The notes under the pieces are model-generated. The model was not told the origin of the DNA and did not search any database. It saw only the letters and a program-made list of their open reading frames with translations. A stretch of DNA of 64,000 nucleotides from Escherichia coli (lineage in GTDB: Bacteria; Pseudomonadota; Gammaproteobacteria; Enterobacterales; Enterobacteriaceae). The stretch is taken from assembly GCF_011045215.1 (NCBI RefSeq), contig NZ_CP049201.1; one strand, given 5' to 3'. Below are positions 1 to 64,000 of the stretch, piece by piece; within the stretch, counting starts at the first letter, position 1, and the number at the start of each line of letters is the position of its first letter. The position numbers and the translations under genes are program-made.

Positions 1-187
1 TGTTCTGGCAATTACCCTGGCAATGTCTCTGAGTGCCTGTTCTAACTGGTCTAAACGGGACCGCAACACCGCAATCGGCGCGGGTGCAGGGGCATTAGGC
101 GGTGCAGTACTGACCGATGGCAGTACGTTGGGTACATTAGGTGGCGCAGCTGTCGGTGGTGTTATTGGTCACCAGGTCGGTAAATAA
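1..187 (+). CDS. osmB: OsmB osmotically inducible lipoprotein, C-terminal part (5' end outside window)
   Basis: Frame from nt 2 reads ...LAITLAMSLSACSNWSKRDRNTAIGAGAGALGG...GHQVGK then stop at 185-187; matches recalled OsmB and its position next to yciH. Confidence 0.85.
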   Translation, partial: VLAITLAMSLSACSNWSKRDRNTAIGAGAGALGGAVLTDGSTLGTLGGAAVGGVIGHQVGK

Positions 188-283
188 TCGTAAATAAATG
201 TCGATTATCGACTCGTAATTATAATACGCTTGATTCTGTTCAGTACGAAATAACTGAATAATACACACAGTAAAATATTCGAA

Positions 284-309
284 AGCCACGGATATATCCG
301 TGGCTTTTT
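284..309. terminator. Bidirectional rho-independent terminator between osmB and yciH
   Basis: Hairpin AGCCACGG..CCGTGGCT followed by TTTTT; sits between convergent genes. Confidence 0.6.
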
Positions 310-312
310 ATG

Positions 313-639
313 TTAACCGCCTGCGAGTTTTACCTTCATCCCTTTCGCTTCAAGTAGTGATTTTAATAAATCACGCTTATCGCCCTGGATTTCAATAACT
401 CCATCTTTAACTGCTCCGCCGCAGCCGCATTTTTTCTTCAGTTCCGCTGCAAGTTTTGTCAGTTCGGCATCATCGAGATCGATACCGGTAATCAGGCAAA
501 CGCCCTTACCTTTACGTCCACTGGTCTGACGCTGAATACGCACCACACCATCGCCTTTAGGGCGTACTGGGGCCGCTTTGGGCTCATCAATACGCCCGGT
601 TTCTGTCGAGTAGACCAGACGGCTGTTGGAATCACTCAT
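313..639 (-). CDS. yciH: YciH, SUI1-family translation initiation factor homologue
   Basis: ORF track 313..642; protein [21 protein letters not shown]... matches recalled YciH; start taken at second Met (alternative start 642). Confidence 0.85.
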   Translation of the reverse strand: MSDSNSRLVYSTETGRIDEPKAAPVRPKGDGVVRIQRQTSGRKGKGVCLITGIDLDDAELTKLAAELKKKCGCGGAVKDGVIEIQGDKRDLLKSLLEAKGMKVKLAGG

Positions 640-1376
640 CATGCACTCCGCTGTAAAGAGGCGTTGATCGCTTTCAGTGTTTGCGCTGGATCTACCGATT
701 GCGTTACCGGGCGACCAATCACCATATAATCAACACCAGCCGCCAACGCCTGTTCTGGCGTCATAATGCGGCGCTGGTCACCTGCTTCACTCCCCTGCGG
801 ACGAATGCCCGGTGTAACCAGTTTGAACTCCTGACCGAATACCTGTTTAAAGCGCACAGCTTCCTGAGCAGAACACACCACACCATCAAGGCCACATTTT
901 TGCGTCAGTGCCGCCAGACGTTCTGCATAATCTGCAGGTGACAGTGTCACGCCAAGATCGGCCAGGTCGCTGGCTTCCATGCTGGTCAACACTGTCACAG
1001 CAATCAAAAGCGGTGCATCTTTGCCATACGGAACCAGTGCCTCACGCGCTGCGGTCATCATACGCGCCCCACCAGAGGCATGAACATTCACCATCCACAC
1101 GCCTAAGTCAGCTGCAGCAGCGACAGCGTGCGCTGCAGTGTTAGGGATATCGTGGAATTTCAGGTCAAGAAAGATATCAAAACCACGCTGTTGAAGTTCG
1201 CGCACAAACTGTGGCCCAAACAATGTAAACATCTCTTTGCCGACCTTCAGACGACAATCGCGTGGGTCGATCTTGTCGACAAAGGCCAGCGCGGCATCAC
1301 GATTATGATAATCAAGGGCAACAACCACAGGAGAATTCGTAACAGCGCGGGAAGAAGATGAAGCAGTTAACGTCAT
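639..1376 (-). CDS. pyrF: Orotidine 5'-phosphate decarboxylase
   Basis: ORF track 639..1436; recalled PyrF begins [23 protein letters not shown], giving ATG at 1376 (245 aa). Confidence 0.95.
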
Positions 1377-1568
1377 GACCAGACCTTCTTGATGATGGGC
1401 ACCGGAAGTGGCGCGAAACAGGTAAACGGCGAGCATTCTACCCGTGGAAATAAAAAATTAACAGTTGCGATTTCTCCCCTGGCAGGCTTTTTCTGCGCTG
1501 TCGTTGCCGGAGCACAATGGGACATCAATAACTAGTATGTTGTAACTAAAGTCGGTTTTTTTAAAAAA

Positions 1569-2738
1569 TTACAGGCCATCAAGACCGCGAATCGGTTTAA
1601 TAGTTGACCAGGCACGACAAGACGGACAATGCCAGTAGAGGGTGTATGCGGTAAAACCACATTTCTGGCAGCGATAACGAGGCTTACTACGTACCTTCTC
1701 GCCAACCATGTCACGCAGCACCATCAGGCTCTCTTTGGCACGCCCTTCTTCCGCTTCATTTAAGTGGTAATCCATTAACTTATGGAACACACGCATGGTC
1801 GGATGACGCTGAAGCTGGCGCGTAATATAGACCTGTGCGGCCTCACTACCGTCGCGCGCTTCGATGATATCAGCAAGCATCAATTCAGCATCGGCACCGG
1901 TGTTCTCTTCCACCGCGCGTTGCAGGAATTCTGCCCATTCGGCAGTTTTACCCAACTGCTGATAGCAGGTTTGCAGCATTTCCAGCGTTTCGCTGACCAG
2001 TTCTCTGTCCTGGGATATCACGCGTTGCAAACTTTCGACGGCTTTGGCGTATTCTCCTTTCGCCATAAACACGCGTCCCATCATGATGGATACGCGGGCG
2101 CTGTTTTTATCTGCCGCCGCCCCTTTTTTTAGCAAGGTCATGGCACGATCGAGATCGTCGCTGGCCATATGCTGCAGGGCTAACTCACAGTAGAAATGGG
2201 CAATTTCGACGCGCTGTTTATCTTTACCCAGCTTCACCAGGCGTTCGGCAACATCAATTGCTTTCTGCCACTCACTGGTAGCCTGGTAGATTTGTAGCAA
2301 CTGTTGCAGCGCGCCAATGCGGAAGTCAGTTTCATCGGTCAGCTGATTGAACATGTCTTCCGCGCGGTCATATAACCCGGCGGCCATGTAATCACGCCCC
2401 AGTTGTTGAATCGCCAACAGACGCTGTTCATAGGTCAGCGAGGCGCTTTCCATTAGGGTCTGATGGATGCGAATAGCGCGATCAACTTCGCCACGCGAAC
2501 GGAACAGGTTTCCGAGCGTAAGGTGGGCTTCAACGGTGCCTGTATCCTCTTTAAGCATATCGAGAAACAGGTCTACCGCTTTATCCTGTTGATTACTAAG
2601 CAGGAAGTTAACCCCCGCTACGTAATCACGCGACAAGCGGTTGGCTTCATCTTGCTTGTTTTGTTGCGCACTTCTGCGGCCCATATACCAGCCATAGGCA
2701 GCGGCTACAGGCAAAAGCAGAAACAACAACTCCAGCAT
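1569..2738 (-). CDS. lapB: LapB (YciM) lipopolysaccharide assembly protein, TPR repeats plus C-terminal rubredoxin-like zinc finger
   Basis: 389-aa ORF; N-terminal membrane anchor, TPR-like repeats, C-terminal CQKCG...CPSC motif. Confidence 0.95.
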   Translation of the reverse strand: MLELLFLLLPVAAAYGWYMGRRSAQQNKQDEANRLSRDYVAGVNFLLSNQQDKAVDLFLDMLKEDTGTVEAHLTLGNLFRSRGEVDRAIRIHQTLMESASLTYEQRLLAIQQLGRDYMAAGLYDRAEDMFNQLTDETDFRIGALQQLLQIYQATSEWQKAIDVAERLVKLGKDKQRVEIAHFYCELALQHMASDDLDRAMTLLKKGAAADKNSARVSIMMGRVFMAKGEYAKAVESLQRVISQDRELVSETLEMLQTCYQQLGKTAEWAEFLQRAVEENTGADAELMLADIIEARDGSEAAQVYITRQLQRHPTMRVFHKLMDYHLNEAEEGRAKESLMVLRDMVGEKVRSKPRYRCQKCGFTAYTLYWHCPSCRAWSTIKPIRGLDGL

Positions 2739-2744
2739 AGAAAG

Positions 2745-3053
2745 TTATTCCTTCGCCGCTGACGAGTGCTGCACTACAGCCACGTCAGTCGCGGGTGAAA
2801 GCTGGTTTTCCAGTCGCTTTATTTTACGTTCAGCGCGCACCAGGGAAACACGAACTCGCAGCCAGAACAGGCCACAAATCAACCAACCGATAGCAAAACC
2901 CGCAGCAAACAATACCGCCAGCAATGTGGAAATACGGTACTCCCCTTGCGCTAACAGATAATTAAACGTCACCTGTTGATCGTTCTGCGCACCCAACGTG
3001 ACCGAAATCACAAAGATCGCTAACACCAGTAAGAAAATGAGTAAATATTTCAC
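2745..3053 (-). CDS. lapA: LapA (YciS) inner-membrane protein
   Basis: 102-aa ORF directly upstream of lapB, two hydrophobic segments; matches recalled LapA. Confidence 0.9.
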   Translation of the reverse strand: MKYLLIFLLVLAIFVISVTLGAQNDQQVTFNYLLAQGEYRISTLLAVLFAAGFAIGWLICGLFWLRVRVSLVRAERKIKRLENQLSPATDVAVVQHSSAAKE

Positions 3054-3201
3054 ATTACTTCCCGTTATGTGGTTAGAGCGAATAAATTATGGTCAACTTA
3101 CCGCAATAGCCCTTTAAAGTACCATTTTCGCGCCGTCTGCGAAATGGCATCCACGCGCATTGTTGATGATTTAAGGGCTAAATTCGGAAAATCAACCAGC
3201 G

Positions 3202-3966
3202 TTAACTTTCTTGTTCTCGTTGCGCTATTTCGCGATTTTCTTCCGCAGGTGGTGTTAATGGCCCACAAATTCGTTGCGCAAGCCACGTTGCCACCGCCAC
3301 CAGCGCCCACGAAATCAACGTAGCTACTACCAGATCGCGTGGCCAATGCATCCCGAGCAGCAGGCGGCTTCCCATGACTCCAGTTGCCCAGACCAACAAG
3401 ATAGCAATGGTTAACGTTCGCCGACGCGGCCACAGCAAACCAACGGCCAGCAGTGCCCAACTGGCAGCAAACATCGTGTGACCGGAAGGAAAGGCAAACC
3501 CCGTCTCTTTCTGCCAGTGTGAACGCAAATATTGTGGGATATTTTTCTCTTCAGCCAACTGTTCTTTCACTAGATTTCCGCGTTCTGCTCGCTTTAAAGT
3601 GTAGAACTCATCAACCGGAATATGATGTGTTTTTTCCAGCCAGATAACAAAAGGTCGTGGTTCCTGGACTTTGTCTTTGATCCAGGATTTAACGCCTTGT
3701 CCCACAAGGATTGCCGCCGCCAGAATGGCAAATAATACAAAGGCAGCCTTAATGCGAAAACGCAGACACCAGAGAAACCAGCCGAATAAAATCAAATGTG
3801 TAATGACGCCCCAGGGCTGGGTGACAGTTTCAGTAACCCAAAAAGCCGCTTTTAGTAGCCAACTTTGTTCTCCAGGTTGCCAACGCCAGCCAGAAATCCA
3901 TACGGCTACTGGCATAACAAGCAATAGTGCAGCTCCCACTGCGGTACGTCGGGCAATCGAACGCAT
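3202..3966 (-). CDS. pgpB: Phosphatidylglycerophosphatase B (PAP2 family)
   Basis: 254-aa ORF, multi-pass membrane protein with PAP2 motifs (PSGH, SRLLLGMH); conserved position. Confidence 0.95.
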   Translation of the reverse strand: MRSIARRTAVGAALLLVMPVAVWISGWRWQPGEQSWLLKAAFWVTETVTQPWGVITHLILFGWFLWCLRFRIKAAFVLFAILAAAILVGQGVKSWIKDKVQEPRPFVIWLEKTHHIPVDEFYTLKRAERGNLVKEQLAEEKNIPQYLRSHWQKETGFAFPSGHTMFAASWALLAVGLLWPRRRTLTIAILLVWATGVMGSRLLLGMHWPRDLVVATLISWALVAVATWLAQRICGPLTPPAEENREIAQREQES

Positions 3967-4135
3967 GGCCTCTCCTTTTTGATAAGTCCCACAATCATAA
4001 CTGAAAATGCCAGTTCCAGGAAAAATTGACAGATTTGTGCCATTCCGTGAACGATCGACGCGTCGTGATTAGGTGAACCCCTTCTCGTTATGGCAAAATA
4101 AGCCAATACAGAACCAGCATTATCTGGAGAATTTC

Positions 4136-4726
4136 ATGCAGCTTAAACGTGTGGCAGAAGCCAAACTGCCAACCCCATGGGGCGATTTCCTGATGGTGGG
4201 ATTTGAAGAACTGGCAACCGGACACGATCATGTCGCGCTAGTCTATGGCGATATTTCCGGGCATACCCCGGTACTTGCGCGCGTCCATTCCGAATGTCTG
4301 ACCGGTGACGCCCTGTTCAGCTTGCGCTGCGATTGTGGCTTCCAGCTCGAAGCGGCATTGACGCAAATTGCCGAGGAAGGCCGTGGTATTTTGCTGTATC
4401 ACCGTCAGGAAGGTCGTAACATTGGTCTGCTGAATAAAATCCGCGCTTACGCACTGCAGGATCAAGGTTACGATACTGTAGAGGCTAACCACCAGTTAGG
4501 CTTCGCCGCTGATGAGCGCGACTTCACTCTTTGCGCTGATATGTTCAAACTCCTTGGCGTCAATGAAGTCCGCTTGTTAACCAATAACCCGAAAAAAGTC
4601 GAAATTCTGACCGAAGCAGGGATTAATATTGTTGAACGCGTACCATTGATTGTAGGTCGTAACCCCAATAACGAACATTATCTCGATACCAAAGCCGAGA
4701 AAATGGGCCATTTGCTGAACAAATAA
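4136..4726 (+). CDS. ribA: GTP cyclohydrolase II
   Basis: ORF track 4073..4726; recalled RibA begins [21 protein letters not shown] at 4136 (196 aa). Confidence 0.95.
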
Positions 4727-4748
4727 CCCTCTTGCATTGTGTAATTCA

Positions 4749-4783
4749 TTTGCTTGCCGGAAGCAAAATAACCGGCAAGCAAA
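4749..4783. terminator. Bidirectional terminator between ribA and acnA
   Basis: Inverted repeat TTGCTTGCCGG..CCGGCAAGCAA between convergent genes. Confidence 0.6.
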
Positions 4784-4789
4784 TACTTG

Positions 4790-7465
4790 TTACTTCAACA
4801 TATTACGAATGACATAATGCAAAATGCCGTCGTTCTGGTAGTAGGTCAACTCCGTCGCGGTGTCGATACGACAACGGCAGGGTACGACTTCCTGGCTACC
4901 ATCCGCGCGCGTAAGCGTCACCGGAACCGTCGCGCCGGGTTGTAGGTTTTGCAGATCGCCAATATCAATCTTCTCTTCCCCGGTTAGCCCTAACGTTTTA
5001 CGCGTTACGCCTTGCGGAAATTCCAGCGGCAGGATGCCCATGCCAATTAAATTCGAACGGTGAATTCGTTCAAACGATTCGGCAATCACCACACGAATAC
5101 CAAGCAGACGCGGACCTTTTGCCGCCCAGTCACGGCTGGAGCCTGATCCATACTCTTTCCCGGCAATCACCGCCAGCGGCGTTTGCTCCTGCTTATAGCG
5201 CATCGCAGCATCATAAATAGAGACTACGTCGCTGTCAGGTAAATGCCGCGTCATCCCCCCTTCAACGCCAGGCACCATTTCATTACGGATGCGAATATTG
5301 GCGAAGGTGCCGCGCATCATCACTTCATGGTTACCACGCCGCGAACCGTAGGAGTTAAAGTCTTTTCGCTCAACACCCCGACCTTGTAGGTATCGACCCG
5401 CTGGGCTGTCGGGCTTAATACTGCCCGCCGGAGAGATATGGTCAGTGGTGACTGAATCCCCCAGCATTGCGAGGATCCGCGCACCGTGAATATCTTCCAC
5501 AGGTGCTGGTGTTGCCTGCATTTCATCAAAGAAAGGCGATAAACGAATATAGGTTGAATCCTCCTGCCATCCGTAGGTATCGGATCGTGCGACGTTAATT
5601 TCTTTCCACTCTGCAGTGCCTTCAAAGACTTCTGCGTACTCTTTGCGGAACATTTCTGTGGAGACTTGTTCTACCGCACGGGCAATTTCTTGTGCCGATG
5701 GCCAGATATCTTTCAGATATATTGGATCGCCTTTACGATCATGACCAATAGGCTCAGAAGCCAGGTTGATATTCATATTTCCCGCCAGCGCATAAGCAAC
5801 CACCAGCGGCGGCGAGGCCAACCAGTTGGTTTTAACCAGCGGATGGATACGGCCTTCAAAGTTACGGTTGCCGGACAGCACTGCACCGACGGTTAAATCG
5901 CCTTTTTTGATTGCCGTTTCGATAGGATCGGGCAGCGGCCCAGAGTTACCAATACAGGTGGTACAACCGTATCCCACAAGGTTAAACCCCAGTTCGTCGA
6001 GATACGGTGTAAGTTTCGCTTTTGCCAGATAATCAGAAACGACTTTCGAACCCGGTGCCAGCGACGCTTTGACCCACGGTTGCCGCTTGAGGCCCAGAGT
6101 TACGGCTTTTTTCGCCAGCAAGCCTGCGGCCATCAGCACACTTGGGTTAGAGGTGTTGGTGCACGAGGTTATCGCAGCAATGACCACAGCGCCATCAGGT
6201 AACTGATACTGATGTCCGTTCATAACATAATCGACCGGCTGGCGATCTTTATGCGTGGCATTCACTTCCAGTTCGTTACTGGCGGCAAATGCTTTTGGTA
6301 CATCGGGCAGTGCAACGCGATCCTGTGGGCGTTTAGGCCCTGCCAGGCTCGCTTCAACGTCATTCATATCCAGTTCTAACGTACTGGTAAAAATCGGTTC
6401 ATCGCCCGGGTTACGCCACATGCCCTGCGCTTTGGCATATTTTTCGACCAACTCGACCTGATCTTCGCTGCGCCCGCTTAAACGCATGTAATCGAGGGTT
6501 ACAGCATCGATTGGGAAGAAGCCACAGGTGGCACCATATTCTGGCGACATATTGGCAATGGTGGCGCGATCCGCCAACGGTAGTGAATCCAGACCATCAC
6601 CATAAAATTCGACGAATTTCCCCACCACGCCATGTTTGCGCAGCATTTGGGTAACAGTGAGAACCAGGTCTGTAGCGGTAATACCTTCACGTAATTTTCC
6701 GGTAAGTTTAAAGCCCACTACGTCCGGGATAAGCATGGAAACCGGCTGGCCTAACATTGCGGCTTCTGCTTCGATGCCACCCACGCCCCACCCCAACACG
6801 CCAAGGCCGTTTATCATAGTGGTGTGCGAGTCAGTACCAACGAGTGTATCCGGATAAGCAATCCATTCACCGTCCTGCAATTCGCTCCACACTGCTTTGC
6901 CGAGATATTCGAGGTTAACCTGATGGCAAATGCCTGTGCCTGGCGGCACGACGCTAAACCGACTGAACGCCTGCTTTCCCCATTTCAGGAACACATAACG
7001 TTCGTGGTTGCGCTCCATTTCCAGGCGTACGTTTTCTTCAAATGCCTCATCATCACCAAAACGATCGACGGTCACCGAGTGGTCAATGACCAGGTCGACC
7101 GGTGAGAGCGGGTTAACCTTTGCAGTATCGCCGCCGAGGCGTTTAACCGCTTCGCGCATTGCAGCGAGATCAACAACGGCAGGTACGCCGGTAAAGTCCT
7201 GCATCAGCACCCTTGCCGGGCGGTAGGCAATTTCACGGTCAGCATGGGCATTTTTCAGCCATCCCGCCAGCGCGTGGATATCCTCTTCGGTAACCGAGTT
7301 ACCATCCTGCCAGCGCAGCAGGTTTTCGAGCAAAACTTTGAGTGACTTGGGTAGACGGGTGATATCGCCCAGTGATTTGGCAGCAAGCGGCAGGCTGTAG
7401 TAGTGGTAAGTTTTATCTTTGGCCTGCAACGTGTCCTTACTGGCTTCTCGTAGGGTTGACGACAT
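4790..7465 (-). CDS. acnA: Aconitate hydratase A
   Basis: 891-aa ORF with aconitase-family motifs; matches recalled AcnA. Confidence 0.97.
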
Positions 7466-7837
7466 AGCTCCTCCTTAATGACAGGGTTGCGAAGCCCTGA
7501 TTCTCTTCAGGGTGAATATTAAAGATAACACAAACATCGCGTAACGATTTGATAACAACCCAAATTGATAAAAGAGGAGAAACCTTGTGGCAAAGCAAAT
7601 GACAACCCCGCCGCAGCGGGGTCAAGGATCAGTGAGTAATGATCCAGAGGAGTTCGGCCCAGAAGAGCATCGACAGAGAAAACGCGCCCATCCAGGACCA
7701 ATATTTCATATTTGTGTTGATCATAGGCTACACCCTTAACGGTTATTACTTTGTGTTGAGATAACTCAACCTGTTATTGCTGCGGTGTATTAAAAGCCCT
7801 GTAATTCATTAAAAATGGGTAATAAGAATGATGATAA

Positions 7838-8005
7838 TTATTGTTTCGGCTGATCATCTTCAGCAAACAGTTCTATAAAGGCTTGCTGCTGCGATGTTAG
7901 TTGCCAGTCGTCTGGAATAACGACGGAACATTCCCGTTTCGTTTCTGGTTCATTGTCACTATGCTGGCATAATGGTGACGACTCCAGTTGCTCCTGACCA
8001 ACCAT
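7838..8005 (-). CDS. yciX: Small protein YciX
   Basis: ORF track 7838..8026; MVGQEQLESSPLCQHSDNEPETKRE...; position between acnA and cysB as in E. coli; start assignment uncertain. Confidence 0.5.
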   Translation of the reverse strand: MVGQEQLESSPLCQHSDNEPETKRECSVVIPDDWQLTSQQQAFIELFAEDDQPKQ

Positions 8006-8007
8006 AG

Positions 8008-8136
8008 TTATCCCCACACTTTCCAAATCAGCAGTGCGACAACCACCCAGAAAAGTGCAGAACCAAGAAAAACCGCCAGCCAGGCTTTACGTTTTAATTC
8101 AGGATCGCGGCGGGGTTCCTGATTTCCAGAAGGCAT
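8008..8136 (-). CDS. ymiA: Small membrane protein YmiA (42 aa)
   Basis: Hand-translated minus-strand ORF MPSGNQEPRRDPELKRKAWLAVFLGSALFWVVVALLIWKVWG; below ORF-track length cutoff. Confidence 0.5.
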   Translation of the reverse strand: MPSGNQEPRRDPELKRKAWLAVFLGSALFWVVVALLIWKVWG

Positions 8137-8420
8137 TGCTAACCTCATATAATCGCCATCACTTATCAGCAAGACGTTGAACGATTGGTGTAATTAATCA
8201 TACGATGAGACAAATCCTAAAGAAACTTTAGTCAAAAATCCAGCGAATTTACGAATCGTCTTCAGTGAATAATTCAATCTTTTGACCTGAAATAGATATT
8301 TGAAAACTGGAGTTTGCGAGGCGGGTAATTAGACACTACTTTACAGGTAATTTACCCTATAAATATGAGGGATAAAATATTGTGCACGATATACAAATAA
8401 GTAACAAAAGAAAATATATT

Positions 8421-8449
8421 TCGGCACCTTCGCTACAAAAAAGGTGCCG
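8421..8449 (-). terminator. Probable cysB terminator
   Basis: Perfect 9-bp inverted repeat CGGCACCTT..AAGGTGCCG just downstream of cysB stop, T-rich flank on minus strand. Confidence 0.5.
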
Positions 8450-8465
8450 AAAATAACGCAAGAAA

Positions 8466-9464
<999 letters not shown>

Positions 9465-9600
9465 TCAGAACATCGTTTTTTCGTCACACCTGGCGGGTGA
9501 CTAATACGATTTAATAATAAAAAAGGTGCTAACTATAACCACTATATCATTTATAGCCTTAGTGTATAGGTGTGAAGAAAAAATAATATGCAATAAAAAA

Positions 9601-9618
9601 GGGCCGCTTTCGCGCCCC
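9601..9618 (-). terminator. Probable topA terminator
   Basis: GC-rich imperfect hairpin GGGCCGC-TTTC-GCGCCCC followed by T-run on the minus strand, 30 nt after topA stop. Confidence 0.45.
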
Positions 9619-9649
9619 TTTGTTTATAAAAACCTGACAGAATTAAAGG

Positions 9650-12247
9650 TTATTTTTTCCCTTCAACCCATTTGCCATCAACATAAAATGCTGACCAGCC
9701 AGTCGCCTTTCCGTCTTTTTCCGAAGAGACATATTGCTGTTTGGTTTTACGGCTAAAGCGAACCATAGTCTTATTACCTTCCGGATCCTGCTGCGGCGCA
9801 TCGGCCAGATAACGCAGTTTTTCCGGCAGACGATCGCGGAAGCGATACAGCTCTTCCACCAGCGGCGCACGCGTTTCACGCGATTTCGGGAAGGTATTGG
9901 CCGCCAGGAACACACCGGCAGCACCGTCACGCAGCACGAAATAGGCATCTGATTTTTCGCACGGCAGCTCCGGTAATGGTACCGGATCTTCTTTCGGTGG
10001 AGCCACTTCGCCGTTACGTAAAATCTTACGCGTGTTTTTACACTCTTCGTTGGTGCAGGCCATATATTTACCGAAACGCCCCATTTTCAGGTGCATTTCA
10101 GAACCACATTTTTCACACTCAACGATCGGGCCGTCATAACCTTTAATGCGGAATTCGCCCTCTTCGATCTCGTAACCGTCGCAGGTTGGGTTATTACCAC
10201 AGACATGCAACTTACGTTTCGGATCGATGAGATAGCTGTCCATCGCCGTGCCGCATTTCGGGCAACGACGTTTTGCGCGCAGCGCGTTGGTTTCAGCGTC
10301 TTCGCCTTCCAGCACGTTCAGCACTTCGTTTTCCGGCACCAGGTTAATGGTGGTTTTGCAACGCTCTTTCGGCGGCAGCGCATAGCCAGAACAGCCAAGG
10401 AATACCCCGGTGCTCGCTGTGCGAATACCCATTTTGCGACCACAGGTCGGGCAGTCGATGCTGGTCAGAACCATCTGGTTCGGACGCATACCCCCCTCTT
10501 CCGGATCTTTTTCAGCTTTATCTAACTGCTGAGTGAAATCCGAGAAGAAGTGATCCAGTACAGCTTTCCACTCTGCTTCGTGATTTGCCACCTGGTCGAG
10601 GCTGTTTTCCATCTGCGCGGTGAAGTCGTAGTTCATTAACTCGCGGAAATTCTCTTCCAGGCGATCGGTGACGATTTCGCCCATTTTTTCCGCATAGAAA
10701 CGACGGTTTTCTACACGCACATAGCCACGGTCCTGAATGGTCGAAATGATCGACGCATAGGTAGACGGACGACCGATACCGCGTTTTTCAAGCTCTTTAA
10801 CCAGCGATGCTTCACTGAAACGGGCTGGCGGTTTGGTAAAGTGCTGGGCTGGTGTCAGTTCAACGAGCGTCAGAGCATCGCCTTTATCGACTGCCGGTAA
10901 GATACGATCTTCATCGCCTTTACGCAGTGCAGGCATCACTTTTGTCCAGCCATCAAAGCGCAAAATACGACCGCGTGCTTTCAGGCGGAAATCGCCCGCA
11001 CCAACGGTCAGCGTCGTGGAGTCATATTTCGCTGGGGTCATCTGGCAGGCAACGAACTGACGCCAGATTAACTGGTACAGTTTCTGAGCATCTGCTTCCA
11101 TATCCTTCAGCGATTCCGCCATCACATTGACGTCAGAAGGACGAATCGCTTCGTGCGCTTCCTGTGAGTTTTCTTTGCTGGCGTACTGATTCGGACTTTC
11201 CGGCAGATATTTCTTACCAAAATTATCGCTGATATAACCGCGAACCATATTTACCGCGTCCTGACTCAGGTTAGTGGAGTCGGTACGCATGTAAGTGATA
11301 TAGCCTGCTTCATACAAACGCTGCGCCATCATCATGGTTTTTTTCACGCCAAATCCAAGACGGGTGCTGGCAGCTTGTTGCAGCGTAGAGGTAATAAAAG
11401 GAGCGCCAGGTTTACTGGTTGTCGGTTTGTCTTCACGTTCCAGCACGCTGTAGCGCGCTTTTTCCAGCAGACTTACCGCAGCCTGAGTTTGTTCTTTGTT
11501 GACCGGACGGAACGGTTTGTCGTTCTGATGAGTCACCTGCAACGCCAACGCTTCACCAGATGGCGTGGTCGTGCTGGCATCGACTTCCCAGAACTCCTCC
11601 GGCACGAACGCTTTAATTTCACGCTCACGCTCGACCACCAGGCGAACTGCCACCGACTGCACACGACCGGCAGACAGACCACGAGCGATCTTTTTCCATA
11701 GCAGCGGCGAAACCATATACCCCACCACGCGGTCCATAAAGCGACGCGCCTGCTGGGCATTAACACGATCAATATTCAGCTCACCCGGTTTGTTAAACGC
11801 CTGGCGGATCGCGTTTTTAGTAATTTCGTTAAACACCACTCGGCTATAGCGCGCATCATCACCCCCAATAACTTCCCGCAGGTGCCATGCAATGGCTTCC
11901 CCTTCGCGGTCAAGGTCGGTTGCGAGATAGATGTGATCGGCTTTTTCAGCCAGTTGTTTCAGTTCAGAGACGACCTTCTCTTTACCAGGCAACACTTCAT
12001 AGTGCGCCTCCCAATTGTGCCACGGGTCAACCCCCATACGGTTGACGAGAGCGCCACGTTCATCCTTTTTAGGCTTTTTAGCCGTCTTGGTGGAGGTAGA
12101 GTCGGCACTCTTTTTGGCAGCTGAGCCACTGGTCGGCAAATCGCGGATGTGACCGACGCTGGATTTAACCACGTAGTCACTACCCAGATACTTGTTGATC
12201 GTTTTGGCTTTTGCCGGGGACTCAACGATGACAAGAGCTTTACCCAT
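9650..12247 (-). CDS. topA: DNA topoisomerase I
   Basis: ORF track 9650..12289; recalled TopA begins [25 protein letters not shown] at 12247 (865 aa); C-terminal zinc ribbons. Confidence 0.97.
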
Positions 12248-12626
12248 ATTCACCTTACCTAATTTGATTCTTCCAGGAATGCGTCGCACGTTGAAAAACC
12301 TTCCACTGGCAACGAGTTACCGATATGGACTCGTTCTCTGCGGATATCAACCCCTTGTCGTGACTCTGTTCACGAAAATTCAGGTGACTGAGTTAACAGG
12401 TCTTGGCCTACAGGCGCTATAGCACGACGGAATTTTGGTCGAATGTCAAGCAAATCTATTGCCAGATTGACGAAAGCGTCACACTGTACCTGATAAAATC
12501 CGATACGCAACTTTATTAGCATGCAAAATCCAAAGTTGCCAGTAAGGCGCTCTTGCCACCAGCGTGGTATATTTGTCTGCAAGCCATGCCTGGCGTAGAC
12601 TAATGTCCTTGTTTAAGGAGTAAATA

Positions 12627-12878
12627 ATGAACAAAGAGACACAACCCATCGACCGCGAAACGCTGTTGAAAGAGGCCAACAAAATCATTCGTGAGCATGA
12701 GGATACGCTCGCAGGGATTGAAGCCACCGGCGTCACGCAGCGTAATGGCGTGCTGGTATTTACCGGCGACTACTTTTTAGATGAACAAGGATTGCCAACA
12801 GCCAAAAGCACCGCGGTGTTTAATATGTTCAAACACCTGGCCCATGTGCTTTCAGAAAAATATCACCTGGTTGATTAA
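12627..12878 (+). CDS. yciN: YciN, uncharacterised protein
   Basis: 83-aa [29 protein letters not shown]...; conserved position between topA and sohB. Confidence 0.9.
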
Positions 12879-12882
12879 AGCA

Positions 12883-12908
12883 AAACGCGAGGTCTTACCC
12901 TCGCGTTT
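12883..12908. terminator. Bidirectional terminator between yciN and sohB
   Basis: Inverted repeat AACGCGAGG..CCTCGCGTT between convergent genes, T-run after. Confidence 0.6.
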
Positions 12909-12913
12909 GTCTT

Positions 12914-13963
12914 TTACATCAATGGCTTTTGCCCCCGCTGCCACCAGCGTAACAACAATCGATCGGCGCTCTCTGCCGCGCTGCCGGTGAATCGGTCAAT
13001 GAGTCGTTTACGCTGCATATAGCGTACATTGACCACTTCACGGCCTTCCATCAGGCTAAGAATAACTTCATCACTGGTGTTGATTTCATCAACCAGGCCT
13101 TTCTCTACCGCCTGTTGTCCGTACCAGTGCTCACCCGTTGCCACCTGTTCAATATCCAGAGACGGACGCATACGCTTCACAAAATCTTTAAATAACTGAT
13201 GCGTTTCGTTCAACTCTTCGCGGAATTTCTCCCGCCCTTCTTCGGTATTTTCACCCAGCAAGGTCAGCGTGCGCTTATACTGCCCGGCGGTGTACAGTTC
13301 GATATCAATATCTTTGCTTTTCAGGAAGCGGTTAAAGTTGGGCATTTGCGCAACCACGCCAATGGAACCCACAATAGCAAACGGTGCGGAAACAATTTTG
13401 TCCGCCACACAGGCCATCATGTAACCGCCGCTGGCAGCGACTTTGTCTACCGTAACAGTTAAAGGAATGTTTTTATCACGCAGACGCTGCAGCTGCGAAG
13501 CCGCCAACCCGTAACCATGCACCATGCCACCAGGGCTTTCCAGACGGAGCACAACCTGATCCTGCGGTTTGAATGCTGCGAGTACAGCCGTTATCTCTTC
13601 ACGTAGCGAGTTCACTTCATGGGCGTCCATGCTGCCTTTAAAATCCAGCACCCAGACGCGGGGTTTACTGTCAGTTGCCACCTCGCCCAGTTTGGCTTTC
13701 GCTTTTGCTGCTTTCGCTTCTTGCTTGTGCTTTTTCTTCTGCGCTTTGTGCCACTGTTTTTGCTGATGTGAGTCCATCAGCGCCGCGGCCAGTTCTTCTT
13801 TCATCTCCTTATACTGTTCGCTGAGATTGTTGACCCGTAACTCGCCACGCTGGCGTTTATTACGTTGAGCAACATTGACAATAATGGCGGCAATCGCCGC
13901 AATCGCTAGCACAACGGTAACGATTTTCGCCAAAAACAAACCATATTCAGACAACAATTCCAC
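12914..13963 (-). CDS. sohB: SohB, S49-family periplasmic serine peptidase
   Basis: 349-aa ORF, N-terminal TM segment, ClpP/S49 peptidase core. Confidence 0.95.
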   Translation of the reverse strand: MELLSEYGLFLAKIVTVVLAIAAIAAIIVNVAQRNKRQRGELRVNNLSEQYKEMKEELAAALMDSHQQKQWHKAQKKKHKQEAKAAKAKAKLGEVATDSKPRVWVLDFKGSMDAHEVNSLREEITAVLAAFKPQDQVVLRLESPGGMVHGYGLAASQLQRLRDKNIPLTVTVDKVAASGGYMMACVADKIVSAPFAIVGSIGVVAQMPNFNRFLKSKDIDIELYTAGQYKRTLTLLGENTEEGREKFREELNETHQLFKDFVKRMRPSLDIEQVATGEHWYGQQAVEKGLVDEINTSDEVILSLMEGREVVNVRYMQRKRLIDRFTGSAAESADRLLLRWWQRGQKPLM

Positions 13964-14182
13964 GAGTCCCCACCTTGGTTAAACAACGCTTTGGCTCACA
14001 GTTTACAACAGGCATGTTAAGCCGTCTCGCAGAGATGTTATTGCAGCGAAAGTATGACAAAGTATCCATTTTGCGGTGTTATCGCCCCAGGCTGATTGAA
14101 ATGCCCTTCTGTTTCAGGCATAAAGCCCCAAAGTCATAAAGTACACTGGCAGCGCGACAGACAACGTCGTTGAGGAGTAGCC

Positions 14183-14941
14183 ATGCATTACCAGCCAAAA
14201 CAAGATTTACTCAATGATCGCATTATCCTGGTGACGGGAGCCAGTGATGGTATTGGTCGTGAAGCCGCGATGACGTATGCACGCTATGGTGCGACAGTGA
14301 TTCTGTTGGGCCGTAATGAAGAAAAATTACGTCAGGTAGCCAGCCACATAAACGAAGAAACTGGGCGTCAGCCACAGTGGTTTATTCTCGATTTGCTGAC
14401 CTGCAGGTCCGAAGATTGCCAACAACTGGCACAGCGCATTGCCGTTAATTATCCGCGTCTGGATGGTGTTTTGCATAATGCCGGATTGCTCGGCGATGTT
14501 TGTCCAATGAGCGAACAAAATCCACAGGTCTGGCAGGACGTCATACAGGTCAACGTTAATGCCACCTTTATGCTCACCCAGGCACTGCTTCCTTTATTAC
14601 TCAAATCGGACGCTGGTTCTCTGGTCTTTACTTCATCAAGCGTTGGACGTCAGGGACGAGCCAACTGGGGCGCATATGCAGCGTCGAAATTTGCCACCGA
14701 AGGGATGATGCAGGTACTGGCCGATGAATATCAGCAGCGCCTGCGCGTCAACTGCATTAACCCAGGCGGTACGCGCACCGCAATGCGTGCCAGCGCCTTC
14801 CCGACCGAAGATCCACAGAAACTTAAAACACCCGCTGATATCATGCCGCTCTACCTCTGGCTGATGGGCGATGACAGCCGCCGTAAAACCGGCATGACCT
14901 TTGACGCCCAACCGGGCCGTAAACCAGGAATTTCCCAATGA
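14183..14941 (+). CDS. yciK: YciK, short-chain dehydrogenase/reductase
   Basis: 252-aa ORF with Rossmann motif TGASDGIG and SDR catalytic Y-x3-K. Confidence 0.9.
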   Translation: MHYQPKQDLLNDRIILVTGASDGIGREAAMTYARYGATVILLGRNEEKLRQVASHINEETGRQPQWFILDLLTCRSEDCQQLAQRIAVNYPRLDGVLHNAGLLGDVCPMSEQNPQVWQDVIQVNVNATFMLTQALLPLLLKSDAGSLVFTSSSVGRQGRANWGAYAASKFATEGMMQVLADEYQQRLRVNCINPGGTRTAMRASAFPTEDPQKLKTPADIMPLYLWLMGDDSRRKTGMTFDAQPGRKPGISQ

Positions 14942-15528
14942 GTGATGAACGCTACCAACAGCGTCAGCAGCGAGTGAAAGAAAAAGTAGATGCTCGTGTG
15001 GCCCAGGCCCAGGATGAACGCGGTATTATCATCGTCTTTACCGGCAATGGAAAAGGCAAAACCACCGCGGCATTTGGTACGGCAACACGCGCAGTTGGTC
15101 ACGGAAAAAAAGTGGGCGTCGTGCAGTTTATTAAAGGCACCTGGCCTAATGGCGAACGCAATCTGCTGGAGCCACATGGCGTTGAGTTTCAGGTGATGGC
15201 AACGGGCTTTACCTGGGATACACAAAACCGCGAGTCTGATACCGCCGCCTGCCGCGAAGTCTGGCAACATGCAAAGCGGATGCTTGCTGATTCCTCACTG
15301 GATATGGTTTTGCTTGATGAGCTGACTTATATGGTGGCGTATGACTATTTGCCACTGGAAGAAGTGGTGCAGGCGTTAAATGAACGTCCACATCAACAGA
15401 CGGTGATTATCACGGGTCGAGGCTGTCATCGGGATATTCTTGAACTGGCGGATACGGTGAGTGGGTTGCGCCCCATCAAACATGCGTTTGATGCCGGTGT
15501 AAAAGCGCAGATAGGGATCGATTATTAA
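14938..15528 (+). CDS. btuR: Cob(I)alamin adenosyltransferase
   Basis: 196-aa ORF overlapping yciK stop (ATGA); P-loop GNGKGKTTAAFG; matches recalled BtuR/CobA. Confidence 0.95.
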   Translation: MSDERYQQRQQRVKEKVDARVAQAQDERGIIIVFTGNGKGKTTAAFGTATRAVGHGKKVGVVQFIKGTWPNGERNLLEPHGVEFQVMATGFTWDTQNRESDTAACREVWQHAKRMLADSSLDMVLLDELTYMVAYDYLPLEEVVQALNERPHQQTVIITGRGCHRDILELADTVSGLRPIKHAFDAGVKAQIGIDY

Positions 15529-15539
15529 TCTGTAAAAAT

Positions 15540-15562
15540 GCCGGATATGACGTCCGGCATAC
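15540..15562. terminator. Hairpin between btuR and rluB
   Basis: Inverted repeat TGCCGGA..TCCGGCA between convergent genes. Confidence 0.55.
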
Positions 15563-15567
15563 TTTGA

Positions 15568-16443
15568 TTAACCGTTATTATTACGTCCGCCAGAACGACG
15601 ACCGCCGCTCACCTGACTGTGACGTTTCACCGCACGACGAATCTGATTCGCCTTCATGCGACGACGGTCTTTTTCTACAGCGACTTTAGAGCTGGTTTCT
15701 GGCGGTAGCTCCACCAGTTCGCGCAGATAGTTAGTCTGGGCGAGGTCCAGCTCCGTCCAGCCACCGCGTGGCAGACCTTTTGGCAGTGGGATATCACCGT
15801 AACGAACACGGATCAGGCGGCTCACCTGCACACCAACCGCTTCCCACAGACGACGAACTTCACGGTTACGGCCTTCGGTCAGAGTCACGTTGTACCACTG
15901 GTTGATCCCTTCGCCGCCGCTGAACTTGATGGTTTTAAAAGCTGCCGGACCATCTTCCAACTGCACGCCACGACTCAAATCACGCAGTTTCGCGTCGTCA
16001 ACCTGACCAAATACACGCACGGCATATTCACGTTCAACTTCACGGCTTGGGTGCATTAAACGGTTTGCCAGTTCACCATCGGTGGTGAACAGCAGCAGAC
16101 CACAGGTATTAACGTCCAAGCGACCCACGGCAATCCAGCGTGCGCCACGTAGTTTTGGCAGACGGTCAAACACCGTTGGACGTCCTTCCGGATCGTTACG
16201 GGTACACAACTCACCTTCCGGTTTGTAATAGGCCAGAACGCGACAAATTTGTTCAGCGGACTCACGTACCGAAATCAGGTGACCATCGATACGGATTTTC
16301 AATCCAGGGGTAACTTCAACGCGATCGCCGAGTTTAGCAATTTTGCCATCAACACTCACACGACCGGCTTCAATAATAGATTCGATTTCACGGCGAGAAC
16401 CGTGGCCGGCACGCGCCAGCACTTTCTGTAGCTTTTCGCTCAT
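15568..16443 (-). CDS. rluB: 23S rRNA pseudouridine synthase RluB
   Basis: 291-aa ORF, S4 domain plus RsuA-type pseudouridine synthase core, Arg/Gly-rich C-terminus. Confidence 0.95.
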
Positions 16444-16655
16444 AGAGCTTCCTTTTGGTGTCGCCTTCCCAGGCGTCTGATATGCTTTTGTGCAACAGTG
16501 AGTCAGAACTTACATCTGACTCACTGATAGTAAAGTCTGTTTGAACTCTTCAGGCCTTAAGTAAACGACTCGACGTTTTAACTGGCCTGGCTTTGAGGCG
16601 CAACATACTACACTATCTTTATGGTTAAAGCTTGTTTCGATTAACATCAGCTTAA

Positions 16656-18551
16656 TTACCAGCCACCACCGCCTCCGCCACCCGCGCCGCCGCCAGAACC
16701 ACCACCGGAATAGCTCCGCCCCAACAAACTGGTATAGGCCCCGCAACTCAGGTGCGTCTGTAATGAGAATAAAACGCCACTACGGGCAATTTCCGGGGCG
16801 CTAACAGCCGCTGTGAGTGATGGGGTGATACGTGCTGCCCATTCTCTTCCAAGATTTGCTGAGACTGCCCAACCTAGCAACGCGTAATCCAGTTTCCGTG
16901 TTTCCCCTTTCCGCCGCCGCCCACTGTGTGTTGCCGCCTCTTTACGCGCAAGATAGTTAACGATAGCTTCACCGTGGGCATAACGTTGCTGCCCAGTTTG
17001 GGTAAACTTTGGCAGAAAAATATACCCCATACCAGTGAGATAACCGGTCAGGAAAACAGCGCTAAAATAACCCGCTGACATATACCAGTAAAAGAATACA
17101 TCTCCGACATTGATATAGAGAGAATAAAAGGCCACGCCTGAACAAATCAGCGGTAAAAACAAAGTGATGATTACACGATTAACGCAAGGCTTGTCATCAT
17201 CGCGGGCAAACAAAAGCTCAAGGGAACAAAATAAAAAAGGAAGAAGCCAGCAGATCATAATAAACATATCGCCCACCAGACTCATTCCTGCCCAGCCTAC
17301 AGGACTCAGGTTACCGTAGAGAATGACCGCCAATATTGCCAGTCCACCCCATTGCAAAAACATATCAGGCCGGTAAAACGAAGACTTTTTACGCGGCAGA
17401 TAAAATTTCTGCATTCGTAAAAATGCCCTGCGTAACACTCTGTTTCGCCCACCGCTCAGAATAACCTTATCGCTTTTGCGAAATAACGCGTCCAGCAATA
17501 ACTGCTCTGCGGGCAGTAATTCAGCATTATTTCTGGTCGCGCCTTCATTAACACGAATTAGGGTTTGCTGGTTCTTGTCATACTGATCTTCCAGATGAAT
17601 TTTTCCTTTCACAATCAGATTTACGATATCAGCACAAAAACCTTTATCGTCATAAACCAGCTTCGCATCGAGACGTAACATGCCGGGCGTGTAATCGGGT
17701 GGAATGACATCAGTTTCCATCACTTCCACCGGCGTAAATTGCGGCCTGCGCTTCCAGAGATATAACCATCCACACGCCAGGAACAGGCACGGAAACCAAA
17801 TTAACAACGATGACGTAGAAGGTAAAAGAAGATGGCTGAAAATATTCGTCGTTTGTGGTACCGGGGCATTACCAAGTAAAGCGTGAGGCCAGCGGTAGAG
17901 TACCGTGAAATCTTCACGATAAAACGGATCGCGGGATTCAATTCTTCCGTCCTCAAGGATGCGGCCATTTCGATATGTGTCGCCCTCTTCTCCAGTAAAG
18001 AGATCGATTTCGCTAAATGGATTACCCGCGATATCAGGGAACTTGAGTGAAAATCGGGTCTTATAGATTTCAAACGGCCAGTGGTTACCAGTCACGTTCC
18101 AGATTAACAGATCTGAATCTCCCTCACGCTGGAAAGCATTTTTAACCTGATAATGAATTTGATAATGATAGTCGCCTTGAGGCAAGAAACGTTGTTTATC
18201 GCCCACGACAATACTCATTAACCCGATATGCCAGTCATGATGCCAGGGTTCAGGAATACCATCACGGGTGACGCCAACAATATGATAGTTCAGCAGTGCA
18301 GCGTCCCCATTAGGCTGCATCCATAGTCGTGGTAAATCACGATAAAATCCGTGCTTAATCTGCTGATTTCGCGCCTGAAAATGAATGTTCTCTTTGATGT
18401 CGAGCACCCCATCCGGTTGCAGAGTGGCTTCAACATCAAAGAGCGAGATCCCTTCTTCATAAGAAGGCATCTCCGTGTTTTTCGCATAACTTAACGAAGA
18501 GAAAAAAAGCCCAACTATCAATAGCAAAATGCAGCGAAACTTCCCTGCCAT
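16656..18551 (-). CDS. yciQ: YciQ, large membrane protein with glycine-rich C-terminus
   Basis: 631-aa ORF, signal peptide, several TM segments, C-terminal GGGSGGGAGGGGGGGW. Confidence 0.9.
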   Translation of the reverse strand: MAGKFRCILLLIVGLFFSSLSYAKNTEMPSYEEGISLFDVEATLQPDGVLDIKENIHFQARNQQIKHGFYRDLPRLWMQPNGDAALLNYHIVGVTRDGIPEPWHHDWHIGLMSIVVGDKQRFLPQGDYHYQIHYQVKNAFQREGDSDLLIWNVTGNHWPFEIYKTRFSLKFPDIAGNPFSEIDLFTGEEGDTYRNGRILEDGRIESRDPFYREDFTVLYRWPHALLGNAPVPQTTNIFSHLLLPSTSSLLIWFPCLFLACGWLYLWKRRPQFTPVEVMETDVIPPDYTPGMLRLDAKLVYDDKGFCADIVNLIVKGKIHLEDQYDKNQQTLIRVNEGATRNNAELLPAEQLLLDALFRKSDKVILSGGRNRVLRRAFLRMQKFYLPRKKSSFYRPDMFLQWGGLAILAVILYGNLSPVGWAGMSLVGDMFIMICWLLPFLFCSLELLFARDDDKPCVNRVIITLFLPLICSGVAFYSLYINVGDVFFYWYMSAGYFSAVFLTGYLTGMGYIFLPKFTQTGQQRYAHGEAIVNYLARKEAATHSGRRRKGETRKLDYALLGWAVSANLGREWAARITPSLTAAVSAPEIARSGVLFSLQTHLSCGAYTSLLGRSYSGGGSGGGAGGGGGGGW

Positions 18552-18578
18552 AGTCTTCCATCCGTGGAACGCAATTTG

Positions 18579-19199
18579 TTATAAGAAAGGCTTCACATCA
18601 CCTACGCCTTCACGCACCACGACCGGCGTATCATCGGTAAGATCAATAACCGTTGTTGGTTTCTGCCCGAGATAGCCACCGTGAATAATCAAATCCACCT
18701 GTTTTTCCAGACGGTCTTTAATTTCTTCCGGGTCCGATTCGGTAAATTCGCTGCCTGGCAGCATTAGCGAAGTGGAAAGCATCGGTTCGCCCAATGCTTC
18801 AAGCAACGCCTGCGCAATCGGGTTAGAAGGCACACGCATACCGATGGTTTTGCGTTTTTCCTGCAACAGACGGCGTGGCACTTCTTTCGTCCCTTTCAGG
18901 ATGAAGGTGTAGTTACCCGGCGTGTTGTTTTTCATCAAACGAAACGCAACGTTATCGACAAATGAATAGGTCGAGAGTTCAGAAAGATCGCGACACATCA
19001 GGGTAAAGTTGTGACCGTCCGGCAGCTGGCGAATACGACAAATACGCTCCATGGCGTTTTTATCTTCAATTTTACAGCCGAGCGCATAGCCGGAATCAGT
19101 TGGATAAACAATCACCCCGCCTTTGCGCACGATCTCCACCGCCTGGTTGATCAGACGTTGCTGTGGGTTATCTGGATGAATATAAAAAAACTGGCTCAT
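18579..19199 (-). CDS. yciO: YciO, YrdC/Sua5-family protein
   Basis: ORF track 18579..19235; recalled YciO begins MSQFFYIHPDNPQQRL, ATG at 19199, ATGA overlap with trpH stop. Confidence 0.9.
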   Translation of the reverse strand: MSQFFYIHPDNPQQRLINQAVEIVRKGGVIVYPTDSGYALGCKIEDKNAMERICRIRQLPDGHNFTLMCRDLSELSTYSFVDNVAFRLMKNNTPGNYTFILKGTKEVPRRLLQEKRKTIGMRVPSNPIAQALLEALGEPMLSTSLMLPGSEFTESDPEEIKDRLEKQVDLIIHGGYLGQKPTTVIDLTDDTPVVVREGVGDVKPFL

Positions 19200-20077
19200 A
19201 ATTCCCTCTCTGTGGTGTTCTGCGGCTGTTCCCATAGCTGCCAGACGCCTTCAACGCCTGCGGGCAGCCAGAGTTTACGACCCAGTTCGATCCACGGGCA
19301 TGGCTGATGAAAATCAGATCCTTGTGATGCCCATAAATGATGCTGACGCGCAAGTGTCGCCAGCTGGGTGCGTTCATTGGGCGATTGCTGGCACTGCGCG
19401 ACTTCCATCGCGTCGCCGTCGTGTTCGGCAAAATGCGCAACCAATCTTTTCAGCCATTTAGCACTAAGATTGTACCGCCCAGGATGAGCTAGCACCGCCT
19501 TACCGCCAGAATGATGAATGACATCAATAGCTTGTTCTATTGTACACCACTGTGGCGGAACGTATCCGGTTTTCCCGCGCGCCAGATACTTTTTAAAGAC
19601 ATCCGCCATTGAACTGGCTTTGCCGCACTCAACAAGGAAACGCGCAAAATGACCGCGCGTCACTGCGCCGCCCTGCGCCAGTCGTTGTGCGCCTTCCAGC
19701 GCCCCAGGTATTTGCGCTTTTTCAAGTCTTTCGGCAATTTGCTGCGCCCGCTGATTGCGCCGTTCTGTCTGCTGCGCGAGGAACTCACACATTAGCGGAT
19801 GAGTAATATCAATATTCAGCCCGACAATATGAATTTCATGATTTTCCCAGACCGTGGAAATTTCCACGCCGGGAATAAGATTCAGCGCCAGTCCCGAACG
19901 TGAAATTTCCTCTCTTGCTGGCGCGATTGCAGCTGTGGTGTCATGGTCGGTGATCGCCAGGGTGCCGACGCGCATCTCGACTGCACGGTGCACCAATGCT
20001 TCTGGCGTCAGGCAGCCATCGGAAGCTGTGGTATGGCTATGCAGATCGTAAATCACTGCGTAATTCGTGTCGCTCAA
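19196..20077 (-). CDS. rnm: TrpH/YciV PHP-domain 5'-3' exoribonuclease (RNase AM)
   Basis: 293-aa ORF, PHP metal-binding motifs (HSHTTASDG, ITDHD); divergent from trp operon as in E. coli. Confidence 0.9.
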   Translation of the reverse strand: MSDTNYAVIYDLHSHTTASDGCLTPEALVHRAVEMRVGTLAITDHDTTAAIAPAREEISRSGLALNLIPGVEISTVWENHEIHIVGLNIDITHPLMCEFLAQQTERRNQRAQQIAERLEKAQIPGALEGAQRLAQGGAVTRGHFARFLVECGKASSMADVFKKYLARGKTGYVPPQWCTIEQAIDVIHHSGGKAVLAHPGRYNLSAKWLKRLVAHFAEHDGDAMEVAQCQQSPNERTQLATLARQHHLWASQGSDFHQPCPWIELGRKLWLPAGVEGVWQLWEQPQNTTEREL

Positions 20078-20149
20078 GGCGCACTCCCGTTCTGGATAAT
20101 GTTTTTTGCGCCGACATCATAACGGTTCTGGCAAATATTCTGAAATGAG

Positions 20150-20190
20150 CTGTTGACAATTAATCATCGAACTAGTTAACTAGTACGCAA
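20150..20190 (+). promoter_or_regulatory. trp promoter with TrpR operator
   Basis: -35 TTGACA 20153-20158, -10 TTAACT 20176-20181, operator palindrome ACTAGTTAACTAGT overlapping -10. Confidence 0.85.
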
Positions 20191-20214
20191 GTTCACGTAA
20201 AAAGGGTATCGACA

Positions 20215-20259
20215 ATGAAAGCAATTTTCGTACTGAAAGCTTGGTGGCGCACTTCCTGA
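20215..20259 (+). CDS. trpL: trp leader peptide (14 aa, tandem Trp codons)
   Basis: ATG AAA GCA ATT TTC GTA CTG AAA GCT TGG TGG CGC ACT TCC TGA; reads [14 protein letters not shown]. Confidence 0.9.
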   Translation: [14 protein letters not shown]

Positions 20260-20301
20260 AACGGGCAGTGTATTCACCATGCGTAAAGCAATCAGATACC
20301 C

Positions 20302-20329
20302 AGCCCGCCTAATGAGCGGGCTTTTTTTT
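20302..20329 (+). terminator. trp attenuator (3:4 terminator hairpin)
   Basis: AGCCCGCCTAATGAGCGGGCT followed by TTTTTTTT, between trpL and trpE. Confidence 0.9.
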
Positions 20330-20350
20330 GAACAAAATTAGAGAATAACA

Positions 20351-21913
20351 ATGCAAACACAAAAACCGACTCTCGAACTGCTAACCTGCGAAGGCGCTTA
20401 TCGCGACAACCCGACTGCGCTTTTTCACCAGTTGTGTGGGGATCGTCCGGCAACGCTGCTGCTGGAATCCGCAGATATCGACAGCAAAGATGATTTAAAA
20501 AGCCTGCTGCTGGTAGACAGTGCGCTGCGCATTACAGCTTTAGGTGACACTGTCACAATCCAGTCCCTTTCCGGCAACGGCGAAGCCCTGCTGACACTAC
20601 TGGATAACGCCCTGCCTGCGGGTGTGGAAAATGAACAATTACCAAACTGCCGTGTGCTGCGCTTCCCCCCTGTTAGTCCACTGCTGGATGAAGACGCTCG
20701 CTTATGCTCCCTTTCGGTTTTTGACGCTTTCCGCTTATTGCAGAATCTGTTGAATGTACCGAAGGAAGAACGAGAAGCCATGTTCTTCGGCGGCCTGTTC
20801 TCTTATGACCTTGTGGCGGGGTTTGAAGATTTACCGCAACTGTCAGCGGAAAATAACTGCCCTGATTTCTGTTTTTATCTCGCTGAAACGCTGATGGTGA
20901 TTGACCATCAGAAAAAAAGCACCCGCATTCAGGCCAGCCTGTTTGCTCCGAATGAAGAAGAAAAACAACGTCTCACTGCTCGCCTGAACGATCTTCGCCA
21001 GCAACTGACCGAAACCGCGCCACCGCTGCCGGTGGTTTCCGTGCCGCATATGCGTTGTGAATGTAACCAGAGCGATGAAGAGTTCGGTGGCGTAGTGCGT
21101 TTGTTGCAAAAAGCGATTCGCGCTGGAGAAATTTTCCAGGTGGTGCCATCTCGCCGTTTCTCTCTGCCCTGCCCGTCACCGCTGGCGGCCTATTACGTGC
21201 TGAAAAAGAGTAATCCCAGCCCGTACATGTTTTTTATGCAGGATAATGATTTCACCCTGTTTGGCGCGTCGCCGGAAAGTTCGCTCAAGTATGACGCCAC
21301 CAGCCGCCAGATTGAGATCTACCCGATTGCCGGAACACGTCCACGCGGTCGTCGTGCCGATGGTTCACTGGACAGAGACCTCGACAGCCGCATCGAACTG
21401 GAAATGCGTACCGATCATAAAGAGCTTTCTGAACATCTGATGCTGGTGGATCTCGCCCGTAATGATCTGGCACGCATTTGCACCCCCGGCAGCCGCTACG
21501 TCGCCGATCTTACCAAAGTTGACCGTTACTCTTACGTGATGCACCTGGTCTCCCGCGTGGTCGGTGAGCTGCGCCACGATCTCGACGCCCTACACGCTTA
21601 CCGCGCCTGTATGAATATGGGTACGTTAAGCGGTGCGCCGAAAGTACGCGCTATGCAGTTAATTGCCGAGGCTGAAGGTCGTCGCCGCGGCAGCTACGGC
21701 GGCGCGGTAGGTTATTTCACCGCGCATGGCGATCTCGACACCTGCATTGTGATCCGCTCGGCGCTGGTGGAAAACGGTATCGCCACCGTGCAAGCCGGTG
21801 CTGGCGTAGTCCTTGATTCTGTTCCGCAGTCGGAAGCCGACGAAACCCGTAATAAAGCCCGCGCTGTACTGCGCGCTATTGCCACCGCGCATCATGCACA
21901 GGAGACTTTCTGA
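20351..21913 (+). CDS. trpE: Anthranilate synthase component I
   Basis: 520-aa ORF; matches recalled TrpE. Confidence 0.97.
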
Positions 21914-23508
21914 TGGCTGACATTCTGCTGCTCGATAATATCGACTCTTTTACGTACAACCTGGCAGATCAGTTGCGCAGCAATGGGCATAACGTGGTGA
22001 TTTACCGCAACCATATTCCGGCGCAAACCTTAATTGAACGCCTGGCGACGATGAGCAATCCGGTGCTGATGCTTTCTCCAGGACCCGGTGTGCCGAGCGA
22101 AGCTGGTTGTATGCCTGAACTGCTTACCCGCCTGCGCGGTAAGCTGCCTATTATTGGCATTTGCCTCGGTCATCAGGCAATTGTCGAAGCTTACGGGGGC
22201 TATGTCGGTCAGGCGGGCGAAATTCTCCACGGTAAAGCGTCGAGCATTGAACACGACGGTCAGGCGATGTTTGCCGGATTAACAAACCCATTGCCGGTGG
22301 CGCGTTATCACTCGCTGGTTGGCAGTAACATTCCGGCAGGTTTAACCATCAATGCCCATTTTAATGGCATGGTGATGGCAGTACGTCACGATGCGGATCG
22401 CGTTTGTGGATTCCAGTTCCATCCGGAATCCATTCTTACTACCCAGGGCGCTCGCCTGCTGGAACAAACGCTGGCCTGGGCGCAGCAGAAACTAGAGCCA
22501 ACCAACACGCTGCAACCGATTCTGGAAAAACTGTATCAGGCACAGACCCTTAGCCAACAAGAAAGCCACCAGCTGTTTTCAGCGGTGGTACGTGGCGAGC
22601 TGAAGCCGGAACAACTGGCGGCGGCGCTGGTGAGCATGAAAATTCGCGGCGAGCACCCGAACGAGATCGCCGGAGCAGCAACCGCGCTACTGGAAAACGC
22701 CGCGCCGTTCCCGCGCCCGGATTATCTGTTTGCCGATATCGTCGGCACCGGCGGTGACGGCAGCAACAGCATCAATATTTCTACCGCCAGTGCGTTTGTC
22801 GCCGCGGCCTGTGGGCTGAAAGTGGCGAAACACGGCAACCGTAGCGTCTCCAGTAAATCTGGTTCGTCCGATCTGCTGGCGGCGTTCGGTATTAATCTTG
22901 ATATGAACGCCGATAAATCGCGCCAGGCGCTGGATGAGTTAGGTGTTTGTTTCCTCTTTGCGCCGAAATATCACACCGGATTCCGCCACGCGATGCCGGT
23001 TCGCCAGCAACTGAAAACCCGCACCCTGTTCAATGTGCTGGGGCCATTGATTAACCCGGCGCATCCGCCGCTGGCGTTAATTGGTGTTTATAGTCCGGAA
23101 CTGGTGCTGCCGATTGCCGAAACCTTGCGCGTGCTGGGGTATCAACGCGCGGCGGTGGTGCACAGCGGCGGGATGGATGAAGTTTCATTACACGCGCCGA
23201 CAATCGTTGCCGAGCTGCACGATGGCGAAATTAAGAGCTATCAGCTCACCGCAGAAGACTTTGGCCTGACACCCTACCACCAGGAGCAACTGGCAGGCGG
23301 AACACCGGAAGAAAACCGTGACATTTTAACACGCTTGTTACAAGGTAAAGGCGACGCCGCCCATGAAGCAGCCGTCGCGGCGAACGTCGCCATGTTAATG
23401 CGCTTGCATGGCCATGAAGATCTGCAAGCCAATGCGCAAACCGTTCTTGAGGTACTGCGCAGTGGTTCCGCTTACGACAGAGTCACCGCACTGGCGGCAC
23501 GAGGGTAA
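21913..23508 (+). CDS. trpD: Anthranilate synthase component II / anthranilate phosphoribosyltransferase
   Basis: 531-aa ORF, glutamine amidotransferase N-domain plus PRT C-domain. Confidence 0.97.
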
Positions 23509-24870
23509 ATGATGCAAACCGTTTTAGCGAAAATCGTCGCAGACAAGGCGATTTGGGTAGAAGCCCGCAAACAGCAGCAACCGCTGGCCAGTTTTCAGAA
23601 TGAGGTTCAGCCTAGCTCGCGACATTTTTATGATGCGCTACAGGGTGCGCGCACGGCGTTTATTCTGGAGTGCAAGAAAGCGTCGCCGTCAAAAGGCGTG
23701 ATCCGTGATGATTTCGATCCAGCACGCATTGCCGCCATTTATAAACATTACGCTTCGGCAATTTCGGTGCTGACTGATGAGAAATATTTTCAGGGGAGCT
23801 TTGATTTCCTCCCCATCGTGAGCCAAATCGCCCCGCAGCCGATTTTATGTAAAGACTTCATTATCGACCCTTACCAGATCTATCTGGCGCGCTATTACCA
23901 GGCCGATGCCTGCTTATTAATGCTTTCAGTACTGGATGACGACCAATATCGCCAGCTTGCAGCCGTCGCCCACAGTCTGGAGATGGGTGTGCTGACCGAA
24001 GTCAGTAATGAAGAGGAACTGGAGCGCGCCATTGCATTGGGGGCAAAGGTCGTTGGCATCAACAACCGCGATCTGCGCGATTTGTCGATCGATCTCAACC
24101 GTACCCGCGAGCTTGCGCCGAAACTGGGGCACAACGTGACGGTAATCAGCGAATCTGGCATCAATACTTACGCTCAGGTGCGCGAGTTAAGCCACTTCGC
24201 TAACGGCTTTCTGATTGGTTCGGCGCTGATGGCCCATGACGATTTGCACGCCGCCGTGCGTCGGGTGTTGCTGGGCGAGAATAAAGTGTGTGGCCTGACG
24301 CGTGGGCAAGATGCTAAAGCTGCTTATGATGCGGGGGCGATTTACGGTGGGTTGATTTTGGTTGCGACATCACCGCGTTGCGTCAACGTTGAACAGGCGC
24401 AGGAAGTGATGGCTGCGGCACCGTTGCAGTATGTTGGCGTGTTCCGCAATCACGATATTGCCGATGTGGTGGACAAAGCTAAGGTGTTATCGCTGGCGGC
24501 AGTGCAACTGCATGGTAATGAAGATCAGCTGTATATCGATACGCTGCGTGAAGCTCTGCCAGCACACGTTGCCATCTGGAAAGCATTAAGCGTCGGTGAA
24601 ACCCTGCCCGCCCGCGAGCTTCAGCACGTTGATAAATATGTTTTAGACAACGGCCAGGGTGGAAGCGGGCAACGTTTCGACTGGTCACTATTAAATGGTC
24701 AATCGCTTGGCAACGTTCTGCTGGCGGGGGGCTTAGGCGCAGATAACTGCGTGGAAGCGGCAAAAACCGGCTGCGCCGGGCTTGATTTTAATTCTGCTGT
24801 AGAGTCGCAACCGGGCATCAAAGACGCACGTCTTTTGGCCTCGGTTTTCCAGACGCTGCGCGCATATTAA
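23509..24870 (+). CDS. trpC: Indole-3-glycerol phosphate synthase / phosphoribosylanthranilate isomerase
   Basis: 453-aa ORF beginning [16 protein letters not shown]. Confidence 0.97.
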
Positions 24871-24881
24871 GGAAAGGAACA

Positions 24882-26075
24882 ATGACAACATTACTTAATC
24901 CCTATTTTGGTGAGTTTGGCGGCATGTACGTGCCACAAATCCTGATGCCTGCCCTGCGCCAGCTGGAAGAAGCTTTTGTCAGCGCGCAAAAAGACCCTGA
25001 ATTTCAGGCCCAGTTTAACGACCTTTTGAAAAACTATGCCGGACGCCCAACCGCGCTGACCAAATGCCAGAACATTACGGCTGGCACGAACACCACGCTG
25101 TACCTGAAGCGTGAAGATTTGCTGCACGGCGGCGCACACAAAACCAACCAGGTGCTCGGTCAGGCTTTGCTGGCGAAGCGAATGGGTAAAACCGAAATCA
25201 TCGCCGAAACCGGGGCTGGTCAGCATGGCGTGGCCTCTGCCCTTGCCAGCGCCCTGCTCGGCCTGAAATGCCGCATTTATATGGGGGCCAAAGACGTCGA
25301 GCGCCAGTCACCCAACGTTTTTCGTATGCGCTTAATGGGTGCGGAAGTGATCCCGGTGCATAGCGGTTCCGCAACGCTGAAAGATGCCTGTAACGAGGCT
25401 CTGCGCGACTGGTCCGGCAGTTATGAAACCGCGCACTATATGCTGGGTACCGCAGCCGGCCCACATCCTTACCCGACTATTGTCCGTGAGTTCCAGCGGA
25501 TGATTGGCGAAGAAACCAAAGCGCAGATTCTGGAAAGAGAAGGTCGCCTGCCGGATGCCGTTATCGCCTGTGTTGGCGGCGGTTCGAATGCCATCGGTAT
25601 GTTTGCAGATTTCATCAACGAAACCAACGTCGGCCTGATTGGTGTGGAGCCTGGTGGTCACGGTATCGAAACTGGCGAGCACGGCGCACCGCTAAAACAT
25701 GGTCGCGTGGGCATTTATTTCGGTATGAAAGCGCCGATGATGCAAACCGAAGACGGGCAGATTGAAGAATCTTACTCCATCTCCGCCGGACTGGATTTCC
25801 CGTCTGTCGGCCCACAACACGCGTATCTTAACAGCACTGGACGCGCTGATTACGTGTCTATTACCGATGATGAAGCCCTTGAAGCCTTCAAAACGCTGTG
25901 CCTGCACGAAGGGATCATCCCGGCGCTGGAATCCTCCCACGCCCTGGCCCATGCACTGAAAATGATGCGCGAAAACCCGGAAAAAGAGCAGCTACTGGTG
26001 GTTAACCTTTCCGGTCGCGGCGATAAAGACATCTTCACCGTTCACGATATTTTGAAAGCACGAGGGGAAATCTGA
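24882..26075 (+). CDS. trpB: Tryptophan synthase beta chain
   Basis: 397-aa ORF, PLP-enzyme motifs. Confidence 0.97.
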
Positions 26076-26881
26076 TGGAACGCTACGAATCTCTGTTTGC
26101 CCAGTTGAAGGAGCGCAAAGAAGGCGCATTCGTTCCTTTCGTCACGCTCGGGGATCCGGGCATTGAGCAGTCATTGAAAATTATCGATACGCTAATTGAA
26201 GCCGGTGCTGACGCGCTGGAGTTAGGTATCCCCTTCTCCGACCCACTGGCGGATGGCCCGACCATTCAAAACGCCACTCTGCGCGCCTTTGCGGCAGGTG
26301 TGACTCCGGCACAATGTTTTGAAATGCTGGCACTGATTCGCCAGAAACACCCGACCATTCCCATTGGCCTGTTGATGTATGCCAATCTGGTGTTTAACAA
26401 AGGCATTGATGAGTTTTATGCCCAGTGCGAAAAAGTCGGCGTCGATTCGGTGCTGGTTGCCGATGTGCCTGTTGAAGAGTCCGCGCCCTTCCGCCAGGCC
26501 GCGTTGCGTCATAATGTCGCACCTATCTTCATCTGCCCGCCAAATGCCGATGACGACCTGCTGCGCCAGATAGCCTCTTACGGTCGTGGTTACACCTATT
26601 TGCTGTCACGAGCGGGCGTGACCGGCGCAGAAAACCGCGCCGCGTTACCCCTCAATCATCTGGTTGCGAAGCTGAAAGAGTACAACGCTGCACCTCCATT
26701 GCAGGGATTTGGTATTTCCGCCCCGGATCAGGTAAAAGCAGCGATTGATGCAGGAGCTGCGGGCGCGATTTCTGGTTCGGCCATTGTTAAAATCATCGAG
26801 CAACATATTAATGAGCCAGAGAAAATGCTGGCGGCACTGAAAGCTTTTGTACAACCGATGAAAGCAGCGACGCGCAGTTAA
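26075..26881 (+). CDS. trpA: Tryptophan synthase alpha chain
   Basis: 268-aa ORF beginning [28 protein letters not shown]; 1-nt overlap with trpB stop. Confidence 0.97.
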
Positions 26882-26888
26882 TCCCACA

Positions 26889-26915
26889 GCCGCCAGTTCC
26901 GCTGGCGGCATTTTA
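26889..26915 (+). terminator. trp operon terminator
   Basis: GCCGCCAG-TTCC-CTGGCGGC hairpin followed by TTTT immediately after trpA. Confidence 0.8.
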
Positions 26916-27261
26916 ACTTTCTTTAACGAAGCCGGAAAAATCCTAAATTCATTTTATATTTATCTTTTTACCGTTTCGCTTACCCCTGTCGAACGTCAAC
27001 TTACGTCATTTTTCCGCCCAACAGTAATATAATCAAACAAATTAATCCCGCAACATAACACCAGTAAAATCAATAATTTTCTCTAAGTCACTTATTCCTC
27101 AGGCAATTGTTAATATATCAAGAACGTTCCTCATAATATATTTTCCCACTTTCTTCTCGTTACGCTTAATTTGACTAATTCTCATTAGCGACTAATTTTA
27201 ATGAGTGTCGACACACAACACTCATATTAATGAAACAATGCAACGCAACGGGAGAAATAAC

Positions 27262-27441
27262 ATGGCCGAACATCGTGGTGGTTCAGGAAATTTCGCCGAA
27301 GACCGTGAGAAGGCATCCGACGCAGGCCGTAAAGGCGGTCAGCATAGCGGCGGTAATTTTAAAAATGATCCGCAACGCGCATCTGAAGCGGGTAAAAAAG
27401 GCGGTCAACAAAACGGTGGTAATAAATCAGGTAAATCCTGA
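27262..27441 (+). CDS. yciG: YciG, KGG-repeat stress protein
   Basis: ORF track 27205..27441; start taken at MAEHRGGSGNF (ATG 27262) with RBS GGAGAAATAAC; KGG repeats. Confidence 0.85.
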   Translation: MAEHRGGSGNFAEDREKASDAGRKGGQHSGGNFKNDPQRASEAGKKGGQQNGGNKSGKS

Positions 27442-27526
27442 TTCACCGTTAATTATTAATATCAGCTGATAAAGATAATTGCATCTGCGGGCCGTATGGC
27501 TCGCAGTGATTCCACTGGAGAAAAAT

Positions 27527-28027
27527 ATGAATATGAAGACCATTGAAGATGTATTTATTCACCTGCTTTCAGATACCTACAGCGCAGAAAAACAATTAAC
27601 CCGGGCACTGGCAAAACTCGCAAGAGCAACATCAAACGAAAAATTAAGTCAGGCTTTTCATGCGCACCTCGAGGAAACACATGGACAGATTGAACGTATT
27701 GATCAAGTTGTGGAATCAGAATCGAATCTGAAAATTAAGCGCATGAAATGTGTGGCAATGGAAGGTCTTATTGAAGAAGCTAATGAGGTCATCGAAAGTA
27801 CCGAGAAAAACGAAGTGCGTGATGCCGCACTGATTGCCGCAGCACAGAAAGTCGAGCACTATGAGATTGCCAGTTACGGGACATTAGCGACGCTGGCTGA
27901 ACAATTAGGTTACCGTAAAGCAGCGAAGCTTCTGAAAGAGACCCTGGAAGAAGAAAAGGCCACCGACATCAAACTGACTGATCTGGCCCTTAATAACGTA
28001 AATAAGAAAGCCGAAAATAAAGCCTGA
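27527..28027 (+). CDS. yciF: YciF, ferritin-like stress protein (DUF892)
   Basis: ORF track 27479..28027; recalled YciF begins MNMKTIEDVFIHLLSDTYSAEKQ, ATG at 27527. Confidence 0.9.
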   Translation: MNMKTIEDVFIHLLSDTYSAEKQLTRALAKLARATSNEKLSQAFHAHLEETHGQIERIDQVVESESNLKIKRMKCVAMEGLIEEANEVIESTEKNEVRDAALIAAAQKVEHYEIASYGTLATLAEQLGYRKAAKLLKETLEEEKATDIKLTDLALNNVNKKAENKA

Positions 28028-28072
28028 AATATGAACTTTAACTTTTAGTCATTTTATAAAGAGGACATTTTC

Positions 28073-28579
28073 ATGAATCGTATTGAACATTATCATGACT
28101 GGTTACGTGACGCCCATGCAATGGAAAAGCAAGCCGAATCTATGCTTGAATCCATGGCCAGCCGTATAGATAATTATCCTGAACTACGTGCTCGTATTGA
28201 ACAACATCTTAGTGAAACCAAAAACCAGATTGTTCAACTGGAAACTATTCTTGATCGTAATGACATTTCACGTTCAGTCATTAAAGATTCCATGAGTAAA
28301 ATGGCTGCGCTTGGGCAGTCAATCGGTGGTATATTCCCTTCTGATGAAATAGTCAAAGGCTCTATTAGCGGATATGTCTTCGAGCAATTTGAAATCGCCT
28401 GTTACACCTCTCTATTAGCAGCAGCAAAAAATGCCGGTGATACAGCCTCAATTCCGATCATCGAAGCGATTTTAAATGAGGAAAAGCAAATGGCCGACTG
28501 GCTGATTGAGCATATTCCGCAAACAACTGAGAAATTTTTAATTCGATCTGAAACTGATGGCGTAGAAGCGAAGAAATAA
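28073..28579 (+). CDS. yciE: YciE, ferritin-like stress protein (DUF892)
   Basis: 168-aa ORF MNRIEHYHDWLRDAHAMEKQ; paralogue of yciF. Confidence 0.9.
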   Translation: MNRIEHYHDWLRDAHAMEKQAESMLESMASRIDNYPELRARIEQHLSETKNQIVQLETILDRNDISRSVIKDSMSKMAALGQSIGGIFPSDEIVKGSISGYVFEQFEIACYTSLLAAAKNAGDTASIPIIEAILNEEKQMADWLIEHIPQTTEKFLIRSETDGVEAKK

Positions 28580-28603
28580 TACCCTTTATGCCATGTCCTT
28601 ATT

Positions 28604-28630
28604 GACCCCGTATATTACGGGGTCGTTTTT
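28604..28630. terminator. Terminator after yciE
   Basis: GACCCCGTA-TATTA-CGGGGTC hairpin followed by GTTTTT. Confidence 0.6.
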
Positions 28631-28638
28631 GTGCGGAA

Positions 28639-28764
28639 TTAAAAACGATATCCTGCTGAGAACATAAACACCCACGGATCGAGGCGTACGCTATCGTGTT
28701 GCTGTGCACCGCCCAGCTTATAATTGGCGGTGGTATCGATATCCATGTACCAGACTGACATGTT
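28639..28764 (-). pseudogene. ompW: 3' fragment of ompW (last 41 codons only)
   Basis: Minus-strand reading MSVWYMDIDTTANYKLGGAQQHDSVRLDPWVFMFSAGYRF-stop matches recalled OmpW C-terminus; in-frame stop and unrelated sequence immediately upstream. Confidence 0.8.
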
Positions 28765-28948
28765 TTAAAAAATGAAATAAGACATTGTATCTGAAAGAAA
28801 AAACAGGATTTTGAGGCGCTTTTTTATACCGTTTCTCCGTGTTTTTAACTGCCTGATTTTATTGAAATCTTTTTTAGTTTTGCAGAAAGGATTTTTTGCT
28901 CGATCGTTTTAATTTTATACATTCCTGATAACGGAAATTTTTTTGCCG

Positions 28949-29061
28949 TTGACAGTTTTTGTTCTCCGGGGCTATATTCCTCACACAACCGCAAAATCGG
29001 TTGTCGGGATTGGCGTCCCGGATGTTTACGGAGCGATATAAGACGCGCCCGCGTCTTTTTT
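28949..29061 (+). ncRNA. Candidate small RNA: sigma70-like promoter, about 75-nt structured transcript, intrinsic terminator
   Basis: TTGACA 28949-28954, 18-bp spacer, TATATT 28973-28978; two internal hairpins (CAACCG..CGGTTG, CGGGA..TCCCG); terminator AGACGCG-CCC-GCGTCT + TTTTT at 29041-29061. Confidence 0.3.
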
Positions 29062-29224
29062 CATATCGTTTGCACAGTCACATTCGCGATTTATGGCGGG
29101 CTGTGTGGGGGAGCCGAAAGGCTCGCCGGTTTCCGTACCCGGTTACGCCAACCCTGCACAGTTCGCCACCAGTTCGATTGGCGTCGTCGGTGGCGATAAT
29201 TTCCAAATGTACGGAGTTATCGTT

Positions 29225-29788
29225 ATGACCACTCAGATTTCTGTCGAAACTCTTTCCCCGATTACACACAATCAAATTCCCGTTATCACTACCGAGTTGC
29301 TGGCGCAGCTTTATGGCACGGACTCAGATAACATCAAAAAGAATTATTCGCGCAACGCAGATCGCTTTTGTGAAGGTAAGCACTTTTACAAGGTGATTGG
29401 CGATGAACTAAAGAATTTGCGGGTGACTTTAAGTCACTCACAAAATCCCATCTCTCCCAAAACTCGCTCCCTCATCCTCTGGACAGAACGCGGCGCAGCC
29501 CGCCATGCCAAAATGCTCGAAACCGATCAGGCGTGGGAAGTGTTCGAAAAACTGGAAGACTGTTATTTCAGCCATAAACAACCACCAGCAACACAAAACT
29601 CCCCCACCCCAAATGATGGATGCGCATTACTGATCCACTTCGATAAACACGGGCAGGTCGAGTTCACGGAAAAAGTCCCCGCCGATGCGATGGTATGCAC
29701 TCTGGAACGGTTTAAATTTTATCTGGAGCAACATGGGTGGATCGTTGCCCGTAAAGAACAATTGGTAGAAAGGTTGATGCGGTTTTAA
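29225..29788 (+). CDS. ORF6N-domain (KilA-N-like) protein
   Basis: ORF track 29093..29788; start taken at MTTQISVETLSPITHNQIPVITTELLAQLYG (ATG 29225); motif typical of ORF6N/antirepressor-like family. Confidence 0.6.
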   Translation: MTTQISVETLSPITHNQIPVITTELLAQLYGTDSDNIKKNYSRNADRFCEGKHFYKVIGDELKNLRVTLSHSQNPISPKTRSLILWTERGAARHAKMLETDQAWEVFEKLEDCYFSHKQPPATQNSPTPNDGCALLIHFDKHGQVEFTEKVPADAMVCTLERFKFYLEQHGWIVARKEQLVERLMRF

Positions 29789-29794
29789 TGAATG

Positions 29795-29828
29795 CAAAAC
29801 CCCGGATGATCACCGGGGTTGATTTTAT
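29795..29828. terminator. Bidirectional terminator between ORF6N gene and tail fibre assembly gene
   Basis: AACCCCGG-ATGATCA-CCGGGGTT hairpin flanked by A/T runs. Confidence 0.5.
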
Positions 29829-30403
29829 CGAGGATGATTGCCGCTAATCGTCATCTCTCTGATTGAGAGTAAATCATCCAAGTTATTCAGCTCTTGCTTC
29901 ATCTCCCGCTGGCGGCGATAAATCTCGTCATTGCGATCGACCTGCGCCTGAACCATTGCAGTAAGCAGCTCATCCAGTTGTTGCATTGACAACTTTACCT
30001 GCTGATTTTCCGCATCGCGCCATACCATGGTTTTCCGTGCCGTGACTGATTTTGCTGATATCACCACCGGGTAAAGACGGGCCATCGAATCCGGTCCCCC
30101 GTTCCAGCTATGACCGTTCCATTCAAAAATGAATGGCTGCGCCTCCTGCTCTGTACGCCATGCTTCAATTTCCCGGCGTTTGGCTGCTTTTGCTGCTTCC
30201 AGCATCTCTGGCGTGACGGTGAACGGCGTTATTTCTCCCCACTTGCCGCTTTGCAGTTCCTGCCAGACTCGCTGCCCTGTCTCTGCTGTATCCGTGGCAG
30301 TTGCCGTATACGGAACCGGTTCATCCATGCCATCAAACAACACCCCGCAGTCAATCGCGCCATTTTCAAGATAACGCGCATTTTCGATGCGTTTTATTTC
30401 CAT
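29825..30403 (-). CDS. Putative tail fibre assembly chaperone (Tfa-like)
   Basis: ORF track 29825..30436, start at MEIKRIENARYLENG (ATG 30403); immediately downstream of a fibre gene. Confidence 0.55.
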   Translation of the reverse strand: MEIKRIENARYLENGAIDCGVLFDGMDEPVPYTATATDTAETGQRVWQELQSGKWGEITPFTVTPEMLEAAKAAKRREIEAWRTEQEAQPFIFEWNGHSWNGGPDSMARLYPVVISAKSVTARKTMVWRDAENQQVKLSMQQLDELLTAMVQAQVDRNDEIYRRQREMKQELNNLDDLLSIREMTISGNHPR

Positions 30404-30410
30404 AAAACAC

Positions 30411-31835
30411 CTACGCAATACGTATGAACAAACCAATCATGACACTGGCTGACCCGGCAGACCCGAGTTCATCGCCTGACAGTGCACGATATGACCCCGG
30501 CATACCACCACCAGAACCCCGCACATATACGGAAACGCTGCCGTTATATCCAACCCCGCTACCGGTCGTGCCGTAACACATAAATTCAACCGCACTCAGG
30601 CGTGACCCCGGATAACTGTAACCGCGCTTTATCCGGCGGTCGGTGTCTGCGTCTCCCTTACCGTTATAAGCCGCCAGTACAAGACTGCCTGCACCGTACC
30701 AGCCGTCCGTGGTACCGGGAGCAATACCGGACAGAAGAGAGATAATGTCCTGTGAGGTAATCTTCAGATTTTCCCAGCCAGTCAGATAACCATTACCTGT
30801 TGTCCAGTAGCGGCTGTAATAAACATCGCCATTGATACCGTAGAAAATAATGGCCTTTGGTGTATATCGCGGTTCCGGTGGATTATTGCGTGCCTCAACC
30901 CACCGGATGCTGACCACCCCGTTAAACAACACACCTCCGGATATGATTTTACTGCCACCCTCAACAAAATATTCACCCGGCGTCGCATTCCTTACCCATG
31001 CCAGAAAATCATCCTCTGTGTTAAAACGGATGCGTTCTGCGGGCAGAAAAATATGCCCAAAACCAAATGCGCCAGGTGTCGCCAGACGGCCTTCAGTCCG
31101 GTCGCGAATGTCGCTCTGTGGCGTCATTGTGGCTGCGCTTTTCAGTCCAAGATTATCACGGGATTCCTGCTGAGCCTCTTCACCTTCATCAGCCAGCTCT
31201 GATAAACGATTCGCCGTTTTCAGTGTCGCAGATAACGCGGTGTCAATATCCTCCCTGACATGCTCTGCATCAGATGCAGCCTGTTTAGCAGCTTCAGCGT
31301 CCTTTTTTACCTCCTCGGCGGCATTCTCAACCTGTGAGACCAGATTTTCGGCCTGTTGTTTACCCTCCGCAACCGCGTCGGCGTTCTGCTGAACACCTTC
31401 CGCCAGTTTTTTTACCTCTTCTTTTTCCCGAGCGGCAGCGTCTGCATGTTGCCCTGCCTGTCGTTCGCTTTCTGTTGCAGTTTCCGCGCTCTGCTGCGCC
31501 TGCGCCACCAGTTCTTCGAACCGCTTAACAACATCCGGCTTCAGGTCGCCTTCATCGAGGGCAGTCAGAAAGTCGTTCAGCGTGCCAGGCTTTGAGTCGT
31601 CGTAAACCGAAATATCACCGACACAGTATTCCCTTTCAATACACGACCGAAGATAAACGTCATATTTTCCGGTCTGAGCTTCAAAAGCATATTCTCCTGC
31701 CGGACCTGTCACCACTGTCGCCACCGTTCTCATGACCACTGCGGATGTATTCTGTCTGGCTTTCAGAATAATATGGTATCCGGACATGGGGAGTCCCGCG
31801 CCATCCGTCAGCACACCCGAAATTAATACAGACAT
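30411..31835 (-). CDS. Side tail fibre (Stf-like): prophage tail-fibre N-terminal domain, Ala/Glu-rich coiled region, distinct C-terminal domain
   Basis: N-terminus ISGVLTDGAGLPMSGYHIILKARQNTS...SVYDDSKPGTLNDFL resembles recalled StfR/StfE N-domain. Confidence 0.7.
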   Translation of the reverse strand: MSVLISGVLTDGAGLPMSGYHIILKARQNTSAVVMRTVATVVTGPAGEYAFEAQTGKYDVYLRSCIEREYCVGDISVYDDSKPGTLNDFLTALDEGDLKPDVVKRFEELVAQAQQSAETATESERQAGQHADAAAREKEEVKKLAEGVQQNADAVAEGKQQAENLVSQVENAAEEVKKDAEAAKQAASDAEHVREDIDTALSATLKTANRLSELADEGEEAQQESRDNLGLKSAATMTPQSDIRDRTEGRLATPGAFGFGHIFLPAERIRFNTEDDFLAWVRNATPGEYFVEGGSKIISGGVLFNGVVSIRWVEARNNPPEPRYTPKAIIFYGINGDVYYSRYWTTGNGYLTGWENLKITSQDIISLLSGIAPGTTDGWYGAGSLVLAAYNGKGDADTDRRIKRGYSYPGSRLSAVEFMCYGTTGSGVGYNGSVSVYVRGSGGGMPGSYRALSGDELGSAGSASVMIGLFIRIA

Positions 31836-31859
31836 TTTTATTTCCTGATTCAGAAAACA

Positions 31860-32936
31860 TTAACCAAAATAATTGACGCCTTTTTTCTTGCCACTGGCTT
31901 TCCCCTTTGCAGAAATATCCGTGGCCAGCGACAGATTCAGCGAAAATCCCTGCACCGGTGACAACGAAAATTCCACTGACTCTGCCTGCCAGTTATGGTC
32001 CTCCCGTACCCCGAAGCCCCGTGTGATAAAGCGCACTTCCGCCCCCGCTTTCAGCAATACCGGTCGGCAGGGCAGCGTTATCGTCATCTGACGCCCCGCT
32101 TTCTGCACCCGCTTTACCTTCGACTGTGCACAATGTTCTGCCGTGCCCTGGTCTGGCTGGGTGAAGGGATGACGCTTGTCTGTGGACTCCACATCCACTT
32201 TAAGTTCACGCGTGCGACCATCAGACGGAGTAAAGTACCTGACACCAACCTTTCCCCCTTTTCCGCCTCCGGATGCCCCCTGCCGATCGCCCTCCCGGTA
32301 ATCCCAGTCTGACACCATATCCGGTGTGATAGTCATCACAGGGGCATCCCTGCCTCCGGTACTCTGCGACGCACCATACTCCAGAAATAACCAGTAACCG
32401 TTCGTCGGTTTACTGGTGGCACCGTACATCCCTGCAAGCCGGGAAAGCAGGGACGCATCCGACTCAGATGACTGCATCACCCACGGAATACGAATTTCCT
32501 CCAGTACCGGAGATACCCGCGCCACCAGATTATTTTCAGTGGCGATCGTTTTTACCAGGTCACCCAGCGTGACATCGCTGAAGGCGCGGGTTTTCAGTGC
32601 AGTCACATCTGCACCATGCCTGGACGCATTCATGGGGGCTGCGGTGGCATAAATGGTGATCCGGCGGGGAGGGCCACCGCTTGCCACCTGACAGACAGTA
32701 AAGCTACCCTTATTCACCAGACGTCCGTTAAACCCCAGCCCCAGCGTTAATACTGCGCCTTTCGGTGGCAATGCCAGCGTTTCACTGAACAGCGTTATCA
32801 TTAACTCATCAGCCCGCTTTGTGGCAGCACCATTATCGGTATAACGCAGTTCAGCCAGTCCGCGTTTTATTGCTTTCGTGATATCCTCGCCTTCCACCGT
32901 CAGACTGAAATCCGGCTGATATTCATTCAGTCCCAT
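31860..32936 (-). CDS. P2 gpD-like tail protein (late control D)
   Basis: 358-aa ORF downstream of U/X in a P2-like order. Confidence 0.75.
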   Translation of the reverse strand: MGLNEYQPDFSLTVEGEDITKAIKRGLAELRYTDNGAATKRADELMITLFSETLALPPKGAVLTLGLGFNGRLVNKGSFTVCQVASGGPPRRITIYATAAPMNASRHGADVTALKTRAFSDVTLGDLVKTIATENNLVARVSPVLEEIRIPWVMQSSESDASLLSRLAGMYGATSKPTNGYWLFLEYGASQSTGGRDAPVMTITPDMVSDWDYREGDRQGASGGGKGGKVGVRYFTPSDGRTRELKVDVESTDKRHPFTQPDQGTAEHCAQSKVKRVQKAGRQMTITLPCRPVLLKAGAEVRFITRGFGVREDHNWQAESVEFSLSPVQGFSLNLSLATDISAKGKASGKKKGVNYFG

Positions 32937-33145
32937 AACTGAAACGTCTCCTTCTCTTCCGGCTCATATGTCCAGTCCGGTAACACAATTTCCACCCCGG
33001 ACGGATACACCGGACCAAGGTCAGCCAGCCCGGGATTGGCTTCCAGTACCGCCGCCAGTGACTGGTTGAGCCCGGCGCTGCCGTAGTGTCTCTGACAGAT
33101 ATCATCCAGCATATCGCCGTCAGTGGTCCGCCAGTTTTTCGCCAT
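32927..33145 (-). CDS. P2 gpX-like tail protein (LysM-like)
   Basis: 72-aa ORF; DDICQRHYG...LEANPGLADLGPVYPSGVEIVLPD resembles recalled P2 X. Confidence 0.7.
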   Translation of the reverse strand: MAKNWRTTDGDMLDDICQRHYGSAGLNQSLAAVLEANPGLADLGPVYPSGVEIVLPDWTYEPEEKETFQLWD

Positions 33146-33614
33146 AGTATTTCAGCTCCAGTGTGAACGTTTTGTTTTTCGGCGCACCGCCGGGAAGAAA
33201 GGACGTGGTGTTATCTGAATAGGCGGTTACAACAAAATACCCCATCACATCCCCCGTCCCGGAAACCAGCAGATGCGGCGCAGGATTTTTATCCACCATC
33301 TGAACCAGCGTATCAAGGGCATCCATCCCCACACCGTCACGAAATCCCGCATGAACCATCCCTTCAAGGCTTATCGTTCTGGCCCCCTTACCGGTATACT
33401 GCAGCAGATCATTTTTTCCGATTAACTGCTGCTCATCCCATCGCCATTCCATGGTGCGCTTCATGGCGTTATACGCCGCTGAATCAATACTGAACTCAAA
33501 CTCACCAAACGACAGCATGACCCGCGAGGCCACATCGGTTAATGAACCAATCCTGTCCCATGCCCTGCGCTCAATCATGTTTGCGCCAAAGCCAACAAAA
33601 TCCACCATCATCAC
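33120..33614 (-). CDS. P2 gpU-like tail protein
   Basis: 164-aa ORF beginning MMMV, between tape measure and X. Confidence 0.65.
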   Translation of the reverse strand: MMMVDFVGFGANMIERRAWDRIGSLTDVASRVMLSFGEFEFSIDSAAYNAMKRTMEWRWDEQQLIGKNDLLQYTGKGARTISLEGMVHAGFRDGVGMDALDTLVQMVDKNPAPHLLVSGTGDVMGYFVVTAYSDNTTSFLPGGAPKNKTFTLELKYYGEKLADH

Positions 33615-35266
33615 CCCCAGAATGCATAACTGTCGGTCATGCTGGCCCGCTGGCCAAAATCAATATCACCCAGATTTTTCGTCACCCTGTCTGCCAGCTG
33701 TCCGGCATCCTCGCCGGGCTTCTGGGTGAGGTTAAATTCAGCCCGTATCTGATACGTGGGTTTTACTTCCACCTGGCTGATACTGCCCGGAACGTAGTGA
33801 AGCGCAGAAAGAGGATCCGTTTTTTCCTGCCCCTGTTTTGTAGCGGGTGGGGTGTCATACTTCGCGAGGACATCAAGCGCTTTCTTTTCCCATCCGTCAA
33901 AGTCCGGATCGTCTTCTGGCCCCAGAAAAGGCTCGAGGGACGCCTCAAATTTTTTATCGTCATCACTCAGGAAACCGCGTGTGTCTGTATACGCCTTCAC
34001 AACCTGCTTCGTCAGATCGGGATTTTTTTTAAGCTGATCATCAAACCATTTATCCTGCCCGTTCCTCTTCGCCACTGCCCTTGCCAGCTCTGGCGAGCCT
34101 GTTTTTGCCAGATATTCCAGCACCTCACGCCGGTCACTCCGTGGATCTTCAGCCAGCCCCCACTCGATGGCCTTTTCAGTGAGCCCGGCAATGACTTTTC
34201 CAAAATTCCACGCCCAGGCCGTCACCTTGATCAACATCGGCAGCGCGTCCTCTCTGATAAATGTATTGATTTTTTCCAGCCCGCCGTTTTTAAACCAGTC
34301 CGCCAGGTCGTCCGTGACCTGCTGAATATTCGGTGCCAGCTCTTTCCCCAGCTGTCCACAGATTTCATCAATGGACGAACCCAGAACACCGGTGAGGTTT
34401 GAGACGGCGATATGTCCCCGGACGGCACCATCCGCCCCTTCCCTGGTCACCAGGTTATAGCGCTTCTGCTCCTCAATAAGCTCCCGGTAAGTTTTTCCTG
34501 ACAGACGCATCCAGGTCAGGATCTTATTACCCTCACCACCAAACAATGCATCCGCCATCCCGGCAGCCTTTTGTTCATCCTTCACCTGCAGCAATCGGTC
34601 AAAAAGAAATTCAACCTGCTCCTGGTTGTTTTTTCCCGCCATCGCCCCGGCTTTCAGCCCCAGCGCCCCGAAGACCTGCTGTATGGCACCTTTATCCGAT
34701 GCGCCATTATCATCATCAAAAACCTTGTTGCGGTACTCCTCAAACAGATCCCCGAAGTTTTCCCCGTTCAGCCCCATCTGCTTACCCAGCGAATCCCACG
34801 CTGCATACGTCTCATAATCCACACCGTAACTCCGGGCTATCCCTGCCCGCTCTGCAGTTTCACTGTTCCGGCTAAATGCTGCACCGGCAGCGCCTGCCAG
34901 TGTCAGTCCTGCCCCGACCGAAAGCCCTAACCCCGCTTTCAGAGCGGTCTTTCCACGCCCTTTCCAGCGTTCCAGACGTTCCGCACGTGCCAGCTTACGG
35001 TTAAATTTATCCTGCTCTCCGGTGGCATCATGAATTTTTTTGCCCAGCTTTTCATACTGCTTTCGCAGTTCAGTAATATCCTGCCCTGCCAGTACGCCAG
35101 CCTGAATTTTTCGTTTCAGTACATCCTGCTGGCGAGTCAGGCGAGCCACTTCCTGCGTTGCCCCTGATAATCCGTGCTTCAGTCCATCAACCGATTTTTT
35201 CCACGACGGATCTATCGTGCCGCCGATCCTGATATTCGCTTTCAGGTTATCGCCCACCGTTGCCAT
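33611..35266 (-). CDS. Tail tape measure protein (551 aa)
   Basis: Long Ala/Gly/Lys-rich ORF following the E/E' chaperone pair; start MATVGDNLKANIRIGG. Confidence 0.7.
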   Translation of the reverse strand: MATVGDNLKANIRIGGTIDPSWKKSVDGLKHGLSGATQEVARLTRQQDVLKRKIQAGVLAGQDITELRKQYEKLGKKIHDATGEQDKFNRKLARAERLERWKGRGKTALKAGLGLSVGAGLTLAGAAGAAFSRNSETAERAGIARSYGVDYETYAAWDSLGKQMGLNGENFGDLFEEYRNKVFDDDNGASDKGAIQQVFGALGLKAGAMAGKNNQEQVEFLFDRLLQVKDEQKAAGMADALFGGEGNKILTWMRLSGKTYRELIEEQKRYNLVTREGADGAVRGHIAVSNLTGVLGSSIDEICGQLGKELAPNIQQVTDDLADWFKNGGLEKINTFIREDALPMLIKVTAWAWNFGKVIAGLTEKAIEWGLAEDPRSDRREVLEYLAKTGSPELARAVAKRNGQDKWFDDQLKKNPDLTKQVVKAYTDTRGFLSDDDKKFEASLEPFLGPEDDPDFDGWEKKALDVLAKYDTPPATKQGQEKTDPLSALHYVPGSISQVEVKPTYQIRAEFNLTQKPGEDAGQLADRVTKNLGDIDFGQRASMTDSYAFWG

Positions 35267-35686
35267 AACGTCGCCGCCTCTCTTCCGATTCCTCCAGCAT
35301 CATTGACACAAAATCTGCATACGGCAGCGCCATCACATCTCCGGGAGACCACCCGAACCAGGCACCGGCGCGCCGTATCGCTGTCAGGATGCTGTCTTCT
35401 TCCGCCTGACCGGCGGCAGCAAAAAAACATTAAACTGCCGCTCCAGGGCCAGGTAATCACACGCTTCCATATTCATCATGTCCGCCGCATCCATTCCGCA
35501 CAGGCCGGCTATCATATCCAGATCGGCTTCTGCTTCCGGCTTGGTACTCCGGCGATGTAACAGACGATCGCGGACGGTGGGTGCACGCATGGTGACATGC
35601 GAGATTGTCTGACCTGACGCAGTGACATACGGCACGGATAACACAATCTCCACGCTGCTGCAGGGAATACTGTTTATCTCTGGCAT
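35247..35686 (-). CDS. Tail assembly chaperone E+E' fusion via putative -1 programmed frameshift
   Basis: Slippery site G-TTTTTTT-G at 35421-35427 (minus strand); the -1 frame stays open for 58 codons and ends at 35247, overlapping tape-measure start. Confidence 0.55.
35384..35686 (-). CDS. Tail assembly chaperone (P2 gpE-like)
   Basis: 100-aa ORF between tube and tape measure; contains slippery T7G run near its 3' end. Confidence 0.7.
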   Translation of the reverse strand: MPEINSIPCSSVEIVLSVPYVTASGQTISHVTMRAPTVRDRLLHRRSTKPEAEADLDMIAGLCGMDAADMMNMEACDYLALERQFNVFLLPPVRRKKTAS

Positions 35687-35746
35687 ATTGATTTCCTCTT
35701 AAAAAGAAAAGGCGGCCTGAACCGCCTGAATGACCACTTCTCCGGA

Positions 35747-36265
35747 TCACACCCGGATAATTTTTTTCAGATCCGACAGCACATTCACACCGTTAATGCG
35801 CCGTACAAACTGCTCCGGAATAATGCAGATGGTCTCCAGTCCATCGACAGCCTGGCGGTAATAACTCAGTGACATTTCCACCGACACCGCTGCTTCTGCC
35901 TGCGAGGTGGACGGACGCGCATCCGGCGTGATACTGGTGATCATCCCCTGAAGGGTTTCCACCAGACCGCTTGTTGCACCGCCCACCTGATACGCCTGAC
36001 GGACAACAATTTCTGGCGAATAAATCCCTGCCTGCAATCCCAGCAGAGTCAGTATGGCCACGTCGTATCCGTAAATTTTAAACGAGCAGGTCAGCGCCTC
36101 CATACCGTCATCCACTGACACCGGCGCATCCATCGCACCGGTTTTGATGTCCACCTTCGTGATATTGATGGCCGGAGGCGTGTACTCATGTGCCCCCTGA
36201 AGGCGAATACCACCCGGCAGAAAGAGCGCCCATGCCCGTAGCAGTTTTTTTTCGCACGACATCAT
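35747..36265 (-). CDS. Tail tube protein (P2 FII-like)
   Basis: 172-aa ORF directly after sheath, ATGA overlap. Confidence 0.75.
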   Translation of the reverse strand: MMSCEKKLLRAWALFLPGGIRLQGAHEYTPPAINITKVDIKTGAMDAPVSVDDGMEALTCSFKIYGYDVAILTLLGLQAGIYSPEIVVRQAYQVGGATSGLVETLQGMITSITPDARPSTSQAEAAVSVEMSLSYYRQAVDGLETICIIPEQFVRRINGVNVLSDLKKIIRV

Positions 36266-37737
36266 ACTGTCAGTTCCTCCTGTGCCAGTTTATTGTTGAT
36301 CATTGTACGCAGCGTCAGGCGTTCCAGTGGTGACTTCGGCCCGAAGTCATAGTCGATATACAACTGCCCGGCAGCCAGGGTTTCTGCTGTATTCAGTTCG
36401 TCGTTCAGCCATGCGCTACCACCGTGGATCGCGCCCAGATTTTTAAGCTGGCGCATGTAGGCATTAATACTGCCGAGAATATCGTCCGCAACATCCCGAT
36501 CAATCGGACGGTCAACATAAGGCAACATGGATTCCTGAACACTGTCTTCAATCACATCAGCCGTACGGCGCACGGACTCAAAGCGCAACTGGCTATGAGA
36601 TGTGCACAGGCGGTTACCCCAGTGTTTAAAACCGTCATGACGAATAATGGTGGAGATGTTTTCCATGTTCAGCAGATTTGCCGTGCAGTTCTGCTCCCCG
36701 AGAATAAATGTATCCACCTGCTCAAGACCGGTGATATTCATCACGTCCTGATTTGATTTGGACCACCACCATCCTTTTTCATAATCAATACGGGCACGCA
36801 GTCCGGCAGCGCGTGCCGAATACGGGCGAAACACTGTTTGTCCGCTGTCATCCGTCACCGACACGCGCGGACGAAGCAGTTCAACACGCCCACCAAATAA
36901 CGTCCGGCGCTGAACCACATCCTGCGGCGTTACCATTGAGGGGGAGTCAATATAGGCAACAGCCCGCAGTTTCGCGGCATACGTTTCCAGCGCCTTTGCC
37001 ACACCATCATCCTCGCTGTAGCCAGTGGCGACAAGAATACGCGGCTGGTAGCCTGTTACGCCTTTGCTCTTCGTCAGAGCTTCCATGGCCTTAATCACTG
37101 CGGCACGCTGTTCTGCCTCCTTCGCTTTCGGTTTGCTTTCCGCACGTACCACAATCACCAGCGCACCGGTCTGGTCAAAAATATCACGCAGGGCAGGATA
37201 CAGCGTTCCGGAAGCCCCCAGCTTTCCGGCCTGCGTGAGTGCCCCCGCCACCACCACCGGCGTATTAACCGGAAATGCCTCATCCTCACCGCCGGACAAC
37301 GTCAGGGTAAAGGGAGATACCACTCCTTCCCCGACAGAATCTGCATTCAGCATGCTGGTATCGGCCATCACCGGTGAATCCTCCAGCGCATTCACAACCT
37401 CCTTCACACGTGACGCAGTGGCATTCGTCTCACCATGTTCATCTGTGCCCAGTGTGATCGTCAGGGTGTTTCCCTCCAGAGCCGCGGTTGTCTCTGCGTT
37501 TTGCTGCGTGCTTCCGTTGGCCACAACTGAAATCTCATTGCCGGACCGCCCGGCTTTTTTCGCTGTAAAATCCAGCGCGGAACTCAACAACCATGATCCG
37601 GCAGTACCGGAAGCACACACACCGCCGGAGGCGTCCGGCGCTGTCCCCACGAGGCCAATCACTGCCGTGGAGACGGTCTGCACGGCCACCGTGCCTGTCG
37701 TCAGTTCAATGGTTTCCACACCATGTAGTCCGGACAT
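36262..37737 (-). CDS. Tail sheath protein (P2 FI-like) with enlarged central region
   Basis: ORF track 36262..37824; start taken at MSGLHGVETIELTTGTVAVQTVSTAVIGLVGTAPDA (ATG 37737, RBS GGGAGAAA); C-terminus LYIDYDF..PLERLTLR resembles recalled P2 sheath. Confidence 0.8.
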   Translation of the reverse strand: MSGLHGVETIELTTGTVAVQTVSTAVIGLVGTAPDASGGVCASGTAGSWLLSSALDFTAKKAGRSGNEISVVANGSTQQNAETTAALEGNTLTITLGTDEHGETNATASRVKEVVNALEDSPVMADTSMLNADSVGEGVVSPFTLTLSGGEDEAFPVNTPVVVAGALTQAGKLGASGTLYPALRDIFDQTGALVIVVRAESKPKAKEAEQRAAVIKAMEALTKSKGVTGYQPRILVATGYSEDDGVAKALETYAAKLRAVAYIDSPSMVTPQDVVQRRTLFGGRVELLRPRVSVTDDSGQTVFRPYSARAAGLRARIDYEKGWWWSKSNQDVMNITGLEQVDTFILGEQNCTANLLNMENISTIIRHDGFKHWGNRLCTSHSQLRFESVRRTADVIEDSVQESMLPYVDRPIDRDVADDILGSINAYMRQLKNLGAIHGGSAWLNDELNTAETLAAGQLYIDYDFGPKSPLERLTLRTMINNKLAQEELTV

Positions 37738-37792
37738 ACATTTCTCCCATAAAAAAACCGCCCCTGAGGCGGTCAGTTGATTTACTTCTTTT

Positions 37793-38338
37793 TCAGGTGT
37801 TTTGTGGAGGTACTGGCCACTCAATGGCGTTATATGAGGTTTTATCAGTGATGGTGCTGAAATCCATCGCCTGCAGCGATTTCGCGTAAATGCGGTACGC
37901 TTTCAGCTTTTCCCTGTCCTCGTCGCTGATTAATCCCAGCAACAGGTCTTTTTCCCATTCGCTGGTCATTATACTGACCTGTTTTAACAGGGCATCACGC
38001 TCGTCTTCCGCTTTAAGTTTGTAGTCGAAAACAAATTCATCATTGCGGTAAAACCAGTAGCCTGATGCTTCAATGCGACGATTAGCGGTAATATCCGGCA
38101 ACTCAATCACGCTTTTATTTTCCGGGCAGATTGAGGTGATGTCTTTTCCGACCCAGACCACTTCGCCAGTTTCAACATAAATAACTTTCAGGGTGTCTGG
38201 TAGAAATTTTTCCTGGGCTTCGTGCCATTCCTGTCCATCATCTGAGAACAGCCACAATAAAAATTTATGCTGTCGCGCCAGCTGGTATTGCTCAATTGTT
38301 TTAGGGTTTTGTACCGTAATATTTTTTAAGTGCATCAT
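37793..38338 (-). CDS. Tail fibre assembly chaperone (P2 gpG / Tfa family)
   Basis: 181-aa ORF directly after fibre gene; C-terminus ...NAIEWPVPPQNT typical of Tfa. Confidence 0.75.
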   Translation of the reverse strand: MMHLKNITVQNPKTIEQYQLARQHKFLLWLFSDDGQEWHEAQEKFLPDTLKVIYVETGEVVWVGKDITSICPENKSVIELPDITANRRIEASGYWFYRNDEFVFDYKLKAEDERDALLKQVSIMTSEWEKDLLLGLISDEDREKLKAYRIYAKSLQAMDFSTITDKTSYNAIEWPVPPQNT

Positions 38339-38340
38339 GA

Positions 38341-39714
38341 TTACAAACTCGCTACATTTCTCCAGACGCCATTAATCAGAACCTGCACCGGGCGTGCATT
38401 GGCCCAGTCCACACTTTCACCGCCATCAACACCACTCAGTAAATGACCTGATGGCGCATTTCCCCCGCGTCCAATACCAATGGCGCTTCCCAGACGTACA
38501 TCCTGCACGCCGCCTGTTTTGGTCTGATAGCGGGCATCAAAGTTTCCGTAGTTTGATGGAGTTATCTGCCCATTTACAGCGAATGTGACGCTACCGTCTG
38601 TATTTCTCTGACTGTAGAAATGCCAGCCGGAATCATCACCAAGCTCTGCAACTACAGGTCTGGATGGATTACCCCATAAATTAAACCCTACGTTCTTCGT
38701 GGAGCTGTTGGAGCTGGATAGCGTGAATTTTTTACTATCCCCGGCCTGAACGTTTTTAAAAGCAATAGCAACTCCATTCTGAAAGCGAAATACGCGCTGA
38801 TTATTAGCATAAACATCCAGAATGCCGTCGCCGTTTTGTTTTATACCTGTATCGTTATCACCGAGAGTAATAGAATTACCACCCAATGCGTTATTCGTAC
38901 CAAGCGCCAGCCCACCATCAATTTTTGCACCGTGGCTGACTGATATAGCGCCTGTTCTCAGATTTATAGCAAATGGCCTTAATGGGCCGATATCACCGTT
39001 TTCGCCCCGTCCTTCAGACGTCGGGATAAAATGAAGATATTCTTCCGAACGACGAAAAATCAGGCCAAAAGCATCGTCGAAAATTCGCAGCGCATTCACC
39101 GTGCCAATTTTCAGCTCCCCGGTCATGGTGTCACCACCGCGCTGAACGGCATTTTTCGCTTTATCCACCGTAGGTTTTAATCCGAGGTTATCAACCGCTT
39201 CATCTTTATCTTCCACATCGGCAAGATTCTCGCCGATGCGCAGATAGCGTTTATCTCCGGCCTCCTGCGTGATAATCGCCCTGTGAGGATCCACCTCCAG
39301 CGTCACACTCTGTGTATGTGTAAGCGCAAGAACCAGTGTCAGTATCACCTCCTTGATAACGGAATCCGTCTGTGCCGGTAAATACGTATCCGGATAACGA
39401 CCATACGCAATCAGCGTGCCACGGCGACTCACCATCCCCAGCTCGCGCAGGGTCTTTCCCGGGTATGACTGACAGTCAATGACAATATCCCCGCTGATAA
39501 AACCTTCGTCCACCACGCCGCCTGAAAAGGGCTCCCGACCAAACTCACCACACAACATGACCATCGCCGCCATCTCATCCGGCGTTGAGGGCAGTGTTTT
39601 CCCGCCCCCGTCACCAATCATCACCTGACTGATGGTCACCACCTCACCGGCATGATATGCAGCTTCAATTTCGGCTGCCCCGGCTGTTGTCAAAACTAGT
39701 CCATGCATACCCAC
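38341..39714 (-). CDS. Tail fibre protein (P2 gpH-like)
   Basis: 457-aa ORF; C-terminal half (NNALGGNSITLGDNDTGIKQNGDGILDVYANNQRVFRFQNGVAIAFKN...) closely resembles recalled P2 H. Confidence 0.8.
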   Translation of the reverse strand: MGMHGLVLTTAGAAEIEAAYHAGEVVTISQVMIGDGGGKTLPSTPDEMAAMVMLCGEFGREPFSGGVVDEGFISGDIVIDCQSYPGKTLRELGMVSRRGTLIAYGRYPDTYLPAQTDSVIKEVILTLVLALTHTQSVTLEVDPHRAIITQEAGDKRYLRIGENLADVEDKDEAVDNLGLKPTVDKAKNAVQRGGDTMTGELKIGTVNALRIFDDAFGLIFRRSEEYLHFIPTSEGRGENGDIGPLRPFAINLRTGAISVSHGAKIDGGLALGTNNALGGNSITLGDNDTGIKQNGDGILDVYANNQRVFRFQNGVAIAFKNVQAGDSKKFTLSSSNSSTKNVGFNLWGNPSRPVVAELGDDSGWHFYSQRNTDGSVTFAVNGQITPSNYGNFDARYQTKTGGVQDVRLGSAIGIGRGGNAPSGHLLSGVDGGESVDWANARPVQVLINGVWRNVASL

Positions 39715-39717
39715 AAC

Positions 39718-40299
39718 TCACTCCACCCACTCATCCCGGATACCCCGGGTATCATCAGCACTGATACCACTGACTTTTTCTGTTGCCATCACATAACCGT
39801 AACCAAAAATACGCCCCCTGCTGTTTCCGTAAAGATGAACACTGAACCAGCTGCGCAGATTTTTGGCACGGAGCACCGCATGCTTCAGATCCTGATAGTC
39901 ATTCATCTGTACCGGTAAATCCTTCTGCTCCACATTCAACCGGAAGGTATAGGGTTCACCTGGTGGCGTCTGCTCATACCACTCCACAATCTGTGACCGG
40001 AACGGGCTGTCTGTCAGTGATTCGTTCAGAGCGGCTTTTGTTCCCCGGTGACGATGGATATAAGCGGCACGTTTTATCGCCGCTCTTTTTTCCGCCTCCG
40101 TCCAGTGTTCATTCCAGGCGTCCACCGACATTTCCCAGGCCAGCCATGGCAGCAATTCCGTCGGACATAAATCGGGATTTTTTACATAGCGGATCAGACA
40201 GACCGCGATTTCCGCCAGCATATCACCGGCGGTACTGTCCACCACCCGCTCTGCCCGGCTGGCGCTGACAGGAAGTATGCTTCTGATGATGTCATTCAT
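39718..40299 (-). CDS. Baseplate protein (P2 gpI-like)
   Basis: 193-aa ORF; LLPWLAWEMSVDAWNEHW motif resembles recalled P2 I. Confidence 0.75.
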   Translation of the reverse strand: MNDIIRSILPVSASRAERVVDSTAGDMLAEIAVCLIRYVKNPDLCPTELLPWLAWEMSVDAWNEHWTEAEKRAAIKRAAYIHRHRGTKAALNESLTDSPFRSQIVEWYEQTPPGEPYTFRLNVEQKDLPVQMNDYQDLKHAVLRAKNLRSWFSVHLYGNSRGRIFGYGYVMATEKVSGISADDTRGIRDEWVE

Positions 40300-41206
40300 C
40301 GGTTGCCTCCACCTTGTTCAGTGTGACTGAGCGACACCATGGAGCCTGTCCCATCGCCGGAACAATATCACTGGCCGGCGATTTCAGTGCCACCGTAATC
40401 ACCCCCGTCTGATGCAGGGCTCCGTCCATACCGGAGCAGGACGCCACAGAACCAATCCGGTGAACACTGTCAGTGTATGTCTGCAGCGCCTGACGGGCAT
40501 TTTTCATCACCAGTTCACCATCCAGCCCGTAGGGAATATGAATATCTGCAACCACATCGTAGAGAATAATTTCTGCCGCACGGACACTGACAAAATCCGT
40601 CAGAGGTCGAATTTCATCATCATTGACTGACGCTGCCACCTTATCCAGCAGGGGTTGCGATGCCGTACCGTTTCCGGTTCGCGATAACACATAAAGAAAA
40701 ACACGCCCTTCCTGTGAATGCGTTTCCGGCCCGTAGGCTTTCACATCCAGCACATCAGGATCAGCACTCTGTGCAAAATAATGGTAAGCATTTTTCGCAC
40801 CGGCTGTACTGAGTCGCGCCCACGACAACTGAATACGCTCACGAAAGGCATCATCCCCTTCATACACCGCCGGTGTGGGCGGGATAGTGCTGTCATCTGC
40901 CGGAGTAATCACCAGACGTTGCACCTGAAAATTCGCACCAATCTGATCCAGATCGTTCCTGCGGGCACTGGCAAGCAGTACAGCCCGGACTGCATCATTG
41001 ACCTGCTGGCGCATCAGCGCCACCCGAAAAGCAAGCGCCTCCGCCCATTTATACGCCGGATCTGATTCCACCAGGGCCGAAAACAACGTGTCCAGTTCCT
41101 GATATTTCGCCACTATCTGAGTGACCAGCACAGCGGTGTCCGGCACCTCCACCGCATCCGGTACAGGTATCGCGGACAAATCAATAATGGCCTGAGACGT
41201 TGTCAA
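40292..41206 (-). CDS. Baseplate assembly protein J (P2 gpJ-like)
   Basis: 304-aa ORF; ...ITPADDSTIPPTPAV... identical stretch to recalled P2 J. Confidence 0.8.
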   Translation of the reverse strand: MTTSQAIIDLSAIPVPDAVEVPDTAVLVTQIVAKYQELDTLFSALVESDPAYKWAEALAFRVALMRQQVNDAVRAVLLASARRNDLDQIGANFQVQRLVITPADDSTIPPTPAVYEGDDAFRERIQLSWARLSTAGAKNAYHYFAQSADPDVLDVKAYGPETHSQEGRVFLYVLSRTGNGTASQPLLDKVAASVNDDEIRPLTDFVSVRAAEIILYDVVADIHIPYGLDGELVMKNARQALQTYTDSVHRIGSVASCSGMDGALHQTGVITVALKSPASDIVPAMGQAPWCRSVTLNKVEATDE

Positions 41207-41537
41207 TTCTGATTTCCTCCAGACGAATTGTTTCCTGTGTTTCGTTATTCACGCCCAAAAGCGTCAACATGACATTTCCCTCACCGCCGAAGCTCACCTC
41301 CACACGGCGGATCGTCAGTCTCGGTTCCCAGCGTTCAAGAGCGGTAACCGTCTCACGGACAATCCTCACCCGTGTGAAATCATCCTGCGGGTTATCAAGC
41401 AGACTGAACAACCTGCTGCCGTATTCCCTGAGAAGTACCCGGCTGCCGACTGGTGTTGACAAAATATCGGTGACGGACTGACGCAGATGTTCGTTACCGT
41501 GCAGATATCTGCCGGTGGCGGAATCAATACCAATCAT
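41181..41537 (-). CDS. Baseplate protein W (P2 gpW / gp25-like)
   Basis: ORF track 41181..41627; start taken at MIGIDSATGRYL (ATG 41537); SVTDILSTPVGSRV resembles recalled P2 W. Confidence 0.75.
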   Translation of the reverse strand: MIGIDSATGRYLHGNEHLRQSVTDILSTPVGSRVLLREYGSRLFSLLDNPQDDFTRVRIVRETVTALERWEPRLTIRRVEVSFGGEGNVMLTLLGVNNETQETIRLEEIRIDNVSGHY

Positions 41538-41571
41538 GAAATTTTTCCGAAAAAAAACGCCGGTGCGGCGT

Positions 41572-42195
41572 TCACATTTCCTGGTTAGGTTTACGGGTGG
41601 TTCCCCCGCTGTCGCCAGGGTGATCATGAGTATTATAAATTTCGCGAATTTTACTCATGCTGCCGGTTTTATCGGTGATCTCCTGTGAGGCACCGATATT
41701 GCCCAGAACCTGCGTATCGGCATTAATCTTCGTTTCTCCCTGCACAGTCAGGGTATCCGTGATTTCCACCGGACCGTCCAGCGTTCCCCTGCCGGTGATT
41801 TTATAGCTGCCGCTTTCAGCCAGCGTGATGGACAGGGCATTGGCTTTACGGTCGTAACGGATTTCCGTTCCGGTATCAAACAAAATAACATGCTCGTGTT
41901 CACTGCCCGCCGGTACAGGAATGGCGTCAATATTCGCCCCCGGATACACACGACCGTTACGCAGATCGCCCGCCTCCGATATCACCGTGACCGCATCTCC
42001 TGGTGCCGGGTAATTACTGACCTGCATGTAACGCCCGGACTGCATCTGAATCCAGGGCAACGGCGGCGAAAGCACATCTCCGATATCCACCCGAACCATC
42101 ACCGGGTTACCCGGGATCACCTCTTCCACCACGCCGCGACGGATCATGTCCGCCACCCTGCGGCGTAACTCTGCCACTTCATCCGCCAGACTCAT
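41572..42195 (-). CDS. Baseplate spike protein V (P2 gpV-like)
   Basis: ORF track 41572..42354; start taken at MSLADEVAELRRRV (ATG 42195); C-terminus HDHPGDSGGTT as in P2 V. Confidence 0.8.
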   Translation of the reverse strand: MSLADEVAELRRRVADMIRRGVVEEVIPGNPVMVRVDIGDVLSPPLPWIQMQSGRYMQVSNYPAPGDAVTVISEAGDLRNGRVYPGANIDAIPVPAGSEHEHVILFDTGTEIRYDRKANALSITLAESGSYKITGRGTLDGPVEITDTLTVQGETKINADTQVLGNIGASQEITDKTGSMSKIREIYNTHDHPGDSGGTTRKPNQEM

Positions 42196-42339
42196 CGCCG
42201 GTGCCCTCCGCTTTCCAGATAAGACGATAATCCTGCACATGCTTTTTACCGGTTTCCGGTACTTTACCCAGCCAGACTTCCTGTAACGGCACACCTGCCG
42301 GAGCCGCAAACGGATCTTCGCCGACCGGAATGTCCTGTT
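42179..42339 (-). pseudogene. 3' fragment of a tail-completion gene (P2 gpS-like position), separated from its 5' part by the inserted element
   Basis: Open frame ...FSFEQDIPVGEDPFAAPAGVPLQEVWLGKVPETGKKHVQDYRLIWKAEGTGDESGG-stop with no upstream start (in-frame stop at 42398-42400); ATGA overlap with gene V. Confidence 0.55.
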
Positions 42340-42348
42340 CAAAAGAGA
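42340..42348. repeat. Left copy of 9-bp direct repeat CAAAAGAGA (putative att core)
   Basis: Identical 9-mer at 53493-53501; both copies sit in the same reading frame of the split gene. Confidence 0.5.
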
Positions 42349-42760
42349 AAGCAAACAAACAAGATAATAAGTTGAATTTAAAGGAATAAAAAAGGCATCA
42401 TTTTTGCTTTTGGTACAAATTCTAGTCCGTATAAACGCGGAAAAATCCGCTAAATTAAGATAAAAAAGATGCTTAGATAGTTACTATGTTTAGCTTCATG
42501 GCTACGGGGAGTAAGTTTGCTCTTTGCTTAATCTCGGTTATGGAAATCCCCATATCGGCATCATGCCCACCAGCGTGACGCATTTTTTTTAATTTCGCGG
42601 GTATAAAAATTTGACGAGGCGGGCGGTCCCATAAGCAATGGGGTGTAGGGATTCCGATCCCCCTGGGGGGGGTATTAAACACCCACCCTATTTAAATACC
42701 GTCTTTTTTGTCACTGTGTGTCACTGGTTGTCACTCTCCGTCACGGTATGCCACCATAAG

Positions 42761-43075
42761 TTAACGTCGTAACCGCTCCGGCTTCTTCCAGTGGTAAGTA
42801 ATTTTTTCTTTCTCCTGGTACATCTGCACGCGGCGACGGTATGACAACATCTCCAGAACTCTGGTGCGTATATTGCGCATATCCACGCCGTTAAGCTCAA
42901 TACCGTCACGGCGCATCACCTCAGCCACCACACGCGCGTAATTTTCGGCTATCACGCTGTCCGGCTGCGTGGCCTCCTGTTTGCCTGCTGGTGGTCTGAT
43001 TCCGGCAGCACGGCGAATCATTTTGAGCATTTCGGCTTCGGTCATTGTCATGGCCTCCGTGGTGATGGAAAACAA
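42761..43075 (-). CDS. Hypothetical protein downstream of element terS
   Basis: 104-aa ORF, no recognised motif; start uncertain (Met at 43075, 43051 or 43045). Confidence 0.4.
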   Translation of the reverse strand: MFSITTEAMTMTEAEMLKMIRRAAGIRPPAGKQEATQPDSVIAENYARVVAEVMRRDGIELNGVDMRNIRTRVLEMLSYRRRVQMYQEKEKITYHWKKPERLRR

Positions 43076-43310
43076 TGCCGTAATTGTGGCGGGTCCTTCC
43101 TGGAAAATGAAACACCGGGGGTGGCCATACGCGCAATTCTTAACTGTTTATGAAAATTTTTCGGGAAAAGTCAGATCCGTTCTTCTTCTCTGTAACTCAT
43201 TGTTTAATGGTAAAATCATCAAAAAAAGAAAGGATCTGGCAGTGGTCATTCTGGGCCCAAAATGACGTTATCAGATCCTTTCTCAGTTTTGTTCAATAAT
43301 TGCGCGGTTG

Positions 43311-43895
43311 TCACTCAGCTCTCTGTTGCCGTAACTTCTCCGGCACGTTTCCGGTTGTTTCCATCAGATAATCTTCCAGAATGCGGGGCAGGTTATCGGC
43401 AGTTTTAGCGCACGCATTACAGGCGCGTGCTGTTTCCCTCCTCAGGCCATCGATCATTGCCGGAGTCATCGCGGGAAACTGCCTTTGCATCGTAAGGGGC
43501 AAGCTATTCATGATGGTTGAAATCTGTTGCGCCAGTTTAGACAGTGCATACATACAAAAGCCGGTATCTATAACCTCTCCTGTCTCCCTGGCGTTCTTCA
43601 GTTCCTGCCCGTCAGCCTGTGCTTTAGTGAGACGGTATCGTTCGTACTCTGTTGTGCCTGGCTGTAAATCTGATTCACCAACGGCACGTAAATCATCAAG
43701 CTCACTGCGGAGTTTTTCTTTTTCGATCTCCTTCTCCCTCTGTACATACCATTCGATCACCTGTGAAGAGTCGAAAGTCACCTCCATACCTTTTCCGCCA
43801 CCAGATACATGGGGGAGCCCTTGCATCTGCCAACGTTCAATTGTGCGCGGATCAACACCGAAAATCTCTGCCAGTCTCTTTTTGTTAACATTCAT
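43311..43895 (-). CDS. Terminase small subunit, lambda Nu1-like (element copy)
   Basis: N-terminus MNVNKKRLAEIFGVDPRTIERWQMQGLPHVSGGGKGMEV resembles recalled lambda Nu1 winged HTH; C-terminal half similar to the prophage TerS at 62051..62560. Confidence 0.8.
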   Translation of the reverse strand: MNVNKKRLAEIFGVDPRTIERWQMQGLPHVSGGGKGMEVTFDSSQVIEWYVQREKEIEKEKLRSELDDLRAVGESDLQPGTTEYERYRLTKAQADGQELKNARETGEVIDTGFCMYALSKLAQQISTIMNSLPLTMQRQFPAMTPAMIDGLRRETARACNACAKTADNLPRILEDYLMETTGNVPEKLRQQRAE

Positions 43896-44039
43896 TTATC
43901 AAATCCTCATCAAAAACCACCTCCGACATGAAACGCCTGAAAAACGGGATTTTCCGGCGTTATGGTGTCGTATGTTTATTATAGTTAATTTAAATAAAAA
44001 CATAATGTTACATGCAAGAAGTACCGACATGCTTTTTCC

Positions 44040-44115
44040 CTGAAAAATTTTCATAAATAGTGAAAATCTGCGCGTCTGCCGCCCCGCGGTGTTTCTGATT
44101 CTGGAAAGGACCCGT
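44040..44115. other. Lambda-like cos site of the element
   Basis: GAAAAATTTTCATAAATAG ... GCGCGTCTGCCGCCCCGCGG ... GGAAAGGACCCG; reverse complement resembles the lambda cos junction (CGCTATTTATGAAAATTTTCC, GGGCGGCGACCT, GGGTCCTTTCC); about 185 bp upstream of terS. Confidence 0.6.
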
Positions 44116-44194
44116 GAAAATTGGGGCGATCACCACCGTTCCGGATACAAAAAAAATCGCGAGACCTTGCCAGCCTCGCGAACGTTCATTTCAG

Positions 44195-44620
44195 TTACTT
44201 AACAGACAGCAACAGCTTTTCATCTTCGGTCAGTCCGGCGTTGCCATCACCGGCTGCTGGCCCAACACATTTCGGGCTGTGCTTTTCCATGTACGCTTCA
44301 AACAGAAAAGCCGTTTTCTTTTCCTGCATCATTGCCTGGGCATCCACGGCAGCCAGTAACGTTTGTGCATAGGTTACTGTCATTACTTCAGAACCACACT
44401 CAATCAGCTTACTGGTGAACTCAGGGTATTTTGATGCCAGCGGTAACGCCTTGATACCCTCTATGCGCTGTTTATCACTCTCAGCCTTTGCAGTAAGCAC
44501 CGTTCGGGCTTCTGTCAGTGATGCGCCATTATTTGCGAGATTTTCCGCAAGCGTCGGGTATTTCTGCGCCTCAGGCAGTGCCATGATCAATGCTCTGGTT
44601 GAATTTGCTTTCTCAGTCAT
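44195..44620 (-). CDS. Hypothetical head-module protein (possible scaffold)
   Basis: 141-aa ORF between decoration-like gene and cos; no recognised motif. Confidence 0.45.
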   Translation of the reverse strand: MTEKANSTRALIMALPEAQKYPTLAENLANNGASLTEARTVLTAKAESDKQRIEGIKALPLASKYPEFTSKLIECGSEVMTVTYAQTLLAAVDAQAMMQEKKTAFLFEAYMEKHSPKCVGPAAGDGNAGLTEDEKLLLSVK

Positions 44621-44634
44621 AAATCACCACAAAA

Positions 44635-44964
44635 TTATTGCCCTAAAGGCTGCACGGAAATACCGGAACCAACAAAAGACGACACTTTTTTCTCGAACGT
44701 GTCCGCTGTATCAGGCCAGTTAATTTCATCGATATTAAAAACCCCGCACTTATAAACCTGTGCGCGGTTTTTTGTGGCCGTGTTAATGTCCGATATGGTC
44801 AGATACACCGCCTTACCGGGTGTACCGTCCCACTCAACCATCAGGCCCGCGCCGTTCTGCATCAGCGGAGTTCTCGCTTTAATTTCTCCGGCACTGGCAA
44901 AACAGGCCAGCGTGCTGACCAGTTCCTGCGTGCCGGAAAGGAATTGCGTGTAAGGTGTTGGCAT
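44635..44964 (-). CDS. Head decoration protein homologue (lambda gpD-like, element copy)
   Basis: RTPLM..VEWDGTPGKAV...YKCGVF..INWPD...FVGSGISV parallels the gpD pattern TPLM..VAWDG...YKSGTF...WP..AF.GTAIS. Confidence 0.65.
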   Translation of the reverse strand: MPTPYTQFLSGTQELVSTLACFASAGEIKARTPLMQNGAGLMVEWDGTPGKAVYLTISDINTATKNRAQVYKCGVFNIDEINWPDTADTFEKKVSSFVGSGISVQPLGQ

Positions 44965-44974
44965 ACGATCCCCT

Positions 44975-46030
44975 TTATTTCACTTCGACGGTAACAAAGC
45001 GACCAATATCCACGGGTACTGGCTGCGGGGCGCTGTGCGTCTGCACGTATTCAATCGCCGGATCGCCCGGTACGATATAATTTTTCGGGTAGTACATCCC
45101 CTCAGAAAATCCCTCGCGTGCCGCGTCCTGATCCATGATGGCACCATAAGCAACAAGGCCTTTATTTTCGGTATTGCCGAAAACCATCATGTTTTGTTTC
45201 AGGAAATATTGCTGCTGCCCGTTTTCGTCGTCATAACGACCGGAATAAACCACGATCGCCACATCACCGAGATACCCCTTGAAGCTGACAACGCCGCCCA
45301 AATCTTTTAGCGCAAGTTCAAGTGACGAGTTTGAACCGCGACGCGTGTCCATTAGTTCGCGGAATCGACGGAACGAGCGCAAAATACGCCAGGCTTCGCC
45401 ACCCATGACGATAATATTTACCGTACCTTCGGAAAAATCAGCGTAAGCCTCAATGTCGCTTATCGGATCAAACGTTTCGGCATCCTGTTTTGACCATTCT
45501 TTCCCGCCAGCCTGCGTAATATGATTGGTTTCGGGTAATCCCCAGTCAATTTCATAACGCTCAATGCCTTCGCCCTCAATAACGTTACGGCCTGTTGTGA
45601 TGGCATTGACCGCCAGCCATTCAACACGCGCTTTGATGGCAGCAAGCTGTTTTTTCTGGCTGTCGTGAACCATTTTTACGCGGCGTAGTGCCGGGGAAGA
45701 CTGACCATTGCCGATCTGTTCTCCAGGCATGCGCATGATTGTTTTGGTGGGATCAATAACGTGTTTGGGCTTCATATAACCCGGCGTGAACGTGTTCGTT
45801 GTGAAACCTTTGTCACGCATAACCTGGCTGCCTGACATTGGAGAACAAAACGGACTCATGACCACGTTTTCAATATCCAGCGTATCAAGTGCAATATCTC
45901 TGGTGCTGAAAGTAGCGACGTTCGGAAAGAACAACGTAGTAAAGAGTGGATTAAATTTAAATTCCGGCACATCTTCGCGCCCGATATTTTTCAGTAGCGT
46001 TGGTGTGCTTACCAGTTGCGGCGCTGTCAT
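44975..46030 (-). CDS. Major capsid protein homologue (lambda gpE-like, element copy)
   Basis: 351-aa ORF; TPGYMKPKH, NHITQAGGKEWSKQDAETFDP, KELMDTRRGSNSSLELALKDLGGVVSFKGY align with the prophage gpE at 55439..56467. Confidence 0.8.
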   Translation of the reverse strand: MTAPQLVSTPTLLKNIGREDVPEFKFNPLFTTLFFPNVATFSTRDIALDTLDIENVVMSPFCSPMSGSQVMRDKGFTTNTFTPGYMKPKHVIDPTKTIMRMPGEQIGNGQSSPALRRVKMVHDSQKKQLAAIKARVEWLAVNAITTGRNVIEGEGIERYEIDWGLPETNHITQAGGKEWSKQDAETFDPISDIEAYADFSEGTVNIIVMGGEAWRILRSFRRFRELMDTRRGSNSSLELALKDLGGVVSFKGYLGDVAIVVYSGRYDDENGQQQYFLKQNMMVFGNTENKGLVAYGAIMDQDAAREGFSEGMYYPKNYIVPGDPAIEYVQTHSAPQPVPVDIGRFVTVEVK

Positions 46031-46266
46031 TACTCACCCCCATGAGGCTGATTCATACCAAGCGCAGCGCGTAAATGGCTGCGTACCATCCAGCCGACTG
46101 ACGGCTTCACCAGGCACAACGGATCAAGGCCGATTTTTTTTCCTGCCTCTGCGTTCTCCTCAAAGCGCGCATTAAGTGCGGCGATAATATCGGGGCTGAT
46201 GTACACGGATACACCGCCCGGCTTCTGTGTTCCCATAAATGAGATTCCTCTTTGACTAAAAAACAA
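46030..46266 (-). CDS. Hypothetical protein upstream of capsid homologue
   Basis: 78-aa ORF, start uncertain; no recognised motif. Confidence 0.35.
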   Translation of the reverse strand: MFFSQRGISFMGTQKPGGVSVYISPDIIAALNARFEENAEAGKKIGLDPLCLVKPSVGWMVRSHLRAALGMNQPHGGE

Positions 46267-46457
46267 ACATAACGAAAAGTCATGTCATGATTTTAATTAT
46301 CGTTGCACTTTTTGCAATATAATTGACTATTGTTGCGAATAATGAAATCATTATGTCGTGGTTTTAATCCTTGTACCACAGAGTTGTTTAGCATTAATCA
46401 CGTTAGCGGCGTGAAATCCCCCGGAACCTCATCCCGGGGGATTTTTTTGCGCACAAA

Positions 46458-46482
46458 AAAGCCGGGAAAAATCCCGGCTTCT
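46458..46482 (-). terminator. Terminator after element ssb
   Basis: AGCCGGGA..TCCCGGCT hairpin followed by TTTTTTGTG on the minus strand, just after ssb stop. Confidence 0.5.
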
Positions 46483-46494
46483 GTCACTCGTTGC

Positions 46495-46917
46495 TTAAAA
46501 CGGTATTTCATCCCCGTACGGATCATCATTTCCCGCCTGTTGTTTTGCTCTGCTCAGTGCATCAGTAGCCTGCCCCTGTTGGCCTTTTTTGCCGCCCGGT
46601 CGCGCCGTTCTGGCACTGATTACACTGTCTGCGATAACCTGCCAGCTCTGCCGCGTTTCGCCGTTCTGGCCTGTCCACTGGCTTACCTGCATGTTACCCG
46701 CCACGCTCACCAGTTCGCCTTTGCGGTGTTTTGCCAGTGCGTCGGCCTGTCTGCCAAACGCCAGGACGGATAACCACATCGTCGCCGTTCCGTCATCTGC
46801 CTGGCTGCACGGCAGGGGAACCGCCATACTCGCCATCGCCATTTGTGTTCCCTTGCTGGTGGTCTTTAACTGCGGGTCAGCCACCAGCCGCCCGTAAGCT
46901 GCTATCTGTGCTGTCAT
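46495..46917 (-). CDS. Single-stranded DNA-binding protein (SSB-like) with acidic C-terminal tip
   Basis: 140-aa ORF; C-terminus ...NDDPYGDEIPF resembles the SSB tail ...DFDDDIPF. Confidence 0.7.
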   Translation of the reverse strand: MTAQIAAYGRLVADPQLKTTSKGTQMAMASMAVPLPCSQADDGTATMWLSVLAFGRQADALAKHRKGELVSVAGNMQVSQWTGQNGETRQSWQVIADSVISARTARPGGKKGQQGQATDALSRAKQQAGNDDPYGDEIPF

Positions 46918-47165
46918 GCTGTCTGCTCTCCGGTTTTAACGTTGATGGTTGTCACCTGTTCCGCTTCGGCAATCTCCCGCTCTGTCAGCGTGGCAAAGTT
47001 TGCCGCCGCTGTGGTCATGAATGCGCTTATCAGTTCGGGATGTGCTTTTGCGTATCCTTCTCCGGCATGGCGGTCTATTGTTCTGATTGCCACCTTTAAG
47101 GCGTGCTCTGTCATGTCTAACGCTTTATATTTTGGCGCTGTCTTATCTCTGGTTTTTTTGGTCAT
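46914..47165 (-). CDS. Hypothetical protein
   Basis: 83-aa ORF, ATGA overlap with ssb start. Confidence 0.45.
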   Translation of the reverse strand: MTKKTRDKTAPKYKALDMTEHALKVAIRTIDRHAGEGYAKAHPELISAFMTTAAANFATLTEREIAEAEQVTTINVKTGEQTA

Positions 47166-47370
47166 TTCTCACTATTCCCCACTTTTTCGCCTCACTTTTT
47201 AAGCTCCCAACATGATTTCCAACCTTGTTTTTTTGTGATTCTAATATGTTGTTTTTCAATGTGTTTTTTATTCCTCACTTTTGAGCCTATATACAGGTTG
47301 AAAAGTGAGGGGCGCGGTTGCTTTTTGTTCAGTTTCTGCTATCCCCTCACTTTTGTGCCTCACTTTTTAC
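47165..47370. repeat. Iteron array with AT-rich core (candidate replication origin of the element)
   Basis: CTCACTTTT at 47191, 47274, 47346, 47361 and inverted AAAAGTGAGG at 47301, flanking an AT-rich stretch (47225-47275), directly downstream of the helicase gene. Confidence 0.55.
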
Positions 47371-48782
47371 AGTGGGCGCACATCATCACCGTCAATAGTG
47401 ATAACGCCGTCTCTTTCCAGCTTGTACAGCCAGCGCCGAAAGTTTTTCATCTCATACCCCAGCTTTTTCATATCATCACGCAATAACGGGATAGTGCATT
47501 TATCGCCGCGCTGTGTGCGTGAACGGATACAGCCCCATAGCGCGGCGTGATTCTCCGTCTTGTTTCCGGCCTCCTCAATGCGCTCCAGTTCAACAGGTGG
47601 GCGCGGCTTATCCACTACCACCAGCGACGTGATTAACTCCTTGTCAGCGTCGATAAAAAGCTCCACCACGCGTAAATCGTATGCGGCCTCTTTCAGTTCC
47701 TCTGCGTCCTTCATTTTGGTGCAGGAGATAACCAGGGCTTCACTGTCTGCACCTTCCCGGCGAATACGGTATTCAGCGTCCAGAGATGCACGAAATGCAC
47801 TGGAACCACGCGCCCCCTTTGTTTCATCCTTGCCGGAATGGTGAACCACCAGTACCGTGGCCCCTGTGCGTCGTTTCAGTTCGTCACATCCACGGATAAA
47901 CGCCCCCATATCCCGCGCGTCATTTTCATCATTACCGCCAAAACACCGCGCCAGCGTATCCAGAATAATCATGCGTACCGGTTTACCCGTTTCCCTTTCA
48001 ACCTGGCGGGAAGCGATGACCATTTCATCAATATCAAACTGTGCTGCCGGAAAAATCGGGCGGTTTACCAGGTACAGATTTTTCACCCGTTCATCATTAA
48101 CGATTTCCCATGCTTTGATACGACGAGGGACACCAATGCCACCTTCACCGACGACATACATCACCGAACCATGCGCCACCCTGCGGCCTCCCCAGTGGCG
48201 ACCCGTGGCAACATGACACGCCCAGGAACACGCGAGGAATGATTTATAGGAACCGCTCGCGCCGTATGTGCTGCACAACGAATTAGCCGGAATCACGCCC
48301 TTAACGACATAATCAAGCTGTGTGTCGTACCCTGCAGATCCAATACTCATTGGTAGCGTGGTTTTTCGCTGGTCGTTTTTTTCTTCCTCCGGTATCTCTC
48401 CGGACCGTCTTTTCTGGCGCTCTCGTTCCAGATATTCGCGCCACCCCTCCCGCTTCTGGCTGTGCATTCCCTCAGGGTAATAATTCGCATCCCGTACACC
48501 TGCCGCTGCCAGCTTTTGCCCGATGGCATTAATATTTGACGGCTTGATGTGGCCTGCCTTGTACAGCCGGACACAATAGCGACCATCGTCGATAATTTTC
48601 AGGTCAGCCAGTTCGTCAAGATGGCTGTCTCCAAGCCATACAGGCGGAACATTGTCGCCAGCAAGTCGCCCGTCCTGCTCCTGCCATTGTTTCGCGTGCG
48701 CCCAGGCATCACTACCCGCAAAAATAATGACTTCGGTCATTTTGTCGTGCGGCTGTTTTTTTAAGTTCGGTGCCAGTTTCAT
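47367..48782 (-). CDS. Replication protein, RepA/DnaB-like P-loop helicase
   Basis: 471-aa ORF with Walker A GASGSYKS and RecA-like core; C-terminal winged-helix-like region. Confidence 0.7.
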   Translation of the reverse strand: MKLAPNLKKQPHDKMTEVIIFAGSDAWAHAKQWQEQDGRLAGDNVPPVWLGDSHLDELADLKIIDDGRYCVRLYKAGHIKPSNINAIGQKLAAAGVRDANYYPEGMHSQKREGWREYLERERQKRRSGEIPEEEKNDQRKTTLPMSIGSAGYDTQLDYVVKGVIPANSLCSTYGASGSYKSFLACSWACHVATGRHWGGRRVAHGSVMYVVGEGGIGVPRRIKAWEIVNDERVKNLYLVNRPIFPAAQFDIDEMVIASRQVERETGKPVRMIILDTLARCFGGNDENDARDMGAFIRGCDELKRRTGATVLVVHHSGKDETKGARGSSAFRASLDAEYRIRREGADSEALVISCTKMKDAEELKEAAYDLRVVELFIDADKELITSLVVVDKPRPPVELERIEEAGNKTENHAALWGCIRSRTQRGDKCTIPLLRDDMKKLGYEMKNFRRWLYKLERDGVITIDGDDVRPL

Positions 48783-49078
48783 TTTTTACCCCTGAATGCG
48801 TTAATCATGTTTTTCATTTTCTGAATGTTCGCCCGTGCCTTTGCGTTGCTGGTGGGCTGTTTGCATGGCGTGGCCTGTATCAGTGAAAAATCACGCCGGA
48901 ACTGATAAACAGGCATCACGCAGTCATAGCCGTACCCATCACGGCGGTAAGTAACGCACCGTCCCGCCACGCTTTTAATCGTTACCGTGCCGCCGTAGTT
49001 ATCCCGGAAAATATCGCCGGGGCGGATTTCAGGCCGAGCGGGGCCGCTGGCAGTAAAGCCAGAAATTTTCTGTTTCAT
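48779..49078 (-). CDS. Hypothetical protein
   Basis: 99-aa ORF, ATGA overlap with helicase start. Confidence 0.4.
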   Translation of the reverse strand: MKQKISGFTASGPARPEIRPGDIFRDNYGGTVTIKSVAGRCVTYRRDGYGYDCVMPVYQFRRDFSLIQATPCKQPTSNAKARANIQKMKNMINAFRGKK

Positions 49079-49286
49079 GGTTTTTATTCCTCTGCGCGGG
49101 TCTTGTTGTGTATTTCCATAACCGCGTTTAATTCATCAATAACCGGGGTTAACAGAGTGCTGAAAGCAGAAAATAAATCCCCCCCCCTGTTCGGCATGAA
49201 CTTCGGTTAATTTAATTAATACCGCTTTCATTTCCAGTGCCCGGTTTAATGCATTCTCAGAATGAATAAGAACATCGAAAGGGATT

Positions 49287-49520
49287 TTATCCATGGCTTA
49301 CATCCTCCGGGAATTTTCTTCTGTAACGCGCCTCTGCAACATATTCCGCATAGTCCGACGCAATATTGAGAATCTCCACACCCTCTGACCTGTAGCCACT
49401 GGTACTGATAAGAAAAAATGCGGCTTTCATCATGTCGGCAACGCATAACAACGCATCGCCTGTATGTTCCGGTGCGCCATCAAATTCCTGTTTCAGGGCA
49501 TTAAAACGATCATCACGCAT
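49287..49520 (-). CDS. Hypothetical protein (may be the 3' part of one gene frameshifted at a C9 tract)
   Basis: 77-aa ORF; begins inside poly-C/G tract 49523-49531. Confidence 0.3.
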   Translation of the reverse strand: MRDDRFNALKQEFDGAPEHTGDALLCVADMMKAAFFLISTSGYRSEGVEILNIASDYAEYVAEARYRRKFPEDVSHG

Positions 49521-49753
49521 AACCCCCCCCCATTTTCACAATCAGTAATCAGGATGGCTTTAGCCTCATTCAGTGCCATATCAGCACTAAATTGCATAAC
49601 AGCCAGTGAGTGAGGAACGAAATCCCCGGCATATTCTGTTTCGCTGGTGGCGTGCTTATGTGCCCTGTCCGCGATAACAGAAATATCAATCAGCGCGTGC
49701 ATCAGCGTTTTGATGGCTTCGGCGGCTGCGTCCTGACGGGTGTTATTGCACAT
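49493..49753 (-). CDS. Hypothetical protein (may be the 5' part of one gene frameshifted at a C9 tract)
   Basis: 86-aa ORF ending just after poly-C/G tract. Confidence 0.3.
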   Translation of the reverse strand: MCNNTRQDAAAEAIKTLMHALIDISVIADRAHKHATSETEYAGDFVPHSLAVMQFSADMALNEAKAILITDCENGGGLCVMIVLMP

Positions 49754-49949
49754 GGCGCACCTCCTGACGAATACGGGCGGCGAATACCATCACGCAGCCA
49801 TCAGGAGATTGCTGACGCGCTTCCTGTTCGTTGGTGGCCTCAATGGTAATCACGCGCGGTTGTGCCGTGCTCAGGGCGATAAAACGCCAGATGTATTTAT
49901 TCAGGTTGTGCGAGTCCCGCCCTTGCGGGTGTGTGGTATGATTTAACAT
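49743..49949 (-). CDS. Hypothetical small protein, divergent from the RHH gene
   Basis: Start taken at MLNHTTHPQ (ATG 49949, RBS GAGGTA); long upstream extension in ORF track rejected. Confidence 0.4.
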   Translation of the reverse strand: MLNHTTHPQGRDSHNLNKYIWRFIALSTAQPRVITIEATNEQEARQQSPDGCVMVFAARIRQEVRHVQ

Positions 49950-50043
49950 AGCTACCTCGATAATCTTGCTATCGTTGGTGGTTAGACGCCCTGCATGTGT
50001 ACCACCACTGCGGGGCGTTGCGTTTTTTGATGTGCACGTGTTA

Positions 50044-50088
50044 AGGTGTACACCTAACGAACCAAAACATAACGCCATAGGTGTACAC
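50044..50088. promoter_or_regulatory. Two palindromic operator-like sites GTGTACAC in a divergent promoter region
   Basis: AGGTGTACAC at 50044-50053 and 50079-50088, second abutting the RHH start codon. Confidence 0.5.
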
Positions 50089-50283
50089 ATGTCAACAGTT
50101 ATTAAGCGCGATAAAAAACAAAAAGGCACAGGAAAGGCCCCACCATTCCATATGCGTATAGTCCCTGAATTGAAGGAGCAGTTTGATAACGAAGCCAGTA
50201 ACGATGGAGTAAGTCTTGCCAACTGGCTTAAAGAGTTAGGGCGCAAAGAACTGCTACGGCGCGGAATTGAACCAAAGGGATAA
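50089..50283 (+). CDS. Ribbon-helix-helix (Arc/CopG-like) DNA-binding protein
   Basis: ORF track 49966..50283; start taken at MSTVIKRDKKQKG (ATG 50089); APPFHMRIVPELKEQFDNEASNDGVSLANWLKELGRK fits the Arc-type RHH pattern. Confidence 0.6.
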   Translation: MSTVIKRDKKQKGTGKAPPFHMRIVPELKEQFDNEASNDGVSLANWLKELGRKELLRRGIEPKG

Positions 50284-50340
50284 CTATCACTAATGTCGCA
50301 ACCAGAGGAGTTGCGACTCCGAAGATTACATAGGAAATTA

Positions 50341-50823
50341 ATGATTATGGGATTCGTCATTTTCATTGCGATCGTAATTTTATCCATTTACGTTCTTACC
50401 AAATTATTTATTTCAGAAAATTCACACGACAAAATTAGAGCCGAGGCATCCAGAAGAATTGCACAAGAAGAGGCCGAACGGGCTAAGTTGTATGAAGAGA
50501 GAAAGGAATCATCTGATAATCCTGTTAATAAACAAAAACGAATAACAACACACGAAGATCATTTTTATATGGATATTCATGGTGGTCACAAATATATATG
50601 TGTTGATGCTAAGTTAGTTTTTGAATATGCAAATTTAAAACACAACTATTTTCTTCACGCCTCTCACTATTTCCCTGAGTTAGAGTATGTTTATGGAAAA
50701 AACGAACATGGGAAAATAGTTAGAGTAGATTTGTACGATAAAAAAATTCAAGCTATTAACCCCGATACTGGCGAAAAAATACCTGGTGTGAGACGTTATC
50801 TACGACAGCACAAGATAAAATAG
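50341..50823 (+). CDS. AT-rich membrane-anchored protein of unknown function
   Basis: ORF track 50293..50823; start taken at MIMGFVIFIAIVILSIYVL (ATG 50341, RBS AGGAAA); single N-terminal TM helix; markedly lower GC than neighbours. Confidence 0.5.
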   Translation: MIMGFVIFIAIVILSIYVLTKLFISENSHDKIRAEASRRIAQEEAERAKLYEERKESSDNPVNKQKRITTHEDHFYMDIHGGHKYICVDAKLVFEYANLKHNYFLHASHYFPELEYVYGKNEHGKIVRVDLYDKKIQAINPDTGEKIPGVRRYLRQHKIK

Positions 50824-51238
50824 CCCACCGGAATTTTTTTCCGGTTACGCTTTGCCCACCAGCCGCAAATGTGGCATTGTTGGCTATGCTCATGCGTTGG
50901 GGATAACGCGCAATTAGTGTTGAAGGGCCACCGTAGCGGGTGGCCTTTGTTTTGCCTGTTATCCGGCAATTGTGGCGCTTCGCCACACGGTTGATATAAT
51001 CCTCCTGCACAGATTCATTTTTTGCGCAGCAGGTTAATTGTTCGCAAGGGCGCTCCGGCAACTGGGCGCTTTTTGTTTTTACCCACCAGCACAATAAAAA
51101 TCTTCATTTTCCATTTTTGCAAAATTTCATGCTTTCCGGACGACTGGCCATATGTCATTTTTTAGCAGAAGATTTTGCCTTGCTGGTGGGTAGCTTCCCG
51201 GTTAACACGATGTACCGTATAATCAGCACCGCACGCGG

Positions 51239-51820
51239 TTACTGAATACGCTCACCAAAGTAAAACTCAGGCTGATATTCACGTATCAGCCTTTTTTCTT
51301 CTTCCTCCAGCTCACGCTTTTTGCGCTTACATGCCTGTAGTTCCCTCCCCTTCTCGCTGGCACTTATCTGGTATTGCTCTTTGCGACGGGAAAAATCCTG
51401 TAATGCGCCCCACGGGATACCATAAGCCCCCGTTTTTCTGATACCCGGTATCACATTTCTGAATACCCAGTTACTGAAACGATGGGCGAACGTGCCAGGA
51501 GTAGCAGCTTTTCGACTTCTGGCAATCAGCTTGTAAAAACCAGATTCAGAAACGACGCTATGATTTGGATTTCCGCGAATACCGTAAGTTAAAGTTACGG
51601 TATTACTTTCATCATCATCCAGAGCTTGCAACGCCATGCGTGAATTAGTCAGTTCCAGCGCAGCGCAGACATCCTTTGCAACAAACCACGGATCGCCGTT
51701 CAGATACACCACGCGAACGTTCACACTATCAAAGCGCAGAACGACCAGATCACGAATATCACAGAATTTTTTCACTGGACGTGCGTCACCCTTGCCAGTC
51801 ACGGCAATATTTTTATTCAT
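51239..51820 (-). CDS. Bro-N domain protein (antirepressor-like)
   Basis: DIRDLVVLRFDSVNVRVVYLNGDPWFVAKDVCAALEL...GFYKLI..S....A..F..WV fits Bro-N. Confidence 0.7.
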   Translation of the reverse strand: MNKNIAVTGKGDARPVKKFCDIRDLVVLRFDSVNVRVVYLNGDPWFVAKDVCAALELTNSRMALQALDDDESNTVTLTYGIRGNPNHSVVSESGFYKLIARSRKAATPGTFAHRFSNWVFRNVIPGIRKTGAYGIPWGALQDFSRRKEQYQISASEKGRELQACKRKKRELEEEEKRLIREYQPEFYFGERIQ

Positions 51821-51870
51821 CGCTTTTTACCTCACATACAAAAAACCCCGCATTGCGCGGGGTATATCAA

Positions 51871-52080
51871 TCATTGACGATATTCATTAGCTTGTTTTCG
51901 TTGTCTTTCCAGCCACGATGCAACATCATCACGATGCCATGCGTTGCGTCGCCCAATCTTAAAGGGGCGTGGAAATTTATTTTTTTCATCATTCATGAAA
52001 GCGTAAAATGCACTCATTGCACCGTAGCGAAGCTCTGCCATCACGTCTTTGGTAAATAGAATATTGCCGTTAGTGCTCAT
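51871..52080 (-). CDS. AlpA-family regulator / excisionase-like protein
   Basis: 69-aa ORF immediately downstream of integrase, HTH-like core. Confidence 0.65.
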   Translation of the reverse strand: MSTNGNILFTKDVMAELRYGAMSAFYAFMNDEKNKFPRPFKIGRRNAWHRDDVASWLERQRKQANEYRQ

Positions 52081-52086
52081 ATTGCC

Positions 52087-53319
52087 TCACATATTCACTA
52101 CTTTTAGCCCCTGATGACCACCAGAACGACGGATAATTCCCTTTCTGGCATCATCAACAAAATCACCAATCCATTGCATCATGATCTTACGTTGCTCAAA
52201 ATATTTTGAGCGATTATAAATATCACGAATAGCATCGCCGCTTTTATGGGCTAATGCTGCCTCAATAACATCTGGGTTAAACCCTTCTTCGTTGAGTAAC
52301 GTACTCCACATAGCCCGGAATCCGTGGGCAGTTGCAATACCATAAAATTGTCCATCTTTGAAACACTTATGACGCAACACGCTTGATATAGCTTTCCCCG
52401 GATTCTTTGGAGAAAAAAATATATAGCTACCACATTTTATTTTATTCATTTCATTTAAAATATCCACGGCTTGCCGTGAAAGCGGAACTACGTGTTCACG
52501 TCCACACTTCATTCTTTCAGGGGGAATTGTCCAGATACAATTTTCTAAATCAATTTCCTCCCATTTTGCCTCCCTTGCTTCACATGGTCGTACCATAGTG
52601 AAAATCTGGAACAAAAGAGAGCATCTTATAGAGATATTACTTGTAGTATCCCACCAGTTCAAAAATTCTGATAACAGTTCAACTGGTAATGCCTTTAATG
52701 GGGTATGTTTTTTTGTTGCAAATGCATTTCTTATTGTTGATAGCGGGTTATTTTTAATTACTCCAGAGTTAACACAGTAATTCATTATTTCATTAATTTT
52801 TGAAATAATTTTATCCAATACAGAATTACGATCAGAAAATTGATTAAGCAATGGTATGACCACAGGCGCGGTCATATCATGTATGTACACATTTCCAAAT
52901 ACAGGGATTATATGTCTGTTCAATAACTCTTCTATTGTCTGTAAAGTCGACAGTCGCAAATCACCTTTTTTCTTAAAATTAAACCATTCAATTGCAATAG
53001 CACCAAACGTCTGTAAGTGCTTTCTTTTAGCCTCGAGTCGTTTTTCTGCCCGGTATGATAACGGATCTATATCCCGTGCCAACAATCTGCGCAGATTATC
53101 GCGTTCTTCTCTGGCTTCAACCAGCGTGAAATCGGGGTATCGCCCTATAGTGTATGTTTGCCGCTTCTTCGTAAAAGGTTGTACATAACGAAAACGCCAC
53201 GATTTACTACCGGCTTTTGACACATAAAGCAAAAGCCCAAACCCATCATATAGAGCGTAATCTTTCTCTCGTGGCCTGGCGCTTTTTACCTCTGATGCAG
53301 TAAGAGGCTTCACCGACAT
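52087..53319 (-). CDS. Tyrosine recombinase, P4-type integrase
   Basis: ORF track 52087..53418; start taken at MSVKPLTASEVKSARPREKDYALYDGFGLLLYVSKAGSKSWRFRY (ATG 53319); C-terminal catalytic region with HGFR and Y. Confidence 0.85.
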   Translation of the reverse strand: MSVKPLTASEVKSARPREKDYALYDGFGLLLYVSKAGSKSWRFRYVQPFTKKRQTYTIGRYPDFTLVEAREERDNLRRLLARDIDPLSYRAEKRLEAKRKHLQTFGAIAIEWFNFKKKGDLRLSTLQTIEELLNRHIIPVFGNVYIHDMTAPVVIPLLNQFSDRNSVLDKIISKINEIMNYCVNSGVIKNNPLSTIRNAFATKKHTPLKALPVELLSEFLNWWDTTSNISIRCSLLFQIFTMVRPCEAREAKWEEIDLENCIWTIPPERMKCGREHVVPLSRQAVDILNEMNKIKCGSYIFFSPKNPGKAISSVLRHKCFKDGQFYGIATAHGFRAMWSTLLNEEGFNPDVIEAALAHKSGDAIRDIYNRSKYFEQRKIMMQWIGDFVDDARKGIIRRSGGHQGLKVVNM

Positions 53320-53492
53320 ACAAGCACTCCAATACAAATTTTTTCTAGTCCATGCGCTGGTTCCTTTTGCCAGAATACTGGCGATAAAAAAGCGAAAAAC
53401 AAGGAACAATGCACACAATGAAAAAACCGCAACTTATTGAATAAGAAGAAAAACAAAAAGAAACGGTAACGAAAGATAATGATTGCATAGTC

Positions 53493-53501
53493 CAAAAGAG
53501 A
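53493..53501. repeat. Right copy of 9-bp direct repeat CAAAAGAGA (putative att core)
   Basis: Identical to 42340-42348; about 170 bp from the integrase start. Confidence 0.5.
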
Positions 53502-53898
53502 CACGGAAAACGATGTAGTCGTCCAGCAGTCGGTCGAAGGTATCCACCTCAGCATCAATAAAAACCGCCGGATCAACGTTATCCAGCCCGAACGTGGCTC
53601 CATCAATCCAGTCAGATAAATCCATTGCCAGACAGCGGGCAAATATCTGCGGTTTTGGCACGTTTTCCGTCTTTCCGGCCCGATCAGTCACCACAAACAG
53701 ATCGCATTTCAGCGTGACCCGTGTCTGCCCGTCGGCAAACTGAGCCTTGTCCCAGCCGGGTACATCCACAAACACGGCAGGCGTCACCAGTTGCGTCACT
53801 TTTTCCGGGTACTCATCGGCATCTTCCACCCAGGGAATTTGTTTCAGACTGTCAATCACTGCCTGATGCCAGGTTCCCATCATCAATGGTTCCATCAT
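53501..53898 (-). pseudogene. 5' fragment of the split tail-completion gene
   Basis: ORF 53434..53898 reads a coherent protein to ...DDYIVFRVSF then a hydrophobic nonsense tail (GLCNHYLSLPFLFVFLLIQ) encoded by element sequence; frame at the junction matches the fragment at 42179..42339. Confidence 0.55.
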
Positions 53899-54617
53899 TC
53901 CATCCCCTTAAATACCCGGAATTTCAGTTCATGCTCAAAATTTTTCAGGATCAGTGCTTCCGCATCAGGGAAAACAAAATCCTCTATACGGTTCAGCATG
54001 GCTTCATAAATATCAATTTCCGCTTCGCGCACCCTTCGTCGTCCGGATGCCTGCCGGACCAGTACCGTCTTACGTCGTGAAATGCGTCCGCGCCGGTTTT
54101 CAGACTCAAACTCATTAACAAAAGCCTCGTCACCTGACCAGGTGGTGACCGGTATTGCCTCCCCGGCGGGCTTAAAACGTATCTCCGGCGCTTTCCTGCG
54201 ACGGGAAGCCGGTGCAAAACGCCCCCGTTCATCACGCAGCTGATGGCGTTCACCGCGTCGCCCCCCACTGATGCGTCCGCGCAGATCACGCACTTTGATG
54301 GCGTTCAGGCCGAACCACACCTTTACCTCATCAAACTCATCGCCATTTCGACGAATGATAAAAGCATTCAGGACACGTTTTTTGATCATTTTCTGGCTGC
54401 GTGGCGCAACCTGTTTTTTAAACTCTGCCATGGCCTTCATCCGCAGTGCGGACGCGGCTCTTTTCAGCGCCACGCCCCAGGCTTTACGGATCTGGCTTTT
54501 TGAACCACCCAGTTTAGCGATAATTTTCAGCACATCATCCTCGTCAATATCGACGACGAGGTTTCGTGCCAGCCGTCGCTGCCGGACAGTGCTTCGTTCA
54601 TGCTCTCTGACTGTCAT
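53895..54617 (-). CDS. Putative head-tail joining / virion morphogenesis protein
   Basis: ORF track 53895..54677; start taken at MTVREHERSTVRQ (ATG 54617); between FII-like and tail-completion genes; family not recognised. Confidence 0.45.
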   Translation of the reverse strand: MTVREHERSTVRQRRLARNLVVDIDEDDVLKIIAKLGGSKSQIRKAWGVALKRAASALRMKAMAEFKKQVAPRSQKMIKKRVLNAFIIRRNGDEFDEVKVWFGLNAIKVRDLRGRISGGRRGERHQLRDERGRFAPASRRRKAPEIRFKPAGEAIPVTTWSGDEAFVNEFESENRRGRISRRKTVLVRQASGRRRVREAEIDIYEAMLNRIEDFVFPDAEALILKNFEHELKFRVFKGME

Positions 54618-55005
54618 AACGTTTACTCGGTCGGACAGGGGCGGCGGGTGTACTTCTTCCGGGTTCTCCCCGCGCAAGAGTAATGGTAATCACACCATGA
54701 CCCGCAGTGCCTGACTCATCCCAGCCAGGATCGACCACCTGGTAGGGTTCGCCGTGGATCATGACCCTGTCATATTTTTTCAGTCCGGCAACCCATGCGC
54801 TCCGGGTAAATAACACCGGTGCAGTATCACGAATTTCGCCGCTGCCAGTGTTCATCCCGGTGTTATCTGCCGGGGCATCAAAAACAGCACGGATTTTTCT
54901 TTCCGTGCCGCCCGGATATATGCTGATTTCCGTCCCCATCGTATCCAGGATGATGTCATCCGCATCACTCATGGCCTGATCGAACAGATTATCGGACATC
55001 ATCAC
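54598..55005 (-). CDS. Head-tail joining protein (lambda FII-like)
   Basis: 135-aa ORF; NLFDQAMSDADDIILDTMG resembles recalled lambda FII N-terminus; ATGA overlap with FI. Confidence 0.65.
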   Translation of the reverse strand: MMMSDNLFDQAMSDADDIILDTMGTEISIYPGGTERKIRAVFDAPADNTGMNTGSGEIRDTAPVLFTRSAWVAGLKKYDRVMIHGEPYQVVDPGWDESGTAGHGVITITLARGEPGRSTPAAPVRPSKRYDSQRA

Positions 55006-55388
55006 TCCCGGATTTTTTCTGCCAGACCATCCGCCAGCAACGCAGGAACTGTGGCTTCATTAACCAGCACAACACTGGAGGCCCGGGCGAACATCAACAT
55101 TTTGCCCGTCACCGCATCACGGGACGGCATATGTGCCGTTTTCAGCATGCGCACCCGAACGAGTCCCCGCTCAGAATACACCTCATTACGGGCATCCCCT
55201 CCGGATGCATCACGCTGTTCATCATGCACATCATCCTGTTCTGTCCCTTCCCCATCGAATCCGGCGGCCTCCTCTTCCCATTCCGCCAGGCGCTGTTCAA
55301 GATCGGCTTTTGAACCTGAAATATCTGCTTCACGCCCCAGAATCTCTGCCAGCTCCTGCAGGCGTTCAGTCATCTGCTCTTTTGTCAT
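55002..55388 (-). CDS. DNA packaging protein (lambda FI-like)
   Basis: ORF track 55002..55520; start taken at MTKEQMTERLQELAEILGREADISGSK (ATG 55386-55388); resembles recalled lambda FI. Confidence 0.65.
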   Translation of the reverse strand: MTKEQMTERLQELAEILGREADISGSKADLEQRLAEWEEEAAGFDGEGTEQDDVHDEQRDASGGDARNEVYSERGLVRVRMLKTAHMPSRDAVTGKMLMFARASSVVLVNEATVPALLADGLAEKIRE

Positions 55389-55438
55389 CACATTTCTCCC
55401 GTGCGATAAAGAAAAAGGCGGGAATATCCCGCCTGACC

Positions 55439-56467
55439 TTATTTCACCTGAACCACCACAAACGCGTCCGGATCCGGCAACACCATCAACGGCGCAGACT
55501 GCGTCATGGTATATTCGCACCCCGGGTCCCCCACCTCTAACCAGTGTTTCGGATAACGAATTGCAGAGGTGATCCCTTCACTCAGCGCCTGGTTATCCTG
55601 GATTGCGCCATAACAACGGACACCCTCCACCTGAGTGTTTCCAAGAATCAGTGTGCCTTCCGGCAGATAACGCTGCTCATCCCCGTTTTCATCAACATAC
55701 GTTGTTTTCGCCACCATGATGGCCAGATCACCGTAATAACCTTTAAAAGAAACCACGGAACCCAGATCTTTCAGCGCGGTTTCCAGTTCAGATTTTGAGC
55801 CACGGCGGGTATCCAGTTTTTCACGAAACAGCTTAAAACCGTTCAGCATACGCCAGACAGTACCGTCCATAATCGCAATATTGATGGTACCGGAAGCAAA
55901 ATCGCAGTACGCATCCAGATCATGCGTCGGATCAAAGGTGTCAGCATTCTGTTTTGACCATTCGCGTCCCCCTGCCTGCGTTATGTTATTGGCGGCAGAA
56001 CGTCCAAAATCCACTTCCACCGTCTCAAACTGTTCACCGCTCATGGTGTACTTACCCTGCAGAACAGCGCTGACCGCCTGCATTTCTTCCACCTGCACAA
56101 TCGCCTGCTCTTCCTGTTTCAGGTTATCAGTCAGAATACGCAGGCGACGGTAGGCCGGGTCATTAAGACGGGCCGGATCTTCCCCCGGAAGACGCTCCAC
56201 CGCCTGCTGATAATCCAGCCGGTGTTTTGGTTTAACATAGCCGGGGCGTAACACGCGGGTTTCACCACCACGACTGCGCAGTACCTTACCTGACACAACC
56301 GGAGACACATATGCCGCAACCGGTGTTTTTCCGGTGATTTTATCCAGCATCACTTCCTGAGTATGGAAAGTGACCGTACGACGAAAAAACAGCTCCAGAA
56401 ACAGCGCACGGAATTTCACTTTCTGCTCGGTGTAGCCGAGCAACTGACGCGTGGTAAATAACCCCAT
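55439..56467 (-). CDS. Major capsid protein (lambda gpE-like)
   Basis: ORF track 55439..56506; start taken at MGLFTTRQLLG (ATG 56467, RBS GGAAAG); long stretches match recalled lambda E (PIVSG.V.RSRGG, PGYVKPKH, VEEMQAVSAVL.GKYTM.GE.F, KLDTRRGS.SELETA.KDLG). Confidence 0.9.
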   Translation of the reverse strand: MGLFTTRQLLGYTEQKVKFRALFLELFFRRTVTFHTQEVMLDKITGKTPVAAYVSPVVSGKVLRSRGGETRVLRPGYVKPKHRLDYQQAVERLPGEDPARLNDPAYRRLRILTDNLKQEEQAIVQVEEMQAVSAVLQGKYTMSGEQFETVEVDFGRSAANNITQAGGREWSKQNADTFDPTHDLDAYCDFASGTINIAIMDGTVWRMLNGFKLFREKLDTRRGSKSELETALKDLGSVVSFKGYYGDLAIMVAKTTYVDENGDEQRYLPEGTLILGNTQVEGVRCYGAIQDNQALSEGITSAIRYPKHWLEVGDPGCEYTMTQSAPLMVLPDPDAFVVVQVK

Positions 56468-56537
56468 AATTGACTTTCCTTTAAAAACACAAACGAACCG
56501 CATCACGACCCGTTTTTTTCAGTTAATCACTTCACCA

Positions 56538-56873
56538 TCAGGCGTGGCTGATGGCACTTCCCACAAACGCGTTGGCTTTTTTCACCGCATCCACCGAATC
56601 CGGCCAGACCAGCGATTCGGTGGCAAACGTACCGCTTTTGTAGTACGTCAGTGTGGGCTCGGTCCCGGCCAGCGCCAGTGCCAGTACCCCCACAGCCGTT
56701 CCGGCTTTCTGACCATCCCATGCCACCAGTTTTCCGCTGGCGTCATCCAGCATCAGTGGCGTCAGTGAAGGCGTGGCAACACTGATACCGCTGGTACCTG
56801 TTGCGGTATACACCGGATCGCTTCCGGCAAAAATGCGCCCGTCCGCACGCTTTTCTGTGGTGGTTTTAATCAT
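56538..56873 (-). CDS. Head decoration protein (lambda gpD-like)
   Basis: ORF track 56538..56903; start taken at MIKTTTEKRADG (ATG 56873); TPLMLDDASGKLVAWDG...YYKSGTF...WPD matches recalled lambda D. Confidence 0.85.
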   Translation of the reverse strand: MIKTTTEKRADGRIFAGSDPVYTATGTSGISVATPSLTPLMLDDASGKLVAWDGQKAGTAVGVLALALAGTEPTLTYYKSGTFATESLVWPDSVDAVKKANAFVGSAISHA

Positions 56874-56913
56874 TTTCTCAGTCTCCTGATTTATCTGAAT
56901 CACGGATCCCCGC

Positions 56914-58395
56914 TTACGGCATACTCATCAGCAGTTCTTCTTCCCCGTTCCCGGCAGTTCCGCCACCGGAAACGGCACTGGCGGCATGCTGTGCCATGAA
57001 GCGCTCAAAAAGTGTTACCTGTGACGGTTGCGATACTGATGGCGCAGCTGCCAGCAGTGTTTTCGCCTGGTCCACTGTCATTCCCGGCTGTTCAGCCAGC
57101 GCCTGTGCCAGTTTTTCGCGTCCTTTTGCTTCCGGAAGTGCCATTATCTGCTCGCCGGTACTTGCCGCACCGGTTGCCGGTGCCGCTGCCAGTAACATTT
57201 TCGCCTGTTCCACCGTCATTCCCGGCTGTTCAGCCAGCGTCCGTGCCAGTTGTTCACGCCCTTTTGCTTCCGGAAGTGCCACAATCTGATCGCCAGTACT
57301 GTCAGTACCGGCAACCGGTGCCGCTGCCAGTAACGTTTTCGCCTGCTCAACTGACATTCCCTGCTGACCTGCCAGCATCTGCGCCAGTTTTTCGCGTCCT
57401 TTCGCCTCCTGACAATTCAGGATCCCCATCACGCGCTGATTTTCCTGGGACACCGCTTCAGCAACGGTGAGATTTTTTGTTGTCATCGTATTCTCCTGTG
57501 TAACAGAGTCGTTCAGAGCAGAAACCATTACATCAACGGCATCTGCAGCATTAATCAGTTGATCAGCCAGGCCTGTATCAATGCCTGCCTGACCGTCATA
57601 AACGGCAGCCTCGGTATTCATCACCACCTCTGAACTCAGCCCCGTATAAAGTGCCACCTTGTCGACAAACATCCGGCGGGCCTCATCAATACGGCGCTGA
57701 AAATCCGCACGCACACCTGTCGGCAACGCCTGAATACTGTTGCCGTCAACCTTGTGCTGCCCGGAGTAAATCAGCGTGATATCCACCCCTTCCTGTGCCA
57801 GTTGTTTCTCATAACTGATGTGCGCCATCATCACACCAATCGAACCAATTTTTGCCGTCTGCGTGACCAGCCGACGCGTACAGGCTGCCGCCAGCAACAT
57901 GGCGGCTGAACAGGCCATGTCATTACACAGCGCCCACACGGGCTTCTGTTCCCGCAGACGGTAAATCATGTCAGCACAGTCAAACGCCCCGGCAGCCTGA
58001 CCGCCAGGACTGTCGATATCCAGCAAAATACCGCGCACATCCGGATCATTCACCGCCAGCTGAAGACGGGCGGTAAGACCGTCATAGCCTGTCATGCCAG
58101 AGTAAGGCCTCAGGGTACCCATTTTATGTACCAGCGTGCCGCTCACCGGCAGAATGGCGATGCCATTTTTCACCTGATAGCATTTTTCAGGACGCCGGCC
58201 ACCAGACATATAGTCCGCCACCGCCAGTTGCATACCGTCGGCATCAAGCTGAACATCCAGTTGCGGAACGGAAAGACTGCCCGCCCCCATCTCCTTACCC
58301 AGCGCGCAAAAGAAAACCCGCGCATAGGCGGGTTCCAGTAAAAGCGGTTCATTAAATGCCATGGCGGCAATATGCGATAAATTACGACGCATCAC
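56914..58395 (-). CDS. Head maturation protease / scaffold (lambda gpC-like, S49 peptidase) with triplicated C-terminal repeat
   Basis: N-terminus ...NLSHIAAMAFNEPLLLEPAYARVFFCAL matches recalled lambda C; C-terminal region has three tandem copies of an ~46-aa unit. Confidence 0.85.
   Translation of the reverse strand: MMRRNLSHIAAMAFNEPLLLEPAYARVFFCALGKEMGAGSLSVPQLDVQLDADGMQLAVADYMSGGRRPEKCYQVKNGIAILPVSGTLVHKMGTLRPYSGMTGYDGLTARLQLAVNDPDVRGILLDIDSPGGQAAGAFDCADMIYRLREQKPVWALCNDMACSAAMLLAAACTRRLVTQTAKIGSIGVMMAHISYEKQLAQEGVDITLIYSGQHKVDGNSIQALPTGVRADFQRRIDEARRMFVDKVALYTGLSSEVVMNTEAAVYDGQAGIDTGLADQLINAADAVDVMVSALNDSVTQENTMTTKNLTVAEAVSQENQRVMGILNCQEAKGREKLAQMLAGQQGMSVEQAKTLLAAAPVAGTDSTGDQIVALPEAKGREQLARTLAEQPGMTVEQAKMLLAAAPATGAASTGEQIMALPEAKGREKLAQALAEQPGMTVDQAKTLLAAAPSVSQPSQVTLFERFMAQHAASAVSGGGTAGNGEEELLMSMP
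57040..57406. repeat. Tandem repeat, about 138 bp x 2.7, inside the gpC-like gene
   Basis: Protein units EAKGRE(K/Q)LA..LA.Q.GM(S/T)V(E/D)QAK.LLAAAP...STG.QI.ALP repeated; DNA motif ...GTGCCAGTTTTTCGCG..TTTTGCTTCCGGAAGTGCCA recurs at about 138-bp period. Confidence 0.7.
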
Positions 58396-59953
58396 CTTTT
58401 TCTCCCGTTGTCTGACGGATCTGCTGCTGAAACGCGTCCTTTATCCAGACCGGACGCGGAAGACCGGCAGCCTGTCGCTCCTGAGTTTCCCGTAGCTGCT
58501 GGCGGAAAATCTCCTGATAGTCATCCCCCATCAGGGCCAGCTCTTTCTCGTATGTACTCAGGCCGCCTTCAATGCGCATCACCGCTTCCTGCACTTCCTT
58601 AAGGCCATCAATCGCCATACGACCGGCACCAATCCACTCGGCACGGCACCACCCGGAACGGGCCTCCCAGAATGAGAAACGGGATTTCGGCGGACGGATC
58701 ACACCACGAATAAGGGCTTCCTCCAGCCAGCAGGCAAACATCTGTGACGCCAGGCGACTGGCCACAAATTTTCGTTTTCCCATAAAATACCGCCACGACT
58801 CATTGGCGGATGCCCTGGCACTGGAATAACTGACCTGTGAATAATCACGGGAAAGCTGCTCATAGGACACGCCCAGTCCGGCAGCTATGTAACGTAACAG
58901 CGCCTTTTCCAGTTCAGAAAAACCATTATCCGCATTCTGGGCTGTCTGCAGATTCAGTGAATCTCCCGGGTAAAGATGCGGAATACGGACCCCGCCCAGT
59001 TTTACCGTATTGGTGGCGTAATAACGCGCGTAGCCTTTCATGATGGTGTTCAGGGGATTTTTACCTCCATCTCCCACTCCGGCGATATATTCAAACGCTT
59101 TTTCCGAATCCAGTGTGGATTCAATCGTCGCGGCGTACATCGCCCGCACCACCGCCGACTGCAGTTGCGTGGCCTGCAGTGTGTCGAGCATCTTGAGACG
59201 CTCCATGACGGAATAAAACTGGTTGGCCCCGCGCGTCTGCCCGTCTTCCTGTGGCTGAAACACATGGATCATTCCCGGTCTCCCGGAAGGCAGTGTTGCC
59301 GTAATTCGTGTCCATTTACTGACACCGTAGCCGGGCCAGCCATCATCCTGAACATGGTAGGCCAGCGCTTTTCCGTGTCGGTTTATTTCCACCCCGGCAC
59401 GCATAAAACGATCGCCGGTACCATAACCGGGTGTACTGACACGCTTCGGGCTGATGGTTTTGAATTTCGTCCGGAATAATGACGTGGATTCCGCATCCCA
59501 TACGGGCTGGACAAAAATTTCACCGTTAAACGTATGGACCCCCACCCCTTCACGAATGAATTCGGTAAACGAACGACGTCCTTCCACATCCATCGTACCA
59601 AACACCGGATCGCAGTATTCCATCCACGCAGCCTCAACATCTTCAATAAAAGCATGTGAATCTGCTTCCGACATCCCCAGCCAGCGCCAGTTGGGACGGT
59701 AACTCAGACGAAACATGTGCCCGACAATATGATCCTTATGAATTTCCACTGCATTCGATGCAATACCGTTGTTACGGACCAGATCATCCGCGCGGGCGTT
59801 ACCCAGATGAATGGAAGGTAAGAGCGCCACGTCGGCACTTTCCGGTGCAGGCAGCCATTCTGCCATTTGCCCACCGAACCCGGAACCACCACCAGAATAT
59901 CCCATGCTTTGCCGTAAAGGCTGCCCATGAATATCCACCAGTTCCCCGTTCAC
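58382..59953 (-). CDS. Portal protein (lambda gpB-like)
   Basis: 523-aa ORF; GGGSGFGGQ, LPGDSLNLQTAQ.DNG, LLRYIAAGLGVSYEQLSR, GRMAIDGLKEVQEAVM match recalled lambda B. Confidence 0.9.
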   Translation of the reverse strand: MNGELVDIHGQPLRQSMGYSGGGSGFGGQMAEWLPAPESADVALLPSIHLGNARADDLVRNNGIASNAVEIHKDHIVGHMFRLSYRPNWRWLGMSEADSHAFIEDVEAAWMEYCDPVFGTMDVEGRRSFTEFIREGVGVHTFNGEIFVQPVWDAESTSLFRTKFKTISPKRVSTPGYGTGDRFMRAGVEINRHGKALAYHVQDDGWPGYGVSKWTRITATLPSGRPGMIHVFQPQEDGQTRGANQFYSVMERLKMLDTLQATQLQSAVVRAMYAATIESTLDSEKAFEYIAGVGDGGKNPLNTIMKGYARYYATNTVKLGGVRIPHLYPGDSLNLQTAQNADNGFSELEKALLRYIAAGLGVSYEQLSRDYSQVSYSSARASANESWRYFMGKRKFVASRLASQMFACWLEEALIRGVIRPPKSRFSFWEARSGWCRAEWIGAGRMAIDGLKEVQEAVMRIEGGLSTYEKELALMGDDYQEIFRQQLRETQERQAAGLPRPVWIKDAFQQQIRQTTGEKGDAS

Positions 59954-60159
59954 AGCCCCACTCCTGCCGGGCCACGACGCCGTCCGGATACACCCAGCGC
60001 ACTTTCCAGCTCTTCAATATACTGACGCAGTTCACCAATCGTCGCACGCGAATACTGAACCTGCCGTCCGTTCCTGCCGACAGAAACCACAGCACGCCCG
60101 ATCATCAGTTCATGTAATGCCCGACGCGCCTCGCAAAGCATTTCATGCGTATAAACCAT
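59950..60159 (-). CDS. Head-tail connector (lambda gpW-like)
   Basis: 69-aa ORF; ARRALHELMIGRAVVSV..GRQVQYSRATIGELRQYIEELE...RRRGPAG resembles recalled lambda W. Confidence 0.8.
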   Translation of the reverse strand: MVYTHEMLCEARRALHELMIGRAVVSVGRNGRQVQYSRATIGELRQYIEELESALGVSGRRRGPAGVGL

Positions 60160-60162
60160 CCT

Positions 60163-62079
60163 TTATCCTCCACTCAGTGCAGCCGCGATCTCTTCCATGC
60201 TCATATCATCCTCATCCTGCTCATCTCTTCGTGCCCTCGCCAGCGCTTCAAGGTCCAGTTGCCACCGCTGTACCGAAACGCGCAGGGCGGCATAAGCATA
60301 TACCAGGCAGTCGAGGGCTTCGTTGCGTCGCCCTTTTTTATCCCACAGCAGTTTCACCCTGCCGTTAACCACCTTTTCCACCAGTTCTTCCGCTACGATT
60401 TGACGCGCCTCTTCTTCCGAAAAAATGTCCGGGTTATCCGGAAAACGGAAGGTATACGGGGCTGCTTCACTTGCAGAAACCACCGGCAGGGCAAAACGCG
60501 CATACAGCATTTCCTTGACGGTATCGGAGCCCACCTCACACAAAAACACACCACGCTGGTTGCGCTTTTTGGGCATGGTGATCACCGGCTTGCCATACAC
60601 CGATGCCCCTTTTATGGGAAGCACAAAAAAAGTGCCGTGTTTCCTGGAACGCTGATACACAATGTCCTGGTCGATACCACCGGTATCCCAGCAGACGCGG
60701 GAAATGGAAATTTCAGTACCGTCAGCATGGCGGTATTTTTTCCGGATCACCGCATCAACACGTTTAAGGGTGTCCTCGTCCTCCGGTCGCCCCATGATAA
60801 TTTGCTTGTCAATCAGAAAGGCTTCTTCGCCGGGAGCCCAGCCCCAGACATAAATTTCATAGCGATCTTTCTGGGAGTCGATCCCGGCAGTCAGGTAAAC
60901 CACCCGCAGGGGAACCTGCGCATCATAGTGGCAGACTTTTTCCAGCAACAACTCAAAGCTCAGTTTTTCTGCCACGGCCTCTTCATAGGGCTCCCCGAGC
61001 GTGGTGTTAATAAACGTCTTGACACCGTTCGGATCCTTCAGCGCATCCAGCCAGTCATAAACAATCTGTACCCAGGTGGTGAACGGACTGTACGCTGTCC
61101 ACACGTGGTACGTGATTGAGCGCGGTGGCGGCATCTCCTCATCACCGGCGCTGTAAAATGCCAGGCCGTCACGCGTCCACATCCCGGTATTGTCACAAAT
61201 CCAGCGCCCGTCGGTCTGGTCAAGCTCCGACTGCCGGATCACACAGCCATTATGTTCACACAGGTAATACACCGTTTCCGGTTTACCCTTCTCCCATTTC
61301 AGGCCAAAGGTTGTCGCATCATCGCCAAACTTAAGATACTGGGCTTCACCACAATGAGGGCATGGCACATAAAACCGCATAAAATGTGCAGATTCGTTCG
61401 CGGCTTTTTCAATCTGACAGGAACCTTTAATTTTTGGCGTTGAGCCGCGTATGGATTTAGGCCATACCGAACCTTCGATACGTTTATCGCCAAGCAGCGT
61501 TGGCGAGCCTTCCTTTTCCACATCCGGTTCAAACGAGGAGAGTTCGTCATAGCAGACCACATCCACTGATTTTTCACGGTAGTTTTTAGCAGCGGCACCC
61601 CCCAGGCACCAGAACCCCACGCCGGAGGAGAAACGCTTCAGGGTGAGTGTGTTGTCACGATGTTTTCTGCCCAGCCATGGCGATAACGCTTTAAGGCTGG
61701 GGACATCCCGGAGCGTTGCTTCCACATGCGCTTTCATAAAATCTTCAGCTGCGGAATCTGTCGGCTGGAAGAGCAGGCTGTTACGGGATTTATGCTCAAT
61801 AAAATACCCGACCACGCCCAGCAGCATTTTGGTGTAACCCACACGCGCCGATTTAATCAGATTAACAGTGCGGATCCTGTCGTGCCCCATGCTGTTCATA
61901 ATGGCGACCTGGAACGGCAGTGTTTTCCATTCCCCATCACCGTATGACGATTCTTTAGGCAGATAATAATTTTGATCAGCCCATTCAACTGCCGTCATCG
62001 GTACAACCCTGACCAGAGGCTGCAGCGCAACTGAAACAGCAGCCATCATATTATTCAGCTGTAGTTCGGATATATTCAT
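60163..62079 (-). CDS. Terminase large subunit (lambda gpA-like)
   Basis: ORF track 60163..62115; start taken at MNISELQ (ATG 62079); extensive match to recalled lambda A (TAVEWAD.NYYLPKES, KRIEGSVWPKSIRGSTPK, WTAYSPFTTWVQIV). Confidence 0.95.
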   Translation of the reverse strand: MNISELQLNNMMAAVSVALQPLVRVVPMTAVEWADQNYYLPKESSYGDGEWKTLPFQVAIMNSMGHDRIRTVNLIKSARVGYTKMLLGVVGYFIEHKSRNSLLFQPTDSAAEDFMKAHVEATLRDVPSLKALSPWLGRKHRDNTLTLKRFSSGVGFWCLGGAAAKNYREKSVDVVCYDELSSFEPDVEKEGSPTLLGDKRIEGSVWPKSIRGSTPKIKGSCQIEKAANESAHFMRFYVPCPHCGEAQYLKFGDDATTFGLKWEKGKPETVYYLCEHNGCVIRQSELDQTDGRWICDNTGMWTRDGLAFYSAGDEEMPPPRSITYHVWTAYSPFTTWVQIVYDWLDALKDPNGVKTFINTTLGEPYEEAVAEKLSFELLLEKVCHYDAQVPLRVVYLTAGIDSQKDRYEIYVWGWAPGEEAFLIDKQIIMGRPEDEDTLKRVDAVIRKKYRHADGTEISISRVCWDTGGIDQDIVYQRSRKHGTFFVLPIKGASVYGKPVITMPKKRNQRGVFLCEVGSDTVKEMLYARFALPVVSASEAAPYTFRFPDNPDIFSEEEARQIVAEELVEKVVNGRVKLLWDKKGRRNEALDCLVYAYAALRVSVQRWQLDLEALARARRDEQDEDDMSMEEIAAALSGG

Positions 62080-62560
62080 CGAGTAACTCCGGCAATTTAT
62101 CCCCTGTCCGCGCACACTGATTCGCGCCTTTTGCGATAAGGGTTTTCAGATAATCGATATGACGCGGGGTTAAATCCGGGAACTGTCGCTGCATGGATAA
62201 AGGAATGGAATCAAGCGTACTGGACAATGCCATCGCCAGTTTGCTGAGAGCGAAAACGCAGAACCCAGAATCAATGAGCTTGCCTTCGGTTACCTGATTT
62301 TTTAATTGCTGTGCTATTGCCTGTTCTTCAGTCAATTTCCATCTGGCGATAAGTAATTTTTCTTCGTAATCGCTATTTCCATCGTCATCAGTATCGCTTC
62401 TTCCTTTGCGTTTAAGGTATGAAATATAAAAATATCGCCAGGCATCAATATCGTATTCACCACGCTTTCGATTTTTTGGCGCTCCCGGGTGCTTCTGAAG
62501 ATCCCGCAACCAGCGTTCAGTTATACCAAGATGCTCGGCTACCTCCGCCTGCGTTGCCAT
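62051..62560 (-). CDS. Terminase small subunit (Nu1-like, prophage copy)
   Basis: 169-aa ORF upstream of terL; C-terminal half similar to the element TerS; N-terminal domain distinct. Confidence 0.8.
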   Translation of the reverse strand: MATQAEVAEHLGITERWLRDLQKHPGAPKNRKRGEYDIDAWRYFYISYLKRKGRSDTDDDGNSDYEEKLLIARWKLTEEQAIAQQLKNQVTEGKLIDSGFCVFALSKLAMALSSTLDSIPLSMQRQFPDLTPRHIDYLKTLIAKGANQCARTGDKLPELLDEYIRTTAE

Positions 62561-62699
62561 ACACCCTCTTTAGCTGTTCACTTTACACTCAACTCCGTTT
62601 TTGCCGCTATTTTCCCACAAACTGGTCGGACTTCCGGTTTTCTTGATAACTAAAAACAATATAATCAATTGGTTAGATAATTAAAAAACCGGAAGTGGA

Positions 62700-62776
62700 A
62701 CTCGAAAAATTTTCATAAATAGCGCGTTTTTGCGCGTCCTACGACCCCCGGTGTTTCAGATTCCGGAAAGGACCCG
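62700..62776. other. Lambda-like cos site of the prophage
   Basis: CTCGAAAAATTTTCATAAATAGCGCG ... GCGCGTCCTACGACCCCCGG ... GGAAAGGACCCG; reverse complement parallels the lambda cos junction; about 180 bp upstream of Nu1-like gene. Confidence 0.65.
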
Positions 62777-63421
62777 CGCAAATGAGAGCATTTATCATTA
62801 ACATTTACAGATAAGATGACGTACATCATTGCAACGCCATTCAGCCATATACCTGTGGCATTCGTTGTTGCACTCCGTAACCCTGCGACTAAAGTTGAAA
62901 GCATGGCCATCTTTTGCCACCGGCAAATCTTCAATGGATTTCCCCTGCCGGTTTTTTATTTTCGTCGATGCATAACATTGCATTTACATCAATACCGTCT
63001 ATTGTCATAAGTATGTTGTACCGATGCTCGGGTGATATTGGCGGTCTTCGCCAGCCGGTTCTGTGTAGCTGCTCCCTGTGACCGGTTTTTTATTTCTCAC
63101 ATTATCGCAGCCCCTCACTGAAGGGCTGCTGTAATGCCTGTTACTCACAAATCAAACGAACATGCTGACCACTCATTTCAATGCGTAAGTATTGTGGCTT
63201 GCCGTCAATCAACGCGGTGATTAACTTGTCACCTGTAGGTTTCCACATAATTTTCTCCTGTTTTAATGCCCCTTGCCGCCGGGCAGTTGATCAAAGTTCA
63301 TCTTGATTCGACAAGATTTAGAATGAATAAGATAAAATTGGCACAAGCAGCAGAATTTCATGCTTTCTGGACGCTGGCGCACCCTTCATTTTTCAGCAAA
63401 ATATTCTGCTCTTACAGGCGA

Positions 63422-63646
63422 TCAGTTCTGCATACACTGCCGAACACCGTCGACAATTTCACAGACCTGAGAAGCTGTATCGAAAAGCTGGCGCGCCTTA
63501 TCCAGGCTGACGCACCCCACCAATAAAAAAGGCACCAGTATCGCTACCAGTGCCCATTTCGCCGCCGTTCGCGGCATTCTGTGTGTCCAGTGTTTTCGGC
63601 TCATGTCACCACCACCTGACCGCACTAACCAACTGTGCAATACCAT
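63422..63646 (-). CDS. Putative small lipoprotein
   Basis: Hydrophobic leader ending in lipobox-like LLVGC; start uncertain; function unknown. Confidence 0.35.
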   Translation of the reverse strand: MVLHSWLVRSGGGDMSRKHWTHRMPRTAAKWALVAILVPFLLVGCVSLDKARQLFDTASQVCEIVDGVRQCMQN

Positions 63647-63821
63647 ACAAACACAAGCAAAACGCTCCAGCCTTGATTAACCAGGCGGTAGCTACACTGA
63701 TTTCGCTCGTCACCGGAGCTTTCAGTTCAGGGCCGTTTTTCATTGTCAACCTCAGCAGTATTCTTTTATACTTTCCCACGAGGATTTTTTCCGTATTCAC
63801 TGAGCACAATTTCCTTTTCAT
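63606..63821 (-). CDS. Hypothetical small protein with C-terminal hydrophobic segment
   Basis: 71-aa ORF overlapping the lipoprotein ORF in another frame. Confidence 0.3.
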   Translation of the reverse strand: MKRKLCSVNTEKILVGKYKRILLRLTMKNGPELKAPVTSEISVATAWLIKAGAFCLCLYGIAQLVSAVRWW

Positions 63822-63838
63822 CGCGTGATAACTAAAAA

Positions 63839-63875
63839 CCCCGGACTGTTCCAGCAGCCGGGGTTTTATTTTTTT
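63839..63875. terminator. Bidirectional hairpin terminator
   Basis: CCCCGG..CCGGGG stem with flanking A-run and T-run, immediately after the stop of the partial gene at the window end. Confidence 0.5.
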
Positions 63876-64000
63876 ATTTACTGGTATGAGTGCGGCATCG
63901 GGCTATTTCATTCCGGGCCTTACTGTCACCGCGACAGATGCAACGCACCGTATCGCCGTTCAGTGTGGTAATGTAAGCCTCATCCTCTTTTTCTACCGGA
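63874..64000 (-). CDS. 3' end of a gene continuing beyond the window (Cys-rich C-terminus)
   Basis: Minus-strand frame ...VEKEDEAYITTLNGDTVRCICRGDSKARNEIARCRTHTSK-stop; start outside window. Confidence 0.3.
   Translation of the reverse strand, partial: PVEKEDEAYITTLNGDTVRCICRGDSKARNEIARCRTHTSK

Follow-up and report, generated by a model that had tools for sequence, protein, structure and literature searches.

Satellites embedded in late genes of their helper prophages have been described as HE-PICIs, with Eco567.11capE (11capE) of E. coli NRG857c as the founder (Tommasini, Mageeney & Williams 2023, PMC10111431). HE-PICIs are organised as elements of about 10-16 kb without lysis or tail genes (PMC10111431). 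For 11capE, excision after mitomycin C treatment and restoration of the late gene were shown experimentally (PMC10111431). The 11capE clade was surveyed with a cut-off of at least 400 bits to the 11capE integrase, and its members carry a doubled attP motif, tgTGTATTGCantgTGTATTGCa, with one copy about 81 bp upstream of the attP centre and the other 132 bp downstream (PMC10111431). Here we analyse a 64-kb stretch of E. coli DNA (the window) containing an 11,153-bp element that is very probably a helper-embedded PICI-type satellite, placed by its own P4-type integrase at a 9-bp core in the tail terminator gene of a resident prophage.

The interrupted gene and its junctions

The element occupies positions 42349-53501 of the window (about 11.2 kb, with one copy of the 9-bp direct repeat CAAAAGAGA counted in). 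As the preliminary description had stated, the same 9-mer lies at both junctions (42340-42348 and 53493-53501) in identical codon phase; a third and last copy in the window is found at 52612. In element orientation, the integrase-side copy (53493..53501) is attL and the distal copy (42340..42348) is attR. On the coding strand the core reads TCTCTTTTG, corresponding to codons V133-E136 of the interrupted gene. The 5' part of this gene (53493..53898, minus strand) encodes residues 1-135. It is contained in a minus-strand open reading frame (53434-53898) that, as noted earlier, is coherent up to ...DDYIVFRVSF and then runs into nonsense, in this case 19 element-encoded residues (GLCNHYLSLPFLFVFLLIQ). 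The 3' part (42179..42348, minus strand) encodes residues 133-188 and the stop codon, reads on from the junction as EQDIPVG..., and has no gene-derived start codon. In silico excision of 11,153 bp (42349..53501 or, equally, 42340..53492) produces one gene of 188 aa. The earlier proposal that excision restores a single frame is therefore upheld, but the deletion it specified (42349..53492, predicted to give about 186 aa) leaves both repeats in place and yields ...VSFVSF... in a 191-aa product. The ATGA overlap with baseplate gene V that had been proposed for the 3' fragment was an error; because alignment with the annotated V of strain C5 puts the start of V at 42195, the fragment stop and V overlap by 17 nt.

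The joined flanks are 99.8% identical over 2000 bp to the uninterrupted site of E. coli C5, and a search of other genomes, as had been suggested, recovered the uninterrupted site in 76 of 5426 complete E. coli genomes. Since the joined flanks match these uninterrupted sites, the sequence comparison indicates that the split of the 188-aa prophage gene by the element is not a product of chance.

The interrupted gene was initially described as a tail-completion gene. The restored ORF belongs, over its full length, to a phage family of single proteins and matches phrog_1072 (E 4e-51) from position 3 to position 173 of 174; the family is annotated as "unknown function" in PHROG, and a Pfam search with the restored protein returned no match. 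Isolated phages (Hafnia phage yong2, Citrobacter phage Chris1, Wolbachia WO) carry uninterrupted full-length homologues, and further full-length ones occur among 100 cluster representatives. An AlphaFold model of the restored protein (pLDDT 91.6) has the pyocin R2 collar protein (PA0615) as its closest structural match, with sequence identity of only 12-19% to the tail terminators compared (PA0615, the Mu terminator, lambda gpU and T5 p142). The terminator fold, together with the location of the gene between neck/head-completion genes and tail genes, refines the initial assignment to tail terminator. If PA0615 lies directly upstream of the V homologue, the structural match would also fit the synteny argument of the preliminary description. 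The split point falls inside a beta-strand of the fold, and no second or replacement terminator copy was found among the element genes or the helper late genes. By analogy with lambda gpU, T4 gp15 and the Mu terminator, whose roles are established, the protein is predicted to cap the tube/sheath and to be needed for tail completion and head joining.

Gene content and proposed life cycle

Coding features of the element are on the minus strand unless noted. Adjacent to the integrase-side junction is a P4-type tyrosine integrase of 410 aa (52087..53319) with Arm-DNA-bind_3, Phage_int_SAM_3, Phage_int_M and Phage_integrase domains; a start at TTG 53418 was rejected in favor of 53319 (MSVKPL...). 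It is followed by a 69-aa AlpA-like HTH protein (51871..52080), a putative excisionase with weak matches to phrog_66 (E 2e-5) and Phage_AlpA (i-E 6e-4), and directly 3' of this gene by a terminator-like hairpin (51845..51863, minus strand). A Bro-N/anti-repressor-like protein (51239..51820; phrog_2593, E 1e-82) comes next, then the sole sizeable opposite-strand ORF, which is divergent and has no family match (50293..50823, plus strand), and a protein with an Icd-like C-terminus, of the host cell-division inhibitor family (49743..50387). The adjoining phrog_2512 gene (49287..49753) is apparently frameshifted into two ORFs; in TUM9812 it is intact as a 154-aa homologue. The replication zone comprises a DUF4222-family protein (48779..49078), a 471-aa RepA-family helicase/replicase (47367..48782; phrog_2850, E 7e-251), a putative origin with six iteron-like CCTCACTTTT repeats (47177..47367), and a phrog_1231 protein with a single-stranded DNA-binding protein (SSB) (46495..47165).

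The late zone encodes a lambda gpE-type major capsid paralogue (44975..46030; 57% identical to that of 11capE), a head-decoration paralogue (44635..44964; 36% identical to the helper's) and a Nu3-like scaffold paralogue (44195..44620; 36% identical to the C-terminal part of the helper S49 protease/scaffold). A cos-like site (44035..44127, minus strand) lies upstream of a TerS of the Nu1/phage-21 gp1 type (43311..43895), and a second, inverted cos-like copy lies downstream of it (43077..43169, plus strand). Two small ORFs without predicted function, one matching phrog_1561 and the other without a match, complete the distal end (42473..43075). The satellite gene content listed in the preliminary description was thus recovered, including its iterons, cos and TerS, and family searches detected neither a TerL, a portal or a protease nor any tail gene among the element ORFs. 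The integrase, alpA-like gene and replicase are all full length and co-oriented with the interrupted late gene. With int-alpA, Bro, replication and late zones in 11,153 bp, and with lysis and tail genes absent, the element is by gene content a PICI-type satellite.

The surrounding prophage combines a lambda-type head with a P2-type contractile tail; the window does not reach its early region and integrase. Its late genes upstream of the insertion (53898..62560, minus strand) encode TerS, TerL, gpW-like, portal, S49 protease/scaffold, decoration, capsid, FI, head closure and Neck1/gpZ-like proteins, preceded by a cos region with a lambda-like CTATTTATGAAAATTTT element (62690..62800, minus strand). 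Downstream of the insertion (31203..42195, minus strand) are V, W, J, I, fibre, fibre assembly, sheath, tube, E, tape measure, U, X, D and extra fibre genes. Apart from the tail terminator, the helper late genes are all intact, from TerS through to gpD.

In the lysogen, the interrupted terminator gene would carry no cost because the late genes are silent. On induction, helper late transcription would proceed past the truncated terminator gene and reach int and the alpA-like gene. Simple motif scans of the 115-nt gap between the fragment stop and the int start predicted no terminator and no promoter-like site, and the first strong terminator-like site downstream of the fragment stop is located after the alpA-like gene. 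From gene orientation and these simple scans, we infer that int and the alpA-like gene are activated by read-through. Int and the AlpA-like protein would then cut out an 11,153-bp circle and repair the terminator gene, so that complete tails, which the satellite needs as well, would be made only once the satellite is free. The circle would replicate from the iteron origin with RepA and SSB, and the phage-21-type TerS of the satellite together with the helper TerL would bring about cutting at the satellite's own cos. The shell would be built from the satellite capsid, decoration and scaffold paralogues with the helper portal and protease, and the particle would be finished with helper tails. 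In a new lysogen, the satellite would re-enter the same late-gene site. Excision and dependence on the helper are the expected behavior of the element; a search for the attP junction of the excised form in viral and metagenome contig collections found none.

Alternative explanations

It is not certain that packaging is carried out by the surrounding prophage in particular, because the element TerS and cos are nearer to those of phage 21 than to those of this prophage. Phage 21 gp1/cos and the TerS and cos region of the element share about 73% of their nucleotides, while the element TerS shares only 38% of its amino acids with the helper TerS. The major capsid proteins of element and helper share 46% identity, and in the close relatives in TUM9812 and CFIAFB20180511 TerS is replaced by a different cassette. 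These observations would fit a surrounding prophage that is only a landing pad, with another lambdoid phage of phage-21-type terminase specificity mobilising the element and residence in the prophage securing only co-inheritance or interference. We consider this unlikely. The TerL, portal, protease and tails missing from the element are all intact in the surrounding prophage, and a divergent TerS is to be expected if the satellite redirects the helper TerL to its own cos. The cos-like sites of element and helper have the same offset from their own TerS and are 81% identical, an identity that covers only 80 bp, and their cores share a lambda-type motif at matching positions. In addition, a sister element whose integrase is 95% identical interrupts terL in a prophage of this same type. 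At both known sites of this integrase subclade, the tail terminator and terL, the gene hit is one that the satellite itself would need, a choice that makes sense only if it depends on this prophage.

A dead-end insertion at a secondary site, in which the prophage was inactivated, excision was lost and there is no regulatory role, appears quite improbable. Off-target integrations and many truncated helpers were reported by Tommasini et al. (PMC10111431), and such an event would agree with the apparently frameshifted phrog_2512 gene, the absence of a free attP junction from the public contig collections scanned, and the occupation of the exact site in only 2 of 5426 complete genomes. Yet the insertions in SA53-3 and CFIAFB20180511 are essentially the same while helpers and elements have diverged; flanks at occupied loci (L002/L004) are 87-93% identical to the window, a DNA divergence between helpers that reaches about 13%, and at least 73 contigs from E. 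coli assemblies contain a 59-aa junction ORF matching residues 131-188. The two gene halves are also intact, as are the remaining late genes; the joined flanks are nearly identical to the empty site, and int, the alpA-like gene and the replicase have their full length. Finally, integrase relatives with 42-89% identity from six genera lie immediately behind packaging and head genes that are truncated or terminal, all co-oriented. As every integrase relative examined lies in a phage late module, this genomic pattern indicates tropism and not accident.

That the insert is mosaic prophage DNA (a moron or second-prophage remnant acquired by illegitimate or homologous recombination) could be suggested by the rampant modular recombination evident in its internal modules (element positions 278-8738), which are 90-95% identical to islands with other integrases in more than 2000 E. 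coli genomes, but this reading is essentially refuted by comparison with the exact empty site, and is further opposed by the exact 9-bp direct repeats, the integrase adjoining one junction, the GC content of 46.8% against 52-53% in the flanks, and reconstructed attP arms that are identical in the sister element apart from three core positions matching its different target.

Comparison with known systems

The helper-embedded kind of satellite has been known since 2023, and what sets this element apart is its integrase lineage and target gene. Like 11capE, it is a PICI of about 11 kb that disrupts a lambdoid-prophage late gene from inside, is co-oriented with it, and has no replacement sequence in attP. 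In both, the zones follow one order (int-alpA, then Bro, replication and late), the junctions show a short block of identity, and the element has its own decoration and lambda-E-type capsid genes. In contrast to the 11capE clade, its integrase scores only 92 bits against 11capE Int (27% identity), far under the 400-bit cut-off, and is nearer to P4 Int (198 bits, 32% identity). No match to the doubled TGTATTGC motif (one mismatch or fewer) was found near -81 or +132 of attP; a single TGTATTGG is present at +161. None of the 14 published HE-PICI sites is the tail terminator of a contractile-tail helper, and neither the site list nor the att identity strings of Supplementary File 1 include a tail terminator site (PMC10111431). 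Strings of the core with its flank and of the element ends likewise had no match in the alignment files, in which wrapped lines make this a weaker indication than the site list. The element also has its own TerS, whereas 11capE has none.

Classical Gram-negative PICIs such as EcCICFT073 (Fillol-Salom et al. 2018 and 2019; PMC10111431) resemble the element in having int-alpA at one of their ends, together with a Bro/Icd zone, a module of DUF4222, replicase and SSB genes, and capsid homologues; cos packaging by lambdoid helpers would be a further common trait. EcCICFT073 reportedly redirects packaging with Rpp. It lacks TerS (PMC10111431), whereas the present element encodes one. The internal modules are shared with chromosomal islands, as described above, but classical PICIs use chromosomal genes as sites and contact the helper only in trans, while this element resides inside its helper. 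As in cf-PICIs, capsid shell proteins are encoded by the element, and tails would come from the helper. The cf-PICIs are reported to supply every protein required for their own capsids and packaging (Alqurainy et al. 2023, preprint 10.1101/2022.09.08.507074). Their complete head and packaging set includes TerL, portal, protease and connectors. That of the element is limited to capsid, decoration, scaffold-like and TerS genes, which separates it from cf-PICIs.

With satellite P4 the element shares cos packaging, a P4-family integrase with an arm-binding domain and, as read from its gene content, a probable reliance on the structural genes of a contractile-tail helper. Its replicase is a RepA helicase and not an alpha primase, and no PHROG or NCBIfam match to Sid, Psu, Delta, Epsilon or alpha primase was obtained among the element ORFs; only the integrase family is held in common with P4-like satellites. 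P4 integrates at a tRNA-Leu gene and not in its helper. The element interrupts a gene in the manner of active-lysogeny elements such as skin in sigK of B. subtilis, phi10403S in comK of Listeria, and SpyCI in mutL. Precise excision of those elements at a defined stage restores the gene. Here, in contrast, the element interrupts a gene of another virus, and repair would be timed to the advantage of the satellite and not of the cell (PMC10111431).

The interrupted gene and its restoration in silico

The 9-mer CAAAAGAGA lies at 42340-42348 and 53493-53501 of the window, at the two ends of an insert with a GC content of 46.8% in flanks of 52-53%. The minus-strand ORF with its start at 53898 encodes a coherent protein up to ...DDYIVFRVSF, followed by 19 nonsense codons and a stop at 53434, and the gene fragment ending at 42179 resumes with EQDIPVG... 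after the repeat. The repeats and the two gene parts had been read from the sequence in a preliminary description and were confirmed. Its claim that a deletion restores the reading frame held for the result and not for the interval: removal in silico of 11,153 bp (the insert plus one repeat copy) yields a clean ORF of 188 aa, and the deletion it had proposed, 42349-53492, leaves both repeats and a VSF duplication. The reconstructed satellite attP is …GATTGCATAGTC-CAAAAGAGA-AAGCAAAC… and the junction of the repaired gene is …TTCCGTGTCTCTTTTGAACAGGAC…. The search for an uninterrupted gene in other genomes, also suggested earlier, was successful: the joined flanks match the uninterrupted sequence of E. 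coli C5 at 99.8% over 2000 bp, and the site is uninterrupted in 76 of 5426 complete E. coli genomes. Where the site is occupied, gene calling gives a 59-aa ORF at the distal junction, which matches residues 131-188 of the target protein; at least 73 contigs from E. coli assemblies have it. The insertion is real and exact, and the repeat is not due to chance. A target-site duplication made by a transposase was rejected, as a transposase is absent and a tyrosine integrase adjoins the junction, and a tRNA-type att site was excluded because the window has 0 tRNA genes. The excised form was sought with the reconstructed attP junction (three variable core positions wildcarded), which had no match among viral or metagenome contigs.

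Along its whole length the restored protein belongs to phrog_1072 (positions 3-173 of 174, E 4e-51), a family annotated as "unknown function". Single-ORF homologues of 170-190 aa comprise 100 cluster representatives, and homologues from isolated phages include those of Hafnia phage yong2, Citrobacter phage Chris1, a Vibrio myovirus and Wolbachia WO; the expectation that the restored ORF would match a single phage protein along its length was thus borne out. A Pfam scan gave no match even at E <= 10, and function was therefore taken from structure prediction. The best structural matches of an AlphaFold model built from 70 homologues (pLDDT 91.6) are tail terminators, with T4 gp15 more distant. 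On this model, the restored product is predicted to be a terminator-fold protein with no backup copy, as no second copy of the split gene was found in the window. The junction residues 133-136 lie inside a predicted strand (128-140) and the 5' fragment is 53 residues short at its C-terminus; folding of this fragment is unlikely.

The gene had also been placed at the position of P2 gene S. PA0615 of the pyocin cluster, which we take to lie directly upstream of the V homologue, would occupy the same position as the split gene and P2 S, and if so this synteny argument holds. Agreement with P2 S covers position and terminator fold; a sequence-level homologue of P2 gpS was rejected, as no such family match was found. 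An ATGA overlap onto baseplate gene V, claimed earlier, proved wrong: alignment to V as annotated in C5 puts its start at 42195, overlapping the upstream stop by 17 nt.

The helper prophage and the gene content of the element

Core chromosome of E. coli, with acnA to the trp operon, occupies positions 1-25000, and the helper, the surrounding prophage, runs from ~27 kb to the window end with its late operon on the minus strand. Its packaging genes (cos, Nu1-type TerS, GpA-type TerL and a gpW-like gene) and head genes (portal, S49 protease/scaffold, decoration, capsid, FI, head-closure protein and Neck1/gpZ-like) form a lambda-type module, which is followed, after the split gene, by a contractile tail of P2 type (V, W, J, I, fibre, sheath, tube, tape measure, U, X and D). 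The late proteins from TerS to gpD all align full length without stops to the C5 copy, the target gene alone being in two pieces. The early region and integrase of the helper are located beyond the window. No isolated phage in the phage collection is >80% nt identical to the helper head region or to the element.

Rfam matches at the helper left end (28972-29788), between trpA and the tail-fibre genes, are to c4-a1b1, isrK and C4 antisense RNA, the P1/P7/P4-type immunity RNA; an anti-repressor gene (phrog_2379) directly follows. The same scan of the whole window found no RNA family inside the element, and STnc180 sRNA (7595-7797) and the trp operon leader (20236-20329) are ordinary chromosomal RNA elements. 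Two cargo ORFs without known function lie at 27479-28579. The S49 protease/scaffold gene (56917-58392) is shorter than that of C5 by 138 bp (46 codons), in frame, and overlapping BLAST segments indicate a difference in the copy number of an internal repeat. At 37799-39708, amino-acid identity to the C5 helper is 71% for the C-terminus of the tail fibre and 34% for the fibre-assembly gene, and the DNA matches the fibre genes of a neighbouring C5 prophage at 96% nt identity, inverted; judged by these alignments, the region is a tail-fibre module exchange. In C5 itself (L001 33034-37054), Mu-type genes (repressor, Ner-like, Mu transposase and MuB-like ATPase) lie a few kb upstream of terS in the empty-site prophage, a place where lysis and Q genes are expected, and insertion of a transposable prophage in or beside this helper-type prophage seems likely.

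The first gene of the element, read along the minus strand, is that of a P4-type integrase (410 aa). An AlpA-like HTH protein (69 aa, weak match) comes next, its gene being followed by a terminator-like hairpin. The stretch after that encodes a Bro-N anti-repressor-like protein and an Icd-like protein, with a short divergent unit between them, and then small ORFs, one apparently frameshifted; NCBIfam gave little in the element beyond the Icd-like domain. The replication part consists of a DUF4222 protein, a RepA-family helicase and SSB, with six CCTCACTTTT repeats in the intergenic stretch between the latter two. Next are three paralogues of helper head proteins: a capsid protein of lambda-E type at 46% identity, a decoration protein at 36%, and a Nu3-like scaffold fragment that shares 36% identity with the C-terminus of the helper protease. 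A cos-like site and TerS (38% identical to the helper's) follow, and the distal end has a second, inverted cos-like site and two small ORFs. No TerL, portal, protease, tail or lysis genes were found. This gene order is that of Gram-negative PICIs, and the satellite content recognised earlier (integrase, AlpA-like gene, replication module, cos, TerS and capsid paralogues, without portal, protease, TerL or tail genes) stands, with the AlpA-like match weak.

The element cos-like sites and the helper cos have in common a lambda-type core (…ACGCGCA…CTATTTATGAAAATTTTTC) and an equal distance to TerS, and the TerS-cos segment of the element is ~73% nt identical to phage 21 gp1/cos. The two inverted copies, 93 nt long and 75% complementary, flank TerS at 43077-43169 and 44035-44127, and each matches the helper cos at ~77-81% identity. 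The related elements of SA53-3, TUM9812 and CFIAFB20180511 have kept the pair; in the last two, a 441-nt ORF replaces TerS between the copies, with breakpoints at the repeats. At 49287-49753, one of two adjacent ORFs matches the N-terminal half of phrog_2512 (154 aa) and the other its C-terminal half; together they appear to be one frameshifted gene, the homologue of which is intact in TUM9812.

Relatives of the integrase and their target sites

At >=96% nt identity, this integrase was found in 4 of 5426 complete E. coli genomes. Two of these, SA53-3 and CFIAFB20180511, have the element at the codons that it interrupts in the window, in helpers with up to ~13% DNA divergence, and SA53-3 carries the variant core CGAAAGAGA at both junctions. 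In TUM9812 and AREA_492, an element with a 95%-identical integrase splits terL of the same prophage type. The reconstructed attP arms of the terminator and terL types are identical and three central-block positions differ (TCTCTTTTG vs TCACATCTG), all within the central 7 bp; the central block of each type matches its own target. Eighteen integrase residues are fixed differences between the types, 12 of them in residues 144-231, a region assigned as core-binding by analogy with other tyrosine integrases. These comparisons suggest that the integrase recently switched from one late gene of this helper type to another, and the closely matched pair of integrases, with identical arms and three differing core bases, offers material for studying how a new target is acquired. 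The intact terL of the helper contains a near-cognate of the TUM9812-type target at 61101-61118 (CCACGTGTGGAC vs core CCACATCTGGAC, 2 bases differ), and the sister element that seeks terL might use this helper as a poor or secondary target.

Twelve integrase lineages with 42%-99% identity to that of the window were looked at, from Escherichia, Salmonella, Klebsiella, Enterobacter, Buttiauxella, Lelliottia, Raoultella and Yersinia, distant cases being judged by adjacency and fragment sizes. In all 12, the integrase is co-oriented and directly follows truncated or terminal phage packaging/head genes. Truncated GpA ATPase fragments precede int in Salmonella (89% identity; 375 aa as called, the contig starting just upstream) and, after Nu1, in Enterobacter (71%; 329 aa) and Klebsiella (70%; 334 aa). 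Nu1 and ~1.1 kb without a called gene precede it in Buttiauxella (65%), where the junction matches the terL site, and a GpA fragment of 195 aa in Lelliottia (57%). At 59% identity, in the Stx1a prophage of E. coli O157:H7 and in a dog isolate, int comes after a terL fragment (~335 aa) of phages with a DUF1441-type TerS. Elsewhere, int follows a Terminase_2 TerS (50%, E. coli), lies in a head module with Phage_portal_3, Mu_F and Pa193_gp24 (50-51%, E. coli and Raoultella, in the latter after a 153-aa capsid fragment), follows a DUF6651 head-module gene (43%, E. coli) or lies after or within a Phage_portal_2 gene (42%, Yersinia). Genes for alpA-like, Bro, DUF4222 and primase proteins lie downstream of int in these elements.

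The O157:H7 case is a PICI at L008 5073-15491 (strain ECP19-198, NZ_CP066759) that splits terL of a Stx1a-converting prophage, in the order Q, stx1AB, lysis genes, DUF1441 TerS, terL 5' part, PICI, terL 3' part and portal. Its integrase cluster has 657 member sequences, and production of the Stx1 phage may be affected by the insertion.

The junction falls at codons F-H-I-W in the four closest terL cases; GpA-type terL at F-H-I-W is the commonest site and probably the ancestral one. A rough, crude neighbour-joining tree nests the terminator lineage within the terL-targeting lineages and has P4 Int branching between the window-type group and the integrase of 11capE, the founder of the published helper-embedded PICIs (HE-PICIs). 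We lean towards the view that the window integrase belongs to a second P4-family clade of helper-embedded elements, phylogenetically separate from the first, the terminator lineage of which was recently retargeted from terL. If so, late-gene tropism is not confined to one integrase clade, and either arose at least twice or is far broader than published. Searches of open-access and bioRxiv literature gave the HE-PICI paper (PMC10111431) and its citations, and no report of this clade, site or retargeting.

Proposed cycle and comparison with helper-embedded PICIs

The element can be removed exactly in silico and is co-oriented with the helper late operon, integrase first; the 115-nt gap before int has no terminator-like site, and the first strong hairpin follows the alpA-like gene. 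Given this anatomy and the 11capE precedent, late transcription of an induced helper would enter int and the alpA-like gene, the products of which would excise the circle and repair the terminator gene. The satellite could then replicate from its putative iteron origin, its TerS would redirect the helper TerL to the satellite cos, and the capsid, decoration and scaffold paralogues may shape the shell; tails would be available only after excision. The TerS and cos of the element resemble those of phage 21, and another lambdoid phage may do the packaging instead. In helper-embedded satellites, the excision switch of the parasite sits inside a gene needed by parasite and helper, so that virion completion is gated in cis by the satellite. 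Such composites are easily mistaken in annotation for single defective prophages with pseudogenes.

HE-PICIs were described by Tommasini, Mageeney and Williams in 2023 (PMC10111431), and the central idea of the preliminary description was therefore already published; its finding is real and well interpreted, and of a known kind. After mitomycin C, the 11capE composite excises and replicates, then the satellite excises and the capsid gene is restored; passive replication and late read-through transcription were the proposed cis effects (PMC10111431). The 11capE integrase at >=400 bits found 491 further elements in one clade, which have a doubled TGTATTGC motif in attP in common (PMC10111431). 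The 14 sites are in cognates of lambda A, B, C, E, H, J, L, T and V, both "A" sites being named for the Terminase_1 profile, and the helpers are of siphovirus-type lambdoid kind; the authors themselves expected more HE-PICIs beyond their survey (PMC10111431).

The present element has the configuration in common with this clade, but differs from it in three clade-specific features: integrase, attP motif and target site. A cf-PICI was rejected, as the element lacks TerL, portal and protease. Membership of the published clade was also rejected: the 11capE integrase scores 92 bits (27% identity) against that of the window, below the 400-bit survey threshold; the doubled attP motif was not found in the element; and searches of the paper's supplement with the core and flanking sequence and with the element ends gave 0 matches. 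P4 Int, at 198 bits, is nearer to the window integrase than that of 11capE is, and P4 against 11capE scores 69 bits. Neither the tail-terminator site nor any GpA-type terL site is on the published list of 14. The most interesting extension for which there is evidence is a second, broad late-gene-tropic integrase clade with a recent terL-to-terminator retargeting. The window adds to the published picture the same strategy in an unrelated integrase lineage, a contractile-tail helper and a new essential gene, the tail terminator, and the element is best filed as an HE-PICI variant set apart by its integrase lineage, by a target gene new to the group, by the contractile tail of its helper and by a TerS of its own.

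Follow-up and report, generated by a model that had tools for sequence, protein, structure and literature searches.

Three phenomena that bear on the locus described here are already known, namely helper-embedded PICIs, cos piracy, and iterons placed inside initiator genes. The iterons of SPP1 oriL lie within gene 38, the gene of the replisome organizer, and ori-lambda is situated in gene O. Plasmid-borne ori-lambda iterons silence the replication of rep-lambda phages sharing the same initiator specificity (Hayes et al. 2012, PMC3349717). The cos piracy satellites P4, SaPIbov5, and EcCICFT073 carry cos sites of the helper type, more than one per element, and EcCICFT073 possesses two lambda-like cos sites; a single cos type per satellite was described in these reports (PMC6092414, PMC6739421). 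In HK97, TerS was found bound to an A-tract located 15-29 bp downstream of the cut (PMC11331095). Helper-embedded PICIs have a doubled TGTATTGC motif in their published attP, are about 11 kb in size, follow an int-alpA-Bro-replication-late gene order, and interrupt a late gene of a prophage, co-oriented with it and bringing no replacement sequence (PMC10111431).

The DNA analyzed here, a stretch of 64,000 nucleotides referred to as the window, is E. coli DNA that shows synteny with strain SA53-3, running from the trp operon through ompW into a prophage. The head of this prophage is lambda-like and its tail P2-like, and an 11.15-kb element interrupts it. A search with both element flanks joined detected the uninterrupted prophage in 76 genomes, and the junctions were set by the empty site of strain C5, the flanks of which are 99.8% identical. 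The insertion disrupts a gene for a 183-aa protein between the head-tail joining gene and baseplate V. The element is a helper-embedded PICI of the type described by Tommasini et al. (PMC10111431), with which it shares the size, the gene order, and the co-oriented interruption of a late prophage gene without a replacement sequence. It differs from the published elements in its target, here the gene for the 183-aa protein, which lies upstream of baseplate V where the prophage tail is P2-like, and in its attP, which lacks TGTATTGC and carries TACAAATT..TTCTAGTCC instead. Every gene of the element is on the minus strand. The encoded products are a P4-type integrase, AlpA, a Bro-N protein, a RepA helicase, SSB, capsid proteins resembling lambda E and D, a 141-aa protein of the scaffold-like kind, a TerS of the Nu1 family, and the 96-aa ORF96. 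The satellite has its own replication parts in the RepA helicase and CCTCACTTTT iterons. Its TerS is of the lambda (Nu1) type and is flanked by two cos sites in inverted orientation, and neither an HNH nor a TerL gene is present in the satellite. The features of the element are as follows.

42340 to 42348, no strand: left att core CAAAAGAGA, the left boundary of the satellite, set by the C5 empty site.
53492 to 53500, no strand: right att core CAAAAGAGA, the same core from the C5 empty site.
52087 to 53319, minus strand: satellite tyrosine integrase of the P4 type, with an Arm-DNA-bind_3 domain.
43311 to 43895, minus strand: satellite small terminase of the Nu1 family (Pfam Phage_Nu1, E = 2e-68).
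42761 to 43051, minus strand: ORF96 (phrog_1561, function unknown), at the end of the satellite late zone.
43900 to 44127, minus strand: cos1, lambda-like, upstream of the satellite TerS gene.
43077 to 43290, plus strand: cos2, lambda-like (cosQ-cosN-cosB), inverted with respect to cos1, with R-type repeats CAGATCC(G)TTCT.

The stretch of interest is located within the 412 non-coding bp that separate the left att core from the stop codon of ORF96. A previous reading of this DNA, made from the sequence alone (hereafter, the sequence-only reading), had placed a non-coding region of about 400 bp between the left att copy and the first element gene, and this region indeed extends from the core at 42340-42348 to the end of ORF96 at 42761. 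The sole ORF between the left att core and ORF96 (42473-42682, 69 aa, GTG start) gave no family match. On the window strand, the stretch reads ...ccgtcTTTTTTGTCACTGTGTGTCACTGGTTGTCACTCTCCGTCACGGTATGCCACCATAAg... and holds the two motifs that the sequence-only reading had singled out, three copies of TGTCACT and a GC palindrome. The TGTCACT copies were exact at 42709-42715, 42719-42725, and 42729-42735, and the array proved to be longer than had been noted, with a fourth unit, GTCACG, at 42740 and a fifth, GCCACC, at 42750; the fifth unit is degenerate in the window and reads GTCACC in nearly all relatives. The array thus consists of five direct repeats, which share a core and, recurring every 10 bp, all face the same side of the helix; a period of 10 was also returned by TRF. 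The pattern GTCAC-N5-GTCAC-N5-GTCAC gave three overlapping matches in the 64-kb window, as compared with 0.01 expected from shuffles. The palindrome exists as well, at 42657-42675 (ATCCCCCTGGGGGGGGTAT, with the core CCCCCTGGGGG at 42659-42669), but it is C5-T-G8 and not C6-TG-G7, one base having been misread. The sequence CCCCCNGGGGG occurs once in the window against 0.02 expected. Folded as a hairpin, the palindrome is weak, with only -5.6 kcal/mol, and is no better than shuffled sequences. The features of the stretch near ORF96 are as follows.

42709 to 42755, plus strand: array of five 10-bp-phased (T)GTCAC units, starting at 42710, 42720, 42730, 42740, and 42750.
42673 to 42709, no strand: A-tract and moderately AT-rich segment TATTAAACACCCACCCTATTTAAATACCGTCTTTTTT, kept with the array in all type-A relatives.
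42659 to 42672, no strand: C5-T-G8 palindrome, a junction of two modules in the alignment with phage cos sites.

In the lambda Int paradigm, arm sites are targets of the N-terminal arm-binding domain of Int, are situated in the arms of attP at a distance from the crossover core that as a rule does not exceed about 150-200 bp, and carry a motif that is present on both arms and co-varies with the integrase and the att site. The lambda P' arm-site consensus contains GTCACT, and P'1-P'3 are contiguous. The sequence-only reading had listed integrase arm-type sites among its explanations, and the GTCACT core and the three contiguous 10-bp units of the array do recall P'1-P'3; the satellite integrase also has an arm-binding domain. 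The array, however, starts 366 bp from the center of the att core, and no GTCAC was found near the right att, in the 180 bp that separate the int start from the right att core, where the sequence-only reading had proposed looking for a second copy. The expected arm positions are held by other repeats, as both attP arms share TACAAATT..TTCTAGTCC, at 70-77 and 152-163 bp from the core, and also GATAAAAAAG. The copy on the left arm is the following.

42414 to 42430, plus strand: candidate integrase or accessory arm site TACAAATTCTAGTCC, 70-77 bp from the core, a putative assignment.

The int-proximal arm has a direct repeat of TACAAATTCTAGTCC, located at 53333-53353 and thus 152-163 bp away from the core, and we infer that the TACAAATT..TTCTAGTCC repeats are better arm-site candidates than the array. 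A set of 85 related loci (designated here by L numbers) was gathered with ORF96 as the query, and the identical array was found with integrases 100% and 95% identical to that of the window (L001 and L003), with an integrase of about 44% identity at the yejO site (L004), and with integrases of only 21-25% identity (L007, L014, L023, L032, and L064). The array accompanies at least three integrases unrelated to one another and is present at yejO and other att sites. Because of its distance from the core, the missing copy at the right att, the unrelated integrases, and the other repeats in the arm positions, the arm-site explanation was rejected, and we regard it as very unlikely. Arm sites for the integrase of the helper prophage were also ruled out, as no GTCAC is present at the prophage ends; the arm-like repeats of that integrase are CTCTGCAAAA and not the motif of the array.

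The left half of the flagged stretch is very probably a packaging site copied from a second, unrelated phage family. A BLAST search of 42560-43080 against phage records revealed 87% identity over 42586-42653 with the annotated cos site of the Stx2e phage phiP27, which has the gene for the HNH endonuclease on one side and that for TerS on the other; this search also matched the initial 115 bp in several records of Burkholderia phages. TerS or HNH genes flank the aligned site in the phages. In a sister satellite (L005), the corresponding variant showed 90-93% identity to the end regions of SfII, ST64B, SfI, and related phages, and the BLAST match of this L005-type alternative module to phages was restricted to its cos part. 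Multiple alignment, in which the ends of SfI, SfII, and Burkholderia phages were included, revealed an invariant core, G..GC.GGC.GTCC, and the conservation of TTTCGCGGGTRTAAAAA on the TerS side. The column of the phiP27 cos-site is exactly where the right end of the SfI record starts (aligned GGGGCGGGCA), and the window has GAGGCGGGCG at 42615-42624 in this column. The features of this half are as follows.

42586 to 42660, minus strand: cos3, a cos of the phiP27/SfI/SfII/ST64B type, from BLAST and multiple alignment.
42615 to 42624, no strand: predicted 10-nt cohesive-end segment GAGGCGGGCG, aligned with the annotated phiP27 cos-site GGGGCGGGCG.
42567 to 42574, minus strand: Chi site GCTGGTGG, about 40 bp beyond the predicted cos3 cut.
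42628 to 42661, no strand: two small hairpins in cos3, CCCAT-n5-ATGGG and GGGAT-n4-ATCCC, from DNA folding.

The satellite site resembles the cos sites of these phages, whose genes run HNH-TerS-TerL, in about 75 bp of homology, in the shared core, in TTTCGCGGGTRTAAAAA, and in the position of the SfI end. It is unlike them in that the satellite lacks HNH and TerL and encodes a lambda-type TerS, that the distal C-rich arm of the phages (TTTGACCCGCCCCTCCCC) is replaced, and that there is an additional Chi site at a distance of about 40 bp; this Chi site is kept in L004, L005, and L016 and is absent from the phage cos regions. An A/T-rich segment, TTTCGCGGGTATAAAAATTTGAC, is conserved and, by comparison with HK97, lies on the TerS-binding side, where it may be the TerS site of this subfamily. 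The two hairpins gave a DNA folding energy of -7.7 kcal/mol (z = -2.6), and their stems are kept among relatives while the loop varies (UCCG, UUCG, AGAA, and CGAA). A cos3-like sequence was found in 26 of the 60 related loci that have enough downstream DNA. In the relatives of the L016 type, which are capsid-forming PICIs, the element's own HK97-type TerS and TerL genes are followed by ORF96, the array, and cos3.

Taken together, the homology makes it very probable that 42586-42660 is a cos of the phiP27/SfI/SfII/ST64B type, that is, a cos for an HK97-like, HNH-dependent terminase, with a predicted cut at GAGGCGGGCG. By analogy with the phages, packaging from cos3 would proceed toward lower window coordinates. 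Such a site would allow the satellite to be packaged by phages of the phiP27 family, or by capsid-forming PICIs encoding a terminase of this kind, and would be an addition to its two lambda-type cos sites. The piracy satellites cited above are described with one cos type each, whereas the element here carries two lambda-type sites and a third of the HK97/phiP27 type. The packaging-related structure suggested by the sequence-only reading is therefore found in the left half (42586-42660, including the C-run of the palindrome), which has the phage cos homology, and not in the half that holds the array.

The palindrome joins these two halves. On the plus strand, its C-run takes the place of the C-rich distal arm of the phages (CCCGCCCCTCCCC) in the alignment, and its G-run is the end of the array module. 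In L016-type elements, a 360-bp insertion lies exactly between the C-run and the G-run without parting either half from its own module. Relatives differ in the lengths of the two runs (C4G7, C5G6, C5AG5, and C6AG5). The C5-T-G8 palindrome is thus best read as the seam of cos3 and the array module, with no function as a unit of its own.

We refer to the array together with the A-tract (42673-42755 in the window), a conserved 90-bp module, as M1a. In the sense of ORF96, most relatives read TAA-CTTRTG-GTGAC ATAC CGTGAC GGAG AGTGAC AACC AGTGAC ACAC AGTGAC AAAAAA GACGGTATTTAAATAGGGTGGGTGTTTAATACC. The segment adjoining the array contains an A6 tract and TATTTAAATA, yet its content of about 60% A+T is weak for a DNA-unwinding element. 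The five array cores are identical in most relatives, while the spacers have diverged; a mutated core was seen in one unit each in the window and in L001. Most relatives have five units, and the four-unit variants lack exactly 10 bp, so that the phase is retained. Among elements in which the nucleotide identity of the adjacent ORF96 gene is 90.5-97.9%, that of M1a is 95.5-98.9%; on these identities, the non-coding module is at least as conserved as the neighboring gene. This high conservation could also stem from recent spread by recombination and not from selection. In other relatives, unrelated modules begin at the ORF96 stop codon, each with its own repeats.

With regard to what might bind the array, the array was seen with or without AlpA, TerS, and the RepA type of the satellite, and an association test over 62 related loci detected no satellite gene family specific to array carriers; the strongest signal in this test was a PerC-like 104-aa family that is absent in the carriers. 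A regulator of the satellite is not favored as the binder, because no satellite gene family co-varies with the array. The suggestion of a regulator binding array in the sequence-only reading consequently holds insofar as the array looks like a set of iterons for a protein, with the initiator of a helper phage, and no satellite regulator, as the likely binder. ORF96 was also considered as the binding partner and was rejected, since its sequence, including the C-terminus, is unchanged whichever module follows. It has more than 1000 close homologues, none with a Pfam domain, and searches revealed no relative in the PDB and no phage homologue (tblastn); the AlphaFold model of ORF96 was poor (pLDDT 56.6).

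The close association of the array with cos3 raises the possibility that it serves the packaging site, for example as a dock for terminase, HNH, or a host bending protein that aids termination. A protein docked there would slow the packaging motor, the array being 85-135 bp away on the side packaged last. The array adjoins cos3 in most carriers, with cos3 within 520 bp in 18 of 19 carriers, and certain terminases do bind phased short repeats, as in the pac hexamers of P1 and in SPP1 pacL. The two elements are nevertheless separable: 360 bp lie between them in L016-type elements, L005 and L072 have cos3 without the array, and L050 has an array variant with no detectable cos3. Moreover, phages with this cos lack the array and have an HNH gene in that place, and the TerS of HK97 binds on the opposite side of the cut (PMC11331095). 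A role of the array as an accessory of cos3 therefore appears quite unlikely.

An action as RNA was also considered, either as the 3'-UTR or terminator of the late transcript of TerS-ORF96 or as a small RNA from the opposite strand. The array begins 6 nt past the ORF96 stop codon, the AT hairpin of L016-type elements is followed by a terminator-like CCCCCCG-T8, and GGTATT..AATACC followed by a T-run is present on the plus strand of the window. Promoter and terminator scans, however, found nothing at 42650-42760, in the array or the palindrome. No Rfam match was obtained at E <= 10, a scan of 42000-44400 gave chance-level matches only, and the fold energies were no better than those of shuffles (z = -1.2 and -0.3). 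RNA and DNA folding of both strands detected no significant stability apart from the two small hairpins of cos3. We therefore consider an RNA element highly unlikely.

Arrays of the same core and period were found in another context, in the replication initiator genes of phages. An unbiased search of viral contigs for GTGAC repeated four times with a spacing of 10 bp yielded at least 118 new loci, of which 11, among the matches listed, were satellite arrays adjoining ORF96. An ORF extended across the whole array in 65 of the 118 loci listed, in every case on the GTCAC-sense strand, and among the matches listed these ORFs were mostly replication initiators. From the 63 distinct array ORFs listed, 31 matched phrog_3729, 24 phrog_1408, 19 phrog_1032, and 17 a DnaD-like loader family, all of them replication-initiation families. 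The SA53-3 prophage, which hosts a sister satellite, encodes an initiator of the array-bearing type that contains a DnaT domain, and the next gene is lambda P-like. The first array in this initiator gene reads TGTCACGAAA TGTCACGACA TGTCACGGCG TGTCACTACG ..., and the second reads TGTCACGACG AGTCACGCATA TGTCACGACA TGTCACGACG AGTCACGACA. In the TUM9812 prophage, a sister satellite with an integrase of 95% identity is inserted inside the TerL gene, and the initiator gene has two TGTCAC arrays, as in SA53-3. Both host prophages are of the PPompW type, and phage records label the N-terminal domain of the host-prophage initiator as replication protein O or replisome organizer. Since 47% of E. coli genomes have an initiator of this type, its presence in the two host prophages is weak evidence.

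The array is like ori-lambda in gene O in having at least four direct repeats in helical phase with a short common core, and it is like the iterons in initiator genes of the replisome-organizer type in its GTCAC core and 10-bp period. Unlike them, it is an orphan, placed by the last late gene with no initiator in cis, and its flanking bases differ from the helper consensus. The helper iterons have the extended consensus TGTCACGAC, the window units are TGTCACT, and TGTCAC is the only common part; positions +5 to +7 are GAC in the helper arrays and not in the window units. The window haplotype and a helper agreed exactly over 8 nt at most. A 17-nt sequence (TGTCACGGCGTGTCACT) is common to one satellite array variant and the SA53-3 helper array, a length reached by 23 of 1000 controls in which the cores were kept and the spacers permuted. 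A search of the six-frame translation with an HMM of the family detected no initiator-family ORF in the window, and any protein that binds the array would therefore have to come in trans; the early region of the window's own prophage lies outside the window.

The likeness to helper arrays could also be that of an inert relic, either a captured fragment of initiator-gene iterons or a 10-bp minisatellite made by slippage, which is carried along with ORF96. PICI late zones take up helper DNA (PMC10111431), the region is a mosaic of swapped modules, the number of units is four or five with mutated cores in the window and L001, and the 17-nt identity to the helper array fits a capture. Against a relic, the non-coding M1a equals or exceeds the neighboring coding gene in conservation across differing integrases, terminases, and replicases, and the core of the array has been retained while the spacers diverged. 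No flanking homology to initiator genes has survived, and the six-frame translation of the window holds no ORF of the family. We consider a relic unlikely, although less so than a dock for packaging proteins or an RNA element.

Our preferred reading is that the array is an orphan set of iterons bound by the replication initiator of a helper phage. Its similarity to the helper arrays and its distribution are direct observations, and binding and effect are proposed from them; as a whole, we put this reading forward tentatively, at somewhat under an even chance. Two modes of action may be envisaged. A helper initiator bound to M1a, together with a P-type helicase loader, could start replication of the satellite DNA; a second origin is not obviously needed, because the satellite owns a RepA helicase and CCTCACTTTT iterons. 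Alternatively, M1a could titrate the helper initiator and so dampen helper replication, as plasmid-borne ori-lambda iterons do. The latter are like the proposed decoy in supplying extra initiator-binding iterons in trans, and are unlike it in requiring oop transcription and in being a laboratory construct, not a natural feature of a satellite (PMC3349717).

For the 170-bp stretch as a whole, we propose that the late end of this helper-embedded PICI-type satellite carries two cis-acting modules that are independent of each other, cos3 and an initiator-binding array, and judge the chances of this combination to be about even. A wider claim, which we regard as rather doubtful, is that an orphan initiator-iteron array and a third cos of an unrelated family form a late-end piracy cassette of enterobacterial PICI-type satellites, by which one 11-kb element could exploit or hinder helpers of both the lambda type and the HK97/phiP27 type. 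In the literature consulted, we found no description of a phiP27-type cos alongside lambda-type cos sites in one satellite, nor of helper-type iterons that form an orphan array at a satellite's late end. The founding helper-embedded PICI 11capE (NRG857c) has no ORF96 and carries defense cargo instead, and it is therefore uninformative on end modules that mimic the iterons of other helpers.

If these proposals are true, small non-coding cassettes, and not proteins such as Rpp or TerS alone, would determine in part the helper range of widespread E. coli satellites and their interference. With a cos for a second terminase family, the movement of near-identical satellites between hosts with different prophages would be explained, and a decoy that binds the initiator would open a new level in the conflict of satellite and helper, at the initiation of replication. 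For annotation, GTCAC arrays with a 10-bp period are markers of origins that lie within the genes of a large phage initiator family, and cos sites of the phiP27 type can be recognized in satellites from sequence. Copies of the array-bearing satellite were found in roughly 200 of 5,426 complete genomes, Shiga-toxin strains among them.

The satellite, an 11.15-kb helper-embedded PICI-type element (HE-PICI), carries two lambda-like cos sites that form an inverted pair around its TerS gene, with 75% complementarity over 93 nt. Both sites have cosN and cosB repeats of their own and differ from the cos of the helper prophage; together with cos3, a phiP27/SfI-type site, the number of cos-like sites in the satellite comes to three.

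Lambda-like cos sites of the satellite, helper cos and Chi sites of the satellite
43077-43290, +, cos2, lambda-like, own cosN and cosB repeats, R-type CAGATCC(G)TTCT
43900-44127, -, cos1, lambda-like, own cosN and cosB repeats
about 62640-62780, -, cos of the helper prophage
42567 (-), 42987 (+), 46855 (+), 46881 (-), 47618 (-), 48848 (+), 49643 (+), 50856 (-), 51083 (-), 51182 (+), Chi sites in the satellite

The Chi sequence GCTGGTGG was found 10 times in the satellite (42349-53491), versus a single copy in some 24 kb of adjoining prophage sequence. The plus-strand site at 42987 is separated from the cosN of cos2 by about 120 bp, on the side by which RecBCD would enter, and in related loci the same end region has Chi placed behind hairpins. 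Taken together, these features suggested that the satellite, which is without Gam, is protected via Chi. Immediately downstream of the RepA helicase gene, at least four CCTCACTTTT-type repeats and one inverted copy occupy 47177-47360, a region that presumably serves the satellite as its own origin.

The end region varies among relatives. In elements without a GTGAC array directly after ORF96, the last late gene, it is occupied by units of about 50 bp in tandem, with up to six of them 0-400 bp downstream of ORF96 in the related locus L050 and further examples in L006, L038, L040 and others. The layout of this unit is TAACCCGTTGATATTYYCGG, followed by a variable hairpin (often containing CAAAATTG) and GCTGG(TGG). 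In the capsid-forming PICIs among the relatives, the array is separated from cos3 by an insertion of 360 bp (L016, 7290-7640); it contains three copies of GCGGGTTAT, an AT-rich stretch and three inverted copies of ATAACCCGC, an architecture that is origin-like. In 11capE, the founding HE-PICI (NRG857c; L207, 23536-25252), a DUF262-HEPN gene pair, likely a defence cargo, replaces the ORF96/array/cos3 module at the late end.

The satellite splits a prophage gene of 183 aa that lies upstream of baseplate V (att cores 42340-42348 and 53492-53500). This gene is without a lambda cognate, and the target may therefore be an HE-PICI site additional to the 14 published ones. The sister element L003, whose integrase is 95% identical, is inserted in a prophage TerL gene (14001-14010 and about 24600); its overlap sequence is GATGTG versus AAAGAG in the satellite studied here, while the arms are otherwise near-identical.

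Another sister satellite is hosted by a prophage of SA53-3 that is related to the GenBank "PPompW" phages and carries stx2a and subtilase cytotoxin genes (L205, 19445-24743). Interruption of its late genes by a satellite could affect toxin-phage production. At the ompW-int junction of this prophage, three phased CTCTGCAAAA repeats adjoin the helper integrase gene (L205, 1222-1255); these are probably arm-type sites of the helper integrase, and they contrast with the GTCAC array of the satellite. Within that array, the 11-mer GGTTGTCACTC (42726-42736) has an identical second copy on the margin of cos2, at the stop codon of TerS (43306-43316), a recurrence that may be due to chance.

Follow-up and report, generated by a model that had tools for sequence, protein, structure and literature searches.

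Within the 64,000-nucleotide stretch of Escherichia coli DNA analyzed here (the window), positions 44195..46266 hold a conserved four-gene module comprising a small ORF, a gpE-type capsid gene, a gpD-type decoration gene, and a gene for a protease-less scaffold-like protein. The module, the sites that frame it, and its counterparts in the embedding prophage are arranged as follows:

46290..46317, minus strand: promoter-like site upstream of the capsid module (consensus scan; alone not above chance)
46030..46236, minus strand: small conserved ORF, 68 aa from ATG (PHROG 3255), with a stop that overlaps the capsid gene start
44975..46030, minus strand: satellite major capsid protein of the lambda gpE family, 351 aa, 46% identical to prophage E
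44635..44964, minus strand: satellite head-decoration protein of the gpD family, 109 aa (PHROG 49 'head decoration', 5e-18)
44195..44620, minus strand: protease-less scaffold-like protein, 141 aa, paralogous to the C-terminal region of the S49 protease/scaffold in the prophage
44157..44181, minus strand: terminator-like hairpin of the intrinsic type (10-bp stem, T8) that ends the four-gene module
55439..56506, minus strand: prophage gpE-like ORF, with the capsid protein at 55439..56467, counterpart of the satellite capsid
56538..56903, minus strand: prophage gpD-like decoration protein, counterpart of the satellite decoration protein
56914..58395, minus strand: prophage S49 protease/scaffold, counterpart of 44195..44620

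The satellite capsid protein aligns with its prophage counterpart over 327 residues (46% identity, E 1e-104) with just two gaps of one residue each and no domain-level indels. It is 46% identical to lambda E and 65% identical to the capsid protein of EcCICFT073, the prototype Gram-negative phage-inducible chromosomal island (PICI), whose capsid gene c1499 and decoration gene c1500 were described in 2018 (Fillol-Salom et al., PMC6092414). The latter protein is represented by PDB entry 3BQW, which our sequence matches at 4e-152. An AlphaFold model of the satellite capsid (pLDDT 82.6) superimposes on 3BQW with a TM score of 0.88 and on lambda gpE with scores of 0.82-0.87, and on this model the protein is predicted to have a complete HK97 fold. 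The decoration protein matches the prophage gpD-like ORF (36% over 73 aa, E 3e-12), lambda gpD structures (1e-8), and the EcCICFT073 decoration protein (48% identity). A preliminary description of this DNA had proposed both genes as divergent paralogs of the prophage proteins and had called for a structural comparison; all the motifs it quoted lie within the capsid alignment, and both relationships are borne out.

A third paralog, absent from that description, is encoded at 44195..44620. Its product matches residues 365-490 of the 493-aa prophage S49 protease/scaffold (34%, E 2e-10) and the C-terminus of PHROG 53 'head maturation protease' (1e-8), and it shares 30% identity with its positional equivalent in EcCICFT073. 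Its similarity to lambda Nu3 is weak and motif-level (E ~0.1), for which reason a direct Nu3 match was dropped, and Pfam gave no match for this ORF; the scaffold label is therefore based on the prophage protease C-terminus and PHROG 53. The small ORF at the head of the module is translationally coupled to the capsid gene and 63% identical to the ORF directly upstream of the EcCICFT073 capsid gene. ORFs of 70-75 aa occupy its position in two relatives (L009 and L011), and it has no match in Pfam or PADLOC. The region upstream of the module and the ribosome-binding site are common to CFT073, where a different hairpin and T-run occupy the position of the terminator-like site, just ahead of cos. 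RefSeq gives names to all three prophage counterparts in C5 and SA53-3. In the present prophage, E, D, and the protease gene are all intact.

The module belongs to a larger element (42340..53501, ~11.15 kb) with a 9-bp att core at both ends, as established by translating and joining its flanks. Its remaining features, from the integrase end, are:

53502..53898, minus strand: N-terminal part of the interrupted prophage late gene (PHROG 1072; 183 aa when restored)
53493..53501, minus strand: attL core TCTCTTTTG, integrase side, within the interrupted late gene
52087..53319, minus strand: tyrosine integrase, 410 aa (PHROG 1 integrase, 5e-67; NCBIfam PRK09692, 2e-97)
51871..52080, minus strand: AlpA-like excisionase/activator (PHROG 66)
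51239..51820, minus strand: protein with a Bro-N domain (PHROG 2593 anti-repressor, 1e-82), corresponding to the 'Bro zone' in Gram-negative PICIs
49966..50823, plus strand: pair of accessory ORFs of 105 and 176 aa in DNA of low GC content (0.41)
47367..48782, minus strand: RepA-type helicase/replication initiator (PHROG 2850, 7e-251; primase/helicase families)
46495..46917, minus strand: single-stranded DNA-binding protein (SSB; PHROG 44, 1e-40)
44007..44122, minus strand: cos-like copy 1, upstream of terS
43311..43895, minus strand: Nu1-type small terminase (TerS), 194 aa (PHROG 57, 8e-63)
43082..43196, plus strand: cos-like copy 2, downstream of terS and inverted relative to copy 1
42761..43075, minus strand: last ORF of the element (PHROG 1561)
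42340..42348, minus strand: attR core TCTCTTTTG; next to it lies the C-terminal remainder of the interrupted late gene

When both flanks are joined at the 9-bp core, a 183-aa ORF is regained, and the insertion is in frame. The uninterrupted joined site is present in 76 E. coli genomes (the strain C5 copy is 99.9% identical). A 10-bp repeat, GATAAAAAAG at 42459 and 53383, was the first att candidate and was dropped, as it is the 9-bp core that restores the ORF. Element and interrupted late gene lie on the same strand, and in strain C5 the late gene is flanked by a Neck1/tail-completion gene on one side and baseplate V on the other. Strain SA53-3 carries the same element at the same insertion, and strain TUM1881 carries it on the chromosome between the host genes yejO and tRNA-Pro. 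A tRNA scan of the whole window found no tRNA, and the integration site here is therefore not a tRNA.

Read along the minus strand, the gene order is int, alpA, Bro-N, accessory genes, DUF4222, RepA helicase, SSB, capsid module, cos, terS, and cos. The element has the hallmarks of Gram-negative PICIs: int at one end followed by alpA, main genes all on the minus strand, its own replication module (RepA-type helicase and SSB), and the form of a 10-15 kb att-flanked island at a specific site, here 11.15 kb with 76 empty sites. All nine sampled family members fall between 10.0 and 11.3 kb. We conclude that 42340..53501 is a Gram-negative PICI of the EcCICFT073 type. The integrase shares 99.5% identity with its SA53-3 counterpart and 58% with one from a Salmonella PICI within a P2-like prophage; in the elements of SA53-3 and CFT073, the gene at the AlpA position carries an HTH-regulator annotation, and RefSeq names the orthologs of the Bro-N and helicase genes BRO-N and 'helicase RepA family protein', respectively. 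The sole family match of the accessory ORFs is a weak, Arc-like one, and PADLOC matched neither them nor the Bro-N protein nor the final ORF of the element, whose position is also taken by a 91-93-aa ORF in EcCICFT073 and two relatives (L004 and L005).

As the preliminary description had stated, the 11.15-kb element holds no portal, protease domain, or TerL, as judged by tblastn with the prophage head proteins and by PHROG and NCBIfam searches of all its ORFs; the same searches found no connector, tail, or lysis genes. With all prophage head proteins as queries, tblastn returned only TerS, E, D, and the protease C-terminal part (365-470). That description omitted the packaging functions that the element does possess, namely the Nu1-type TerS and two cos-like sites. 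The TerS is 52% identical to lambda Nu1 over its full length and 38% identical to the prophage TerS, which its C-terminal half resembles. An Rpp identity for this gene was rejected, as the protein is full-length and matches the lambda Nu1 N-terminal domain (6HN7_B, 6e-37) far better than RppC (2e-3). Copy 1 of the cos-like sequence is 81% identical over 80 bp to the prophage cos region (~62704..62783) and shares 77 of 98 positions with the lambda left end, and copy 2 matches copy 1 in inverted orientation (75% over 116 bp). From these similarities, the two sites flanking terS are predicted to be cos sites like those of helper phages. Lambda gpA and the prophage TerL share 64% identity. The cos and TerS of the PICI are nearer to lambda than to the embedding prophage, and its location inside that prophage is no proof that this prophage is its helper.

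The satellite capsid proteins form a clade of their own. Identity within the clade is 48-77%, and no phage record among the 50,697 searched exceeds 47%. All five sampled members lie in islands of the int-AlpA-primase-...-MCP-Dec type, which answers in the affirmative the question raised in the preliminary description of whether the element copies form a satellite-specific group. The capsid gene has a dN/dS of 0.07-0.21, equal to or below that of RepA, and the protein keeps a length of 343-352 aa across Escherichia, Salmonella, Edwardsiella, Serratia, Lelliottia, and Cedecea; these values point to purifying selection across several enterobacterial genera. With its full predicted fold, low dN/dS, and kept length, the capsid gene appears to be functional. 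Fixed substitutions specific to the clade cluster at residues 46-76, a loop that joins the N-terminal segment to the long helix and that we take to be the E-loop; at 128-159, which in the AlphaFold model covers the long helix (113-146) and the following strands; and at 329-339, in the C-terminal strands. The partners travel with the capsid gene, the gpD-type gene always and the scaffold fragment often, and one relative (L011) has a full S49 protease in the scaffold position. In all these genera the genes keep the order capsid-decoration-scaffold, opposite to that in phages. Copies of the module occur at chromosomal PICI sites too (tRNA-Pro, fis, and the CFT073 site), and some clade members reside within P2-like prophages, whose capsid protein belongs to another family.

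The module is orthologous to that of c1499/c1500 (63, 65, 48, and 30% identity for the small ORF, capsid, decoration, and scaffold-like proteins, with the same order and neighbors). A Ccm-like size-redirection role was already examined in EcCICFT073: with lambda, the packaged DNA was all phage-sized, induction of the natural host gave no PICI-monomer band, and strains without c1499 or without c1500 were unchanged both in transfer by their resident helper and in interference with lambda (PMC6092414). Whether c1499 was replaced by cat or either c1499 or c1500 was deleted, the resident helper, lambda, and phi80 transferred the island no less well (PMC6092414). Only RppA of EcCICFT073 blocks lambda, and deletion of rppA alone fully restores it (Fillol-Salom 2019, PMC6739421); the module genes expressed singly had no effect on lambda, phi80, or HK97 (PMC6739421). 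Our literature search found no later demonstration of function for PICI E-type capsid genes.

We favor, with a probability of roughly 0.4, the reading that the module is an auxiliary or redundant capsid supply for helper-sized heads and no size-redirection device. The satellite capsid, decoration, and scaffold proteins would constitute a mutually adapted shell set that assembles on the helper portal, or mixes there with helper subunits, and is matured by the helper protease. A helper gpA-like TerL, guided to the PICI cos by the Nu1-type TerS, would fill the shell, and helper neck and tail proteins would complete the particle. In P2-like prophages mixing with helper subunits is unlikely, because their capsid family differs. 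The heads would be of helper size (4 x 11.15 kb = 44.6 kb), to which the results with the EcCICFT073 ortholog point; because four copies of the element fit a lambda-size head, a small head is unnecessary for cos packaging. The module would lessen the satellite's need for helper capsid-gene expression and be dispensable in the laboratory.

Several observations touch on the proposed shell set. The co-occurrence of decoration and scaffold partners with the capsid gene speaks for a set and not a lone poison subunit. Against the set stand the lack of a phenotype upon c1499/c1500 loss and upon single expression (PMC6092414, PMC6739421) and the scaffold assignment itself, which has only 30-34% identity to the protease C-terminus and no Pfam match.

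It is also possible, albeit doubtful, that we are dealing with a 'half capsid-forming' satellite, which would build its own E/D/scaffold shell, perhaps a small one for a single 11-kb genome. The helper would then lend only portal, protease, TerL, connectors, and tail, while the element's own TerS and cos directed packaging, and the negative EcCICFT073 results would reflect redundancy with helper capsids and not a functionless module. If true, such a PICI would stand between classical PICIs and capsid-forming PICIs (cf-PICIs) in evolution as well as in mechanism.

Capsid size redirection, in which the satellite proteins, with their cognate helper, would make small 11-kb heads that exclude the helper genome in a Ccm-like manner, strikes us as unlikely. 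In length the element amounts to roughly one quarter of a lambda-type genome, the nine sampled family members span 10.0-11.3 kb, and a rough geometric estimate for a lambda-type shell places 11 kb nearer to T=3 than to T=4; the length itself cannot separate small heads from four copies, because cos packaging accepts almost any multiple of the monomer. Precedents exist in SaPIbov5 Ccm and in the small-headed PmCI172, which has a capsid homolog, and the present element differs from the tested prototype in its capsid (65% identity), its TerS in place of Rpp, and its contractile-tailed helper. Set against this are the phage-sized DNA of EcCICFT073, the missing monomer band, transfer unhurt by deletion, and a satellite capsid free of indels relative to proteins that form T=7 shells. 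The preliminary description had offered size redirection as a lambda-type route; with module and idea both published in 2018, negative tests in EcCICFT073, and the Ccm precedent, it is an old idea and so far unsupported.

Anti-phage functions are common in PICIs, and the satellite capsid-family proteins might act as dominant-negative subunits against non-helper E-type phages. Purifying selection yet no transfer phenotype, together with clade-specific substitutions in the expected inter-subunit contact regions, would suit such a role. We nonetheless hold it to be improbable, since single expression left plating of lambda, phi80, and HK97 unreduced, loss of rppA alone restored lambda, deletion of c1499 or of c1500 brought no relief, a poison subunit would not require decoration and scaffold partners of its own, and PADLOC gave no match for the small upstream ORF, the only module gene scanned.

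The module could, at a much lower probability still, be a backup copy for an interrupted helper gene, as suggested for 11capE (Tommasini et al., PMC10111431): many helper-embedded PICIs (HE-PICIs) interrupt capsid gene E and bring an E homolog, as in L005 and L006. Here the interrupted gene is not E, prophage E, D, and protease are intact, and the satellite clade is old with no recent capture; as a general explanation this proposal is largely refuted by the chromosomal copies at tRNA-Pro, fis, and the CFT073 site. Finally, a degenerate second prophage with non-functional capsid genes, to which the full S49 protease of L011 and the annotated TerL or protease-capsid fusion of H19 and H24 might point, has a negligible probability and was rejected in favor of a discrete satellite, given the precise 9-bp att core, 76 clean empty sites, an ~11-kb island that also occurs, with host genes on either side, at tRNA-Pro, ORFs that are intact and have dN/dS values near 0.1, and a conserved order that reverses that of phages.

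The gene set, the resizing idea, and the helper-embedded lifestyle have all been published already. The value of the locus lies in a sharper question: a satellite-only E-type capsid lineage is apparently kept by selection, yet the knock-outs available to date show no phenotype. Three features make this question directly testable: the module is a three-part shell kit in an apparent transcription unit of its own, the clade is absent from the phage records searched, and the module also occurs in elements embedded in P2-like prophages with another capsid family.

Among known systems, P4 is an 11-kb satellite that is cos-packaged by the helper terminase and encodes the external scaffold Sid and the decoration protein Psu and no capsid protein. 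The present element is likewise an 11-kb, cos-type satellite encoding a head-decoration function, but its decoration protein is of the gpD type, it has a capsid gene, and the PHROG, NCBIfam, and Pfam matches of its ORFs include no homologs of Sid, Psu, delta, or alpha-primase. PmCI172, a Pasteurella PICI with a capsid homolog, small heads, and a myovirus helper (PMC6092414), resembles it as a Gram-negative PICI with a capsid homolog and a putative myovirus helper; the small heads of PmCI172 may or may not depend on its capsid gene. Ccm of SaPIbov5, which is 23% identical to the helper capsid and gives small isometric heads (Carpena et al. 2016; review PMC6893505), is also a satellite HK97-fold homolog of a helper capsid in a cos-packaged island. 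It lacks decoration and scaffold partners. For E-type PICI capsids no size change has been seen. The cf-PICI EcCIEDL933 encodes portal, protease, TerL, HNH, and head-tail connectors and takes only tails from its helper (Alqurainy et al., bioRxiv 10.1101/2022.09.08.507074). It shares with our element a capsid gene, a small terminase, and the int/alpA/replication backbone of classical PICIs, and differs in those portal, protease, TerL, HNH, and connector genes, none of which the present element has.

The HE-PICIs, exemplified by Eco567.11capE (Tommasini, Mageeney and Williams 2023, PMC10111431), carry their own capsid gene and the same four zones of integration, Bro, replication, and late genes. 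As in HE-PICIs, the insertion is embedded in frame in a late gene (183 aa) on the same strand. The target differs: it is a PHROG-1072 late gene beside baseplate V of a contractile-tailed phage and lies outside the listed HE-PICI targets, the lambda-cognate genes A, B, C, E, V, T, H, L, and J (PMC10111431). At 27% identity to 11capE-type integrases (capE- and portal-embedded L005 and L009), and on identity alone, the integrase also falls outside the single published HE-PICI integrase clade. The closest counterpart is EcCICFT073, which is ~11 kb long, has two cos sites, and is collinear with the present element through int, alpA, Icd-like and small genes, DUF4222, replication gene, SSB, small ORF, capsid, decoration, scaffold-like ORF, packaging-specificity gene, and last small ORF. 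EcCICFT073 has RppA and a D5-type primase where our element has a Nu1-type TerS (TerS-bearing E. coli PICIs are known; PMC6092414) and a RepA-type helicase, and it uses another integrase and att to reside in the chromosome and not, as here, within a prophage. The element adds one member to a published PICI family and does not represent a new class.

The insert is a precise 11.15-kb element, as its attachment core, the ORF restored across its ends and the intact empty site together indicate, and it is co-oriented with the late operon. Joining its flanks at a shared 9-bp core restores a 183-aa ORF, and this uninterrupted site is present in 76 of 5,426 complete E. coli genomes, with strain C5 matching at 99.9% identity. 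The interrupted late gene belongs to PHROG 1072 and lies between the Neck1/tail-completion gene and the baseplate V gene. The embedding prophage combines lambda-type head genes (TerL is 64% identical to gpA) with a P2-type contractile tail and has relatives among deposited vB_EcoM phage records. The element begins with int, alpA, a Bro-N protein gene and two opposite-strand accessory ORFs, continues with an Icd-like gene, several small genes, DUF4222, a RepA-type helicase, SSB and the capsid module, and ends with a Nu1-type terS flanked by two cos-like sites, the second inverted, followed by a final small ORF.

Features of the element and of the prophage head genes compared with it
42340..42348 and 53493..53501: 9-bp core TCTCTTTTG common to both flanks
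43082..43196 and 44007..44122: two ~116-bp cos-like repeats, inverted, bracketing terS (cassette 43082..44122)
44195..44620, minus strand: scaffold-like ORF, 141 aa
44635..44964, minus strand: decoration ORF, 109 aa
44975..46030, minus strand: capsid ORF, 351 aa
46030..46236, minus strand: small ORF overlapping the start codon of the capsid gene
49966..50823, plus strand: opposite-strand accessory ORFs, 105 and 176 aa
52087..53319: integrase
55439..56506: prophage gpE-like capsid protein
56538..56903: prophage gpD-like decoration protein

Strain SA53-3 carries the same element in the same prophage site, and strain TUM1881 carries it with a different integrase between yejO and tRNA-Pro on the chromosome, which refutes its reading as the decayed remnant of a second prophage. 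By architecture, it is almost certainly a Gram-negative PICI of the EcCICFT073 type. Its integrase is 27% identical to those of capE- and portal-embedded HE-PICIs and 58% identical to a Salmonella integrase (locus L007, 3292..4524) from PICIs in P2-like prophages, suggesting a second, independent integrase lineage aimed at late genes of contractile-tailed prophages.

The accessory ORFs lie in the variable zone, where GC content falls locally to 0.41; they gave a single, weak, Arc-like family match and nothing in PADLOC, and may be cargo or defence candidates. A further, marked low-GC stretch (0.39-0.42) lies at 27000..29000, left of the prophage tail genes. Strains Z0117EC0133 (NZ_CP098183.1) and P393-F10 (NZ_CP076274.1) have the uninterrupted prophage site (matches H29 and H40) and also hold a PICI of this family elsewhere on the chromosome (H6 and H5), an anecdotal co-occurrence of prophage type and satellite family. 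In C5 (locus L012, 1..8650), a Mu-like transposable prophage with MuA/MuB-type genes and a repressor adjoins the sequence immediately preceding terS of the target prophage. The late genes in this strain may be cut off from their early region, or the cluster may be defective.

The interval 44195-46266 holds four co-oriented ORFs. The capsid ORF aligns with the prophage gpE-like protein along 327 residues at 46% identity, with two gaps of one residue each (E 1e-104), and the decoration ORF is 36% identical to the gpD-like protein over 73 residues (E 3e-12). Both matched the corresponding PHROGs (major head protein, 2e-97; head decoration, 5e-18) and, in a PDB sequence search, lambda gpE (3e-89) and gpD (1e-8). 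An AlphaFold model of the capsid protein (pLDDT 82.6, from an alignment of 32 sequences) superposes on lambda gpE with a TM score of 0.82-0.87. This paralogy with the prophage is real and far above chance. The prophage TerS, TerL, W, portal, protease, D, E, FI, FII and neck proteins were searched against the element by tblastn, with matches limited to TerS, E, D and the protease C-terminus; neither this search nor family scans of every ORF found a portal, protease or TerL gene in the element. The preliminary description of a satellite with divergent gpE and gpD paralogues and no portal, protease or large terminase is confirmed.

A third paralogue, overlooked in the preliminary description, adjoins these two. 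The 141-aa scaffold-like protein is 34% identical to residues 365-490 of the 493-aa S49 protease/scaffold of the prophage (E 2e-10), in an alignment that covers both copies of an internal repeat. Its other matches are to the C-terminal end of PHROG 53 and, at the motif level only, to lambda Nu3 itself; Pfam gave none. The genes run capsid, decoration, scaffold, opposite to the phage order. A promoter-like region and ribosome-binding site, both conserved with CFT073, precede the small ORF, and in both islands the scaffold-like gene is followed by a strong hairpin and T-run, the two hairpins differing in sequence. In a PICI at fis of Lelliottia sp. SL45 (locus L011), capsid and decoration genes are followed by a full-length, 447-aa S49 protease (10409..11752), 54% identical to that of the window prophage, at the position held by a 137-141-aa scaffold-like protein in the window element and CFT073; this suggests that the 141-aa protein is the leftover of a protease-scaffold gene. 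The Lelliottia arrangement resembles an intermediate step, by loss or gain of genes, between classical PICIs and capsid-forming ones.

The capsid protein belongs to a clade found only in satellites. Identities to it in a large protein search run through 99, 77, 70-60 and 57-48% before lambda-E-like phage proteins appear at ~45%, and none of 50,697 phage records holds a capsid protein more than 47% identical. All five clade members sampled for context lie in int-AlpA-primase-...-capsid-decoration islands, bearing out the satellite-specific clade for which a phylogeny had been proposed.

Locations of islands carrying clade capsid genes
E. coli: at a chromosomal site and inside a capsid E gene
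Edwardsiella: inside a portal gene
Serratia and Lelliottia: at fis
Salmonella: inside P2-like prophages with a gpN-type capsid protein

In two of the Salmonella PICIs (L007 in GCA_005980655.1 and L008 in GCA_009525675.1), a decoration gene accompanies a capsid gene of E type (50% identical); one island lies beside tail fibre and tube genes, the other beside gpO/gpN/gpM and portal genes. Should these P2-like prophages be the helpers, co-assembly of the satellite capsid protein with a paralogue would be excluded. In another clade protein (P0035, 463 aa, from a single 3.2-kb Logan contig), one ORF combines the capsid (PF03864) and decoration (PF02924) domains, a fusion that may be natural or a sequencing artefact.

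The capsid gene is under purifying selection: among close relatives its dN/dS is 0.07-0.21, comparable to or lower than that of RepA (0.14-0.25); dN/dS is also below 1 for the decoration and scaffold-like genes. Between clade and phage E proteins, 28 positions are fixed differently, with clusters at 46-76 (in the model, the loop between the N-terminal segment and long helix), 128-159 (long helix 113-146 and the strands after it) and 329-339 (C-terminal strands). We take these to be the putative E-loop, spine helix and P-domain of HK97-fold capsids, which make inter-subunit contacts and, in lambda, also form the gpD site.

The 194-aa element protein is a genuine small terminase, which matches the N-terminal domain of lambda Nu1 at 6e-37 and RppC at 2e-3. 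Along its full length it shares 52% identity with Nu1; its identity to the prophage TerS is 38%, mainly in the C-terminal half. The cos-like copy upstream of terS shares 77 of 98 positions with the left end of lambda and 64 of 100 with the embedding prophage (regions compared, 43895..44122 and 62560..62830). The packaging module thus looks more lambda-like than the embedding prophage, and embedding alone is no proof that this prophage is the helper; the natural helper may be a lambda-type phage, instead of or besides it. In the TUM1881 relative (locus L002, 8468..9499), the whole 1.03-kb terS cassette lies in the opposite orientation between collinear flanks and has therefore inverted within the family, of which we found no mention in the publications consulted. 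Two cos sites are known for EcCICFT073.

In EcCICFT073, the prototype from CFT073, the products of c1499 and c1500 were named as capsid and head-decoration proteins, respectively, and the question was raised whether they act like Ccm of SaPIbov5 (Fillol-Salom et al. 2018, PMC6092414). A later review discussed this possible role and described the EcCICFT073 capsids as normal-size (Dokland 2019, PMC6893505). Capsid size redirection, proposed for the element in the preliminary description, is thus an existing hypothesis, so far unsupported. With lambda, all packaged DNA was phage-sized; induction of CFT073 gave no PICI-monomer band; deletion of c1499 or c1500 neither restored lambda plating nor changed transfer by the resident prophages; and an island with c1499::cat was moved efficiently by the resident helper, by lambda and by phi80 (PMC6092414). 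The earlier interpretation is thus supported in part: satellite and paralogues stand, and a new size-redirection route is not supported.

The module pairs a complete HK97-fold capsid protein with a decoration partner of its own, adds a scaffold fragment and is strongly constrained. This anatomy argues for a functional, mutually adapted shell set and against both a lone poison subunit and a relic. The experiments on the EcCICFT073 orthologue argue against small heads and against an essential role. The best fit to both, to which we give a tentative probability of about 0.4, is that the module serves as a supplementary source of capsid protein, redundant under laboratory conditions. The module proteins would assemble on, or mix into, proheads of helper size nucleated by the helper portal; the heads would be processed by the helper protease and filled by the helper TerL with four genome copies (44.6 kb), and PICI TerS and cos would confer packaging specificity. 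Size redirection with a cognate helper is unlikely given the prototype results, and retains some probability because the element departs from that prototype in its TerS, in the type of helper and at 35% of capsid residues. Interference with non-helper phages is equally doubtful; in EcCICFT073, only c1503 (RppA) blocked lambda on expression, and its deletion fully restored plaques (2019, PMC6739421). A backup copy for the interrupted helper gene is very improbable and fails as a general explanation, since the prophage here retains intact E, D and protease genes and the module also occurs in chromosomal PICIs.

Capsid genes occur in 21 of 29 reference Gram-negative PICIs, and PICIs embedded in prophage late genes have been described (Tommasini et al. 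2023, PMC10111431). New here are the satellite-only clade, the purifying selection, the kit as a unit of its own, the clade-specific positions and the lambda-like packaging module. The capsid protein of EcCICFT073 is exactly that of PDB 3BQW, "putative capsid protein of prophage (E. coli CFT073)", and the island as a whole, at ~11 kb, is collinear with the window element, with a small ORF, capsid, decoration and 137-aa protein that are 63, 65, 48 and 30% identical to their counterparts.

Follow-up and report, generated by a model that had tools for sequence, protein, structure and literature searches.

Positions 46323-46448 of the window (the 64,000-nucleotide stretch of Escherichia coli DNA considered here) lie within a phage satellite and read as an independent small gene for a non-coding RNA of ~90 nt that would serve as a base-pairing regulator, a proposal for which confidence and doubt are evenly balanced. 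On comparative grounds, the plus-strand transcript itself is likely to be real. Both the production of the RNA and its base-pairing role are what we infer from the DNA of the window and its relatives. The interpretations weighed below rank in the order base-pairing regulator, cis-acting antisense unit or insulator, and terminator-only element from which no stable RNA is made. The features concerned are listed in Table 1.

Table 1. Features of the interval and its neighbors, by position in the window. Arrows follow the direction of transcription on the minus strand.
Feature	Position	Strand	Details
Major capsid protein gene, gpE-type	44975-46030	-	Follows the 68-aa gene
First late gene, encoding a 68-aa protein without assigned function	46030-46236	-	
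Late-operon Shine-Dalgarno sequence	46251->45	-	AGAGGAA; ATG at 46236
Predicted late-operon leader	46237-46285	-	7-bp hairpin (46285->79 / 46273->67), U-rich run 46266->58
Capsid/packaging (late) operon promoter	46290-46317	-	Promoter scan; -35 TTGCAA 46317->12, 16 nt, -10 TAAAAT 46295->90
Candidate small-RNA promoter	46323-46351	+	Promoter scan; -35 TTGACT 46323-28, 17-nt spacer, TG 46343-44, -10 AATCAT 46346-51
Predicted non-coding RNA, ~91 nt	46358-46448	+	Predicted start 7 nt past the -10; end in the T-run (46446-48)
Hairpin 1, predicted intrinsic terminator of the plus-strand RNA	46414-46448	+	Stem-loop, T7, family-wide presence
Hairpin 2, ssb/replication-operon intrinsic terminator	46455-46480	-	Stem 46478->46461, U6 46460->46455
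ssb, last gene of the replication module	46495-46917	-	PF00436, E = 6e-17

Genomic context of the interval

The interval belongs to an element of ~11 kb (about 42.6-53.5 kb of the window, ~42600-53500), the genes of which all lie on one strand and, as assigned with Pfam, encode an integrase, a BRO-N domain protein, a DUF4222 protein, a RepA-type helicase, Ssb and the late proteins. The closest E. coli relative shows the same gene order and adds an annotated small helix-turn-helix regulator and an Icd-like protein. The element is, moreover, collinear with EcCICFT073, the island that lies beside phoQ in E. coli CFT073 and serves as the reference for phage-inducible chromosomal islands (PICIs) of Gram-negative bacteria (PMC6092414). 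Islands of this type are recognized by an integrase, an AlpA-type helix-turn-helix regulator, a primase or helicase with an iteron origin, a length of ~10 kb, genes in one direction, as described in terms of their transcription (PMC6092414), and late genes that include one for a gpE-type capsid protein. Judged by its Pfam matches, its collinearity with EcCICFT073 and its position within a prophage, the element is an EcCICFT073-type PICI.

Baseplate genes (gp25-like, 41181-41627) and head genes (beyond 53434) of a prophage flank the satellite, which is co-oriented with them. The closest E. coli relative shows the same embedding, with prophage head and baseplate genes on either side of its island. 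Such a helper-embedded arrangement of PICIs has been described (PMC10111431), and the satellite of the window matches it. Related copies in other strains were found at tRNA-Pro/yejM or next to phoQ.

Being AT-rich and containing short repeats, the interval might be thought to represent not a gene but the replication origin or packaging site of the satellite, the more so as published PICI origins lie after replication genes (PMC6092414). This is, however, the least probable reading offered here, since six CCTCACTTTT iterons (one inverted), which flank an AT-rich core as two sets, are found elsewhere, at 47177-47367. These directly follow the RepA-type helicase gene, in agreement with the published location, and assignment of the interval as the origin was accordingly rejected.

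Other regulatory RNA sequences of the window lie outside the satellite. Rfam matches at 28972-29173 (plus strand), ~13 kb away, correspond to a C4-type RNA cassette (c4-a1b1 targets, isrK and C4 antisense RNA). This P1/P4-type immunity cassette presumably belongs to the helper prophage or to another element. The STnc180 sRNA (7595-7797, minus strand) and the trp operon leader (20236-20329, plus strand) are chromosomal landmarks of Escherichia-like character.

Facing hairpins between ssb and the late operon

Two minus-strand genes, ssb and that encoding the 68-aa protein, are separated by 258 bp, and the interval lies in this gap. All of the credible genes nearby are found on the minus strand, as an earlier note on this DNA had remarked. 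That note had also pointed to a plus-strand terminator-like hairpin followed by seven T residues, and a hairpin with a perfect 11-bp stem was indeed found at 46414-46448. Its arms, AAATCCCCCGG (46414-46424) and CCGGGGGATTT (46434-46444), are 100% complementary and flank a 9-nt loop, AACCUCAUC, with the T7 stretch occupying 46442-48 of the plus strand. As plus-strand RNA, this hairpin (hairpin 1) folds with a dG of -20.6 kcal/mol (z = -3.6), a value equalled by 0 of 200 shuffled sequences. It thus presents the structure of an intrinsic (Rho-independent) terminator, namely, a stem in the 9-12 bp range, strong folding and U7 directly after. Hairpin 1, with a loop longer than usual for terminators, was absent from the output of a simple terminator scan because the loop limit of that scan is 8 nt. 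Read on the minus strand, the same sequence folds with a dG of -22.7 and a 3-nt loop, and is trailed by UUUCAC, as opposed to U7 on the plus strand. The stem begins 66 nt from the end of the -10 hexamer, and 95 nt from the -35 hexamer, of a promoter-like plus-strand site. These observations support the view that hairpin 1 acts like the plus-strand intrinsic terminator of a short plus-strand unit in an otherwise minus-strand region.

The terminator of ssb, which the same note had placed immediately beside this hairpin, was located at the adjoining positions 46455-46480. Here, the arms GCCGGGA and TCCCGGC (46461-67 and 46472-78) lie 17 nt past the ssb stop codon (46495), and the structure (hairpin 2) folds with a dG of -18.7 (z = -5.9). 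Its CFT073 equivalent was picked up by the terminator scan.

Back-to-back promoters and the late-operon leader

The candidate promoter for the plus-strand RNA combines a -35 element with a TG-extended -10 element, AATCAT, that matches the consensus at four of six positions. It stands back-to-back with the promoter of the late operon, which is headed by the 68-aa gene and further encodes the gpE-type major capsid protein, a gpD-type decoration protein, a 141-aa protein and a Nu1-type small terminase. In Salmonella relatives, the late promoter reads TTGCGA, 16 nt, TATAAT (10 of 12 consensus matches), and among the 71 homologues collected as described below, its -10 element is TATAAT in 59 and TAAAAT in 12. 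The -35 hexamers of the two promoters are separated by 5 bp, i.e., 11 bp centre to centre, and because of this proximity the two may compete for RNA polymerase.

A 27-nt direct repeat (46282-46308 and 46353-46379; 74% identical) and a 16-nt inverted repeat (46287-46302 and 46336-46351; 75% complementary) render the two promoters near mirror images of each other, with both -10 regions reading CGAtAAT(t/g)AAATCAT. The TATAAT mentioned in the earlier note corresponds to 46318-23. It is probably not the -10 element, lacking as it does a usable -35 and being replaced in relatives by TGATAT, TGCAAT, CAATAT or CACAAT.

It had further been proposed that the plus-strand transcript is antisense to the leader of the capsid operon. 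This part of the earlier note did not hold. As a conserved promoter dedicated to the capsid operon is present (46317->46290), the leader is predicted to run from ~46283 to 46237, initiating at that sigma-70 promoter. The predicted start of the plus-strand RNA is ~75 bp from this leader, on the opposite side and heading in the opposite direction, and the RNA overlaps neither the predicted leader nor ssb nor the 68-aa gene. Control of the capsid operon through direct overlap of the RNA with its leader could only arise if transcription of the operon began upstream of 46448, and with a conserved, near-consensus promoter in place downstream of that point, such control is very improbable. The RNA is instead predicted to diverge from the late operon and converge on ssb, and could be antisense only to transcripts that continue past the ssb terminator from upstream.

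A hairpin of the form CTGGAT-N4-ATCCAG (CTG-N10-CAG) was noted at the late start site in 58 of the 71 homologues, for example at 8023-8054 of locus L003 and also in L006, L008 and L010 (CTGAATTTATATACAG in the last), with the window counterpart at 46258-46285. We take this palindrome to resemble a ruvAB-type LexA box, and its presence suggests that the capsid/packaging operon of these satellites is under SOS control. In the class to which the window belongs, the palindrome is lost and the -10 element is the weaker TAAAAT; the hairpin persists only in degenerate form, having a G-U pair and a U-run.

Conservation of the module across the satellite family

Homologues were gathered from E. coli genomes, from Salmonella and a gut metagenome (both through homologues of the 68-aa protein) and from IMG/VR viral contigs, the latter using a sequence pattern restricted to the late promoter. 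In this manner, 73 distinct sequences were collected, two of which proved to be chance matches, leaving 71 true homologues. A plus-strand hairpin followed by a T-run is found 133-162 nt from the late -10 element in all 71, a count that includes many close relatives, such that the independent evidence is better expressed as the six or seven unrelated sequence classes into which the stems of hairpin 1 fall. These are represented by ATCCCCCGG in the window, GCCCGATAAG in CFT073, AACCCCCAGCC in L006, CCCGCCAGCCG in L008 and L009, AGCCCA in L010 and GCCCGTGC in L005, a different satellite type that carries a ProQ/FinO gene. The geometry of the plus-strand promoter, i.e., TTGNNN, 17 nt including TG, and AAnnAT, falls outside the pattern used for collecting homologues and is kept in 70 of the 71.

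Such conservation bears on the reading in which no stable plus-strand RNA exists, with hairpin 1 being a bidirectional terminator or structural element and the promoter match a protein-binding site. The better folding of hairpin 1 on the minus strand would be in keeping with this, as would the four to six A residues that precede the stem in some relatives and the four-of-six match of the -10 element. The plus-strand promoter, moreover, occupies positions -45 to -75 relative to the late promoter, where conservation could reflect binding of a protein. Yet more T residues follow the stem on the plus than on the minus strand in 69 of the 71 homologues, with 5-8 of the first 8 nt being T on the plus strand (mean, 7.1) and a mean of 4.2 on the minus strand. 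The T-run, invariant within the CFT073 class (class B), would have no role unless plus-strand transcription arrives there, which argues against the terminator-only reading. Hairpin 1 also travels with the promoter module rather than with ssb. In one group of loci, an insertion of ~170 nt parts the two hairpins, leaving hairpin 1 with the promoter module and hairpin 2 with ssb/perC. Considering this and the promoter geometry as well, it is rather improbable that the module is a terminator and nothing more. The insertion itself (L013 4665-4845 and some 20 similar IMG/VR loci) is AT-rich and contains a ATGATGATGATG run.

Of the 5426 complete E. coli genomes, 575 (~11%) carry the class B module, among them UPEC strain CFT073, in which it lies between the perC stop codon and the 68-aa gene (c1498), as well as certain strains of O157:H7 and O55:H7. 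For the satellite interval, the best match in E. coli was only 93.5% identical, and the interval is unannotated in every one of the E. coli records listed. In a wider sampling of genome contigs, the DNA pattern yielded only chance matches, in unrelated phyla, and a query with the capsid protein led to nothing that was confirmed. Likewise, a search of the phage genome collection gave no match.

At the roxA-phoQ site of E. coli O157:H7 Sakai lies Sp7 (L117 14712-30172), a capsid-forming PICI whose head module is of HK97 type. Sp7 has ssb and pchE, a perC homologue, and a late region without the small-RNA module. Other O157:H7 strains, such as ECP17-46 (L116), carry a gpE-type island that includes the module, such that O157 lineages differ at the roxA-phoQ locus. 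Since the late region of Sp7 is without the module, the Hfq-crosslinking dataset from Sakai is uninformative as to its expression.

On the side where ssb would lie, the gene closest to the module in two related satellites encodes a ProQ/FinO-domain protein instead (L005 5334-5864; L010 1911-2387). A perC gene stands between this gene and the module in L005, as does ~380 nt of non-coding DNA in L010. The presence of this neighbor hints at a dedicated RNA chaperone in these satellites.

The predicted RNA and constraint on its parts

In the predicted RNA, two stem-loops, one at the 5' end (46358-79) and the other at 46399-413, precede the terminator, and the whole folds with a dG of -30.9 (z = -4.0). 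One compensatory pair, U-A to C-G, was seen in the 5' stem (L022). Across the satellite family, the length predicted for the RNA is 70-92 nt. No conserved ORF was found in the predicted RNA, with the window encoding MSWF* and strain C311 a 14-aa sequence. A small-protein reading was rejected, given that the ORFs differ between close relatives and that the length of an internal A-run, 5 to 8 nt among class B sequences, shifts the frame. The sequence offers what is expected of the build of an enterobacterial base-pairing sRNA, namely, its own promoter-like site, a length within 50-300 nt, a non-coding body and a Rho-independent terminator with six or more U residues in its tail.

A CU-rich motif (CCUC) resembling an anti-Shine-Dalgarno sequence recurs in these RNAs. 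It is found within the terminator loop given above for the window, in the linker (AACCUCAU) and again in the terminator loop (CCUCUG) of the CFT073 class, and in the loop of L008 (CCUCCUCUU). The AACCUCAU motif is common to classes A and B.

Nucleotide diversity was calculated for 70 distinct 860-nt haplotypes of class B. Third codon positions gave values of 0.136 in the capsid gene and 0.203 in the 68-aa gene. By comparison, diversity was 0.042 in the plus-strand promoter, 0.003 in each arm of the terminator and 0 in the T-run, as against 0.143 in the 5' body of the RNA and 0.273 in the terminator loop overall. Within that loop, the core CCTCTG shows a diversity of ~0-0.1 and the flanks are hypervariable. 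On these measures, the plus-strand promoter, the terminator stem and the T-run are under purifying selection. As constraint on the stem and T-run makes sense only if plus-strand transcription reaches them, this represents the strongest indirect argument for the RNA. At the same time, the near-neutral body of the RNA and its full replacement between classes argue against a single conserved target acted upon in trans.

The same pattern is what would be predicted were the RNA made but acting in cis, by position, as a convergent antisense unit or insulator that, by being transcribed and by its full complementarity, neutralizes read-through past the ssb terminator: promoter, terminator and position are kept while the body is replaced between classes and drifts near-neutrally. 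With such a device, the late operon would answer only to its own promoter, and not to read-through from the AlpA-driven early operon or from antiterminated late transcription of the helper, within the late region of which the satellite is co-oriented (PMC10111431). As many as three hairpins face minus-strand read-through, these being hairpin 2, hairpin 1 in reverse and, in relatives, a 14-bp hairpin with a U-run in the late promoter. Nonetheless, terminators alone would suffice to insulate the late operon, and the conserved CCUCUG core of the loop, together with the motif shared by classes A and B, suggests that sequence matters. Action purely in cis is the strongest of the competing explanations, albeit one that is more probably wrong than right.

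Possible mode of action and target searches

According to the preferred reading, that of a base-pairing regulator, the RNA would start at the extended -10 sigma-70 promoter found back-to-back with the late promoter, run away from the late operon and end at hairpin 1, just short of the convergent ssb terminator. The product would be of an Hfq- or ProQ-type build, in which a 5' stem-loop is followed by a single-stranded stretch and, at the end, by a strong terminator with U7. Its CCUC motif, a candidate seed conserved in the terminator loop or the linker, would pair with a ribosome-binding site, the prime candidates being the AGAGGAA of the late operon or a site in a late mRNA of the helper phage. 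In this way, the RNA would add a layer to control of the satellite late genes.

Potential targets were sought on several levels. Against the 64-kb window, the RNA forms Watson-Crick runs of at most 12, as compared to 10-13 for shuffled sequences. No recurrent site complementary to the loop was found elsewhere in the satellites. When the unpaired portions of the RNA were compared with the cognate late ribosome-binding site, pairing was no better than that of composition-matched shuffles in 12 of 14 representatives, and for the window, such pairing amounts to only 4-5 bp. The sequence ATGAGGTT was counted four times in the window, against 1.8 expected; the other three sites are linked to no target, with two lying outside both the element and the helper. 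A more specific version of the proposal, in which a satellite-encoded regulatory RNA silences or times the capsid operon or helper late mRNAs, with the anti-Shine-Dalgarno loop and its variable flanks as the specificity determinant, is offered as speculation and is unlikely to be correct in full.

Comparison with known regulatory RNAs and operons

The predicted module fits no known Rfam family or described analogue. A search of Rfam 15 returned nothing at the gathering threshold for the interval or for five related loci, with the best sub-threshold match, ncr1175 (35.6 of 60 bits), reflecting generic two-terminator resemblance. In the literature on PICIs, no small RNA of this kind was found to be described.

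Among the nearest parallels are those offered by lambdoid prophages of EHEC, which carry convergent sRNA genes encoding AgvB, AsxR and other EcOnc RNAs, for which Hfq binding and anti-sRNA activity have been shown (PMC4104026). Like the EcOnc genes, the candidate considered here would yield a short RNA of a mobile element from its own promoter, with a Rho-independent terminator, and lies convergently behind a coding gene in a late region; the regions of unequal variability and the use of the terminator loop for contacts in EcOnc RNAs may also find a likeness in the module (PMC4104026). The two are, however, unrelated in terms of sequence or Rfam family, and EcOnc genes belong to complete prophages, in which they occupy the moron site past pR', whereas the present candidate is found in a satellite, back-to-back with the late promoter. 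Identity with Esr41 was rejected, as the Rfam family of that RNA, RF02676, gives no match.

OOP of phage lambda and FinP of the F plasmid, RNAs of ~77-80 nt with stem-loops and a terminator, are similarly transcribed within a control region against the direction of the main operon. FinP needs a FinO-domain chaperone, and in the related satellites described above, a FinO/ProQ-domain gene is the nearest on the ssb side, although in the satellite of the window this position is taken by ssb. Unlike OOP and FinP, which overlap cII and the traJ leader, respectively, the predicted RNA overlaps no annotated gene or predicted late leader.

Regulatory RNAs of phage satellites are also exemplified by P4 CI RNA and C4/isrK (RF01695, RF01394), immunity RNAs of which PICIs are reported to carry homologues in their Bro zone (PMC10111431). 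These differ from the candidate in being located in that early zone, in being processed from a longer transcript and in acting on seqA/seqC-type sites, and neither family has an Rfam match in the interval. Finally, the satellite late operon resembles operon I of SaPIs, a LexA-controlled packaging operon (Ubeda et al. 2007, as cited in PMC6092414), in having a separate promoter for packaging/capsid genes and, in most relatives, a LexA-box-like palindrome at the late start. A divergent small RNA is not known to have been described for SaPIs, and the copy in the window is itself without the palindrome.

Implications

Were the module only an insulator, the finding would be of local interest. If borne out, the small-RNA gene would be another mobile-element sRNA missed by annotation pipelines, and a new and easily testable component of satellite-helper biology. 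Should the RNA indeed act upon capsid or helper late mRNAs through its variably flanked loop, this would reveal an RNA layer in the conflict between satellites and their helpers, one that diversifies between lineages.
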